From: an uncultured Candidatus Rokubacteria bacterium
GTDB lineage: Bacteria; Methylomirabilota; Methylomirabilia; Rokubacteriales; CSP1-6
Reading direction: 5' to 3'
DNA: 45,642 nucleotides
NCBI GenBank assembly: GCA_963762145.1
Contig: CAVXJS010000002.1
Coordinates: 1 to 45,642, forward strand
Within the stretch, counting starts at the first letter, position 1. Each line of letters begins with the position of its first letter. The notes below the pieces were generated by a model. That model saw only the letters and a list, made by a program, of their open reading frames with translations. It searched no databases and was not told the origin of the DNA. The translations under genes and the position numbers were made by a program. This document shows, in pieces, positions 1-45,642 of the stretch.

Positions 1-1419
1 GCCGCGAGAACGCCACGAAGGGATCGTGACCGCGCAGGTGCTGGCGCAGCCCGGGCGACAGGAGCGCCGCCTTCTCCTCGTCCCGCAGCAGGCACAGGTC
101 GGCGAAGTAGGCGCGCTCGAACGTGGTGCCGAGATTCTGCAGCACGTAGCGCGCGCGCAGGGGCCGCGGCAGCCAGTCCGCCTTGGGGTAGACGCGGCCG
201 AGGGGGCCGAGCACGACCGTGGCGCACCCACTCCGGGCAGCCGACCCGCGCATCCGGACCTCCGACCGGTTCATGCCCGTAGCGCCGCTGGTAGCCCGCG
301 AAGACCTCGTCGCCGCCGTCGCCGGACAGGGCCACGGTGACCCGCTCGCGGGCGGCCTTGGCCACGTAATAGGTCGGCAGCGCGGAGGAGTCGGCGAACG
401 GCTCGTCCAGGTGCCAGGCGAGCGCGGCAGTATCTCCGCCGCCTTCGGCTCGGACCATCGACCTCGTGGTGGTCGCTCCCCACCGCCTGGGCCACCGCGC
501 GCGCGTGCTCGCAGCTCGTTGAAGGCGCTGCTCGCGAAGCCGACGCTGGTGGTGACCACGGGCCGGTCGGACAGCCGGGCCATGGCCTCGACCACCGCGC
601 TCGAGTCGACCCCGCCGCTCAGGAAGGCGCCGAGCGGCACGTCACTGACCAGGCGAGCGCGAACCGCCTTCGTCGAACACGGCGCCGAGCTCCTCGAGCG
701 CCTGGCGCTCCGATCGCTCGACCGTCGCGCCCGTGCGGCGACATCCCAGTACTCGGCGACCGTGGATCCCGCCGCTCTCCCACACGAGGTAGTGCGCGGG
801 CGGGAGCTGAGACACGTCCTGGAAAATCGTCAACGGCGCCGGGACCGCGCCCAGCGAGAGATAGGCGTCGAGCGCCTCCAGGTTGACCGCGCGCTTGAGC
901 GACGGGTCCTGGAGCAGAGCCTTGAGCTCGGAGCCGAACAGCGAGCCGCGTCGCCGTCCTGGCGGTAGTAGAGCGGCTTCTTGCCGACGCGGTCGCGGGC
1001 CAGCAGCAGCCGCCGCGCCGCGTCGTCCCAGAGCGCGAAGGCGAACATGCCGCGCAGCCGCGCCACGCAGCGGGCGCCGAACTCCTCGTAGGCGTGCACG
1101 ATGACTTCGGTGTCCGAGCGCGTCGGCGAAGCGATGGCCGCGCGCCTCGAGCTCGGCGCGCAGCTCCTGGAAATTGTAGATCTCGCCGTTCAGGATGACC
1201 GCCATGCGTCCCGTCCTCGTTGAAGATCGGCTGGTCGCCGGTCGACGAGGTCGATGATGCTCAGCCGCCGGTGACCCAGCGCGGCCCCGGGCCAGACGTG
1301 GCAGGCCGCTCGGCGTTCGGGCCCGCGATGCGCCAGGGCGCGTGGTCATCCGGTCCAGCAGATCCCGGTCGAGCGGATAGCGTCGGGTCGGCGTGGACGA
1401 TACCCGCGATGCCGCACAT
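1..1419 (-). CDS. asnB: Asparagine synthase (glutamine-hydrolysing)-like amidotransferase, copy 3; runs off left edge; multiple frameshifts
   Basis: ATG at 1419 gives MCGIAGIV (Ntn Cys1). Fragments across frames read [43 protein letters not shown] and LSGGVDSS. Frame breaks are most likely sequencing indels. Confidence 0.85.
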
Positions 1420-1421
1420 GG

Positions 1422-2566
1422 CTAGGCGGCCTGCCCGGAGGCGCGCCCGGAGCGACACAGGGACGAGTAGAGGTCGGTGTGGGCCTGGGCCATGCGCTCG
1501 AGCCAGAAGTGCTGCAGCACGCGCTCCCGCCCCGCCTTGCCGTGCGAGCCCGAAGGTGAGGATCGGAGACATAGCTCCGGAGCGCGACCTCCAGGGCCGC
1601 CGGATCCGCCGCGGGAACCAGCCGACCGGTGACGCCGTCCTCGACCAGCTCCGGGTTGCCGCCCACGTCGGTGGCCACCACCGGCAGCCCGGTCGCCATC
1701 GCCTCGAGCACCGTGTTGGACATGCCCTCGGCGATCGGAAGGCAGGGAGAACACGTCGAAGCCGGGGAGGAGCCGGGGCACGTCGAGCCGCTCGCCGCAG
1801 GAGCCGACGCGCGCCGCTCGAGCCCGAGCGCGGCCGATCTCGCTGCTCGAGCGCCGCCCGCCACGGCCCGTCGCCGACGATCACGGCCAGCGCGGTCGGG
1901 TACCGGGCGCGCGACGCGCGCGAACGCGCGTGAGGAGACCGAACTGGTCCTTCACCGGGTCCAGCCGGCCCACCGTGCCGATCGACGACGCTCTCGTGCG
2001 GGAGGTCGAGCGCGGCGCGCGCGGCGGTGCCGTGCCTCACCTCGCGAAACGGGCGGTGTCGACGCCGTTGTGGATCGTCACGACCTTGCGCGCGGGGATT
2101 CCGACCCGCTCCGACGAGCCAGCGCTCGCAGGTCGTGCGATACCGCGACGAAGCGCGATGACCAGCGGCGACAGGAGCTCGCCGGATCCGGTTGCGCCGC
2201 GGGTTGCAGCCCCTCGGGATCGACGATCTCGCGGCCGTGCTCGCCGTGGATCACGACGCGGACGCCGCGCCAGCCGGGCCGCGACGACCGCGTCGAAGGC
2301 CCCCCAGTTCCGGGAGTGGACGATGTCGGGCCGGAGCCGCGCGGAAGAGGCGGCGAGCCGCCGATGGCCCGCACGTCGATCGCCCGGCCGCTTGTCCACG
2401 GCAGGACGCGCCACGCCGGCGGGCAGCCGCGCCGCGAGCGGGCCGGTGCCGGTGATCGCGACCACGGTGTGGCGGAACCGTCGCGGAGCGCATCGACGAC
2501 GTTGACGACGCCGTTCTCCGTGCCGCCGACCTCGAGCGAGTGGAGACGTGGACGACGTGCGATCAC
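1422..2566 (-). CDS. GT4 glycosyltransferase (TIGR03088-like, XrtA/PEP-CTERM EPS type); frameshifted
   Basis: GTG at 2566 overlaps the upstream TGA. Fragments: [69 protein letters not shown] (EX7E). Stop at 1422. Confidence 0.8.
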
Positions 2567-4464
2567 CGGTCCACCACCGCCGCGCCCATTCCTCGAAGCA
2601 CGAGCAGCGCCCAGATCTGGGTCGAGCGGTCGCGGGCGCCGCGCCCGATGCTCGTCGAGGAGCGCCTGCACCGCGCCCGGGTCGAAGACGCCGCGATCCC
2701 GCGCCCGGCGGTCGAGGAGCACGTCGCGCGTGTAGTCGGCCAGCTCGCGCCGGAACCACGCCGCGAGCGGCACCCCGAAGCCCATCTTGCGGCCGGCTCA
2801 AGCACGTCGCGCGGGGAGGGCGTCGGCCATGGCACGCTTCAGAGATCGGCCTTGCCCGGTCCCGTCGCGGAGCTTCAGGCGCGTCGGCATCGTCGCCACG
2901 AACTCCATCAGCCGTGGTCGAGCAGCGGCACCCGCGACCTCGAGCGATACCGGCATGCTCGTGCGGTCGACCTTGGTCAGGATGTCCTCGGGCAGATAGG
3001 TCTGGACGTCGAGCGTACTGGAGCGTCGAGACGTAGTCGGGCGCGCCTGCCGCCGCGGCCAGCCGCCGGAAGTCGCCGGCGGCGTCGCCCATCGAGCGCG
3101 ACCTGGGCGCGCGCGTCCGCGGCGAGGAGGCGCCGGAGCCCGTCGGCGCTGCGCGGCGACCATGCGGAAGTAGCGCTCGATCGGGTCGGCGCCGAGCAGC
3201 TCGAGGTAGCCGCTGGCCCGCGCGCGCCCCGCGGCAGCAGCCGGGCGCCGCAGGCCGGAGCAGCGGGCGCGCGAGCCGGCCGGGGCCGCGGTCCAGCCGG
3301 CCGTGCAGGGCCTGCGGCGCGCGCGTACCGGCGGTAGCCGGCGAAGTTCTCGTCGCCGCCGTCGCCGGACAGCGCCACCGTGACGTGCTCGCGCGTGATC
3401 TTCGACACGTAGTAGGTCGGGCATCGCCGAGGAGTCGGCGAACGGCTCGTCGAACTGCCGGGCCGAGCCGCGGCAGCACCTCGAGGGCGTCGGGCTTGAC
3501 CACGAACTCGCGAGTGCTCGGTGCCGTAGCGCGCGGCGACCTGCCGGGCGTAGCGCGAGCTCGTCGAAGTCGGCCTCGTCGAAGCCGATCGAGAACGTGC
3601 GGACCGGCGCCGGCGCGGCGCTGGGCCATGAGCGCGACCACCGTGCTCGAGTCGAGCCCGCCGGAGAGGAACGCGCCGACCGGCACGTCGGCGACCATGT
3701 GCCACCGGACGCGTCCGGCGAGATGCGCGCGCAGCCCCTCCACCCATTCGGCCTCGCTCCGCCGCTCGTCGGGCGCGAACCGGAGGTCCCAGTACCGACT
3801 GGATCTCCGGCGTCGCCGCCGGTCGAGCGCGAGCACGAGGTAGGCAGGCCGGGGGCAGCTTCCGGATCGTGCGCGGAAGATCGTGCGGGGGCTCGGCACG
3901 TAGTGAAGGCGAGGTAGTCGCGGAGCGGCGTCCCAGTCGAGCTCGCGCGGCACCGCCGGGTCCTGGAGCAGCGCCTTGATCTCGGAGCCGAACAGCGAGG
4001 CGGCGGCCGTCCCAGGCGTAGACCAGCGGCTTGATGCCGACGCGGTCCCGGGCGAGGAACAGGCGCGCGCCGGCGGCCGTCCCAGATCGCGAAGCGCGAA
4101 CATGCCGCGCAGCCGCCCGAGGCACTCCGACCCCGAACGCCTCGTAGGCGCGCAGGATCACCTCGGTGTCCGACGTCGTGCGGAACGCTGGCCCTCGGGC
4201 CTCGAGCTCCGCGCCGGAGCTCGCGGAAGTTGTAGATCTCGCCGTTGAAGACGATCCACGACCGGTCCGTCGACGCTCGCCATCGGCTGGTCGCCGGTCG
4301 CCAGGTCGATGATGGCCAGCCGCCGGTGGCCAAGCCCGACCGCGCCGTCGAAAGAATCCGTCGCCGTCGGGGCCGCGGTGGGCGAGGCACGTCGTCATCG
4401 CCTCGAGCGGCTGCTCGCCCACGACGTTGCCGTCACGCCTCAGGATGCCGGTAATGCCGCACAT
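2563..4464 (-). CDS. asnB: Asparagine synthase (glutamine-hydrolysing)-like amidotransferase, copy 2; frameshifted
   Basis: MCGITGIL start at 4464; [61 protein letters not shown] and GFGVPL spread over three frames. Confidence 0.88.
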
Positions 4465-4469
4465 GGCTC

Positions 4470-5789
4470 TCAGGCCTTCACGAGCGTAGCGGGAGCGGGC
4501 AACGCCGGCGTGCCCGGCGCGTCCGCCGCCGCGTCGGCCACCGGGGCGTTGGCGAGCACCTTGAGGATCACGGTGATGGCCACCAGGTGGTAGAACAGGT
4601 CGAAGTACGACATGCTCAGGAATGTCCCGCTGACGATGAAGCCGGCGACGCTCACCTCGACCATCTGAGCACAGCTGCAGATCCACTGCTGCGCGGGGTT
4701 CTTGCGGGTCCGCCAGATCAGCCGCCGCAGACTCAACAGCGTCGACACCAGCAGCGCGACGTAGAGGGTGAGGCCGGTGAATCCGTGCTCTCCGAGGACC
4801 TGGAAGTAGATACTGTGCGCGTCGTGCTCGGAGCCTGGCAAACCGGTAGCCCGGCATGTACAGGTTGTAGATCTCCTCCGAGAACGTCCGGAAACCGCCT
4901 CCCATCACCGGGTATTCCTTCGCGAGCTGGAACGCCACGAACCAGGAGTTCAAGCGTTGATTTGCGGACAGATCCTCCTTGTACGTCTCGATGGTCTCCA
5001 TCCGCTGCGTCCACCCCTCCGGCATGACCGTCGGCAGGACCATGATCGCGAGGAGCAGTAGCGGGAGGAGAATGAACCGAGCCCGGCTCTTGAGAAAGAG
5101 CGGGGAACGACCACCGCCAGTCCAAGCAAGGCACCACGGGAGTAGGTGGACAGGCTCGCGATGATGGACAGGATGGCGACCGCGAGGAGGGCCCGACGCC
5201 GCCAGAAGCGCTGTTCCTGACGCTGGAGATACACCAGGAGAGGGATCACCATGTTGAGGGCCAGGCCGATCTCGGTATTCCCGGAGAGAAACGAGTCCGG
5301 CGGGCCCAGCACCCGATGCTGAGCGCCGGTCATGAGGGCGAATATCCCACCCTTCAAACCGTAGAAGCCGATCGAGCCGGCGATGACCCAGATCAGCATC
5401 TGGAGCCGGCGGGCGTCCTGGAACACGGCGATACGGTCACGAACGCGCCCAGCAGGATCTTGGAGATCTTGATGAAATGAGTCCAGGCATCCTCCGGGTA
5501 GAACGCGAACATCGTGGTGACCAGGAACCAGCCCCAGAGCATCAGGAGAAGAAACACCTCGCTCGACGCGGGCAGCCCCTTCTTCTCCCGGGTGAACAGG
5601 AAGCCCAGCAGGGTCGCGGCCATGACCAGGAACGCGAACGGCAGGTGGTAGGCGAAGCCGTACGTCAGCCGGTGCGGGTTCATGTAGCCGATCCAGGACC
5701 ACGTCAGGATCCCAGACCCACGGGTGGAGCAGGGACACCGGAAGCAGGCCCAGAATGACGGCGGTGACCGCGAAGTCGCGCCCGATCAT
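4470..5789 (-). CDS. O-antigen ligase/Wzy-like membrane protein (putative O-glycosylation ligase, exosortase A system-associated, TIGR03097-like); frameshifted
   Basis: Hydrophobic segments with [42 protein letters not shown] and [14 protein letters not shown] (Wzy_C His motif). Frame changes near 5712, 5430, 5100 and 4840. Confidence 0.82.
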
Positions 5790-6301
5790 GAGTCAGGATC
5801 TCGGCGGGATGCGCCTCGCGCGCTTGCGCACAACGGCAACAGGACCTCCGCCTGTCTCAGCGCCGACATCGCGGCACGGAGCTCGCGCGCGGCAAGACCT
5901 ATCCACTCGTCCTTGACCGGCGAGTCGAAGAACGTATCCACCGGCCGGCGTATCGTGTGCCACGCCAAGGTGACCTTGGCCTCCTGCAGGTCCAGCATGG
6001 GATCCGGGGCCTTCAACCGAGCCCTCCGGTCCTTCAGATTCCCGAGGGCCATTCGCACCTGCCGATACATCGTGTCGAGAACCTTCTGGGTGGCGGCGGG
6101 GTTGGCGCTCGCGCCGGCACCTTCCAGGCTGGCTCTCGCCCGCTCGCCTAGCCCGATCGCCTCCCGTACCTGGCATCCGATCACGCTCAGATCCGTACTG
6201 ACGATGGCATTCGGCAAGCCGTCGCTGGACGCCGCCGCGCTGGCTTCCGAAAGCCACACCAGGGCGGTGACCAGGATTACCGCGATTCGTTTGGCTGACA
6301 T
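5786..6301 (-). CDS. Hypothetical exported protein, 171 aa, predicted helical
   Basis: Co-oriented, fills the gap between operon genes; purine-rich RBS (GAGAGAGGG); signal-peptide-like MSAKRIAVILVTALVWLSEASAA; ATGA overlap with the ligase start. Confidence 0.7.
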   Translation of the reverse strand: MSAKRIAVILVTALVWLSEASAAASSDGLPNAIVSTDLSVIGCQVREAIGLGERARASLEGAGASANPAATQKVLDTMYRQVRMALGNLKDRRARLKAPDPMLDLQEAKVTLAWHTIRRPVDTFFDSPVKDEWIGLAARELRAAMSALRQAEVLLPLCASARGASRRDPDS

Positions 6302-7551
6302 GCCGCCCTCTCTCTCACCGGCCGCGTACGGGCCCCGTGAGCCGTCAAGGTCTCCTCGTATACCTGCTCGACCAGCCGTGCGTGAGCCGCCGGCGAAAAC
6401 CGCGCGGTAGCCTGGATCCGGGCACTGTTCCCCAGACGTTGCGCCAGCTGGCGACTGGTCAACAACTCAATGATACGCTGCGCGAGTTTTTCCGGGTCTC
6501 CCGAAGGCACGAGAAATCCGGTTTCGCCATCCTCGATTATCTCGATGGGTCCTCCCAGCCGACTGGCCACGACCGGCTTCCCCATCGCCATGCCCTCCGC
6601 GATCACGCGGCCGAACGGCTCGGGCTTGACCGAGGCGTGAACGACCACGTCCAGGAGCTGGATCAGCTCCGGAATGTCCTTCCGGAATCCGGTGAAGACC
6701 GTCCGGGGAGCGATCCCGAGGTCTCGGGCCAGGCCCATCAGCTCGTCCCGGTATGCGGTGCTGCCATCCGGCACCTCACCGATCACCACCGCCCGAGCGG
6801 CGGGCAGTGCCCGCAGCACCAGCTGGGCCGCCCGCAAGAACACGTCGTGGCCCTTCCACTTGAGCAGCGTGCCCGGAATGCCGAACGTGAGCTCGCCGGC
6901 CTCGATCCCGAGCTCCCGGCGCTGCGCCGACGCGTCGACCCCCGGATGGAAGCGCTCCACATCGATCGGGGGGTAGATGACCTTGATACGGTCCCGATGG
7001 AGGCCGAGCCCGAGGAGAACCCCTTTCGTGGCCTCGGAGTTCGCGACGTACGCATCCACGAACCGGGAGATGAACCGAACGGTGGGCGAGTTCCACTCGG
7101 TGCCCCGCTGGTACGCGATCAACGGGACCCGGAGCCACTTCGCCAGAAGCACCGCCCGCACATCGAGGCCATTGTTGTGATGGATGACGTCGATCCGGCC
7201 ACCCCGGGCCAGCCGGCGCAGGCGGCACACGTACGGCAGGATCACTGCCGGAACGTCCATGGCCGCCACCATCCCGGTGGCCATCCGATGCGGGAGCCGC
7301 GGATATCGGGCCGTGCGAGTGAGCAGCGACCGGACCACGGGCAGCGACTTCAGGCTGTTTCGCCACGGCACCACCGAGATGGGAATGGACGGGCCCAGCG
7401 CCTCCTGGAGGTACCTCTTCTGGTTGGCCAGAGACACGACCACGTGGGGCGCGTACCGGCTCCGGTCGAGCTGTCCGAGAAGCGTGGTCAGGCTCATGGT
7501 GGAGCCCGACAGCCCGATGCTGTTCTCGATGAACAGCACGTTGCGCGGCAC
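6277..7551 (-). CDS. GT4 glycosyltransferase
   Basis: Likely GTG start (VPRNVLFIENSIGLSGS) after GGAG; WKGHDVF, FTGFRKDI, EPFGRVIAEGMAMGKPVV (EX7E). The ORF-track extension to 8148 overlaps wzt and is not credible. Confidence 0.88.
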   Translation of the reverse strand: MPRNVLFIENSIGLSGSTMSLTTLLGQLDRSRYAPHVVVSLANQKRYLQEALGPSIPISVVPWRNSLKSLPVVRSLLTRTARYPRLPHRMATGMVAAMDVPAVILPYVCRLRRLARGGRIDVIHHNNGLDVRAVLLAKWLRVPLIAYQRGTEWNSPTVRFISRFVDAYVANSEATKGVLLGLGLHRDRIKVIYPPIDVERFHPGVDASAQRRELGIEAGELTFGIPGTLLKWKGHDVFLRAAQLVLRALPAARAVVIGEVPDGSTAYRDELMGLARDLGIAPRTVFTGFRKDIPELIQLLDVVVHASVKPEPFGRVIAEGMAMGKPVVASRLGGPIEIIEDGETGFLVPSGDPEKLAQRIIELLTSRQLAQRLGNSARIQATARFSPAAHARLVEQVYEETLTAHGARTRPVRERAACQPNESR

Positions 7552-7589
7552 CGCCACTCCGGATCCCGTCGAGCGGGGGTGGGCAGCGC

Positions 7590-8822
7590 TCAAAGAATCT
7601 CCCACCGATGCGGGTAGTTGACGTGCCCGCTGATCTCCCGGGAGGCGATACTCGGCCCCTCGACGATCATGATGGCCGCGCGCTTCCGGTAGTCGTGGTA
7701 CCGCTGGATGTGCTCGTCGCGGACGTGCACGTTGACCGTGTAGTCGCCCTTCAGGAATAGCAGCGGTTGCAGGACGAGCCGGACCCGCCCCTCCTCCTGG
7801 CTCGTGTCGATCTTGACCGCGTCGAAGCGAGTCGTCACGCCCCCCAGGAAGTGCCCGTGGGCGTCCTGGATCGTCACCTCGAAGACCGGGTCGGGTACCG
7901 CCCGCTGGACGGTGTAGGCGATCTCCACGCAGGCGGACTCCGCCGTCTCGAACACCTGCCGGGCCCGGCCCTCCCGATCGCACAGCGTCACGGTGTCGAT
8001 CCGGATCGGCCGGTCGGCGTCGGTCATCGCCTGAGAGACCGACTCGCTCGGGTCCTCGGACGTGAGCTGCTCCCGCACCGACTTGAGGTACTCGTCCACC
8101 ACCTTCTCCGGCTCCCCGTAGGCGGCGACCCGTCCTCCCTGCATCCACAGCACCTTCTTGGAATGCTGGACGATGTTCGCCATGTTATGGGACACCAGAA
8201 CGATGGTCTTGTCCTGCTCCTTGAGCTCGGCGAGCTTGTTGAGACACTTCGTCTGGAACGAGGCGTCGCCCACCGCGAGCACTTCATCGATCAGGAGGAT
8301 CTCCGGATCGACGTGCACCGCCACCGCGAAGCCGAGCTTCACCTGCATGCCAGACGAGTAGTACTTGATCGGCGTGTCGATGAACCGATCGATCTCCGCG
8401 AACGCGATGATCCGGTCGAGCTTCGACTCGATCTCCCGTCGCCGCATGCCGAGAATCGAGCCGTTGAGATAGATATTGTCCCGCCCGGTCAACTCGGGGT
8501 GAAAGCCGGCCCCGATCTCGATGAGTGCCCCGACCCGGCCGCGGGCGGAGAAGGACCCCGACGTCGGCGCGGTGACGCGCGAGAGAATCTTCAGCAACGT
8601 GCTCTTGCCGGCCCCGTTGGAGCCGATGAACCCCACGACGTCGCCTCGCTCCATCTCGAAGGACACGTCCTTCAGGGCCCAGTAGACATCCTGTTCGGAC
8701 TTCTCCCGCCGGACGAGCCGCTTGAGGCTGGCGGCCAGCTCCGTACGGAGCGAGCCGTGCCAGCCCCGATGCAGGCGGTATCGCTTCGAGACTTTATCGA
8801 CACTGACCGTCACATCAGGCAT
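7590..8822 (-). CDS. wzt: Polysaccharide ABC transporter ATP-binding subunit with C-terminal Wzt_C-like domain
   Basis: WALKDVSF, Walker A GSNGAGKST, GAGFHPELTGRDNI, signature YSSGM, Walker B LLIDEVLAVGD, VSH; about 160-aa beta-rich C-terminal extension. Confidence 0.93.
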   Translation of the reverse strand: MPDVTVSVDKVSKRYRLHRGWHGSLRTELAASLKRLVRREKSEQDVYWALKDVSFEMERGDVVGFIGSNGAGKSTLLKILSRVTAPTSGSFSARGRVGALIEIGAGFHPELTGRDNIYLNGSILGMRRREIESKLDRIIAFAEIDRFIDTPIKYYSSGMQVKLGFAVAVHVDPEILLIDEVLAVGDASFQTKCLNKLAELKEQDKTIVLVSHNMANIVQHSKKVLWMQGGRVAAYGEPEKVVDEYLKSVREQLTSEDPSESVSQAMTDADRPIRIDTVTLCDREGRARQVFETAESACVEIAYTVQRAVPDPVFEVTIQDAHGHFLGGVTTRFDAVKIDTSQEEGRVRLVLQPLLFLKGDYTVNVHVRDEHIQRYHDYRKRAAIMIVEGPSIASREISGHVNYPHRWEIL

Positions 8823-8834
8823 GCGTTGGCTCCG

Positions 8835-9618
8835 TTAGATGACGTCGGCGAAGGTGCCTTCGGCCCGCTTGAAGAACACGTACCCGACCGCTAGCAGGAC
8901 GAGGGTGATCACGGTGGCAACCGCCAGGGCTCGAAGGTCCGGCGGCTGTCCGTGCAGGATCACGCGGCGGTATCCGTCGATGATCGGCGTCATCGGGTTG
9001 AGCTCGTAGTACGGAAGGAGTCGCGCGGGAACGACGGACAGGGGATAAGCGACCGGGGTGGCGAACATCCAGAGCTGGAGCAGCAGCGGGATCCCATGGC
9101 CGATGTCGCGTAGCGTGACGTGCACCGCCGACGTGAAGCACACCACCGCCAGCGCGAACAGCGTCTGCACCGCGAGCAGCACCGGCACCCAGAACACCGT
9201 CATCGGCACCGGAATGTGATAGTAGCCCATCATCACCCCGAAGATGACCCCGGCGATCGCCAGATCGAGTCCGGCCGCCAGCAGAATGGAGACCAGAAGC
9301 GTCTCACGCGGAAAGTAGATCTTCCGGACCAGGTTGCTATTCGCCACGATCGCGGCGGTGCCCTGAGACACCGCGGTCGCGAAGAAGGTCCAGAAGATGA
9401 GACCCGAGTACGAAAAGATCGGGATAGGGAACGCCGTCGGAGGGAACCTGGGCGAAGCGGGAAAACACGAGCGTGAAGACCACCATCAGCGAGAAGGGCT
9501 GGAGCACGGCCCAGGCCGCGCCGAGCGCCGTCTGCTTGTAGCGGGCCTTGATATCCCGCACCGCGAAGCTCAGGGTAAGGTCCTTGTGCTCCCAGAACTC
9601 GGAGAGATAGGTGCGCAT
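8835..9618 (-). CDS. wzm: Polysaccharide ABC transporter permease; one frameshift near 9422
   Basis: MRTYLSEFW...RDIKARYKQTALGAAWAVLQP, LVRKIYFPRE, RDIGH, FATPVAYP, LNPMT, FADVI*. An extra C in a CCC run breaks the frame. Confidence 0.9.
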
Positions 9619-11456
9619 TATTCGACCGTGACGCTCTTGGCGAGGTTGCGGGGCTGATCGACATTGCACTTCCGCACGAGGGCCATGTGATACGCGAGGA
9701 GCTGAAGAGCAACCACGCTCACGAGCGGAGACAGGAGCTCCGGCGCGGCGGGGGTGAGCAGGACGTGATCGGCTCGCCCTCCCACCTCGGTGTCGCCCTG
9801 GTGGCACACCGCCACGACCCGGCCGCCCCGCGCCTTGACCTCCTCCACGTTGCCGAGAATCCGATCGTACGAGCCGTCCCGTGGTGCGACGGCGAGGACG
9901 GGCACGCGGGAGTCGATCAGGGCGATCGGCCCATGCTTCATCTCCCCGCCCGCGTAACCCTCGGCGTGGATGTAGGACAGCTCCTTCAGCTTGAGCGCCC
10001 CCTCCAGGGCCACCGCGTGATTCACCCCCCGCCCGAGATACAGAAAGTGGTCGTACCCGGCCAGCGTCTCGGCCAGAGCGCCCACCTCGGGATTGAGCGA
10101 GATCGCGGTGGTGATCAGGTCCGGAATCGCGAGCAGATCCTCGATCCGCTTGCGGCTGTCCAGCGGCGAGAGGTGCCCGCGCTCCTGCCCGAGCGCGAGT
10201 CCGAGGAGGTAGCAGACGGTCACGGTCGAGGTGAACGTCTTGGTGGAGGCGACTCCGATCTCCGGCCCCGCGTGCGTGTAGAGCGTGGCCCGGGCCTCGC
10301 GGGACAGGGCGGAGCCGACCACGTTGGTGATCGCGACCACCGGGCTGCCCAGGGTCGCCGCCATCTTGGCCGCTCCGAGCGTATCGGCGGTCTCTCCGGA
10401 CTGCGAGATCGCCACCACGAGGGTGTCCGGCCCCAGTACCAGCTTTCGGTAGCGGAACTCCGAGCTGATGTCGACCTCGGTCGGAAGTCCCGCCAGCTCT
10501 TCGAGCATGAACCGCCCGGCGAGGCCCGCGTTGTACGAGGTGCCCGCGGCCACCAGCACGACCCGTCGAAGGGCGCCCATCTCGGCCACGGTCAGCCCGA
10601 GATCCGCCAACATCACCCGGTCCCCGTGCTCGGAGAGGCGGCCGCGAACCGTGGCCGCCACCGCCTCCGGCTGTTCGTGAATCTCCTTCAGCATGAAGTG
10701 CGGGAACCCGCCCTTCTGGGCGCTGGCCGCGTCCCAGGTGATGCGGGTCTTCTGCCGCTCCACCGATGCTCCCTCCACCGTGCTGAGGGCTACACCCCGG
10801 CCGTCCAGGACCGCGATATCGCCATCCTCCAGGATGATCACGTCGCGCGTATGAGGCAGGAGCGCCGGGATGTCGGACGCCACGAACGTGCCGGTCTGGC
10901 CAAGACCCAGGATGACGCTGCCCGCCCCGTGCTTGGCCACGATGAGCCGATCCGGCGCCGCGGTCGAGATCACCCCGAGCGCGTACGCTCCCCGCAGCTC
11001 TCGCAGCGTCGCCCGCACCGCCCCGGTCAGATCCCCGCACTGCGCGAGGTGTGTCTCGACGAGATGCGCGATGACCTCGGTGTCGGTCTCCGAACGAAAC
11101 GCGTGACCGGCGGCCAGGAGTCGCAGCTTGAGGGGCAGGTAGTTCTCGATGATCCCGTTGTGGACGACCGCCACATTCCCGGCACAATCGAGGTGGGGGT
11201 GTGAGTTGTGCTCGGAGGGAGCTCCGTGCGTTGCCCACCGGGTATGGCCAAGCCCCACCGCTCCTGGGCTCGGCTCCTCCTCCAGCAGTGCCGCGAGCTC
11301 CCCGATCTTGCCCGGCCGGCGGCGGATCTGGAGGCGAGAGCCGTCCAGGGTGACGATCCCCGCCGAGTCATACCCGCGATACTCGAGGCGCCGCAGACCA
11401 TCGAGGATGATCTCGCTCGCGCGTCCTTCGCCCACATATCCGACGATGCCGCACAT
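9618..11456 (-). CDS. glmS: Glutamine--fructose-6-phosphate aminotransferase (isomerising)
   Basis: MCGIVG, LEYRGYDSAG, GHTRWATHG, HNGIIEN, SQSGETADT, GPEIGVASTK, EGALKLKE, C-terminal DQPRNLAKSVTVE. Confidence 0.98.
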   Translation of the reverse strand: MCGIVGYVGEGRASEIILDGLRRLEYRGYDSAGIVTLDGSRLQIRRRPGKIGELAALLEEEPSPGAVGLGHTRWATHGAPSEHNSHPHLDCAGNVAVVHNGIIENYLPLKLRLLAAGHAFRSETDTEVIAHLVETHLAQCGDLTGAVRATLRELRGAYALGVISTAAPDRLIVAKHGAGSVILGLGQTGTFVASDIPALLPHTRDVIILEDGDIAVLDGRGVALSTVEGASVERQKTRITWDAASAQKGGFPHFMLKEIHEQPEAVAATVRGRLSEHGDRVMLADLGLTVAEMGALRRVVLVAAGTSYNAGLAGRFMLEELAGLPTEVDISSEFRYRKLVLGPDTLVVAISQSGETADTLGAAKMAATLGSPVVAITNVVGSALSREARATLYTHAGPEIGVASTKTFTSTVTVCYLLGLALGQERGHLSPLDSRKRIEDLLAIPDLITTAISLNPEVGALAETLAGYDHFLYLGRGVNHAVALEGALKLKELSYIHAEGYAGGEMKHGPIALIDSRVPVLAVAPRDGSYDRILGNVEEVKARGGRVVAVCHQGDTEVGGRADHVLLTPAAPELLSPLVSVVALQLLAYHMALVRKCNVDQPRNLAKSVTVE

Positions 11457-11474
11457 GTTCGTGATAGCTCCTTC

Positions 11475-12485
11475 CTAAGAAAGTGTCAGTCGATACCAGG
11501 CGAGCTTGACCGCAAAGGTCGGCAGATGCTCTTCCCAGGGCTGTCCGCGCCGGAGCTCCCAGGGGGACGTCCGGGCGGTGTTGACGCCGAAACGAGTTGT
11601 CATCGCGCACGTGAAGCCAGCCTCCCGCACGAGATCCACGACCGCCGGCGTGTAGTCGGCTGCGCCCCCGTTGGGATATGCGAAGGCCCGCGCGGTCACG
11701 CCGCACGCGGCCCGGATGGCCTTCTGGGAGTCGACGATCTCCGCCCGAGCCCGCTCCAGCGAGAGGCGTGACAGGATCGGGTGGCTGACCGTGTGGGCGC
11801 CGATCCGGAAGCCGAGCCCGCGAAGCGCGTGAACGTCGTCCCAGCTCAGCATGGCGTTCTTGGCGGACGGACGATCCGTCCCTCCCAGGCGATCGAGAAG
11901 GGCCTCCAGCTCCTCCCGGAACGCGATCTCCGGGCGGCCCTTGAAGTACGCCTGGCTCCGGCCCAGGGCCGACACCCGCGCCTCCTCCGACTCCAGCGGC
12001 AGATCCTCGCCGGACGGCAGGGTCACGTGGCTGCGGGTCGAGACCTGGAGCGCGGTCGCGAGGCGGTCGTACCACGGCACCTCGCCGGTGCCGATGAAGC
12101 CGGTAGCCAGAAAGACGGTCGCGGGCAGGTGGTGGCGCGCGAGAATGGGCGCGGCGTGGGTCAGGTTGTCCCGGTATCCATCATCGAACGTGATGGCGAC
12201 CGCGTTGCGCGGAACGCTCCCCGCCGCCATCCGACCCACCAGGTCCTCCACCGGAAGGACCACGTAGTGCCGCGCGATGTACTGCATCTGCCGCTCGAAC
12301 ACCTCCGTCGGGAGGGCGGGGAAGAACGGATCCCGGTTGTCGTTGACCCGGTGATACGTGAAGACCGAGAACGCCGGCTCCCGGCGCAGATAGCCCGCGA
12401 CGCCCGAGGCAGCCCCGGTGAGACCCGTGCGGTGGAGCGCCGTCGCGACGCCGCGAACCAGCGCTTCACTCGCGGATCCGCTCAC
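11475..12485 (-). CDS. Polysaccharide deacetylase (CE4/NodB)
   Basis: GTG overlapping the upstream TGA; TYHRV, AITFDDGYRD, ATVFL, GAHTVSHP, FAYPNG. Confidence 0.9.
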   Translation of the reverse strand: MSGSASEALVRGVATALHRTGLTGAASGVAGYLRREPAFSVFTYHRVNDNRDPFFPALPTEVFERQMQYIARHYVVLPVEDLVGRMAAGSVPRNAVAITFDDGYRDNLTHAAPILARHHLPATVFLATGFIGTGEVPWYDRLATALQVSTRSHVTLPSGEDLPLESEEARVSALGRSQAYFKGRPEIAFREELEALLDRLGGTDRPSAKNAMLSWDDVHALRGLGFRIGAHTVSHPILSRLSLERARAEIVDSQKAIRAACGVTARAFAYPNGGAADYTPAVVDLVREAGFTCAMTTRFGVNTARTSPWELRRGQPWEEHLPTFAVKLAWYRLTLS

Positions 12486-14329
12486 GCTACGACCTCCGCC
12501 CCGAGGTGCCGTCGATGCCACAGCTCCAGCATGAGGACGCTCCAGACGATGTCCCCGTAGAACGCGGTGGTGTCCGCCGCGTGGAGGCGGAGAAGATCCT
12601 CGAGCGCTCCGGGCCGAAAGTAGGACTGGACGTGCGCGCTCGGCCCCAGCAGGGCATCGTGAGCCAGATCCGAAAAGCCGGAGTGCGTACGGAGCCAGAG
12701 GCTCGTCGGCACCCCGAAGCCGTGCTTCCGCTTGGCCAGGATCTCCGGGGGGAGCAGCTCGCCAAACGCCTGCTTGAACAGTAGCCGCTTCTCGCCCGCG
12801 TGCACCTTGAACCGCGCCGGCCAGGTGGCGCTGTACTCGAGGAGGGGAAGGTCGAGGAAGGGGAAGCGGACCCCCATTCCGGCTGCTTCCGCGGTACGGG
12901 TGACCTTGAGCAGATCGTTGTCGCCGATCGTCAGCTTCATGTCCAAATACATCAGTCGGTTGAGCTCGGAGCCCGCGGTGACCCGATCGAAGTGCTCGTC
13001 CAGAACCTTCCACGGGGCCTCTACATCCAGCACCGCCAGGAAGTCCTTGCTCAGAAGCTCGCGGCCATCCTGCGCAAAGAAGAACTCGTACGAGTAGAAC
13101 CGGCGCGGGTTCGGCAGACTGGCCCGGCGAACGTAGCGCTGGGCTCGGCCGACGACAGTTGCGCCGCCGTCGGGAAGAGTCGACAGGATCGGCTCGAGAA
13201 GCGCGCGGCGCAGGAGCCCGGGAATCTGCTGATAGCGTCCGAACACCGCGTCCACCGTGTAGCGCTCATTCCCTCCGAAGATCTCGTCGCCCCCGTCGCC
13301 GGCGAGCAGGCGAGTGATGCCATACTCCCGAGCCATCTGAGCGCACAGGAACGTTCCAATGCTCGAGTTGTTTCCGAAGGGCTCGTCATAGGCCTCGACG
13401 AGTCGCGGAAGAGCCTCGAGAGCCTCGTGAGGCGAGACCCGGCGGACGTGGTGATGCGCCTTGAAGTGGCGCGCCGCCCGCTCCGCATACTCGAGCTCGT
13501 CATAACGACGCTCGTGGAAGCCTATGGAAAAGGCATGAACCTTCTCCTGGGTGATCCGGGCCATGAGTCCAACGATCGTGCTGCTGTCGGTGCCCCCCGA
13601 GAGGAAGGCCCCGGTGTGCCTTGCCCCCCCGCTTCCGAGGGCGCGCCCCACCGCGGCCTCCGCGTGGCGCATCGTGGCGCGGGCGGCGGCATCCCGTTGC
13701 ATCGGCTCCTCGGAATACGTCATGTCCCAGTAGCGGCGGATGGCCACCTCGCCATGGCGCGTGGTCACCAGGGAGCCCGGTTCGACCCGCCGGATGTCCG
13801 GGGTGATCGAGATCGCGGCCGGGATATAGCCGAAATTGAGGTAGCAGTAGACCGCGGTCGGGTCCGGCGCGGACTTCGAGTCCGCGAGATTCCGCAGCGG
13901 GCCCGGGCGAGACGCGAAGGCGATCCCTTGCTGGGTGATCGTGTAGTAGAGGCGCCGCATCCCGATCTGGTCCACCGCGAGGAGAAGCCGCGCCGAGCGC
14001 GCTTCCCAGATCGCGACCGCGAAGGCCCCGCGCAGCCGCTGGATCCCGCCGATCTGTTCCCGCGCGTAGAGGGCCGCGATCACCTCCTGCGGCTCGCGGG
14101 CGCCGGTCAGCGCCGCCAGCTCATCGAAGTTGACCAGATCCAGATCCGCGGCAACCACCAGACCGTCTCCCGTCCAGGGGCTCTCCTCGCCGGTGAGCGC
14201 GGCCGTGAAGGGGCCCGCCGAGGCCACCCGAGCGGGAGAGGCGCCGTTCGACGCGAGCATCCCTTCCAGCTGGCGAGGATCGGCGGGCCGCCCCGGGTCG
14301 TGGTAGACGAAACCGCCGAGAAGCTTCAT
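12482..14329 (-). CDS. Asparagine synthase-related amide ligase lacking the N-terminal catalytic Cys (copy 1)
   Basis: Intact 615-aa ORF with LRGAFAVAIW, FLSGGTDSS, GDGGDEIFGG, DLLKV, RFPFLD and KHGFGVP, but it begins MKLLGG rather than MCG. Confidence 0.88.
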   Translation of the reverse strand: MKLLGGFVYHDPGRPADPRQLEGMLASNGASPARVASAGPFTAALTGEESPWTGDGLVVAADLDLVNFDELAALTGAREPQEVIAALYAREQIGGIQRLRGAFAVAIWEARSARLLLAVDQIGMRRLYYTITQQGIAFASRPGPLRNLADSKSAPDPTAVYCYLNFGYIPAAISITPDIRRVEPGSLVTTRHGEVAIRRYWDMTYSEEPMQRDAAARATMRHAEAAVGRALGSGGARHTGAFLSGGTDSSTIVGLMARITQEKVHAFSIGFHERRYDELEYAERAARHFKAHHHVRRVSPHEALEALPRLVEAYDEPFGNNSSIGTFLCAQMAREYGITRLLAGDGGDEIFGGNERYTVDAVFGRYQQIPGLLRRALLEPILSTLPDGGATVVGRAQRYVRRASLPNPRRFYSYEFFFAQDGRELLSKDFLAVLDVEAPWKVLDEHFDRVTAGSELNRLMYLDMKLTIGDNDLLKVTRTAEAAGMGVRFPFLDLPLLEYSATWPARFKVHAGEKRLLFKQAFGELLPPEILAKRKHGFGVPTSLWLRTHSGFSDLAHDALLGPSAHVQSYFRPGALEDLLRLHAADTTAFYGDIVWSVLMLELWHRRHLGAEVVA

Positions 14330-15423
14330 CGCAGTCGATCCCGCACGCGGCGCAGGGCGGGAGCCAGTACCGTCTCGCCGAAGTGCAACAAGGTCGGGTA
14401 GAGCCCGTCACGGTACGCGTGGAGCCGCACCGTCTCGTGGCTGCCGGAGGCCCAGCGCATCTTGTACTCGTTGAGACCGGGGCCCATCTGATACTCGCGC
14501 ACCTCACCGCGCTCGAACAGCGAGCGCGCAATCTCGAAATTGAGCGCACTCCCGGGGGACGAGGCCGCGTACTCGAGATCGAAATCGGCCCGGAGCGCGT
14601 ACACGACGCCCTTGTCCCGGAGCTGATACTCCATCGCGATCGCGCGGCCCTCGAGCCGCAGAAGCCACAACGACAGCCACCCGCGTTCCGTGGCCCGGCG
14701 GCTGAGCTCGGCAAAGAACTCCCTCATCCGGGGCATGGTGGCGATCGCCACCCCTTCCTCGGCCTTCCAGCTCCGTCGGGTGAGATCGATCATCTCTTCG
14801 AACACCGGACCGGCCGGATCCAGCGAGCGATGCTCCTCGAACGCGACCGTGCCGAGCCGCGCGAGGCGATTCTGAATATTCCGGATGGTCTTCTTGAAGC
14901 GCTGGCTTCGAGAGGCGTAGAACGCCTGCCACGTCCCCTCGATCGCCATGTACGGAGACATCTCCGCCCCCGCGCGGCGCTGGTGCAGCCGACCCTCACA
15001 CTCGCCCTCGAAGGCCTTGAGCGTCGGCGAATCCGAGGGGAGCCGCCCGAGCTCGAGAATGTCCCAGTCGGAGCGGGCCGCCAGGTGCGCCAGCACCGCC
15101 CCGGCCACCGGCTCTCCGGCACCGGAAGGGATGATGTCGGCGAACGGCGAATCCGGGCAGTCGAGGAGCGAGAGATACTTGGCCCGCAGCCCTCGGGAGG
15201 TGCTCGTCCGGTGGCGGAGGGGGACCAGGGCCACGGGGGCCACCGAGTCCGACACCAAGAGCAACTCCACGCTCTCATCGTCGGCGGCGACCCGGCAGCA
15301 CTCGAACCAGTCTTGACTCATGAAGGGCGTGGGATGAATCGCCTGCTCGGCCAGCTCCGACCAGACTCCGCTGATCGATCGGAGCTCGGCGGAGGTGGCG
15401 AGCCGTCGGACCTGGAGGCTCAT
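14326..15423 (-). CDS. GNAT-fold protein (CelD/BcsL, Acetyltransf_6-like)
   Basis: ATG at 15423 (ATGA overlap); PTPFMSQDW, SQRFKKTIR, SPGSAL, YQMGPGLNEYKMRW. Confidence 0.82.
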   Translation of the reverse strand: MSLQVRRLATSAELRSISGVWSELAEQAIHPTPFMSQDWFECCRVAADDESVELLLVSDSVAPVALVPLRHRTSTSRGLRAKYLSLLDCPDSPFADIIPSGAGEPVAGAVLAHLAARSDWDILELGRLPSDSPTLKAFEGECEGRLHQRRAGAEMSPYMAIEGTWQAFYASRSQRFKKTIRNIQNRLARLGTVAFEEHRSLDPAGPVFEEMIDLTRRSWKAEEGVAIATMPRMREFFAELSRRATERGWLSLWLLRLEGRAIAMEYQLRDKGVVYALRADFDLEYAASSPGSALNFEIARSLFERGEVREYQMGPGLNEYKMRWASGSHETVRLHAYRDGLYPTLLHFGETVLAPALRRVRDRLR

Positions 15424-16673
15424 GCCTGGGCCCTGGGCGCTCGGCCAGCCGCGACGTGCGCGTTGGCGTGGACGCCCTCCGCAGGCGGGACAGGGCGGCC
15501 GGCCGCCGCGGCGAGCAGAGGCTCCAGCCGATCGACGTTGCGCTCCCAGACGTAGTTGGCCTCCACGCACGCGCGACCCTGCTGTCCGAGCCGTCGGCGC
15601 TCGGTCGGGCTCTTGAGCAGGCGCACTACGTGGGCGGCGAAGAGAGCCGGATCGTCGGCGATCGCCAGATCGCGCCCCGCCTCGGCCTGGATCCCACGGG
15701 CCGCGAGACTGCTCGCCACCACCGGAAGGCTCATGGCCATGCCCTGGAGCACTTTGTTCTGCACCCCTCGGCCGATCCGCATCGGCGCGACGCACACCCC
15801 GGCGCGCGCATAGTATGGCCGTACGTCCGGCACCGCGCCCGTGACCGTTACTCCCGGAATCTCCCGGAGCCGGATGACATCCGGGGACGGATTGAGGCCC
15901 ACGATGTAGAAGGCGGTCTCCGGCACCTCCCGCCGCACGAGCGGCAGGATGTCCGCGCAGAAGTGCCGGACCGCGTCCGCGTTCGGCAGGTAGTCCATCG
16001 CACCCGTGAAGATGACCGCGGGCTGGCTCGGACCGCTCGCGGACGGAGCGTAGTACTTCGAATCGATCCCGTTCGGCATGACCGCGGTCCGTGCCCAGGG
16101 AGCGAACGACCGCAGCAACGCCTCCTCGACCGGGGTTGCGAGCAGACAGACACTCGCCCACCTTGCGATCTCGGCCTCCGAGGCCTCGAGCCGCCTCGCC
16201 TCGGTTCGGTAGAGCCAGCTGAGGGGTGGACGACTGTGGTCCGCGTACTGCCGCCACTTGTCGGAGTCCACGTCAACGAAGTCCATCACGAGGGGAATGC
16301 CCAGCCCCCGAGCGTACTCGGCCATCGGCCCGGAGAAGGCGTAGATCAGATCATACGGCTGCTCGCGACTGCGGCGGGTGAGCTGGCTTCGCAGGCCCCG
16401 GGAGTGAAAGTACGCCATCGATAGCGCTCCCCCGGTGGCTAGCGCGCCCAACCCCCTCACCAGCCCCCAAGGCTTCCAGACGCGGCGATACTCCAGATCG
16501 GGCGCCAGCTCCCGGAGAGCCGCGACGCCTTCCTGGTCGGCCGCGTCGTCGATCAGAAACCCGAGCGTCACCTCGTGGCGCGCTTGCAGAAGGCGCAGCA
16601 CGTGGTACGCCCGCGTCTTGTCCCCGGTGTGCGGGGGATACGGGATCCGATGCGCGAGCATGAGAATCCGCAT
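15420..16673 (-). CDS. GT4 glycosyltransferase, TIGR03087-like (XrtA/PEP-CTERM EPS type)
   Basis: HRIPYPPHTGDK, DFVDVDSDKWRQYA, PNGID, FTGAMDYLPN, TGAVPDVRPY, APMRIGRGVQNKVL. Confidence 0.9.
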   Translation of the reverse strand: MRILMLAHRIPYPPHTGDKTRAYHVLRLLQARHEVTLGFLIDDAADQEGVAALRELAPDLEYRRVWKPWGLVRGLGALATGGALSMAYFHSRGLRSQLTRRSREQPYDLIYAFSGPMAEYARGLGIPLVMDFVDVDSDKWRQYADHSRPPLSWLYRTEARRLEASEAEIARWASVCLLATPVEEALLRSFAPWARTAVMPNGIDSKYYAPSASGPSQPAVIFTGAMDYLPNADAVRHFCADILPLVRREVPETAFYIVGLNPSPDVIRLREIPGVTVTGAVPDVRPYYARAGVCVAPMRIGRGVQNKVLQGMAMSLPVVASSLAARGIQAEAGRDLAIADDPALFAAHVVRLLKSPTERRRLGQQGRACVEANYVWERNVDRLEPLLAAAAGRPVPPAEGVHANAHVAAGRAPRAQA

Positions 16674-16676
16674 TCC

Positions 16677-17909
16677 TCATCCTCCGAGCGTCGCCGGCAT
16701 CGGCGTCGGGCTCGTACCGTTCTCCTGGCGGGAGCGGTCGGTCGCCACGGCGGAGAGCACCGTCTCGAAACGCGCTGCAGAAGCCTCCCACGAGAAGTTC
16801 GCCTGGATGAACCGCCGCGCCTGCGACCCCATCTCCTCCCGGAGGCGGCGGTTTCCGAGTAGCTCCAGCACACTGGCCACCAGGTCGTCGGGAGCGTCAG
16901 CCACCCGGAGGTCCACGCCGGGCTGAGCTCCGATGCGAGCGCACGCCTGCGCGCCGGTGACGACCGGGACTCCCGCCGCCATGGGCTCGAGCACCGCGCT
17001 CCGCATGTCGCTTCCGCCCATGACGGGCGCTACCACCACCGTTTGGCTGTGGAAGAGCAACCGGCCGCCGCCGTTCCCGGGCGAAGCCACCTCGACCCCG
17101 GACGGCCACGCCGAGACCGGCTCGTTCGATGTCACCACCAGGCGGACCTGCGGGACTCTGGCGCGAAGGGCGGGCAGGATGGCACGGCAATACGACAGCG
17201 TCTCGTCGACGCCGCCGGCTCCCCTCGGCGGCGCGTGCAGGACCACGGTGGGAACCTTCCCCGCACGCGACATCGCCTCGGGTCCTTCGGTCGGCATTCC
17301 GTCCGGAATCATCGCCACGGCCAAACCGGGCGCAAAGGATCGGACGATATCACTCGCCTCGGGACTGTCCACGACGCAGCGGGTGGCGCGGGTGGCTATC
17401 GCGGTCTCGGCGAGACGGAGCCGCGAGGCCTCCGTCCGGAAGAATCTCGAGGCTCCGAAGGTCCCCGCCGCGGCCTGCCGCCGCCACCATTCCGAATCGA
17501 CACCGGCGAAGTCCATCACCATCGGGATGCTGGGGTCGATCTCGAGAGCGTACTGGATCATGGTGGATGACGACACGAGGACGACGTCGTAGCGGCCGCG
17601 CTTCAGGCGATCAGCCAGTCGAGTCCGGAGGGCCTCCGACCGGAAGTACGAAAGCGTGCAGGACTCTCCCGTGGCGAGGCGTAGCGCGCTGGAGAGCGAC
17701 TTCCAGGCGCGCGGGACGACCGCGAACTCCAGATCCCCGAAGTCGGTCCTGAGCGCGGAGATCGCCCCCGCCGCATCCGGGTTGTCGGTGATGAAGGCGA
17801 GCGTGACACGGTGTGTTCGCGACAGGTGCCGGGCGAAGTGGTACTCCCGCGTGCCCCGGACCGGGCGGCGAGGAGGCGGCACGCAGCGTCCGAGCATCAG
17901 AACATTCAT
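16677..17909 (-). CDS. Divergent TIGR03087-like GT4 paralog, possibly catalytically inactive
   Basis: Colinear similarity to the adjacent GT along its length (DFAGVDSEWW, RTEASRL, VLEPMAAGVPVV, NFSWE) with the signature motifs altered. Confidence 0.8.
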   Translation of the reverse strand: MNVLMLGRCVPPPRRPVRGTREYHFARHLSRTHRVTLAFITDNPDAAGAISALRTDFGDLEFAVVPRAWKSLSSALRLATGESCTLSYFRSEALRTRLADRLKRGRYDVVLVSSSTMIQYALEIDPSIPMVMDFAGVDSEWWRRQAAAGTFGASRFFRTEASRLRLAETAIATRATRCVVDSPEASDIVRSFAPGLAVAMIPDGMPTEGPEAMSRAGKVPTVVLHAPPRGAGGVDETLSYCRAILPALRARVPQVRLVVTSNEPVSAWPSGVEVASPGNGGGRLLFHSQTVVVAPVMGGSDMRSAVLEPMAAGVPVVTGAQACARIGAQPGVDLRVADAPDDLVASVLELLGNRRLREEMGSQARRFIQANFSWEASAARFETVLSAVATDRSRQENGTSPTPMPATLGG

Positions 17910-18931
17910 GAGAGGTACCTGGTCAGGGGTGGGCCGATGACCTTGGTGACCGGCAGAGGCAGCCGCTTCCAGGCTCGCACCGCGAGGCGCATCTTGGGGT
18001 TCGAGGGGCTGAGGTTGGGCATCTGGGCGCCGTCAGACAGGATGTACTGGTACGGGAGCGGTGTCGGTTCTAGCCCCCAGTGCCGCTTGAAGTGATACGC
18101 GCCGGTTCCCTCGCGACTCCGGCCGAAATCAAAGGTGCGATAGCCGACCTTGGCCGCGTGACAGAGCAGCTCCCAGTACATGAAGTCGTTGACCGCGTAG
18201 GGCAGGGCTTCACGAAGCGCGCCGCCGTAGTAGGGAAGCACCTGATCTTCGTAGAAGAGGCTCAGGACACCCGCGACCATTCGGTCTTCCTTCCAGATCG
18301 TCAGCAGCTCGCAATCCTTCCCGAATTCGTCCGCGATCGCACGGAAGAGCCGTCGCGGGAACACCGGCGAGCCGAGGGCGTGCACGCTGTGGGCATAAAC
18401 TCCCCAGAACGCATCGAGATGCTGCGTTCCGAGCTCGGCGCGGAGACCGTGCTTCAGGCCCTGGCGTGTCATCCGGCGCTGCTTGCGCGGGATCGCGTTC
18501 AGGTTCTCTTCCTCCACCCTCGAGATGGGCCGGGAGAAGGTGACGTACAGGGACTTGGTCGGCAGCGTGAGCTCTTGACCTGCGCGGTGTCGCAGCTCCA
18601 CGTATGCCGCGCCGCGTCGCTTGGCCAGAGTCCGGGCCGCGTCCACCAGAGTCGTACGCGCCTCCTCCGAGGTGGCGCAGATCCCGCCGTAGACCCCGTA
18701 GGGCACGGATACGAGGCCCCGACCACCCAGCAATCCGCGGGTCTCGAAGAGGGGAAGGACGCCTTCCAGCGTCGATCCTCGGACCGCCATCAGGTAGTGC
18801 GAGCGATGCCCGAAGGTGGCCTCCACCGCTCGCTTCCAGGCCATCAGGTGGAACGGGCTGCCCTGGGGCGTGCTCCGCACGAAGGCGTCCCATTCCATTG
18901 TCTCGGTGGTCAGCGGCTGCACCTCTAACAT
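17906..18931 (-). CDS. FemAB-family protein, XrtA/PEP-CTERM system-associated (TIGR03019-like)
   Basis: WDAFV, FHLMAWK, GVLPL, LVSVPYGVYGG, YVELR, IPRKQRR, LGSPVFP, VLPYYGG, YWELL, FDFGRS, FKRHWG, NPK. Confidence 0.9.
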   Translation of the reverse strand: MLEVQPLTTETMEWDAFVRSTPQGSPFHLMAWKRAVEATFGHRSHYLMAVRGSTLEGVLPLFETRGLLGGRGLVSVPYGVYGGICATSEEARTTLVDAARTLAKRRGAAYVELRHRAGQELTLPTKSLYVTFSRPISRVEEENLNAIPRKQRRMTRQGLKHGLRAELGTQHLDAFWGVYAHSVHALGSPVFPRRLFRAIADEFGKDCELLTIWKEDRMVAGVLSLFYEDQVLPYYGGALREALPYAVNDFMYWELLCHAAKVGYRTFDFGRSREGTGAYHFKRHWGLEPTPLPYQYILSDGAQMPNLSPSNPKMRLAVRAWKRLPLPVTKVIGPPLTRYLS

Positions 18932-20020
18932 CAGCGTCCCCTCGCGACGAGCAGACGGACGATCCGTCCGGCCGCCTTTCCGTCCCAGAGCTCGGGCAGC
19001 TCACCCACCGGCCACTTCCCGGTGGAAAGCGTGCGCCAGGACTCGAAGATCGTATCGGGGTCCGTACCCACGATCCGATTGGTGCCCCGGGTCACGGTGA
19101 TCGGCCGCTCGGTATTGTTCCGAAGGGTCAGGCACGGAATCCCCAGCGCGGTCGTCTCCTCCTGCACCCCCCCGGAATCGGTGAGCACACACCTGGCCTC
19201 GTCCATGACCCGGAGGAAGTCGAGGTAGGGCAGGGGGTCTGCCAGGTGCAGACCCGGCATCGGAGGCAGCACGCTCGCGAGTGCCTCGAGCCGGCGCCGG
19301 GTCCGGGGATGGACGGGGAACACGATCGGGATCTCCGCCTGGATGCGCGCCACGGCCTGCAGCAGCAGACCCAGGGTGCCCTCGTCATCGACGTTGCTGG
19401 GTCGGTGCAGCGTCAACACCGCATAGCCGCCGGGAATGAGATCGAGCCGGCGGAGCACGTCCGACTCTCGCGCCTTCTCCCGGTAGCGGAACAGCGTGTC
19501 GATCATCACGTTCCCGACGAAGTGAACCTTGTCCGGATGGAGACCTTCGCGGGCCAGGTTCTCGTTGGCCACGGGCTCGGTGGTGAAGAGCAGATCCGAG
19601 ACCGAGTCGGTGAGAATGCGGTTCACCTCCTCCGGCATGCTCCGGTCGAAGCTGCGCAAGCCCGCCTCCACGTGCGCGAGGGGATAGACCCAGCTTGACC
19701 GTGGTGAGGGCCGCCGCCACCGTCGAGGTCACGTCCCCAACCACGACCACCACGTCCGGCCGGGCTGAGACCAGGACCGGCTCCAGCCTCGTCATGATGT
19801 CGGCCATCTGGGTCACCGCACCCCCGCCCGAAACCTTGAGATTCACGTCCGGCCTCGGAATCTCGAGGTTGGCGAAGAAGGCATCCGACATCTGCGCGTC
19901 GTAGTGCTGCCCGGTGTGAACGAGAGTTGTGGAGACGTACGGATACTCGGCCAGCTCGGCCAGGATCGGCGCCACCTTGACGAAATTCGGACGAGCCCCC
20001 GCGATCACCACGACCCTCAT
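18931..20020 (-). CDS. wecB: UDP-N-acetylglucosamine 2-epimerase (non-hydrolysing); frameshift near 19685
   Basis: GARPNFVK, HTGQHYD, VVGDVTST, EAGLRSFDRSMPEEVNR, VGNVMID, TLHRPSNVD, FPVHPRT, TDSGGVQEE, TERP, WDGKAA. Confidence 0.93.
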
Positions 20021-20877
20021 CGCGCACCTCCCGCCAGCAGCAGACCGGTCCCGGTCAGTACGTCCCGCACCGGACCGAAGCGAAAGTCCCTCAGCAGCCG
20101 TCGCAGCTTCGACTCCGCTCCGCGCGTGTTCACCGAGTGCCGGAACTGCGTCAGCCGCCCCACCGGCATCCGGGGCTGGCCGGTATCGAGCTCCCACGGA
20201 TGCAGGTACACCATCCCGGGCTGCCGTTCGGTCTCGTTCAGGTAACGCAGGGCGCGGCGCGTGAGCGCATACGGAAGCAGGCGGAAGTACCCCCCGCCGG
20301 CCACCGGCACCCGCCACCGGCCCGCCGCGACGGTCGACAGCGGGAACTCCCCGATCGCCGACCCGTCTCCGACCACACGCTGGTGCGGAAAGCGCGGCGC
20401 GTCGGGGATGCCGTAGCGGTCGTGGACGATGGGGAAAATGCTCGAGTCGTAGCGGAAGCCGGCCTCGGCGAGAACATCGAGGCTCCAAAGCGTCTCCCGC
20501 ACCACCGAGAACGTCGGCGCCCGGTATCCGATTACCGCGGACCCCGCCGCGTCCTCGACCACACCCTTGCCCCTCCGGATGTCCTCAACGAATTCGGCCC
20601 GGCTGAGCCGCGTGATCATCTGGTGGCCGTAGCCGTGGGATGCCACCTCGTGCCCGCCCCTCCCGATCGCGCGTACCAGCGACGGATACCGATCCGCCAC
20701 CCAGCCCAGGACGAAAAACGTCGCGGTGACCCTGGCCTCGTCGAGAAGCGCGAGGATCCGCTCCGTCGCGCCAACTACCCGAGACTCGAGGGTGGACCAG
20801 TCACGGGGATCCACCACCCCCGCAAAGGCCTCTGCGTGGAAATACTCCTCAACGTCGAAAGTCAACGCGTTGATCAT
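20017..20877 (-). CDS. Polysaccharide deacetylase, XrtA system-associated (TIGR03006/DUF3473-like)
   Basis: MINALTFDVEEYF, ATFFVLGWVA, HEVASHGYGH, GYRAPTFS, YDSSIFP, GGGYFRLLPY, YLHPWELD. Confidence 0.92.
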   Translation of the reverse strand: MINALTFDVEEYFHAEAFAGVVDPRDWSTLESRVVGATERILALLDEARVTATFFVLGWVADRYPSLVRAIGRGGHEVASHGYGHQMITRLSRAEFVEDIRRGKGVVEDAAGSAVIGYRAPTFSVVRETLWSLDVLAEAGFRYDSSIFPIVHDRYGIPDAPRFPHQRVVGDGSAIGEFPLSTVAAGRWRVPVAGGGYFRLLPYALTRRALRYLNETERQPGMVYLHPWELDTGQPRMPVGRLTQFRHSVNTRGAESKLRRLLRDFRFGPVRDVLTGTGLLLAGGAR

Positions 20878-20885
20878 CAGGACGG

Positions 20886-21890
20886 TTACTCGTCGAGTCC
20901 CGCGGGGGCGAAAGCCCGTTCCGGCTGTTCTTCCTCGGTCATGGACCGAATGACGCGAGCCAAGCCCGCGATCAGGGATACACGCGGAGTGAAGTCGAGC
21001 AGCTCGCTCGCGACACTCATCCGCGCGCACATCTGATTCGGCTGCGCGTCCGGGTGCCGCGGCAACGGGACGGGGACCGACGTCTTCAGCAGATTGGCGA
21101 CGATGTGCTGCACATCCTCGACGGACATCATCTGACCCGACCCCACGTTGATCACGCGCCCGGCCGCCCGGGGTGCCCGCGCCGCGGCGAGGATCGCGGC
21201 GACCGCGTCGTTGACATAGATGAAGTCATGCCCGCTCCGCTCATCGCTCTCCGTGAAGGGACGACGCTGGCGAAGGGCGTCGATGACACCCGGCACCACG
21301 GTGGCGGGGGGCGAGGGCCTCTGGCGGGGTCCGTACACATTGAAGAGCCGAAGCGCCACCGTATCCAGCTGGTGACGAGCGTAGAAGGCACGGCAGTACG
21401 TTTCCGCCGCGACCTTCGAGGCCGCGAACAGGGTATTGGGTGCAAGACCCGCGTCCTCACCCACCGGGAGGGCACCTGGAGTCCCGTAAACCGACGAACA
21501 CGACCCGAGTACTACCCGCCACACCCCCTCGGTCAGGGAGCCGTGGAGCAGATTGAGGGTCCCTTCGACGTTGACGGCGTGGATATCACCGGGATCGGTG
21601 ACGGACACCGCGGACGCAGGCAGGGCGGCCAGGTGGAAGACGTACTTGACACCCCGGAGCGCCTTGCGCAGCACCTCGCGGTCCCGCACGTCTCCGATGA
21701 TCACCTCGAGCCGGCTCCCGGTCAGCCCGCCGAGACCCCGGGGCTGATAGTCGGCCGCGGCCTGCAGGTTGCCGAGCGAGCCGGTAGAAAGATTGTCGAG
21801 GACGCGGACCGAGGTCCCGCTCTCGAGCAACTGATCGACGAGGTGAGAGCCGATGAAGCCGGCTCCTCCAGTAACGAGAACCGTGCGCAT
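20886..21890 (-). CDS. NAD-dependent epimerase/dehydratase-like protein (extended SDR) with catalytic Tyr replaced by Phe
   Basis: MRTVLVTGGAGFIGSH, DNLSTG, FHLAA, NVEGTLN, SSVYG, FAASK (expected YxxxK), FNVYGPRQ. ATG at 21890 follows AGGAG. Confidence 0.85.
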   Translation of the reverse strand: MRTVLVTGGAGFIGSHLVDQLLESGTSVRVLDNLSTGSLGNLQAAADYQPRGLGGLTGSRLEVIIGDVRDREVLRKALRGVKYVFHLAALPASAVSVTDPGDIHAVNVEGTLNLLHGSLTEGVWRVVLGSCSSVYGTPGALPVGEDAGLAPNTLFAASKVAAETYCRAFYARHQLDTVALRLFNVYGPRQRPSPPATVVPGVIDALRQRRPFTESDERSGHDFIYVNDAVAAILAAARAPRAAGRVINVGSGQMMSVEDVQHIVANLLKTSVPVPLPRHPDAQPNQMCARMSVASELLDFTPRVSLIAGLARVIRSMTEEEQPERAFAPAGLDE

Positions 21891-21898
21891 GAGGACTC

Positions 21899-23209
21899 CT
21901 AGAGCGTCACGATGGACGATCCGGCCCGGCGGTGTGCTTTCAGCGCATTCCGTGTGTCCACCACCAGCGTCGCGCGATCGGCGATGGTGGCATAGTCGAA
22001 GCTCGTATGATTCGTGAGGATCAGCACGCAGTCGGCCTCCGCGATGGCCTCCGGACTCAGCTCGACCGCGGAGAGTTTTGCCGACCCGAGCGTCAGCTGG
22101 GGCGTGAACGGGTCGGCGTACGATACGTGCGCCCCCTTGCGCTCCAGCATTTCCAGAATCTCCAGCGCGGGGGACTCCCGGATGTCGTTCACATCCGGCT
22201 TGTAGGTGACCCCCAGGACCAGGACCGACGAGCCGCGGAGCGCCCGGCCATGATCGTTCAGCGCATCTCCCACCAGGGCCACCACGTGCTCCGGCATCGC
22301 GCGATTGATCTGATCCGCGAGCGCGATGAACTGCGCCTCGTACCCGGTGAGACGCACCTTCCACGACAGGTACAGGGGGTCGACCGGGATGCAGTGGCCG
22401 CCGATGCCCGGCCCCGGATAGAACGGCATGAAGCCGAATGGCTTCGTCGCCGCCGCGTCGATGACCTCCCACGGGTCGACACCGATCTTGCGGCAGGCGA
22501 ACGCCAGCTCGTTGGCGAGCGCGATGTTGACGCTCCGGAACGTGTTCTCGAGCAGCTTGGCCGTCTCCGCCACCCGCGGGCTCGACACCTCGAACACGCT
22601 GGACGTCACCTGGCGATAGAGGGCCGCGGCGAGCCGGGTGCAGGCCGGGGTCACCCCACCCACCACTTTCGGGATGTTGGCGGTCGTGAACCGCTTGTTG
22701 CCGGGGTCGACTCGCTCAGGAGAGAAGGCGAGGAAGCAGTCGTGGCCGATCACCAGGCCGTTGGCTTCCAGGCGCGGTTGAATTACCTCCTCGGTCGTGC
22801 CCGGGTAGGTCGTGCTCTCGAGCACGAGCAGCTGGCCGGGCCGAAGGTGGGGGAGAAGACTCTCCACCGCCGACAGGATGTAGGAGATGTCCGGCTCCTT
22901 GCTCTTGCGGAGGGGCGTCGGCACGCAGATGATCAAGGCGTCCGACTGCGCGGCCTCCTCGAATCTGGTCGAGGCGGTGAGCCGGCCGGCTGCTACGATC
23001 GGGGCGAGATTCTCGGTCGCCACGTCCACGAGGTACGACTCCCCGCGATTCAGAAGATTTACCCGCTCCAGGTCCAGATCAACACCCCGGACGACGAAGC
23101 CCGACTTGGCGAGCTCCATCGCGAGGCTCAGCCCTACGTATCCGAGTCCGATGACGCTCACGCTCGCGGTGCGAGCTTCCAGCTTGTCCTGCAAGGTTTT
23201 TGTCCACAC
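21899..23209 (-). CDS. UDP-N-acetylhexosamine 6-dehydrogenase (WbpA/WecC/TviB family)
   Basis: GLGYVG, ICVPTP, ESTTYPGTT, FSPERVDPG, KLLENTFRSVNIA, GIGGHCIPVDP (catalytic Cys), YKPDVNDIRESP. Confidence 0.95.
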   Translation of the reverse strand: MWTKTLQDKLEARTASVSVIGLGYVGLSLAMELAKSGFVVRGVDLDLERVNLLNRGESYLVDVATENLAPIVAAGRLTASTRFEEAAQSDALIICVPTPLRKSKEPDISYILSAVESLLPHLRPGQLLVLESTTYPGTTEEVIQPRLEANGLVIGHDCFLAFSPERVDPGNKRFTTANIPKVVGGVTPACTRLAAALYRQVTSSVFEVSSPRVAETAKLLENTFRSVNIALANELAFACRKIGVDPWEVIDAAATKPFGFMPFYPGPGIGGHCIPVDPLYLSWKVRLTGYEAQFIALADQINRAMPEHVVALVGDALNDHGRALRGSSVLVLGVTYKPDVNDIRESPALEILEMLERKGAHVSYADPFTPQLTLGSAKLSAVELSPEAIAEADCVLILTNHTSFDYATIADRATLVVDTRNALKAHRRAGSSIVTL

Positions 23210-23238
23210 GTCCGTGATCGCTCCCTGTCTGGTTTGGG

Positions 23239-25452
23239 TTAAGCGCTGTAGTAGGCGCCGTACTGTTTGTAGTAGGAGTTCAAGTGCTTCACGGGCGTCC
23301 GGTTGAGGACGATCCCGATGATCGGCGTCCCCGCGCGTTCCAGGATCGCCTTCGTGCGCAGCAGATCACGAGGCCGGGTCTGGCCTACCGCCACCACGAT
23401 CACGATCCCGTCCGCGGCCGCCGCCATGTACAGATTGTCCGGTATCAGGAGGATCGGCGACGAGTCCATGATCACGTAGTCGGCTTCGTTGGACATGTCA
23501 TCGAGGATCTTGGGCAGCCGGGCGGTTCCCAGACCAGTCCGGGCCGGTGCGGTCAGAGCGCCACCGCGGGAGGCGAGCTGGACATTGTCGGTGATGGCGG
23601 TCATGGTATCCGTCAGCTTGCTCGTGCCGGCCAGCAGATCGGTGAAGCCCTTCCGGGCCGATGTGTTCGTGATCCGATGCAGGGTGGGGCGGTGGAAGTC
23701 GGCGTCGGCGATGATGACCCGCTTTCCCATCTCGCCCAGGGCGAGGCCGAGGTTGAAGACCACGGTAGACTTGCCCTCGAAGGGCAGGGCGCTCGTGATG
23801 AGAATCCGCCGGAGCGAAGTCTCGTCTCCCATCATCTGGAGCTCGACGCGGAGCCGTCGAAACGCGTCAACAAAGAGGTGGTAATCCTCCTGCGGTCCCT
23901 GCTGCTCTTTCGCCGAGCCGAACACCATGTCCTTCGCCTCGACCTGGGGCACCGCCGCCAGCACTGACAGCCCGGTGAGGTTCTTGACGTCCGCCTCGCC
24001 CATGATCGGGCGATTGAAGTACTCCGCGGTCGCCGGTGCCCCGAGCCCGATGATCAGCGCGAGGGCCAGCGCCAGCCCCATGAACTGCATCCGACGCTGG
24101 TTCGGAGCGGTGGACGGGAACCCCGGTGGGTCGATGACCTTGACCACGTTCATCTCGCCCTGTTCCCGGATCCGAGCGGCTCCCAGCTTGTCGGACAGCA
24201 GGGTGGTGAGCTTCCGGTTCGTCTCGACCTCGGACGCGAGCCGCCGGTACTCCAGCTCATCCTTCGACAGACCAGACAGATCACGGCGAACCGCGGCGAC
24301 CTGATCCTTGATGGCGCCTTCCTGCGCCGAGAGCGAAGCGACCGACGTCTCCAAGGCCACCACCATCTCCGCGAAGGCATCCCGGTCGTCCGCTGGAATC
24401 GGCCCGCCCGGTGAGCCGGCGACGGTCGAGTCCTTCACCGCGTCTCCCAGCTCCCGCTGGACTTCTGCGATCTGCGTGCTGAGCAAGCGCACCCGAGGGT
24501 GATCCTCACCGTAGCGACTGCGCGCCTCGACCAGCTGCGCTTCGAGGCTCGACAGCTTCGACCTGAGGCGCGGAGCGTTGGCCGGATTGACCGTCGGGGC
24601 CACCGCGGCTATCGACTTCGTTGGCGTCTGGCGGGCCGGCATCGACTCGAGCTTCGTCTTCAAGGCCCCGAGACGCGTCTGGCTGATGTTCCGGTTGGTC
24701 TGGACCTCGGCGAGGGTGGTTTCGAGCTGAGACAGTCGCTGGGCGGTCTCGGTGCTCTTGGCCGGGATCTGAACCCCGCCTCTCGCCATGGTGAATGACC
24801 GCAGGGCCGTCTCGCTCCGGATGAGCGCGTCGGAGACCTGGGTGGTCTGCTGGGACAGGTACTCGCGGGTGCTCTTCGCATCGTCGACATTGAAGGACCG
24901 CGTCCGGGCGAGCAGAACCTCGATATACGTGTTGGCGATGTCGAGCGCGATCTGGGGTTGAGAGGCTTCGGCCTGGATCTCCACGATTCCGGAGCTACCG
25001 ACCTGGCTCACGAACTTGACGCGGTCACGCCGAAGCTCGGCCACCGCGCGGCGCTGCGGGCTCGAGGCCGCCGGCTCCTTGCCGCGCAGACGGCCGACCC
25101 AGTCCATGAGATCACCGATGTAGTCACGCCCGTAGGGGTTGTGCATGAGGTCATCGACGGCACCCTTGGGCAGCGCCTCGACCACCGAAGCGGCGAGAAG
25201 CCGGCTCTGAAGAATCGCCAGCTGCACCGACAACGGCCGCGAGGGGGAGAACTCCTGAAAGACCGGAGCGCGATCTGACTTGGTCTCGATCAGGATGGTA
25301 GCCGTGGTCCGGTAGCGAGGCGGCTCCTTGGACAGGACGTAGGCGGCGGGTCCCAGGAGGACCAGCGCGGCCAGAGTCGTCAGCACGACCCACTTCTTAC
25401 GTCGCGCGAAGAGCGAGATCGCTACCTGTTTGATGACCGTCTTAGTGTCCAT
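23239..25452 (-). CDS. wzc: Polysaccharide co-polymerase / BY tyrosine kinase (Wzc/GumC-CapB fusion)
   Basis: Two TM segments flanking a coiled-coil region with YGEDHPRV; Walker A ALPFEGKST, A' DADFHRP, B IMDSSP; C-terminal Tyr cluster YYKQYGAYY. Confidence 0.92.
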   Translation of the reverse strand: MDTKTVIKQVAISLFARRKKWVVLTTLAALVLLGPAAYVLSKEPPRYRTTATILIETKSDRAPVFQEFSPSRPLSVQLAILQSRLLAASVVEALPKGAVDDLMHNPYGRDYIGDLMDWVGRLRGKEPAASSPQRRAVAELRRDRVKFVSQVGSSGIVEIQAEASQPQIALDIANTYIEVLLARTRSFNVDDAKSTREYLSQQTTQVSDALIRSETALRSFTMARGGVQIPAKSTETAQRLSQLETTLAEVQTNRNISQTRLGALKTKLESMPARQTPTKSIAAVAPTVNPANAPRLRSKLSSLEAQLVEARSRYGEDHPRVRLLSTQIAEVQRELGDAVKDSTVAGSPGGPIPADDRDAFAEMVVALETSVASLSAQEGAIKDQVAAVRRDLSGLSKDELEYRRLASEVETNRKLTTLLSDKLGAARIREQGEMNVVKVIDPPGFPSTAPNQRRMQFMGLALALALIIGLGAPATAEYFNRPIMGEADVKNLTGLSVLAAVPQVEAKDMVFGSAKEQQGPQEDYHLFVDAFRRLRVELQMMGDETSLRRILITSALPFEGKSTVVFNLGLALGEMGKRVIIADADFHRPTLHRITNTSARKGFTDLLAGTSKLTDTMTAITDNVQLASRGGALTAPARTGLGTARLPKILDDMSNEADYVIMDSSPILLIPDNLYMAAAADGIVIVVAVGQTRPRDLLRTKAILERAGTPIIGIVLNRTPVKHLNSYYKQYGAYYSA

Positions 25453-25497
25453 CAGCTCCGTGTCTCCTTGGCGCTAGTGCGCATACAACATTGGTCT

Positions 25498-26868
25498 CTA
25501 CCGTCCCCTGGCGAAGAGGACGACCTGGATCGTGTTCAGCACGATCAGCAGATCGAGGAAGAGCGAAAGGTTCTTGATGTAGTAGAGGTCGTACTGGAGC
25601 TTCTCGACGGCGTCTTCGACCGAAGAGCCGTATTCGTACTTCACCTGAGCCCAGCCCGTGATGCCCGGCTTCACCGCGAGGCGCTCCATGTAGTACGGGA
25701 TCTGTTTCTGGAGCTCCGCCACGAATTCCGGACGCTCCGGACGCGGGCCGATGAAGCTCATGTGCCCCACGAGCACGTTGAACAGCTGGGGCAGCTCATC
25801 GAGCCTCGTGCGACGGAGGAAGCTCCCGACCCGGGTGATACGACTGTCACGCTGAACCGCCCACACCGGTCCGGTGTCCTTTTCCGCGTCCTGCCGCATC
25901 GAGCGGAACTTGTTGAGAATGAAGACGCAGCCATTCTGGCCGAGTCGAGGCTGTCGGTAGAAGATCGGGCCCGGCGACTCGAGCCTGACCGCGATTGCGG
26001 CCAGAACCATCAAGGGCAGGGAGAGGACGAGTCCGACCAGGGCGGCCGTGATATCGAACAGCCGCTTGATGATCTCGGTGCGGGGGGTCTTGACGAAGCC
26101 GTCGGAGAAGATGAGCCAGCTGGGCCGGACCGCGGCCACCAAGATCTTGCCGGTGGCCTTCTCGTAGAAGGTGGGCCAATCCTCGACCCGGATGCCGCGC
26201 AGACGGCACTCGAGCAGCGTCTGGGTGGGAAAGTTCCCTCGGCGGTCGACCTGGGCGACCACCACGATATCCGGCCGTGTCTCCTCCACCAGCGAATCGA
26301 GATCCTGGATCTTCCCGAGAAGCAGATGTCCGCTCGGTACCATGTCGGCAGCGTCGGGCGCGTCGTCGAGGAAGCCGATGATGCGAAAGGGCCGCGCGCT
26401 GGTGGGTTCCAGGTCTCCGATCAGCCGGCCCACATGGCCCGTCCCGAGAACGAGGACGCCCACGGTCATCTGCTGGCGCGACCAGGCTCCGAGGAGGCTG
26501 GCCCGCCAGGCCAGGAGCCCGGGTGTGGTGACGAGAAAGATCCCGAGGAACGCGTAGCGCCCGATCTTGAGTACGGGGACCGCGAACCCGGTCGCCGCGA
26601 GTATGAGGGCCGCGATGCCCTGGCAAACGAGGAGCCGAGCCACCAGATCCCTGCTCCCCAGAACCTGACGCGGCTGGTAGAGGTCACCCAGGTAGAGCAC
26701 AAAGGTGATCGCGATACCGACCTCGAGGAAGCGCGCCGTGAATGGACCATACCCGGCCCAGGGAGCAGAGAGCTCGGCGAGGTAGAACGCTCCGAAGACG
26801 ACGGCGAGGTCCCCGAGGAAGAGAACGCACGCCAGTCCTGATATGTAGTGTCGGAAGATTCGAAACAT
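25498..26868 (-). CDS. Priming undecaprenyl-phosphate sugar phosphotransferase (TIGR03013-like; WcaJ/WbaP family)
   Basis: MFRIFRHY start; N-terminal TMs; KRLFD, SPGPIFYRQ, KFRSM, DSRITRVG, RLDELPQL, GPRPERP, KPGITGWAQV, DLYY. The track start at 26895 lies inside the sigma54 promoter. Confidence 0.94.
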   Translation of the reverse strand: MFRIFRHYISGLACVLFLGDLAVVFGAFYLAELSAPWAGYGPFTARFLEVGIAITFVLYLGDLYQPRQVLGSRDLVARLLVCQGIAALILAATGFAVPVLKIGRYAFLGIFLVTTPGLLAWRASLLGAWSRQQMTVGVLVLGTGHVGRLIGDLEPTSARPFRIIGFLDDAPDAADMVPSGHLLLGKIQDLDSLVEETRPDIVVVAQVDRRGNFPTQTLLECRLRGIRVEDWPTFYEKATGKILVAAVRPSWLIFSDGFVKTPRTEIIKRLFDITAALVGLVLSLPLMVLAAIAVRLESPGPIFYRQPRLGQNGCVFILNKFRSMRQDAEKDTGPVWAVQRDSRITRVGSFLRRTRLDELPQLFNVLVGHMSFIGPRPERPEFVAELQKQIPYYMERLAVKPGITGWAQVKYEYGSSVEDAVEKLQYDLYYIKNLSLFLDLLIVLNTIQVVLFARGR

Positions 26869-26890
26869 GTCTGGTTCCGACCACACTAGG

Positions 26891-26906
26891 AGCAAGCGCA
26901 GTGCCA
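26891..26906 (-). promoter_or_regulatory. Sigma54 -24/-12 promoter P2 of the main EPS operon
   Basis: Minus strand TGGCACTGCGCTTGCT matches TGGCAC-N5-TTGCW, 22 nt upstream of the ATG at 26868. Confidence 0.9.
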
Positions 26907-26929
26907 GCTGTGGCGCGAGCGAGACACGC

Positions 26930-26942
26930 CAAGTATTCGATT
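26930..26942 (-). promoter_or_regulatory. Putative IHF site upstream of P2
   Basis: Minus strand AATCGAATACTTG, one mismatch to WATCAANNNNTTR, 23 nt from the -24 element (same spacing as at P3). Confidence 0.6.
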
Positions 26943-26985
26943 CAATGTGCTTTATGTCATACGCTTACCAAGTACTCGTGTTCTT

Positions 26986-27023
26986 TGATTGGGCAAACAT
27001 GTTCCGTCTTCTCGGATTTCTGC
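26986..27023 (-). promoter_or_regulatory. Putative enhancer (UAS) shared with P3
   Basis: GCAGAAATCCGAGAAGACGGAACATGTTTGCCCAATCA; 24/38 ungapped identity with 40010-40047; 79 nt from the -24 element. Confidence 0.65.
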
Positions 27024-27153
27024 GTGGCCGGGTGAGTCTGACTCCGCGATCTGGATAATTCTTATTTGAAACGAGGGTTTACAACGATATTTCTGGACGC
27101 AACCTTTGCGCGGGTTTCTTCGATCTTCCGGATGTTTCAGCCGGGGAGTGCGT

Positions 27154-27189
27154 GGCGAGAAGCGACTAGGTGACGAGAAACGGCTAGAA
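27154..27189 (+). repeat. Imperfect 18-bp tandem direct repeat
   Basis: GGCGAGAAGCGACTAGGT / GACGAGAAACGGCTAGAA (13/18 identical), straddling the beta-barrel stop codon. Confidence 0.5.
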
Positions 27190-28860
27190 GGTAGCGAAGA
27201 AGTTCAACGAGACGCGATTCTCCGCGTAATTGCCAGTACTATCCTGAGTGTCGAAAGCGCTGCGACCCATCTGCTGAATGAAGTCGTACCGGAGACTGGC
27301 GGTCAGCCAGCGAAGCGCCTGCCAGTTCACCGCGGCCCCATAGGTGAGGTACTTCTGGGTGCCGCTGCCCTCGACATTGCCGGTACCGGTGGGCTGGTTC
27401 TCGGTGTACGACACATTCAGGTTCGCATTGATGAAGGGGGTGAGCTGGTACAGGAAACTCCCGAAGAAGCTCCGAGTCTGTACGGTACCGAAGTTCTCAC
27501 CCGTCTGGGCAGTCTGCCGGAAGTCCTGGAAGACCCCGACCGAGATCGCGGCGCGCGTGAAGCGGTAGCTCACGGTGGCGTTCGCGGAAACCAGACCTTC
27601 GTTGTCTTGCTCGTCACTATTCAGAATGCTATAGCCAACAGCTGCCGAGAGCGATAGGCCGGTCGGCAGTCCATAGGCGCCGAAGACCGACGCATTCCAG
27701 ATCTTGGTATCTTCCTGAGTCTGGAACGAGTATGAGGTCGAAATCCCGCCGGTCGTGTACTGGCCGAACTGCCGGGAGGCGGAGCCGAAGAACGTATTGG
27801 TGGTCGAATCACCACCGATATCATTGTTGTTATTGTTGTTGCTGTCCGTGGTATCGACTCGCGAGAACTCGTATCCGGCGCGGATGAGATAGTCGGTAGC
27901 GACGCGGGTCGACGCGTTCAGTCCAAAGATATTCGTGATCGAGTCGTTCTGGCTACCCTGGTTCGTCTGATCCGACCCACCTTCTCGGTTGCCCTCGTTG
28001 AAGAAGAGCGTGTTGCGATAGTAGGCTTGGGTGGCGATCTGATCGAGCAACCAATCCACGGTCAGGGCGGCGCTGTTCGTGTTCGAAATCTGCCGGCCCT
28101 GCCTGAGTCCAGACCTGTCAAGGTTGCTGGCCGAATCGTTACGTACGAACACGTCGGTGAAGGTCACGGCAAGCCGCGGCGTGAGCGCGTACCGGATGGC
28201 CGCATTCACACTCGGAAAGACCTTCACCTCCGGTCCACTCTGGTCCACCGTATCGTGGACCAAATCCACCGTGGTCGAGAATGCCCCGAAGGTGCGTGCT
28301 CCGTTCAGAAAGAGCGAGAAGCCGGGCCCAAGGATCGAGCGGAAGTTGTCGCGAGAATGGCTCGAGGTCTGGAAGAAGTTGTCGGAGTATTCCCCCGCGA
28401 GGTGGAGCGTCGGATGGAACTCGAGGGTTGCTCCGCGAACGGTCGTGACGGTGGGCGCGAAAGCTCCCGGAACCGTCAATCCAGGGGCGCCCACGAAACC
28501 CGGTCCCCCCGGTAGCAGCGGGGAGGGAATGTTGGTCTGAGACGGGGCCGGGGGTGTCGGCGGCGTCCAGGGCGGCAGCGTTGTGCTCGGAGGCGCCGAC
28601 GGCGAGGTTGGCGTTCCGATCGGCGACTGCCCAGGGTACTGCTGAAGCAGCTGACCGGGCGTGATCGGCGGGCCGATTGGAGTTACCGGCGCGGGCGTCG
28701 TGGCCGGGGGTGTTTCCTGGGTCTGACCCTGGCTCGGCTGCTCACTGGGTCCGGGCGGGGTCGACGGGGTCTGCGCCCATCCTTGACCCGCGCCAAGGAA
28801 TCCCATCGAGAGAGCGAAGACGAGAGCAAAAATCGAGATCCGATGAGCCGCTTCGCTCAC
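27184..28860 (-). CDS. Outer-membrane beta-barrel associated with polysaccharide export, with N-terminal Pro/Thr/Ser-rich tract
   Basis: GTG at 28860 after GGAGG; signal peptide ending GWA-Q; about 100-aa P/T/S-rich region; YSDNFF; alternating aromatic beta-strands; C-terminal beta-signal VSLNFFATF. Confidence 0.85.
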   Translation of the reverse strand: MSEAAHRISIFALVFALSMGFLGAGQGWAQTPSTPPGPSEQPSQGQTQETPPATTPAPVTPIGPPITPGQLLQQYPGQSPIGTPTSPSAPPSTTLPPWTPPTPPAPSQTNIPSPLLPGGPGFVGAPGLTVPGAFAPTVTTVRGATLEFHPTLHLAGEYSDNFFQTSSHSRDNFRSILGPGFSLFLNGARTFGAFSTTVDLVHDTVDQSGPEVKVFPSVNAAIRYALTPRLAVTFTDVFVRNDSASNLDRSGLRQGRQISNTNSAALTVDWLLDQIATQAYYRNTLFFNEGNREGGSDQTNQGSQNDSITNIFGLNASTRVATDYLIRAGYEFSRVDTTDSNNNNNNDIGGDSTTNTFFGSASRQFGQYTTGGISTSYSFQTQEDTKIWNASVFGAYGLPTGLSLSAAVGYSILNSDEQDNEGLVSANATVSYRFTRAAISVGVFQDFRQTAQTGENFGTVQTRSFFGSFLYQLTPFINANLNVSYTENQPTGTGNVEGSGTQKYLTYGAAVNWQALRWLTASLRYDFIQQMGRSAFDTQDSTGNYAENRVSLNFFATF

Positions 28861-28879
28861 TTCACCCTCCACCCGCCCT

Positions 28880-29709
28880 CTAGAAGAGTCGTTGTGGGAC
28901 AAAGATGATGTCATTCGGTTGCAACCGGATATCAGGATTTTCGTCCGGCGACCGCATCATCTTATCAACATCCACCCGAATCCGTTCCTTCTTTTCTGAG
29001 TTCCCCCGGAGGACGTCCACTCGGCCGGCAGACGCCAGCGGCGTCAGACCGCCCACCTGGGTAAGGGCCTTCAAAATTGTCAGATCTCCCGTATATTTAA
29101 CGGCGCCGGGCTGCTTGACCTCCCCATTCACGTAGACCGCGTCCGCCAGTGGTACCACGACCGAATCTCCCGGCTCGAGCTTGGGATTCTGGCTCAAATC
29201 ACCCCGCTGGAGGAGGCGGTTGAAGTCAATCGGGATTCGCTTGTCGCCCCTCAGCACGAAGCCCTTCTCCGAGTCGGCGTTGGGAAGCACGCCTCCGATC
29301 ACCGAAATCGCCTGGAGCAGAGTCAGCTCGCGCGTGAGCTGCATGACGCCCGGCTTTCCGAAGCCTCCGACGAAGAAGACCGGGCGGCTGCGGATCTCTT
29401 TGATGATGACCGTGACGACGGCTCCCTTCACGGTCTTCTCGTAGACGCTCCGAGGTGGTCCTGCAGTTGTTGCACCGTCTTGCCTGCCACGCCGATTTCA
29501 CCGACCAGGGGCAGGGACGTACGCCCGTCCGGTCGAACGAAGACCATCTGATTCAGGTCCTTGTTCCCCCAGACCTGGATCTCCAGGATATCTTCAGGCC
29601 CGATGATGTAGTCCCGATCGGCCTGCTGAGGCGCGGGCACCTGTGCCTGCGCCACGAGCGGGATGAGCATCAAGGACACGGACAGTGCCAGCGAAGCGAG
29701 TGTTCTCAT
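28880..29709 (-). CDS. wza: OPX polysaccharide export protein (Poly_export + two SLBB domains); frameshift near 29448
   Basis: YIIGPEDILEIQVW, VRPDGRTSLPLVGEI (PES motif), two SLBB repeats (TLLQAISVIGG, TILKALTQVGG), LQPNDIIFVP. Signal peptide ends AQA with no lipobox Cys. Confidence 0.88.
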
Positions 29710-29714
29710 AGATG

Positions 29715-31097
29715 TCAGACTCCTAGAGAGTGTTGGCTCCCTGCTGCTTCATTGAACTGAGCCAAGGGGTCTGATCCACCCTGGCGGTATGCCTTGAGCT
29801 TGTATTGCAGGCAGCGAAGGCTGATTCCCAGTAGCCGCGCCGCCTGCGTACGATTGCCGCCCACCCCGTCGAGCGTCTGGAGGATGTACTGCTGCTCCAG
29901 GTCCCGTAGCGTCAGCCCCGCCGGCAGCCCCGGCTTGCCAGCCTCCGCTCCGCGCCGGCTACCCGAGTCCGACAAGGGCAGCACGTCGATGTCAATCGTA
30001 TCATGCTCATTTAATACCACCGCCTGCTCGATGCAGTTCTCGAGCTGCCGCACGTTGCCCGGCCACTCCGCCCCCAGCAGCAGCTCCGTCGCCCGCCCCG
30101 TCAGCCGCGGCACCCGCTTGTGATGCGCCGCCGCAAACTTCCGCAGAAAATGCTCCACCAGCAGCCCAATGTCCCCCCGCCGCGCCCGCAGCGGCGGCAC
30201 CTCGATCATCACCACCGCGATCCGGTAGTACAGATCCTCCCGAAACTGCCCCTCCCGCACCGCCTTCCGCAGATCCTTGTTCGACGCCGTGATCAGCCGG
30301 ATGTCCGTCCGCGTCGGCTTGCTCCCCCCTACCTTCACGAACTCCCGCGTCTGGATCACCCGCAACAGCTTCGCCTGCAACGGCATCGACAGCTCGCTGA
30401 TCTCGTCGATGAACAGCGTCCCCGTGTGCGCCAGCGCGAAGAACCCCGTCCGGTGCTCTACCGCCCCCGTGAAGCTCCCCCGCACGTGCCCGAACAGATG
30501 GCTCTCCATCAGCCCCTCCGGGATCGCCGTGCAGTCCAGCGTCACCAGCGGCCGGTCCGCCCGCGCGCTCTGCTCGTGGATCGCCCGGGCGATCAGCTCC
30601 TTGCCCGTCCCCGATTCCCCCGAGATGCACACGTTCGCATCCCCCACCGCCACCTTCTCGATCTTCGCCAGCACCTCCCCCAGCTGCGGCGACTGCCCGA
30701 TCAGCCCGTGGGCCGCCGCCAATCCTCCGGTCGCCGCACTCGGTCTCCCCAGCCGGCTCAGCACTCGGTCCAGCGCCGCAGTAAGCTCCGATTCTTCCAC
30801 CGGGCGATCGACCCACTGGACGCCTTGCAACGGCGGCGCCGTACTCGCGCTTCCCGGGGGGCCGAGCACAACAACAGGGCTCTCCAATCGCAGACCCCGA
30901 AGCCGCTGACTCAACTCCCAGGCCGTCAACGGAGCTTGGAGGTTCACCACGACGGCCGTGGGTCGCCCGCGCGACTGAACTGCCATTTCGAGCTCGTGCA
31001 AAGAGCCGATGAAATGTGGCTCCCAGCCTCGGACGGGAGCGCGGCGTCCAAGCAAGAGGGCCAGCTCGAGCGATTCGTCAAGCACTAGGAGATTCAA
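29715..31097 (-). CDS. Sigma54-dependent enhancer-binding protein (bEBP2) with degenerate N-terminal receiver-like domain
   Basis: TTG start after GGGAGG; GESGTGKE, LFGHVRGSFTGA, TLFIDEI, QAKLLRV, FREDLYYR, WPGNVRQL, Fis-type HTH GNRTQAARLLGIS. The expected phospho-Asp position reads VVVNL. Confidence 0.93.
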   Translation of the reverse strand: MNLLVLDESLELALLLGRRAPVRGWEPHFIGSLHELEMAVQSRGRPTAVVVNLQAPLTAWELSQRLRGLRLESPVVVLGPPGSASTAPPLQGVQWVDRPVEESELTAALDRVLSRLGRPSAATGGLAAAHGLIGQSPQLGEVLAKIEKVAVGDANVCISGESGTGKELIARAIHEQSARADRPLVTLDCTAIPEGLMESHLFGHVRGSFTGAVEHRTGFFALAHTGTLFIDEISELSMPLQAKLLRVIQTREFVKVGGSKPTRTDIRLITASNKDLRKAVREGQFREDLYYRIAVVMIEVPPLRARRGDIGLLVEHFLRKFAAAHHKRVPRLTGRATELLLGAEWPGNVRQLENCIEQAVVLNEHDTIDIDVLPLSDSGSRRGAEAGKPGLPAGLTLRDLEQQYILQTLDGVGGNRTQAARLLGISLRCLQYKLKAYRQGGSDPLAQFNEAAGSQHSLGV

Positions 31098-31118
31098 GTA
31101 CGGTTTCCTCCCAGGTCC

Positions 31119-31616
31119 CTAAACGGGGTCATCGCTGCCATGGGTGACCCGGTTGCCGCCGTGCTCGACGGCCTGGTCCAGATAGGCCATCGCCTGCGCA
31201 AGGAGAATGGCGTCCGTATGCCCATCCCGTGGGAAAGACACGTTTCCCACGCTGACCGTCAGCCGCTGTGGCCGTCCCTCTTGCCCCTCTCGAAAGGCCA
31301 CCTGCTCGATACCGGCGCGGATCCGCTCGGCCACACGGAGGGCATCCGAGCCCGCGGTGTGGAGAAGGATCACGGCGATTGCGGAAGAGATCTGTCCGAC
31401 GAAGTCGGTGGCGCGAACAAACTCGGGAATCTTCTCCGAGATCGCCCGCTCGATGTCCTCCCGCATTCCGTGCAGATCACGCTCGCCGTCCGGCCGGAGC
31501 ACACAGACTGAGAAGAAGTCCTGGTATCGTGTCGCGCGGCCGGCCTCCCGGATCAACAGGTGCCGGAACGCCTCCTCATGAAATACCCCTGTCCGGGCAT
31601 CCATGAACTCGTTCAC
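31119..31616 (-). CDS. Stand-alone degenerate GGDEF-domain protein retaining the RxxD I-site
   Basis: GTG after GGGAGG. DARTGVF, AERIR, LTVSVG, SFP and GGNRV match the GGDEF fold. RATD is present, but the GG(D/E)EF position reads QISSAI. Confidence 0.82.
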   Translation of the reverse strand: MNEFMDARTGVFHEEAFRHLLIREAGRATRYQDFFSVCVLRPDGERDLHGMREDIERAISEKIPEFVRATDFVGQISSAIAVILLHTAGSDALRVAERIRAGIEQVAFREGQEGRPQRLTVSVGNVSFPRDGHTDAILLAQAMAYLDQAVEHGGNRVTHGSDDPV

Positions 31617-31654
31617 GAATTCCTCCCTTCCTTAGGCAGAATGTCCACAGGGAG

Positions 31655-31670
31655 AGCAAGTCTTGCGCCA
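31655..31670 (-). promoter_or_regulatory. Sigma54 -24/-12 promoter P1 of the GGDEF-bEBP2-OPX-barrel unit
   Basis: Minus strand TGGCGCAAGACTTGCT (GG-N10-GC, TTGCT), 38 nt upstream of the GTG at 31616. Confidence 0.85.
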
Positions 31671-31741
31671 TGACCCTTTGGAGGCCGGCGGGAGTGATTG
31701 CGGCGATTTCGAGGACGCGAGATATTACAGGTGCTTATGAC

Positions 31742-31762
31742 CCGGACCCGTGGACGGTCCGG
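31742..31762. promoter_or_regulatory. Inverted repeat, candidate UAS for P1
   Basis: CCGGACC-N7-GGTCCGG, 71 nt upstream of the P1 -24 element; no U-tract. Confidence 0.35.
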
Positions 31763-31845
31763 CAAGTGCGGCGAGAAACGCTAACGGCTAGAGAGACAAG
31801 CGACGGTGAATAGACTTAGGTAGGTTTCGGGACAAACGCAGCAAA

Positions 31846-33291
31846 TCATTTCCTACCGCGCTCCGGGCGATCGTCCAGACCAACCTGCTTGATCTTGTAG
31901 AGCATCGCCTTGTAGCTGATCTTGAGGAGGCGCGCCGCTTCGGCGCGGTTCCAGCGCACCTTCTCGAGGACCTCCTTGATGACCGCCTTCTCCGCAGCCA
32001 TGGCGGCTCGACGCGCGATGTCCTTCAGGCCCATCTCCAGCTCCGCGACGGGTGCCGCCGCCGGCGCGGCATGAGATGCGGTCCCGGCCTCGGGTTTCGG
32101 GGCCCATGGCTTCTCGCTCCGGAGGGCGATCTCCTGCTGGACGAGGGCCTCGGTCTGGAGCACCACCGCCCGCTTGATCATGTTTTCCAGCTCCCGAACA
32201 TTGCCGGGCCACGAGTAGTCCTGGAGCAGCCGCATGGTGGCCGCGGAGATCTTGAGGGCATCGCGATTGTACTGGCGGCAAAATCGGATCATGAAGTAGT
32301 CCACCAGCATCGGGATCTCCTCGCGCCGTTCCCGCAGTGGCGGAATGGAGATGGCCACGACATTCAGCCGGTAGTAGAGATCCTCCCGGAACAGGCCGGT
32401 CCCCATGAGTGAGGCCAGGTTCCGGTTGGTTGCCGCGATGAGCCGGGCGTCAGACGTGATCACTTCGCTGCCGCCGACCCGGAAGAATTGGCCGTCCTGG
32501 AGAACATGGAGCAGCTTGGCCTGCAGCCCCAGCGGCATCTCACCAATTTCGTCGAGCAGGAACGTGCCGCGGTGGGCCAGCTCGAACTTCCCCGGCTTGC
32601 GCCGATGCGCTCCCGTGAACGAGCCCTTCTCATGGCCAAAGAGCTCGGACTCCAGCAGGTCACCCGGCAGGGAGGCACAGTTGACCTTCAAGAAGGGCTT
32701 CTCCCGGCGGTCGGAGATGTAGTGGATCGCCCGGGCCACCATCTCCTTGCCCGTCCCGCTCTCCCCCTGCAGCAGGATCGTGGCGTTCGTGTCGGCCGCC
32801 CGGCGGACAATGTCCTCGACCGCGCGCATCCGTTCGCTGTTCCGGAACAGCAAGTCCACGTCGACCGGCAACGGGCCGGTCAGCGAGACCCCGCCCGGCT
32901 GTGGCGCCATCGACGGCGGTCCATCCAGCTGGGCCAGGGCGCCCTTCATGATCTCTTTGAGGGCGGTCGCCGCGACCGGCTTGACCAGGAAGTCGTACGC
33001 TCCGGTGCGCATCCCTCGGACGACCAGGTCGGTATCCCCGCTTCCGGAAAGGATGATCAAGGGAACGTCCGCGTTTTCGAGCCTCATCTGGCGCGGCAGG
33101 TCGAGGGGTGGGCCGTCGAGCTGATCGATGTCGATGAGCACCAAAACGGGGTGCAGACTCGAGAGGAGTGCCAGTCCCTCGGCGGCGGTTCCCGCCTCGA
33201 GCACCCCATAACCGGCCTCCTTGATCGTACGGGTCAGGGCAACCCGGCGCTCCGGGCGGCCGTCGACGATCAGAACCGAGCCGGGGCTCAT
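31846..33291 (-). CDS. NtrC-family sigma54-dependent response regulator (bEBP1; REC-AAA+-HTH)
   Basis: ATG at 33291 (MSPGSVLIVDG); VLIDID, ILSG, FLVKP; GESGTGKE, ELFGHEKGSFTGA, LLDEIGEM, FREDLYYRLNV, WPGNVRELEN, WNRAEAARLLKIS. Confidence 0.95.
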   Translation of the reverse strand: MSPGSVLIVDGRPERRVALTRTIKEAGYGVLEAGTAAEGLALLSSLHPVLVLIDIDQLDGPPLDLPRQMRLENADVPLIILSGSGDTDLVVRGMRTGAYDFLVKPVAATALKEIMKGALAQLDGPPSMAPQPGGVSLTGPLPVDVDLLFRNSERMRAVEDIVRRAADTNATILLQGESGTGKEMVARAIHYISDRREKPFLKVNCASLPGDLLESELFGHEKGSFTGAHRRKPGKFELAHRGTFLLDEIGEMPLGLQAKLLHVLQDGQFFRVGGSEVITSDARLIAATNRNLASLMGTGLFREDLYYRLNVVAISIPPLRERREEIPMLVDYFMIRFCRQYNRDALKISAATMRLLQDYSWPGNVRELENMIKRAVVLQTEALVQQEIALRSEKPWAPKPEAGTASHAAPAAAPVAELEMGLKDIARRAAMAAEKAVIKEVLEKVRWNRAEAARLLKISYKAMLYKIKQVGLDDRPERGRK

Positions 33292-33325
33292 GAGAGCTGG
33301 AAGGCGGGACCGCCGAGGCCGGGGC

Positions 33326-33354
33326 TTGACGAAGCCCTTGAAGCTCCTGATACT
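33326..33354 (+). promoter_or_regulatory. Candidate sigma70-type promoter for the receiver gene
   Basis: TTGACG-N17-GATACT, ending 17 nt before the ATG at 33372. Confidence 0.4.
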
Positions 33355-33371
33355 GGCGTCCGGCGCAACCC

Positions 33372-33737
33372 ATGAGAATACTGGTGGTGGACGACGACCC
33401 GGCGGTGGCCGAGATGATTGCGGAGGCCGTCCGTAGTTTCGGCCACGAGGCCATGGTGGCACTCGACGGCATGGAGGGCTTGCACCTTCTCGAATCCACC
33501 GCCGTTCAAGGCGTGTTCCTCGACCTCGTGATGCCGGGGCAGGGCGGACTGGCAGTTCTCGCGCAAATCAGAAGTCGCTATCCCCACGTTCCCGTCGTAA
33601 TCCTCTCGGCTCATGCCGGTGACGAAGAAGGCCGCCAGGCGATCGCCCTCGGGGCGTCGGAAGTCCTCCTGAAGCCTGCTGGCCTCGCTCAGTTCACCGA
33701 AGTGTTGTCGCGGCTGACACGTATCCACGGATCGTGA
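33372..33737 (+). CDS. Single-domain response regulator (CheY-like receiver)
   Basis: MRILVVDDD, VFLDLVMP, ILSAH, LLKP: all canonical receiver residues, no output domain. Confidence 0.93.
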   Translation: MRILVVDDDPAVAEMIAEAVRSFGHEAMVALDGMEGLHLLESTAVQGVFLDLVMPGQGGLAVLAQIRSRYPHVPVVILSAHAGDEEGRQAIALGASEVLLKPAGLAQFTEVLSRLTRIHGS

Positions 33738-33965
33738 GATCTAGCTAACCTCGGATGCCTCTCGCTTCCATATTTTCCACTGTTGCCCAACTCTATATGA
33801 AAGGCAATACTCAAATACGGTAGCGCAGTTGATGAGTTCCTCCCTTCGCCGATCCGAAGTAGCCCGGTTCATCCGGGTCACCTCTGCAATAAGTGCAGGC
33901 ATCGAAGCGCCCTTCGCTTTGCCCATTTAGAATCGGCGATGGAAAAGGTATCTTAGGTTTCACCG

Positions 33966-35835
33966 ATGACTTCGGAACCCACCCTCGTCCAGAAGGCGCT
34001 CGCGGGGAAAACTCGCGGCGATATCCTGGCCGCGTTCGGCCCCAATCGGCCGGCGCTCTCTATGTCGGACGTCCAGCGCTTCACGCAACATCTGGAGACG
34101 CTCGGGGAGTCTACCGCTCCGCTCCGGATCGGTATCCTGCACACCTACACGAGTGATCTGCTGGACCCGTACCTCCGCTTCGAGGCGTTGCTGCAGGGCT
34201 TCGCGGTAGCCACCTACCACGGCCCGTACGGGGCGATCGTACAGGAGTCGCAGCCCGCTTCGGGTTTGGTCGCGCACAAGCCCCATCTCACGGTGATGCT
34301 GCTGCGCTGGGAAGATCTCGACCCCGAACTGGGCGGCGCGTTCACTGCACCATCAGCGGACCACCTGGCCAACCTGGCCGAGCGGGCGAGGGCTCGCCTG
34401 ATGCAGCTCGTCGGGGCGGTGCGCGGGGCCATCGACGGGCACATCCTGATCACCCTTCTGCCGCGGGATCGCGGGCCGGGTCTGGGCGATTACGACACGA
34501 TGTCTCCCGTGTCCGAGCACGCCTGGCGCGAAGAGATCAAGGCCTCGATCGCATCGGATCTGATGGGCGCCTATCCGTCGACCACGCTGCTCGACCTCGA
34601 CCACGGGCTCACGACACTGGGGCGTGACCGTTTCTTCGATCGACGCTGGTGGTATACCTCCCGCTTCCCCTTCTCACCCGCCGCGGCCCAGGATCTCGCC
34701 CGACGTGTCGTGGCGGTCGGGGCGGTACTGAAGCGGCCGCGCGCGAAAGTCATCGCCCTCGACGCGGACAATACGCTCTGGGGTGGGGTCATCGGAGAAG
34801 ACGGTCTGGAAGGTATCGCCCTGGGACCGGACTATCCCGGCAACTGCTACGTGGACTTCCAGCGGCGCCTGCTCGAATACCAGCAGCGCGGCTTCATCCT
34901 TGCCCTGTGCAGCAAGAACAATCAAGCGGACGTTTTGGAAGTGCTGCGACGCCACCCGCACCAGGTGCTCCGGGAGGAGCACTTCGCCGCGCTCCGCATC
35001 AACTGGCAGCCGAAGCCGGACAACCTGCGCAGTCTCGCCGAGGAATTGAATCTCGGCCTCGACTCCATCGTCTTCGTGGACGACAGCGCGCACGAGTGCG
35101 CCATCGTTCGACAGACCCTCCCGATGGTGGACGTCGTGCAGACCCCGGCGCGCGCGATCGACATTCCCGTCTGCCTCGATCGCGTGTCGCGGCTGGAAGT
35201 CGTCGCGCTCACCGAGGAGGACCGGCGGAAGACCGAGATGTACGTTCAGGATCGCAAGCGGCGCGACCTGGCTGCTTCCGGCATCGACCTGCCTGGCTTA
35301 TCTCCGCTCGCTGCAGATGGAGATCTCGGTGGGCCTCGACGATCGGCGGGCAGATAGCCCGCATCGCCCAGCTCACTCAGAAGACCAACCAGTTCACCCT
35401 CACCACGCGCCGGTACACCGAGGATGAGATCTCCCGGCGGATCCAGGCGGCCGACTGGGTGGTGGCCCACTTCTCTCTTCGGACGATATCTTCGGCGACA
35501 GTGGAATCGTCGGGGTCGCGCTCGTCCACCAGACCGCGCCCGAACTCGCGGAGCTGGACACGTTCCTGATGTCTTGCCGGGTCATCGGACGCATGGCCGA
35601 GACGGCGTTCCTCGAGACCATTCTCGAGGCCCTTCGGCGCCGGGGCATCACCACGCTCCTGGCCGACTACCTCCCGACGCCGAAGAACGGACTGGTGGCC
35701 GGCTTTCTTCCCGAGCATCGGTTCGACCTGCGGTCGGATGGTCGGTACGTACGCGCGCTCGACAGCGCCGGCCACGGGCGGGACATCCCGATCATGGTCC
35801 GTCTGACCGACGAGACACCGGCCCTGAGCGCATGA
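33966..35835 (+). CDS. fkbH: FkbH-like HAD-IIIC glyceryl-ACP-loading enzyme with N-terminal extension; frameshifts near 35295 and 35480
   Basis: KVIALDADNTLWGGVIGEDG, LCSKNN, INWQPK, LGLDSIVFVDD, TEEDRRK, RIAQLTQKTNQF, FGDSGIVG, MSCRV (acyl-carrying Cys), PTPKN. Confidence 0.9.
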
Positions 35836-35869
35836 GCCGGCCGTTCCCGATCGCCCCCCGGCGGCCCAC

Positions 35870-36106
35870 GTGAGCGTCTTCGAGCAGCTTCGCGGTACCC
35901 TCGCCGCGTCCCTGGGCGTGACGCCCGACACGATCAGCTCGACGACGCGCCAAGCCGATCTCTCCAAGTGGGATTCACTGGCTCATATCAACCTGATGGT
36001 GGCCCTGGAGAGCACCTTCGACATCACGCTCGAGGTCGAGGACTTCGCGAGCCTGACGTCGGTCCCCGCGATCCTCGCCTACCTGCAGAACCATGGGATC
36101 GAGTGA
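35870..36106 (+). CDS. Acyl carrier protein
   Basis: 78 aa, acidic; WDSLAH phosphopantetheine Ser motif; LESTFDI. Confidence 0.92.
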   Translation: MSVFEQLRGTLAASLGVTPDTISSTTRQADLSKWDSLAHINLMVALESTFDITLEVEDFASLTSVPAILAYLQNHGIE

Positions 36107-36115
36107 GCAGGGGCG

Positions 36116-37015
36116 GTGAGTCTCATCGAGAGACTGTCCGGTCTGGCCGTCGGTCATCTGAGCTCGGACCGAGTCGCAACCCTTCGCGACCATTATCACG
36201 CGCTACGCACGCGGCTCCATCCGATCATCCGGGCGGTCAACGGGACGTTTGACGCGGCCCAGCTCCGGGCGGAGCTGGAGGTCCGCCTGCCCAGAGCGTT
36301 CGAGATCCTCATGGTCCACAGCTCGCTCAACCACATGTTGCCGATGTACGTCGGAAGTCCCCTCGAGCTCCTGCATGAGCTGATGAAGTTCTGCGGACCG
36401 GATCGGACCCTCGCGATGCCCGCCTTCTATTTCGGAGAGGCGGGGGGGGACGTGGTGGCAAGCTACCGCGAACGGCCGCTGTTCGACGTCCGTCGCACCC
36501 CTTCCCAGATGGGGATCCTGACCGAGCTCTTTCGCCGCGGAAAAGGTGTCCGGCAGAGCCTTCATCCCACGCACCGGATCGCCGCGCTGGGGCCCCTCGC
36601 GACCGAGCTCACCTCGGGGCACGACACGGCGGGGAGCACCTTCGGATCGGGCACGCCCTTCGACTTGATGGCGACGCACGATACGGTGGTCCTCGGTCTC
36701 GGCAAGCCCTTCGAGGTCCTGACCCAGGTCCATCACGCCGAAGCGCTCCTGGGCCATCGGTTCCCGGTGCCGAGCGAGGAGATCGCGGTGCCGGTCACGA
36801 TCCGTGACGAGAAGGGGATCGAGCGACCCTTCACCTTGCAGGTACGCCGGTTCGAGTCCGCGAGAGACATGTGGCGGCTTCCCCAGCTGATGGGCCCGGG
36901 CCGCCTGAGGAGCTGGACATTTCACCGAGTCCCGATGTTCTCGGTCAAGGCGGGAGAGGTCACCGCCGATCTCATCGCGGCGGCCGGTCGGGGCCGGACC
37001 CTCTACACGGGCTAG
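36116..37015 (+). CDS. AAC(3)/YokD-family N-acyltransferase
   Basis: LMVHSSL, TLAMPAF, TPSQMGILTELFR, SLHPTH, FGSGTPF, VHHAE. Confidence 0.88.
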   Translation: MSLIERLSGLAVGHLSSDRVATLRDHYHALRTRLHPIIRAVNGTFDAAQLRAELEVRLPRAFEILMVHSSLNHMLPMYVGSPLELLHELMKFCGPDRTLAMPAFYFGEAGGDVVASYRERPLFDVRRTPSQMGILTELFRRGKGVRQSLHPTHRIAALGPLATELTSGHDTAGSTFGSGTPFDLMATHDTVVLGLGKPFEVLTQVHHAEALLGHRFPVPSEEIAVPVTIRDEKGIERPFTLQVRRFESARDMWRLPQLMGPGRLRSWTFHRVPMFSVKAGEVTADLIAAAGRGRTLYTG

Positions 37016-37052
37016 ACAGCCCGAACCACGCGAACCTGCGGAGAAGACGGAG

Positions 37053-38237
37053 TTGCGGGGACGGATCGCCGATCTGAGCCGGAAGGCAGGAGCCGCGTGG
37101 GCGATGGTACGCCTCGACGCGGCGGCTCGCCGGGAGCACCTGAATCGGGAAGAGTCCATGCACGGGACGCTCCGATGGCTCGCGCGGGCCCAGGACGCTA
37201 CCCCGGACGATGGGGTCTCCTACGGATATGGTTTGTCCGACGGCTGGACGACCTCCTATCCCGAGACGACCGGCTACATCCTCCAGACCTTTGTCGCCTA
37301 CCACGATCTGTTCGGCTCCGATGACGTCTGGAGTCGGGCGCGGAGAATGGCCCGGTGGGAGGCGGACGTTCAGATGCCGAGCGGAGCGACGCCCGGCCGG
37401 TATGGCACCAAGCGCCCCGTTCCGGTGGCATTCAACACCGGGCAGGTGCTTCTGGGATGGGCCGAATACCTGCGCCGGGAAAATGACGCGCGCGTCCGCG
37501 ACGCGGCGGCGCGGGCGGGGCGCTGGCTCGTCGCCTGCATGAAAGACAGCGCCTACTTCGCCGACGGCGTATCGGCGGAGGCCGAGCACGGCGATCTCTC
37601 CTACAATGCGATGGTGTCCTGGGGTCTGGCCGAGCTGGGGGTCGTCCTTGAAGATGCCGCGATGGTGTCGGCCGCGCAGCGCTCGGCCAGACACTACGCC
37701 GGACTCGTCGACGATCGGCAGTGGCCCTACCGGGCCGGATTCTCGAACGCGGACTCCGCCTATCCGCTCACTCACAACCTCGGCTATACGATCCAGGGCC
37801 TGGTCGAGACCGGCCGGGTGGTCGATGATGCGAGCCTCGGGGACGTGGCGAAGAGCATGCTCGACGCGGCTCGACCTCTGATCGACCCGCGGACGGGGTT
37901 CCTGCCCGGACGCATCCGTCCCGGATGGCAGACCGGCGCCTCCTGGGCCTGCCTGACCGGATCGGCGCAATTCGCGTGCTCGTATCTCCGGCTGGTGGCA
38001 ATGAAACGCAGTGAGCCTGACTACCCGGCGCTGGCCGGCCGGCTGGTCGACTATGTCGTGGGCACCCAGCTCAGCGAGCGCCATGGAAGCCCGGACATTG
38101 CCTTCGGCGTGCGGGGGTCGCACCCGTTCCGCTTCGGAGCGTACCAGCCCGCCACCTATCTCAACTGGGCCGCAAAGTTCCTGCTCGACGCGCTCCTGAT
38201 GCTGCACCGGCAAGATCGTCCGGTCGCGACCACGTGA
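37053..38237 (+). CDS. (alpha/alpha)6-barrel / prenyltransferase-squalene oxidase repeat-like protein of unknown function
   Basis: WLARAQD, DDGVS, SYPETTGY, QMPSGA, FNTGQVLLG, THNLGY, CLTGSAQ, YLNWAAKF. The start position (TTG) is uncertain. Confidence 0.7.
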   Translation: MRGRIADLSRKAGAAWAMVRLDAAARREHLNREESMHGTLRWLARAQDATPDDGVSYGYGLSDGWTTSYPETTGYILQTFVAYHDLFGSDDVWSRARRMARWEADVQMPSGATPGRYGTKRPVPVAFNTGQVLLGWAEYLRRENDARVRDAAARAGRWLVACMKDSAYFADGVSAEAEHGDLSYNAMVSWGLAELGVVLEDAAMVSAAQRSARHYAGLVDDRQWPYRAGFSNADSAYPLTHNLGYTIQGLVETGRVVDDASLGDVAKSMLDAARPLIDPRTGFLPGRIRPGWQTGASWACLTGSAQFACSYLRLVAMKRSEPDYPALAGRLVDYVVGTQLSERHGSPDIAFGVRGSHPFRFGAYQPATYLNWAAKFLLDALLMLHRQDRPVATT

Positions 38238-38650
38238 GGTTTCATCATGTCGGGTACGCGGTCGAGGCGATCGAGCCCTATCTGAAGGAGTTCTTCGAAC
38301 CCCTGTTCGGCCCATGCCCGGTGAGCCCGGTCTATGAGGACCCGATCCAGCGCGTCCGGGTGGTCTTCGTCGAGGTTCCACCCGGAACGAGGATCGAGCT
38401 GGTGCAACCCCTCGACGAGAATAGCCCCGTGAGACGTTTCATCGGCGACCAGCGGGGTGGCCTCTACCATCTCTGCTTCGAGGTCGACGACCTGGACGCG
38501 GAGATTGCGCGCTTCCGCCGCCGCCGCTGCCTTCCGCTGACGCCTCCCGCGCCCGCGGTCGCCTTCGGGGGGCGACGGATCGTCTTCCTGATGACGCCCC
38601 AGCGCGATCTGATCGAGCTGCTCGAATCGGGTGTCCCCCGGTCGACTTGA
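38234..38650 (+). CDS. VOC-family protein, methylmalonyl-CoA epimerase-like
   Basis: GTGA overlap; FHHVGYAV, Q.VRVVF, IELVQP...SPV, GGLYHLCFEVDDL, LIELLE. Confidence 0.88.
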   Translation: MRFHHVGYAVEAIEPYLKEFFEPLFGPCPVSPVYEDPIQRVRVVFVEVPPGTRIELVQPLDENSPVRRFIGDQRGGLYHLCFEVDDLDAEIARFRRRRCLPLTPPAPAVAFGGRRIVFLMTPQRDLIELLESGVPRST

Positions 38651-39882
38651 GCCACGGGCTGCTCGACTCCGCGTGGCGCCGGGAGTACCCGGTCATGGTC
38701 CCCGAGGCTCACGCGGTGGGCTCGGTCGGAGTGATCCGCTCACTCGGCCGCGCCGGATATCCGGTCCATGCGGTGGCGACGTCAGACGATGCGCTAGGCC
38801 TCCGGTCCCGTCTGGCCGCCCAGGCCGTGGTGGCCCCACGCTATGACGATCCGGGCTTCCTGCCGTGGCTTGGTCGTTACGTTCGCGACAACAGTATCCG
38901 GGCGATCGTTCCGTCGGAGGGCTTCCTCTTCGCCATCCGGCCGGTCTTCGCCAACTTCGCCCATCTCCTACCGTTGCCGGGCGATGAGCAGGTAGTCTAC
39001 CGGGCGCTCAGCAAGTACGAGTTCTTCTGGCGGCTGGCCCGCGACGCTTCACTCTGGAAAAACGTCCCGCCGACGCTGTTCGTCGACGGTGACCCGCCGC
39101 CTGAGTCGGACTACGCGGCGCTTCCGTACCCGGTCTTCCTGAAGGCAGACCGCATCCACGCGCGCACCGCCGGCGACGGCGGGGTGTTCCCGGTCAGCTC
39201 CGCGGCGGCGGCGCGGCGGCGGAGCATCGAGCTTCTCCGCGACTACGATCGCATTCTCGTGCAGGGATTCGTGCCGGGCACGAAACCGGGGGAGTACCTG
39301 CTCCTGTGGGACGGTGGGGTGCGCGCGCATTTCGCCAATCTGATGAACCACCAGGCCCCCCATCGTGGAGGCTTCGGCTCACTCAGGACGAGCTGGCACC
39401 ATCGCGAGCTGGCGCTCGACGCCGAGGAGAAGCTCCGGGCGATGGACTGGCAGGGCGCGGCGATGGTCGAGTATCGCTGGGACCCGAAGACCGACCGGTT
39501 CTGGTGCATCGAGCTCAACGCCCGGTTCTGGGGGTCGCTGCATCATGCGCTGTACGCCGGGGTGGACTTCCCGAGACTCCTCCTCGACGGATTCCTGGGG
39601 CGACCCGCAGAGCCCATCCCGATCTACTCGGACGGGCTCCGCTGCCGCCTGATGGTGCCGGCGGAGGTCGGCTACCTGCTTTCCCGATTGCGCGATCCCG
39701 ACGTTGCGCTGCCGGCTCGCGTCTGGACCGCCATCGAGTTCCTTCTCCTGTCCTTCGACCCCCGGATTCGGTCGGATCTCCTGTGGCCAGGCGATCGAGG
39801 CCTGTACTGGAGGGCGGCGGCCGAGTTTGTCCGCGGGGCGCTGTTCGGAAAGAAGAGTGCCGGCCAAGCGGACCCCCGCTAG
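38647..39882 (+). CDS. ATP-grasp carboxylate-amine ligase-like protein
   Basis: IRSLGRAG, SKYEF, PPT, YPVFLK, LVQGFVPG, AMVEYR, IELNARFWGS, GVDFP. Confidence 0.85.
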   Translation: MSHGLLDSAWRREYPVMVPEAHAVGSVGVIRSLGRAGYPVHAVATSDDALGLRSRLAAQAVVAPRYDDPGFLPWLGRYVRDNSIRAIVPSEGFLFAIRPVFANFAHLLPLPGDEQVVYRALSKYEFFWRLARDASLWKNVPPTLFVDGDPPPESDYAALPYPVFLKADRIHARTAGDGGVFPVSSAAAARRRSIELLRDYDRILVQGFVPGTKPGEYLLLWDGGVRAHFANLMNHQAPHRGGFGSLRTSWHHRELALDAEEKLRAMDWQGAAMVEYRWDPKTDRFWCIELNARFWGSLHHALYAGVDFPRLLLDGFLGRPAEPIPIYSDGLRCRLMVPAEVGYLLSRLRDPDVALPARVWTAIEFLLLSFDPRIRSDLLWPGDRGLYWRAAAEFVRGALFGKKSAGQADPR

Positions 39883-40009
39883 GGTCGCGGCCGTGTGCAA
39901 AGGTTGCAGGAGAGCAGGCCTCACGCGCAGGCTGGCTTCCACGCCTGATTCGACGCGGCTTTCCTCCCGGGCCAGCCGGGGCAGCCGCACCCCTTCGTAG
40001 GTCGGCAAT

Positions 40010-40047
40010 GCAGATTTCCTAGCAAGGGGTAGGAACTTACCCAATCA
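40010..40047 (+). promoter_or_regulatory. Putative enhancer (UAS) shared with P2
   Basis: GCAGATTTCCTAGCAAGGGGTAGGAACTTACCCAATCA; contains the palindrome GGGTA-N6-TACCC; 78 nt from the -24 element. Confidence 0.65.
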
Positions 40048-40089
40048 GGGGAAGCAGTTTCCGTAGCGTCGATAGATTTAGCTCTGCAA

Positions 40090-40102
40090 AATCAAGAGCT
40101 TA
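40090..40102 (+). promoter_or_regulatory. IHF binding site upstream of P3
   Basis: AATCAAGAGCTTA, an exact match to WATCAANNNNTTR, 23 nt from the -24 element. Confidence 0.75.
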
Positions 40103-40125
40103 TTTGATTCCCGCCGCCTTCGCCG

Positions 40126-40141
40126 TGGCACTCGTATTGCT
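40126..40141 (+). promoter_or_regulatory. Sigma54 -24/-12 promoter P3 of the rfbF operon
   Basis: TGGCACTCGTATTGCT matches TGGCAC-N5-TTGCW, 73 nt upstream of the rfbF ATG. Confidence 0.9.
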
Positions 40142-40214
40142 TGACTCCCTTCCTCGGCAACACAAGCGTCTTGATGCGTGCGGCTCACTTGATCTGACAG
40201 AGGGCTCATCGACG

Positions 40215-41012
40215 ATGAAGATCGTGATTCTCGCGGGTGGACTCGGCACACGGCTCTCCGAGGAGACGGCGCTCCGGCCGAAGCCAATGGTGGAGATCGG
40301 CGGCCAGCCGATCCTCTGGCACATCATGAAGCACTACCAGCACCATGGCTTCACCGAGTTCATCTGCGCTCTGGGCTACAAGGGCGAGAGCGTCAAGCGG
40401 TACTTCCTCGACTACCAGATGCTGAGCGCCGGTATCTCGATAGATTTCGCCAGCGGCGAGGTCACCAAGCACAGCAAGGAGATCGAGAACTGGACCGTCC
40501 ATCTCGTCGACACCGGGCAGAACACGCTCACCGGTGGCCGCCTCAAGCGCCTGGAGCCGTGGCTCAAGGATGAGCCGTTCATGCTGACCTACGGAGACGG
40601 CGTCAGCGACGTGGATCTCCGGCAGCTTCTCGCATTCCACCGCTCGTGCGGAAGGATCGCCACCATCACCGCGGTCCGTCCCCCGGCCCGCTTCGGCGGG
40701 CTCGACTTCGAGGGCGCCCTGGTCCGGGAGTTCAAGGAAAAGCCGCAGATCGGGGAGGGCTGGATCAACGGTGGCTTCATGGTCTTCGAGCCTGCTGTCT
40801 TCGACTATCTGAACGGAGACGATGGCCACCTCGAAGTCCAAGCGCTCGAGCGCCTCGCCGCGGACGGTCAGCTCGCCGCCTATCGTCATGAAAGCTTCTG
40901 GCAGTGCATGGACACCCTCCGGGATGTCCGTACCCTCGAGACCCTTTGGCAGAGTGGAAACGCGCCCTGGACCACGTGGCAGAGTCCGGCGGCGGCGAGC
41001 CCGCGGCGATGA
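40215..41012 (+). CDS. rfbF: Glucose-1-phosphate cytidylyltransferase
   Basis: MKIVILAGGLGTRLSEET, PKPMVEIG, ILWHIMK, LGYKG, TGGRLKR, LTYGDG, INGGF, FWQCMDTLRD. Confidence 0.96.
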   Translation: MKIVILAGGLGTRLSEETALRPKPMVEIGGQPILWHIMKHYQHHGFTEFICALGYKGESVKRYFLDYQMLSAGISIDFASGEVTKHSKEIENWTVHLVDTGQNTLTGGRLKRLEPWLKDEPFMLTYGDGVSDVDLRQLLAFHRSCGRIATITAVRPPARFGGLDFEGALVREFKEKPQIGEGWINGGFMVFEPAVFDYLNGDDGHLEVQALERLAADGQLAAYRHESFWQCMDTLRDVRTLETLWQSGNAPWTTWQSPAAASPRR

Positions 41013-41047
41013 CCATCGCCGGTGCGTCCACTCACAGGAGAGGCGGC

Positions 41048-42095
41048 ATGCGCGTCGTAGTAACTGGACACAACGGCTACATCGGATCGGTGATGACCGC
41101 CTTCCTTCGGGGGGCAGGACACGAGGTGGTCGGCCTGGACACCTTCTTCTTCGAGGATTGCGGGCTGGGCGACGATGGCGGGTCGGTTCCGACGATCCGC
41201 GCGAGACATTCGCGATGTGACCGCGGCGGATCTCGAGGGCTTCGACGCGGTCGTCCATCTCGCGGCTCTCTGCAACGACCCGCTCGGAGATCTGAATCCC
41301 GATTGGACGTACGACATCAATCACCTCGCTTCCGTGCACCTGGCGCGGGTGGCTCGCGAGGCCGGCGTGGGGCGCTTCCTTTATGCGTCGTCGTGCAGCA
41401 TGTATGGCGCGGCCGGCGACGACATTCTCAGCGAAGAGGCGCCCCTGCGGCCGTTGACCTCCTACGCGGTCTCCAAGGTCCGAACCGAGGAAGACGTGGC
41501 CAAGCTGGCCGACTCGAGCTTCAGCCCGGTGTTCATGCGCAATGCGACCGCGTACGGCATGTCGCCCCGCCTGCGGGCCGACGTCGTACTGAATAACCTG
41601 GTGTGCTGGGCCCACACCACGGGCCGCATCAGGATCATGAGCGACGGCACTCCCTGGCGCCCCATCGTTCACGTCCAGGACATCTCGCGGGCGTTTGCGG
41701 TCGCGCTGGTGGCGCCGCGGGCCGCGATTCACAACGAGGCCTTCAACGTCGGCTCCAACGAGGAGAACTACCAGGTGTCGGAGCTGGCCGAGATCGTCCG
41801 CTCCACCGTGCCCGGCTGCACGGTCGAGTACGCGGTCGGGGGCGGGCCCGATCCGCGGAGCTACCGTGTTGATTTCGGGAAGCTCAACCGGGTTCTCCCC
41901 GATTTCAAGCCCGAATGGAACGCCTCGTTCGGCGCCAAGGAGCTCTACTCCGCGTTCCAGGAGGCCGGCCTCACCTTCGAGCAGTTCCAGGGACGCAAGT
42001 ACATTCGACTCACCCAGTTCAAGCATCTACTCGATAGCGGCCGCATCGACGGCACGCTCCGGTGGGTCCCGGAGCCGGAGGCCGCGCGTGGTTAA
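41048..42095 (+). CDS. NAD-dependent nucleotide-sugar epimerase/dehydratase (extended SDR); frameshift near 41200
   Basis: ATG after AGGAGAGG; TGHNGYIG, HLAALCNDP, ASSCSMYG, YAVSK, RNATAYG, WRPIVHV. Confidence 0.9.
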
Positions 42096-43327
42096 CGGCG
42101 CCGCTCCACTCTGCCGCTCGTGCGGGCAAGCCGATCTGCGCCCCATTCTCTCGCTAGGCCGCACACCCCTCGCCAACGCGCTGCTGACCGCCGAGCAGCT
42201 GCGTGAGCCGGAAGCCACCTTTCCGCTGGACCTCGTCTTCTGTCCCGCGTGCGCCCTCGTCCAGATCACCGAGACGGTACCTCCGGAAGTGCTCTTCCGT
42301 GAGTACGCCTATCTCTCGTCCTTCTCGGACACGGTCGTGCAGAACGCGGAAGGGATCGTCCGGCGCCTGATCGACCTCGAGAAACTGGGATCCGACAGCC
42401 TCGCGGTCGAGATCGCCAGCAACGACGGCTATCTCCTGCAGCACTACCATCACAAGGGTATCCCGGTGCTCGGCATCGAACCCGCCGCCAATATCGCGCG
42501 GGTGGCCCGCGAGGAACGCGGGATCGCCACCGTGTGCGAGTTCTTCGGCGCCCAGCTGGCGGCAGAGCTGGTGGCCGGCGGCCGCGCCGCCGACGTCGTG
42601 CACGGGAACAACGTGCTCGCCCACGTGGCCGATCTCAACGGCGTGGTCCGTGGCATCGCCACCATCCTCAAGCCTCGCGGCGTAGCGGTCATCGAGGTCC
42701 CCGTATGTCAAGGACCTCATCGACCATTGCGAATTCGACACGATCTATCACGAGCACCTGTGCTACTTCTCACTCACTGCGCTGGACCGGCTCTTCCGAC
42801 GCCACGGACTCGTGATCCGGGACGTAGAGCGTATCTCCATCCACGGAGGCACCCTGCGGATCTTCGCTTCGCGCGCGGACTGGGCGACTCCCAGCGACGC
42901 GGTCAAGACCCTGCTCGCCGAGGAAGCCGCCTGGGGCGTCGACCGGGAGGACTTCTACCGCGGCTTCGGCGCCAAGGTCGAGCGGCTCCGCGCGGCGCTC
43001 CTCGAGCTCTTGGGCGGTCTCAAGGCGGAGGGCCGTCGCATCGCGGCGTACGGCGCGTCCGCGAAGGGGAGCACTCTCCTCAACTTCTTCGGAATCGGCG
43101 CCGACACGCTCGAGTTCGTCGTCGATCGCAGCACCGTGAAGCAAGGTCGCTACACCCCCGGCACCCACTTGCCCATTCTCGCGCCCGAGAAGGTGCTGGA
43201 GCTGCGGCCGGACTATCTTCTCCTCCTGACGTGGAACTTCGCGGACGAGATCTTGACCCAGCAACAGGCCTTCCGTGACCAGGGTGGCCGTTTCATCATT
43301 CCGATCCCCGAGTGCCGGGTGGTCTGA
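42088..43327 (+). CDS. NDP-hexose C-methyltransferase-like protein (Zn-binding N-terminus, class I SAM); frameshift near 42700
   Basis: CRSCG...CPAC, PLAN, EIASNDG, GIEPA, NNVLAHV, FDTIYHEH, HGGTLR, YGASAKGSTLLN, KQGRYTPG, WNFADEI. Confidence 0.9.
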
Positions 43328-43334
43328 GGCCTCC

Positions 43335-44468
43335 ATGGACCGCATCACGATCTCCGGGCCCTGGATCACCGAGAAGGAAATAAGCTACGTCACCGACGCG
43401 GTAGCCACGTGTTGGTACGAGAACGCGAACGCCTACCACGACCGCTTCCAGAAGGCGTTCTGCGAGTACCTGGGCTGTCGGCATGCTCTCCCGCTTCCGT
43501 CCGGCACCTCAGCCGTGCACCTCGCACTCCTCGCCCTGGGCGTCAGGGCCGGTGACGAGGTCATCGTGCCCGACCTGACCTGGATCGGGTCGTCGGCCCC
43601 CATCAGCTACGTCGGCGCAACCACCGTCTTCGCGGATGTCGAGTCAGACACGTGGTGCCTGTCGGCGAGCTCCTTCGAGGCCTGCATCACCCCCCGTACG
43701 AAGGCGGTGATACCGGTCGATCTGTACGGGAGCCTCGCCGACTACGAGGCAATCCAGGCCATCGCGAGCAAGCACGGCATCGCGGTGATCGAGGACGCGG
43801 CGGAGGCGATCGGATCCGAGGCCAAGGGGCGGCGGGCGGGCACCTTCGGCGACATGGCCATCTTCAGCTTCCACGGCTCGAAGACCATGACCACGGGCGA
43901 AGGCGGCATGCTGGTCTCTGATCGCTCGGATCTCTACGAGCGGGCGCTCGTGCTGGGCGACCATGGCCGCCGGCCCGCCGAGCGCGGAAACTTCTGGAAC
44001 CACGAGATCGCCTACAAGTACAAGATGAGCAGCATGCAGGCGGCCCTGGGCCTCGCCCAGCTCGAGCGGATCGAGGAGCTGGTGAGCCGCAAGCGTCAGA
44101 TCTTCTCCTGGTATCAGGAGCGTCTCGCCGGCCTCGAAGGGCTCACTCTCAACGAGGAGCCTCCCGGCACCAAGAACTCCTACTGGATGGTGACCGCCAT
44201 TCTCGATTCCGCCCTGGGCATGACCAAGGATCGGTTGATCCCGCTCATGGAGGAGCGCGGTGCCTCGTGCCGGCCCGTCTTCCATCCCCTGAGCTCGTTG
44301 CCGGCCTACGACGATTCTCCGCAGGCCGCCGCGGCGCGACGGCGGAACGTGGTGAGCTATCGGTTGAGCCCGCTCGGAGTGAATCTGCCGTGCGGCATGA
44401 GCATGACCGAGGAGAAGGTCGACTACGTGTGCAAGATGCTGACCCAGATTCTTCAGTCCGTTCGCTAA
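43335..44468 (+). CDS. DegT/DnrJ/EryC1/StrS family sugar aminotransferase (perosamine synthase-like)
   Basis: SGTSAVHLAL, GDEVIVP, PVDLYG, IEDAAEAIG, SFHGSKTMTTGEGG (PLP Lys), YKM, QAALG, NLP. Confidence 0.93.
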   Translation: MDRITISGPWITEKEISYVTDAVATCWYENANAYHDRFQKAFCEYLGCRHALPLPSGTSAVHLALLALGVRAGDEVIVPDLTWIGSSAPISYVGATTVFADVESDTWCLSASSFEACITPRTKAVIPVDLYGSLADYEAIQAIASKHGIAVIEDAAEAIGSEAKGRRAGTFGDMAIFSFHGSKTMTTGEGGMLVSDRSDLYERALVLGDHGRRPAERGNFWNHEIAYKYKMSSMQAALGLAQLERIEELVSRKRQIFSWYQERLAGLEGLTLNEEPPGTKNSYWMVTAILDSALGMTKDRLIPLMEERGASCRPVFHPLSSLPAYDDSPQAAAARRRNVVSYRLSPLGVNLPCGMSMTEEKVDYVCKMLTQILQSVR

Positions 44469-44482
44469 GAGGAGACCGACCG

Positions 44483-45280
44483 ATGAGAAACCCAGCCGCG
44501 CCGGTGGAGACGACACCGCTCGGGATGTTCGACAACCCTCGATACGCGAAGCTCGCCCTCGAGCACGCGAAAGCGTGGACGAGCGCCCGACCGTTTCCGC
44601 ACGTCGTGATCGATAATTTCCTGGACGAGGACATCGCGGTCGCGGTGGAGCGCGACTTCCCGCTGCAGGACGACGTGGAGTGGGTCGTGCGCGAGAACAA
44701 GAACAACATCCGTCGCTTCCAGCACGACGAGACGAAGCTCGGGCTGCTCATGCGTCATACGCTGCGCGAGCTGAACTCGCGTCAGTTTCTGCTGTTCGTG
44801 GAGACCCTGACCGGGATCGACAACCTTCTGCCCGACCCCTACTTCATCGGGGGCGGCCCGCATCTGGCCGGCCCGGGCGATTTTCTCAATATCCACGCGG
44901 ACTTCAACTGGCATCACAAGCTCCAGGCCCATCGGCGGGTGAACGTATTGATCTACATGAATCCCGGCTGGCAGGAAGAGTGGGGCGGGCATCTGGAGCT
45001 CTGGGATGGCGCCATGACTCGCTGCGAGCAATCCATCGCGCCGTTCTTCAACCGCATGGTCGCGTTCAAGGTCGCGGATGGATCGAACCACGGCCAGCCG
45101 AAGCCGCTCACGTGCCCGACCGGCGTCTACCGCAAGGCGTTGAACCTGTACTACTACACCACGCATCGTGACGTGGACGAGATAACGGACCCGCACTTCA
45201 CCATGTACAAGACGGCGGCTTCGCCGCACGCGGTGGAGCTGGGCACCGACTATCGGAAGACCGCTGAAGCGGGCAGCTAG
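44483..45280 (+). CDS. 2OG-Fe(II) oxygenase
   Basis: ATG after GAGGAG; PFPHVVIDNFL, GGGPH, IHADFN (HxD), WGGHLELW, FNR, HG, RKALNLYYY. Confidence 0.88.
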   Translation: MRNPAAPVETTPLGMFDNPRYAKLALEHAKAWTSARPFPHVVIDNFLDEDIAVAVERDFPLQDDVEWVVRENKNNIRRFQHDETKLGLLMRHTLRELNSRQFLLFVETLTGIDNLLPDPYFIGGGPHLAGPGDFLNIHADFNWHHKLQAHRRVNVLIYMNPGWQEEWGGHLELWDGAMTRCEQSIAPFFNRMVAFKVADGSNHGQPKPLTCPTGVYRKALNLYYYTTHRDVDEITDPHFTMYKTAASPHAVELGTDYRKTAEAGS

Positions 45281-45642
45281 GTGTCCGCCAGCCCCCTCGT
45301 CAGCGTCGTCACGCCGGTGCACAACGGAGAGGCCTTTCTCTCCGAGTGCATCGAGAGCGTGCTGGCGCAGTCGTACGACAACTGGGAGTACACGATCGTC
45401 AACAACGGCAGCACGGACGGGTCCCTCGCGGTGGCCGAGCGGTACGCGAGCAAGGATTCCCGCGTCCGCGTCATCAGCACCGAACGGCTCCTCGACGTGA
45501 TGGGCAGCCAGAACACCGCCTTCCGGCAGGTATCTCCGAAGGCGGCCTACTGCAAGATGGTCCACGCGGACGACTGGCTATTCCGCGACTGCCTCCGGCA
45601 GATGGTGGATCTGGCCGAGGCTCACCCGACCGTCGGGATCGT
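45281..45642 (+). CDS. GT2 glycosyltransferase, truncated by the window edge (absent from the ORF track)
   Basis: GTG directly after the previous TAG: SASPLVSVVTPVHNGEAFLSECIESVLAQSYDNWEYTIVNNGSTDGS...HADD. Confidence 0.9.
   Translation, partial: MSASPLVSVVTPVHNGEAFLSECIESVLAQSYDNWEYTIVNNGSTDGSLAVAERYASKDSRVRVISTERLLDVMGSQNTAFRQVSPKAAYCKMVHADDWLFRDCLRQMVDLAEAHPTVGI

Follow-up and report, generated by a model that had tools for sequence, protein, structure and literature searches.

A conserved 56-bp element and an IHF-like site precede sigma-54 promoters in the exopolysaccharide locus of an uncultured Rokubacteria bacterium

Introduction

Promoters of the NtrC/NifA type, such as glnAp2 and nifH, have activator sites about 80-150 bp upstream, with an IHF-type site lying between these sites and the promoter. 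The promoter itself carries GG at -24 and GC at -12, and the activator, encoded nearby, combines an AAA+ domain with a Fis-type HTH. In Burkholderia cenocepacia, RpoN and an enhancer-binding protein reportedly control the Bep polysaccharide through a cascade (BerB/BerA), and FleQ is said to control pel/psl. Activators of the BerB/FleQ type have an N-terminal domain that cannot be phosphorylated and are linked to c-di-GMP-type proteins.

A further described system, the PrsK/PrsR regulon, belongs to exosortase A and PEP-CTERM biology. Its upstream motif is the PEP-CTERM box (motif 1, Haft et al., 2006). The published description gives motif 1 as a 17-nt sequence that ends in TTTACA and can repeat. 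Its mean distance from the sigma-54 motif downstream is 62.8 nt (range 32-92), and in that account it is confined to Proteobacteria, where it precedes genes for PEP-CTERM proteins (PMC1569441). In a study of Aquincola, the TIGR03013 glycosyltransferase adjoins prsK-prsR (PMC9850573).

Here we analyse a window of 45,642 nt from an uncultured Candidatus Rokubacteria bacterium (contig CAVXJS010000002.1), in which two promoters of an XrtA/PEP-CTERM exopolysaccharide locus share the UAS-IHF-sigma-54 layout of the NtrC/NifA-type systems. The locus departs from those systems in its binding motif, which is new and combines three unlike dyad-like blocks in 56 bp, and in its host, which belongs to an uncultured lineage.

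Results

Two sigma-54 promoters in the exopolysaccharide locus

Both promoters are exact matches to TGGCAC-N5-TTGCT and are oriented toward a gene. P2 (TGGCAC-TGCGC-TTGCT, 26906..26891, minus strand, predicted start near 26880) lies in the intergenic gap 26869-27183, and P3 (TGGCAC-TCGTA-TTGCT, 40126..40141, plus strand, predicted start near 40152) in the gap 39883-40214. The sequences, strands and coordinates that a first-pass annotation had assigned to them were borne out, and all of its coordinates and counts reproduce. Under P2 stand the gene for a TIGR03013 priming glycosyltransferase (25498-26868) and then downstream polymer genes; under P3 stand rfbF (40215-41012), a frameshifted epimerase gene (41048-42095) and further genes for a C-methyltransferase, an aminotransferase, a 2OG oxygenase and a GT2. 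The genome, at 70% G+C, holds 26 TGGCAC-N5-TTGCT sites on the two strands (31 with TTGCW), where base composition predicts about 1.7, by our own arithmetic an enrichment of about 15-fold, and it encodes rpoN (450 bits, cut-off 277). A search of the coding strand from the upstream genes to either of the elements described below turned up nothing resembling a terminator. A soil metatranscriptome contig (X3, record 17) spans 26707-26958 and so extends 78 nt upstream of the predicted P2 start; it could represent read-through from the upstream operon, library DNA, or a relative.

At both promoters an IHF-like site ends exactly 23 nt before TGGCAC, a feature of the first-pass annotation that we reproduce. 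The site is AATCGAATACTTG, with one mismatch to WATCAANNNNTTR, at P2 (26942..26930, minus strand), and AATCAAGAGCTTA, a perfect match to WATCAANNNNTTR, at P3 (40090..40102, plus strand). Among the 49 non-redundant metagenome copies of the module considered below, the best WATCAANNNNTTR match falls at -36/-37 in 45, and at that position it has at most one mismatch in 34, compared with 2 of 49 in a reversed control. Six HU/IHF-family genes are present in the genome, the best of them scoring 94 bits against a himA cut-off of 120, which none reaches.

A shared upstream element with three blocks

Further upstream the two promoters share an element of about 56 bp. At P2 it occupies 26971..27026 on the minus strand, with the G of GCAGA at 27023, 117 nt before TGGCAC; at P3 it occupies 40007..40062 on the plus strand, with GCAGA starting at 40010, 116 nt before TGGCAC. 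The sharing had been noticed as a 38-bp element, and the 38-mers at 27023..26986 (minus) and 40010..40047 (plus), which end 79 and 78 nt before TGGCAC, do agree at 24 of 38 positions without gaps; the length, on the other hand, was underestimated, the real extent running from position -3 to +53. The element consists of three conserved blocks spaced about two helical turns apart, which at P2 read CCryGCAGAwTTCmG, GGAA-N4-tTTkCCCAAyCAG and GGA-N6-TTCT. At P3 the second block is the perfect dyad GGGTA-N6-TACCC, and we find this dyad as well as the half-sites TTCC, TACC and TTCC at 40016, 40038 and 40059, as originally reported. The more general proposal of a GGwA-N6-TnCC dyad core holds, as a perfect dyad, in 21 of the 49 non-redundant copies. 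All three blocks are imperfect dyads whose half-site spacings differ from one block to another, a feature not usual where a single dimer site is repeated; two proteins may share the element.

The likeness between P2 and P3 was placed against the other promoters of this genome by comparing upstream 38-nt ungapped windows for all 465 pairs of the 31 promoters in the TTGCW set. Five pairs scored higher than the 24/38 of P2 and P3 and one tied, with the mode at 18. One of the higher-scoring pairs joins P2, at the same position and with 28/38 matches, to a promoter on another contig (C19:405402), where a third copy of the element (C19:405285) precedes an FkbH/MBOAT acylation operon. The genome-wide motif scan that the first-pass annotation had proposed was run with a 46-nt PWM over 12.5 million positions; scores above 10 bits occur at three sites only, those of P2, P3 and the C19 promoter, whose elements score 47-54 in leave-one-out PWMs, and each of the three is followed by a sigma-54 promoter 116-117 nt downstream.

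Conservation in relatives and metagenomes

Absence of the motif from relatives had been named as an outcome that would speak against the original reading, and the motif is conserved, at ten promoters in five genomes and on 80 metagenome contigs. The module is retained at the orthologous promoters of four same-genus relatives (P2 in G001, G002, G005 and G018; P3 in G002 and G005), while flanks and spacers diverge. In the five genus genomes GCAGA precedes TGGCAC by 116-118 nt at 10 of 10 sites, and a MAFFT alignment of the ten promoters has its conserved islands at the element, at AAtCAnnnnnTTr and at the -24/-12 boxes, and nowhere else. A strict pattern search of 41 relatives gave ten matches, all at these promoters, and none in the reversed control; the ten sites are not independent, comprising five P2 orthologs, three P3 orthologs and two C19-promoter orthologs.

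The metagenome pattern search matched 83 stretches, 80 of which were fetched. With a permitted gap of 76-90 nt, the distance from GCAGA to TGGCAC was 115-119 nt in all 80 contigs (117 nt in 42), corresponding to gaps of 81-85 nt, and this register is unusually rigid when set beside systems of the NtrC/NifA type. The searches of relatives and metagenomes fixed 14-23 bases, so that conservation at those bases is circular and only the unfixed positions count. In the metagenome copies these are 75-100% conserved, and among the 49 non-redundant copies they include T7 (48/49), T8 (47/49), C9 (43/49), T36 (47/49), A38 (49/49), A43 (48/49), T50 (49/49) and C52 (49/49). Of the copies, 78 have 20 nt or more of upstream flank; the gene that follows is a priming glycosyltransferase in 54 of them, rfbF in 10, an epimerase gene in 7, FkbH in 4 and unknown in 3.

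Candidate activators and a third promoter

Two candidate activators, both with HTH_8 and a GSFTGA loop, are encoded on the minus strand between P2 and P3. bEBP-A (29715..31097) has a pseudo-receiver with Asn where the acceptor Asp is expected, followed by an AAA+ sigma-54 domain and a Fis-type HTH; bEBP-B (31846..33291) has the same two domains behind a receiver that retains Asp at the expected acceptor position. A stand-alone receiver-domain protein is encoded divergently from bEBP-B (33372..33737, plus strand), and a small GGDEF-domain protein without the GG(D/E)EF motif is encoded at 31119..31616 (minus strand). Thirty-nine nt before the GTG start of this degenerate-GGDEF gene lies a third sigma-54 promoter, P1 (TGGCGC-AAGAC-TTGCT, 31655..31670, minus strand), from which the gene is predicted to be co-transcribed with bEBP-A. 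The 56-bp element is absent at P1. A conserved block of about 45 nt (31810..31853, minus strand), which starts in the last codons of bEBP-B, holds one GGAA-N4-TTTGC unit that resembles block 2, and an activator of P1 may bind there.

P1 is present downstream of bEBP-B in all eight genus genomes examined, as an identical 16-mer in seven and with one change in G005. An order-level relative, G028, keeps the cassette order bEBP-B, P1, small ORF, bEBP-A, exporter, OMP, P2, priming glycosyltransferase, with an analogous P1 promoter in the same cassette. The conservation of P1, lying as it does between two bEBP genes, suggests a cascade.

The gene for the protein that activates from the element most likely lies in the stretch from P2 to P3. 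Phylogenetic profiles and HTH comparison do not separate the two candidates in this role. We tentatively put bEBP-A first; bEBP-B is possible but more doubtful, some other protein would be an unlikely activator, and the two acting together seems improbable. bEBP-A has a paralog, A', whose HTH is almost the same and which shares with it a near-identical AAA+ tract of 660 nt. Some genus genomes that gave no motif match also encode bEBP-A-like proteins and bEBP-B orthologs (80-91% identity), and we place little weight on these genomes because their assemblies break inside bEBP-A. At P2 of G028, block 1 and a block-3-like unit can be made out, with no other block, and both HTH recognition helices are nearly unchanged; since the HTHs were kept while the middle block changed, the middle block is not tied to either of them.

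The locus resembles the BerB/FleQ systems in its exopolysaccharide cluster, in pairing RpoN with an enhancer-binding protein, in the cascade proposed here and in the pseudo-receiver of bEBP-A. It differs from them in a GGDEF partner that lacks the GG(D/E)EF motif, and by sequence bEBP-A and bEBP-B are only generic NtrC-family relatives. The pseudo-receiver and the adjacent degenerate GGDEF protein are circumstantial indications that make bEBP-A a candidate c-di-GMP-responsive activator of the FleQ/BerB type.

Alternative readings of the element

We considered whether the element could be a diverged PEP-CTERM box, bound by a PrsR-type regulator within the known PrsK/PrsR regulon. As in that system, an XrtA/PEP-CTERM locus with a TIGR03013 glycosyltransferase has sigma-54 promoters with an upstream motif, sometimes repeated, and the gene for an activator close to those for the exopolysaccharide. 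The spacing also falls within the motif-1 range, with block 3 ending 63-65 nt and the CCCA of block 2 ending 82-84 nt before TGGCAC, and a MAG labelled Deltaproteobacteria (L097) has a pattern match before a sigma-54 promoter and a gene with a PEP-CTERM tail. The latter, however, is a single site in a genome that likewise has no PrsR over the cut-off. In the Rokubacteria genome the best match to TIGR02915, the PrsR model, reaches 440.5 bits against a cut-off of 502.6, and the two bEBPs of the locus, at about 335 and 298 bits, rank below fourteen other paralogs. The word TTTACA is absent from all copies of the element seen, a comparison by that word which leaves a weaker likeness to the logo possible. 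Moreover, the element precedes biosynthetic operons (priming glycosyltransferase, rfbF, epimerase, FkbH) in a non-proteobacterial lineage, and the PWM scan places no element at any of the 8 PEP-CTERM matches in the genome. A diverged box is improbable: the element very probably differs from the PrsR box already described, and shares with it the biological system to which both belong.

It is decidedly unlikely that the element binds a repressor, a nucleoid protein, a second regulator or any further protein that is not an enhancer-binding protein, while the true activator binds elsewhere or acts from solution. The unequal half-site spacing across the three blocks, the rearranged middle block of G028 despite conservation of both HTHs, and a sigma-70-like match (9/12) between the element and P2 would all suit such a protein. 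Against it, an upstream activating sequence needs just such a position and length, rigid phasing with respect to the promoter and an IHF-like site in between, and the promoters have no second conserved island upstream at which an activator might bind. Common descent of recently duplicated promoter cassettes with no present function is scarcely credible, even though the three in-genome copies share element, bend site and promoter in one fixed arrangement. Divergence inside and outside the blocks is far from equal: spacers and flanks are unrelated, whereas the blocks persist at paralogous promoters, before four classes of gene and in 49 non-redundant metagenome copies, a pattern that shows selection on the blocks and their spacing.

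Discussion

The anatomy and conservation of these sites make it likely that a single exopolysaccharide regulon is served by P2, P3 and the C19 promoter, all three of them sigma-54 promoters that depend on an enhancer. The same control module stands before several polymer operons, which are thus probably switched on together by one activator. The first-pass annotation had read a UAS-IHF-promoter layout that joins the polymer and CDP-sugar operons in one regulon; this reading fits everything computed and both operons remain in it, while its extent has grown: it now includes the FkbH/MBOAT operon of this genome, and the genes downstream fall into four classes overall.

We infer binding, bending and start sites along the following lines. 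Relative to the expected start, the element would lie at about -146 to -91 and the IHF-type site at about -62 to -50, followed by the -24/-12 boxes and a short leader. An NtrC-family enhancer-binding protein would oligomerise on the three blocks, all on one face of the helix, and a bend at the IHF-type site would deliver it to the closed sigma-54 holoenzyme, where ATP hydrolysis would drive promoter opening. The priming glycosyltransferase/polymer, CDP-sugar and acylation operons would in this way fire jointly. In the simplest wiring, phosphorylated bEBP-B would act at P1 to produce bEBP-A, which would in turn act at P2, P3 and the C19 promoter. A bolder and rather unlikely version is that a two-tier sigma-54 cascade, from bEBP-B through P1 to bEBP-A and its degenerate GGDEF partner, and on to the tripartite enhancer on every polymer-pathway operon, replaces PrsK/PrsR outside the Proteobacteria, with bEBP-A perhaps forming mixed rings with A'.

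The motif of this regulon is new and its UAS-IHF-sigma-54 architecture is textbook, for which reason a specialist may find the result neat rather than surprising. For an uncultured and abundant soil lineage it provides a precise cis-regulatory code of exopolysaccharide production, in which the 56-bp element, the bend site and the promoter stand at fixed spacing. The regulon so defined is small and clean: this genome has three such promoters, and metagenomes show four classes of downstream gene. Metagenomic genes of the polymer pathway can be annotated by means of the motif, which could also help to match an orphan enhancer-binding protein to the site it recognises. More broadly, the locus indicates that sigma-54 can govern an exosortase system in a genome with no PrsR ortholog over the cut-off.

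A shared element upstream of P2 and P3

NCBIfam and Pfam scans identify the locus as an XrtA/PEP-CTERM exopolysaccharide locus, lying in the first 45.6 kb of contig C2 of a 6.26 Mb genome (25 contigs, 70% G+C). Downstream of the sigma-54 promoter P2 (26906..26891, minus), and on the same strand, are a TIGR03013 priming glycosyltransferase (25498-26868; 489 bits, cut-off 393), a chain-length/tyrosine-kinase protein, nucleotide-sugar enzymes, an XrtA deacetylase, a FemAB-like protein, two stp1 glycosyltransferases, amidotransferases, glmS and an ABC exporter. The minus-strand genes upstream of P2 encode an outer-membrane protein, a polysaccharide exporter, bEBP-A (29715-31097), a small GGDEF-domain protein (31119-31616) and bEBP-B (31846-33291), the two bEBPs being candidate activators of the NtrC family. 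On the plus strand, an FkbH/ACP/acyltransferase group precedes the second promoter, P3 (40126..40141), after which come rfbF (glucose-1-phosphate cytidylyltransferase, 368 bits) and genes for an epimerase, a C-methyltransferase, an aminotransferase, a 2OG oxygenase and a GT2 protein.

The coding sequences of several genes in the window run in two frames (pieces of amidotransferase and O-antigen-ligase genes, wecB, and the exporter, epimerase and C-methyltransferase genes; stretches 642-5789, 18931-20488, 28880-29748, 41048-42095 and 41695-43327, with the epimerase changing frame near 41200), and these are likely assembly indel errors or pseudogenes. From 4 kb on, G+C is 60-69% with a GC3 of about 0.8, compared with 70% for the genome and a GC3 of 0.9-0.96 on contig C9; lower G+C is common for polysaccharide loci and may reflect horizontal origin. 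In the genus relative G005 (contig C25), about 1 kb separates the bEBP-B start from the P3 element. Our window (33966-39882) and the relative G002 have some 6-7 kb of extra genes at this place, encoding FkbH, ACP, an AAC(3)-like acetyltransferase, an ATP-grasp-like protein and unknown proteins.

P2 and P3 both read TGGCAC-N5-TTGCT, exactly as the first-pass annotation gave them, and its further observations were reproduced: an ungapped upstream match of 24/38 at distances of 79 and 78 nt, IHF-like 13-mers ending 23 nt ahead of TGGCAC at both promoters, and the words TTCC, TACC and TTCC at P3. The genome has 26 copies of the promoter sequence (31 if TTGCW is allowed), against about 1.7 predicted from base composition, so that, on these counts, most such sites should be real promoters. 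As a natural control, we compared the 250 nt upstream of all 31 promoters pairwise. Five of the 465 pairs beat the P2/P3 match and one ties with it, the mode being 18/38. The tying pair and four of the five better pairs come from promoters on contig C21 that form an unrelated family; the remaining better pair consists of P2 and a promoter at C19:405402, which matches at 28/38 in the same position. The C21 family (G000:C21:1132524-1182119, G000 being the present genome) has a different common upstream element at about -90, with up to 28/38 between members. Its promoters precede ORFs that we judged by eye to be universal-stress-like and small heat-shock-like, and a bEBP gene lies at C21:1182221-1183600.

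The C19 promoter is a third copy of the arrangement, with GCAGA, the first conserved word of the upstream element, 117 nt ahead of TGGCAC. The genes downstream encode an FkbH-N protein, an MBOAT O-acyltransferase, an unassigned ORF and a DUF218 protein, and look like a polysaccharide acylation operon.

Conservation and specificity of the element

Conservation in relatives had been named in advance as a check on the motif, and the element is indeed kept, at ten promoters in all when the three of this genome are counted with those of four relatives. Orthologs of the priming glycosyltransferase, at 80-85% identity, are found in 4 of the 20 other genus genomes (G001, G002, G005 and G018), and all four have the sigma-54 promoter and the element at the equivalent place. 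Both are present also at the rfbF orthologs of G002 and G005 and at the FkbH ortholog of G002. The distance from GCAGA to TGGCAC is 116-118 nt in 10/10 promoters. A MAFFT alignment contains only three conserved islands, namely the element, AAtCAnnnnnTTr and TGGCAc-N5-cTTGCT, between which spacers, like the flanks, are unalignable. Across 41 related genomes the strict pattern GCAGA-N13-GGWA-N5-TT-N-CCCA matches exactly these ten promoters, and its reversed control matches none. With a looser pattern for the right-hand part, tied to the promoter, one more site appears, a variant ahead of an epimerase gene in the genus relative G020.

The same specificity is apparent within the genome. A genome-wide motif scan, which the earlier annotation had proposed, was carried out with a 46-nt PWM built from ten sites and scored at 12.5 million genome positions; only P2, P3 and the C19 promoter exceed 10 bits, with full scores of 59-64 and leave-one-out scores of 47-54. 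Block-wise PWMs detected no further significant copies over the window. At 33908-33931, TTTGCCCATTTAGA corresponds to a variant right half of block 2 known from some relatives; it lies 40 nt ahead of the FkbH gene start (33966), lacks GGAA, leaves no space for a sigma-54 promoter, and is possibly a remnant or a chance occurrence.

At greater distance, the order-level relative G028, whose glycosyltransferase is 56% identical, keeps the whole cassette in the order bEBP-B, sigma-54 promoter, small ORF, bEBP-A, exporter, outer-membrane protein, sigma-54 promoter, glycosyltransferase. At its P2, the only recognisable parts of the element are block 1 (GCAGAATCTGC, 114 nt before TGGTCC-N5-TTGCT) and a unit resembling block 3 (GGAA-N4-TTTTC).

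Distribution in genomes and metagenomes

We ran a composite pattern (element plus TGGCA) over one genome for each of 185,579 species and obtained 34 matches, six of them with a full promoter. Four of these six are the known orthologous P2/P3 promoters, one is a further glycosyltransferase ortholog (L089) and one is L097, in a MAG labelled Deltaproteobacteria; the remaining 28 look like chance matches, in about the number expected. At L097 (2001-2138), an element-like GCAGA..GGAA-N6-TTTCCCA is followed by further TTTCC words and lies 122 nt ahead of TGGCAT-N5-TTGCG, and the next gene ends in a PEP-CTERM tail.

Metagenome contigs contain 83 stretches with both the composite pattern and a full promoter, of which 80 were fetched. 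Although the pattern permitted a 15-nt range, the GCAGA-to-TGGCAC distance is narrowly distributed, at 115 (1 copy), 116 (19), 117 (42), 118 (17) or 119 nt (1). Two copies with less than 20 nt of upstream flank were set aside; in the other 78, the following gene encodes a priming glycosyltransferase in 54, rfbF in 10, an epimerase in 7, FkbH in 4 and an unknown product in 3. The epimerase is an ortholog (77%) of the second gene in the P3 operon, so this class represents P3 without rfbF. The priming glycosyltransferase begins close to its promoter: in the window (26868-26891) and in the 54 metagenome copies its start codon comes 16-27 nt (usually 23-24) past the TTGC in the -12 box, so that the predicted leader is only about 10-15 nt; no clear Shine-Dalgarno sequence was found in it in the same copies.

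Anatomy of the element and the bend site

To describe the element we kept 49 copies whose first 100 nt diverge from one another by more than 10%, and scored only the positions that the search pattern leaves unfixed. Conservation begins with C at -3 and -2, r at -1 and y at 0, and continues through block 1 (T7 48/49, T8 47/49, C9 43/49, G11 38/49), block 2 (A35 39/49, T36 47/49, C37 38/49, A38 49/49, G39 36/49) and block 3 (G41 43/49, A43 48/49, T50 49/49, T51 40/49, C52 49/49, T53 40/49). The element thus spans about -3 to +53, as CCryGCAGAwTTCmG (block 1), GGAA-N4-tTTkCCCAAyCAG (block 2) and GGA-N6-TTCT (block 3), with block variants CCCAATCAG versus CCCATTTAG and GGAA versus GGTA.

All three blocks are imperfect dyads with a GA...TC core. 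Complementary pairs are found in block 1 at 2/11 in 38 of the 49 copies, at 4/9 in 43 and at 5/8 in 47, and in block 3 at 41/52 in 43 and at 43/50 in 48; in block 2 the search pattern itself dictates 19/32, 20/31 and 22/29, which leaves 21/30, complementary in 21 copies. The dyad centres are about 19 and 21 bp apart, and the TTC words at 7, 28/29 and 50 have the 21-22 bp period first noted at P3. To judge from their sequences, the unequal half-site spacings of the blocks may mean that more than one protein binds.

Between element and promoter, the best match to the IHF consensus is at -36/-37 in 45/49 copies, and 34/49 match with at most one mismatch, compared with 2/49 reversed sequences. None of the six HU/IHF-family genes in the genome reaches the himA cut-off.

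Candidate activators and a possible cascade

Both bEBP-A and bEBP-B have a sigma-54 AAA+ domain with a GSFTGA loop, a lid domain and a Fis-type HTH, and their closest solved relatives are ZraR, NtrC1, LuxO and NifA. bEBP-B has a receiver domain and bEBP-A a receiver-like N-terminus. By our reading of the alignment against the receiver consensus, the expected phospho-acceptor position holds Asp in bEBP-B and Asn in bEBP-A, as it does in the G028 ortholog of bEBP-A. The GGDEF-domain protein ahead of bEBP-A lacks the GG(D/E)EF motif.

A further sigma-54 promoter, P1 (TGGCGC-AAGAC-TTGCT, 31670..31655), lies between the bEBP-B stop and the GGDEF start, 39 nt ahead of its GTG. This 16-mer is unique in the genome and follows bEBP-B in 8/8 genus genomes examined (with one substitution in G005), in diverged surroundings, and G028 has an equivalent promoter. 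The 56-bp element is absent from P1. That there are two activators and two classes of promoter suggests a separate activator for each class, and the parsimonious order would be that bEBP-B acts on P1, P1 drives bEBP-A, and bEBP-A acts on P2, P3 and the C19 promoter. The genome has 13 matches to the unit GGAA-N4-TTT[GT]C, of which three, at P2, C19 and P1, have a sigma-54 promoter no more than 300 nt downstream; the reversed control also has 13 matches in the genome, none so placed. This placement, tested post hoc, is a hint that P1 might be tied to the DNA-binding specificity of the element. The P1 unit, which the block-wise PWMs missed because it lacks CCCA, is within a partly coding 45-nt block directly after the bEBP-B stop that is kept in 8/8 genus genomes, 171-194 nt from P1.

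The computational routes tried, profiles and HTH comparison, do not assign an activator to the element. Orthologs of bEBP-B and bEBP-A-like genes occur in more genus genomes than the motif, but assemblies are interrupted within bEBP-A (about 1 kb past bEBP-B in the case of G020), so that phylogenetic profiles do not discriminate between the two. Nor does the HTH comparison with G028, as both recognition helices are conserved.

A bEBP-A paralog, A' (G000:C9:619859-621187), is 83% identical overall. Over some 660 nt (gene positions 420-1080) the DNA is 99-100% identical, while the N-terminal domains are only about 60-70% identical and the HTHs differ by one residue. The near-identical tract is the product either of gene conversion or of a collapsed assembly; many metagenome contigs, like those of relatives, stop about 3 kb upstream of P2, inside bEBP-A, as expected at a repeat. 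A' has its own sigma-54-like promoter, TGGCAC-N5-TTGCG, 44 nt ahead of its start (G000:C9 ~621250; L073 17248, minus), which follows an ORF with a PEP-CTERM-type tail; an MFS transporter and cytochromes c lie downstream of A'. We found no activator site common to this promoter and P1, the best ungapped match of 15/25 being at chance level.

Possible transcription across P2

Transcription is predicted to start near 26880 at P2, near 40152 at P3 and at about 31643 at P1. One metatranscriptome contig spans the expected P2 start, possibly by read-through from the upstream operon; these data are assembled contigs of low depth covering small shares of the stretch, and show neither start nor expression level; gaps in their coverage are uninformative. 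Scans of the coding strands detected no terminator-like site between the upstream genes and the P2 or P3 element, and a single weak sigma-70-like match, at 26960..26932.

Comparison with known systems

The layout described here is that of a textbook enhancer-dependent promoter. Its nearest specific precedent is the PEP-CTERM box with PrsK/PrsR/PrsT (PMC1569441), which it resembles in biological system, sigma-54 promoter and compatible spacer. Unlike that system, the present one has no PrsR ortholog over the cut-off, no TTTACA word in its element, targets that are not PEP-CTERM genes and a non-proteobacterial host. The best TIGR02915 (PrsR) score in the genome is 440.5 bits against a cut-off of 502.6, and the two bEBPs of the locus rank 15th and 19th among the paralogs. 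We also considered L097 as a bridge to the PrsR box and rejected it, since it is a single site in its genome and no PrsR exceeds the cut-off there.

RpoN-dependent control of exopolysaccharide synthesis through activator cascades is a general theme; in Burkholderia, BerB and BerA reportedly control an exopolysaccharide cluster in this way. Our literature search found no paper on Rokubacteria and sigma-54, and nothing of the present system was among the matches listed for exosortase, enhancer-binding protein, exopolysaccharide and RpoN. We consider it quite likely that the element is the activator site of a sigma-54 exopolysaccharide regulon. The regulon motif itself is real, well defined and previously undescribed, and it is of a known kind.
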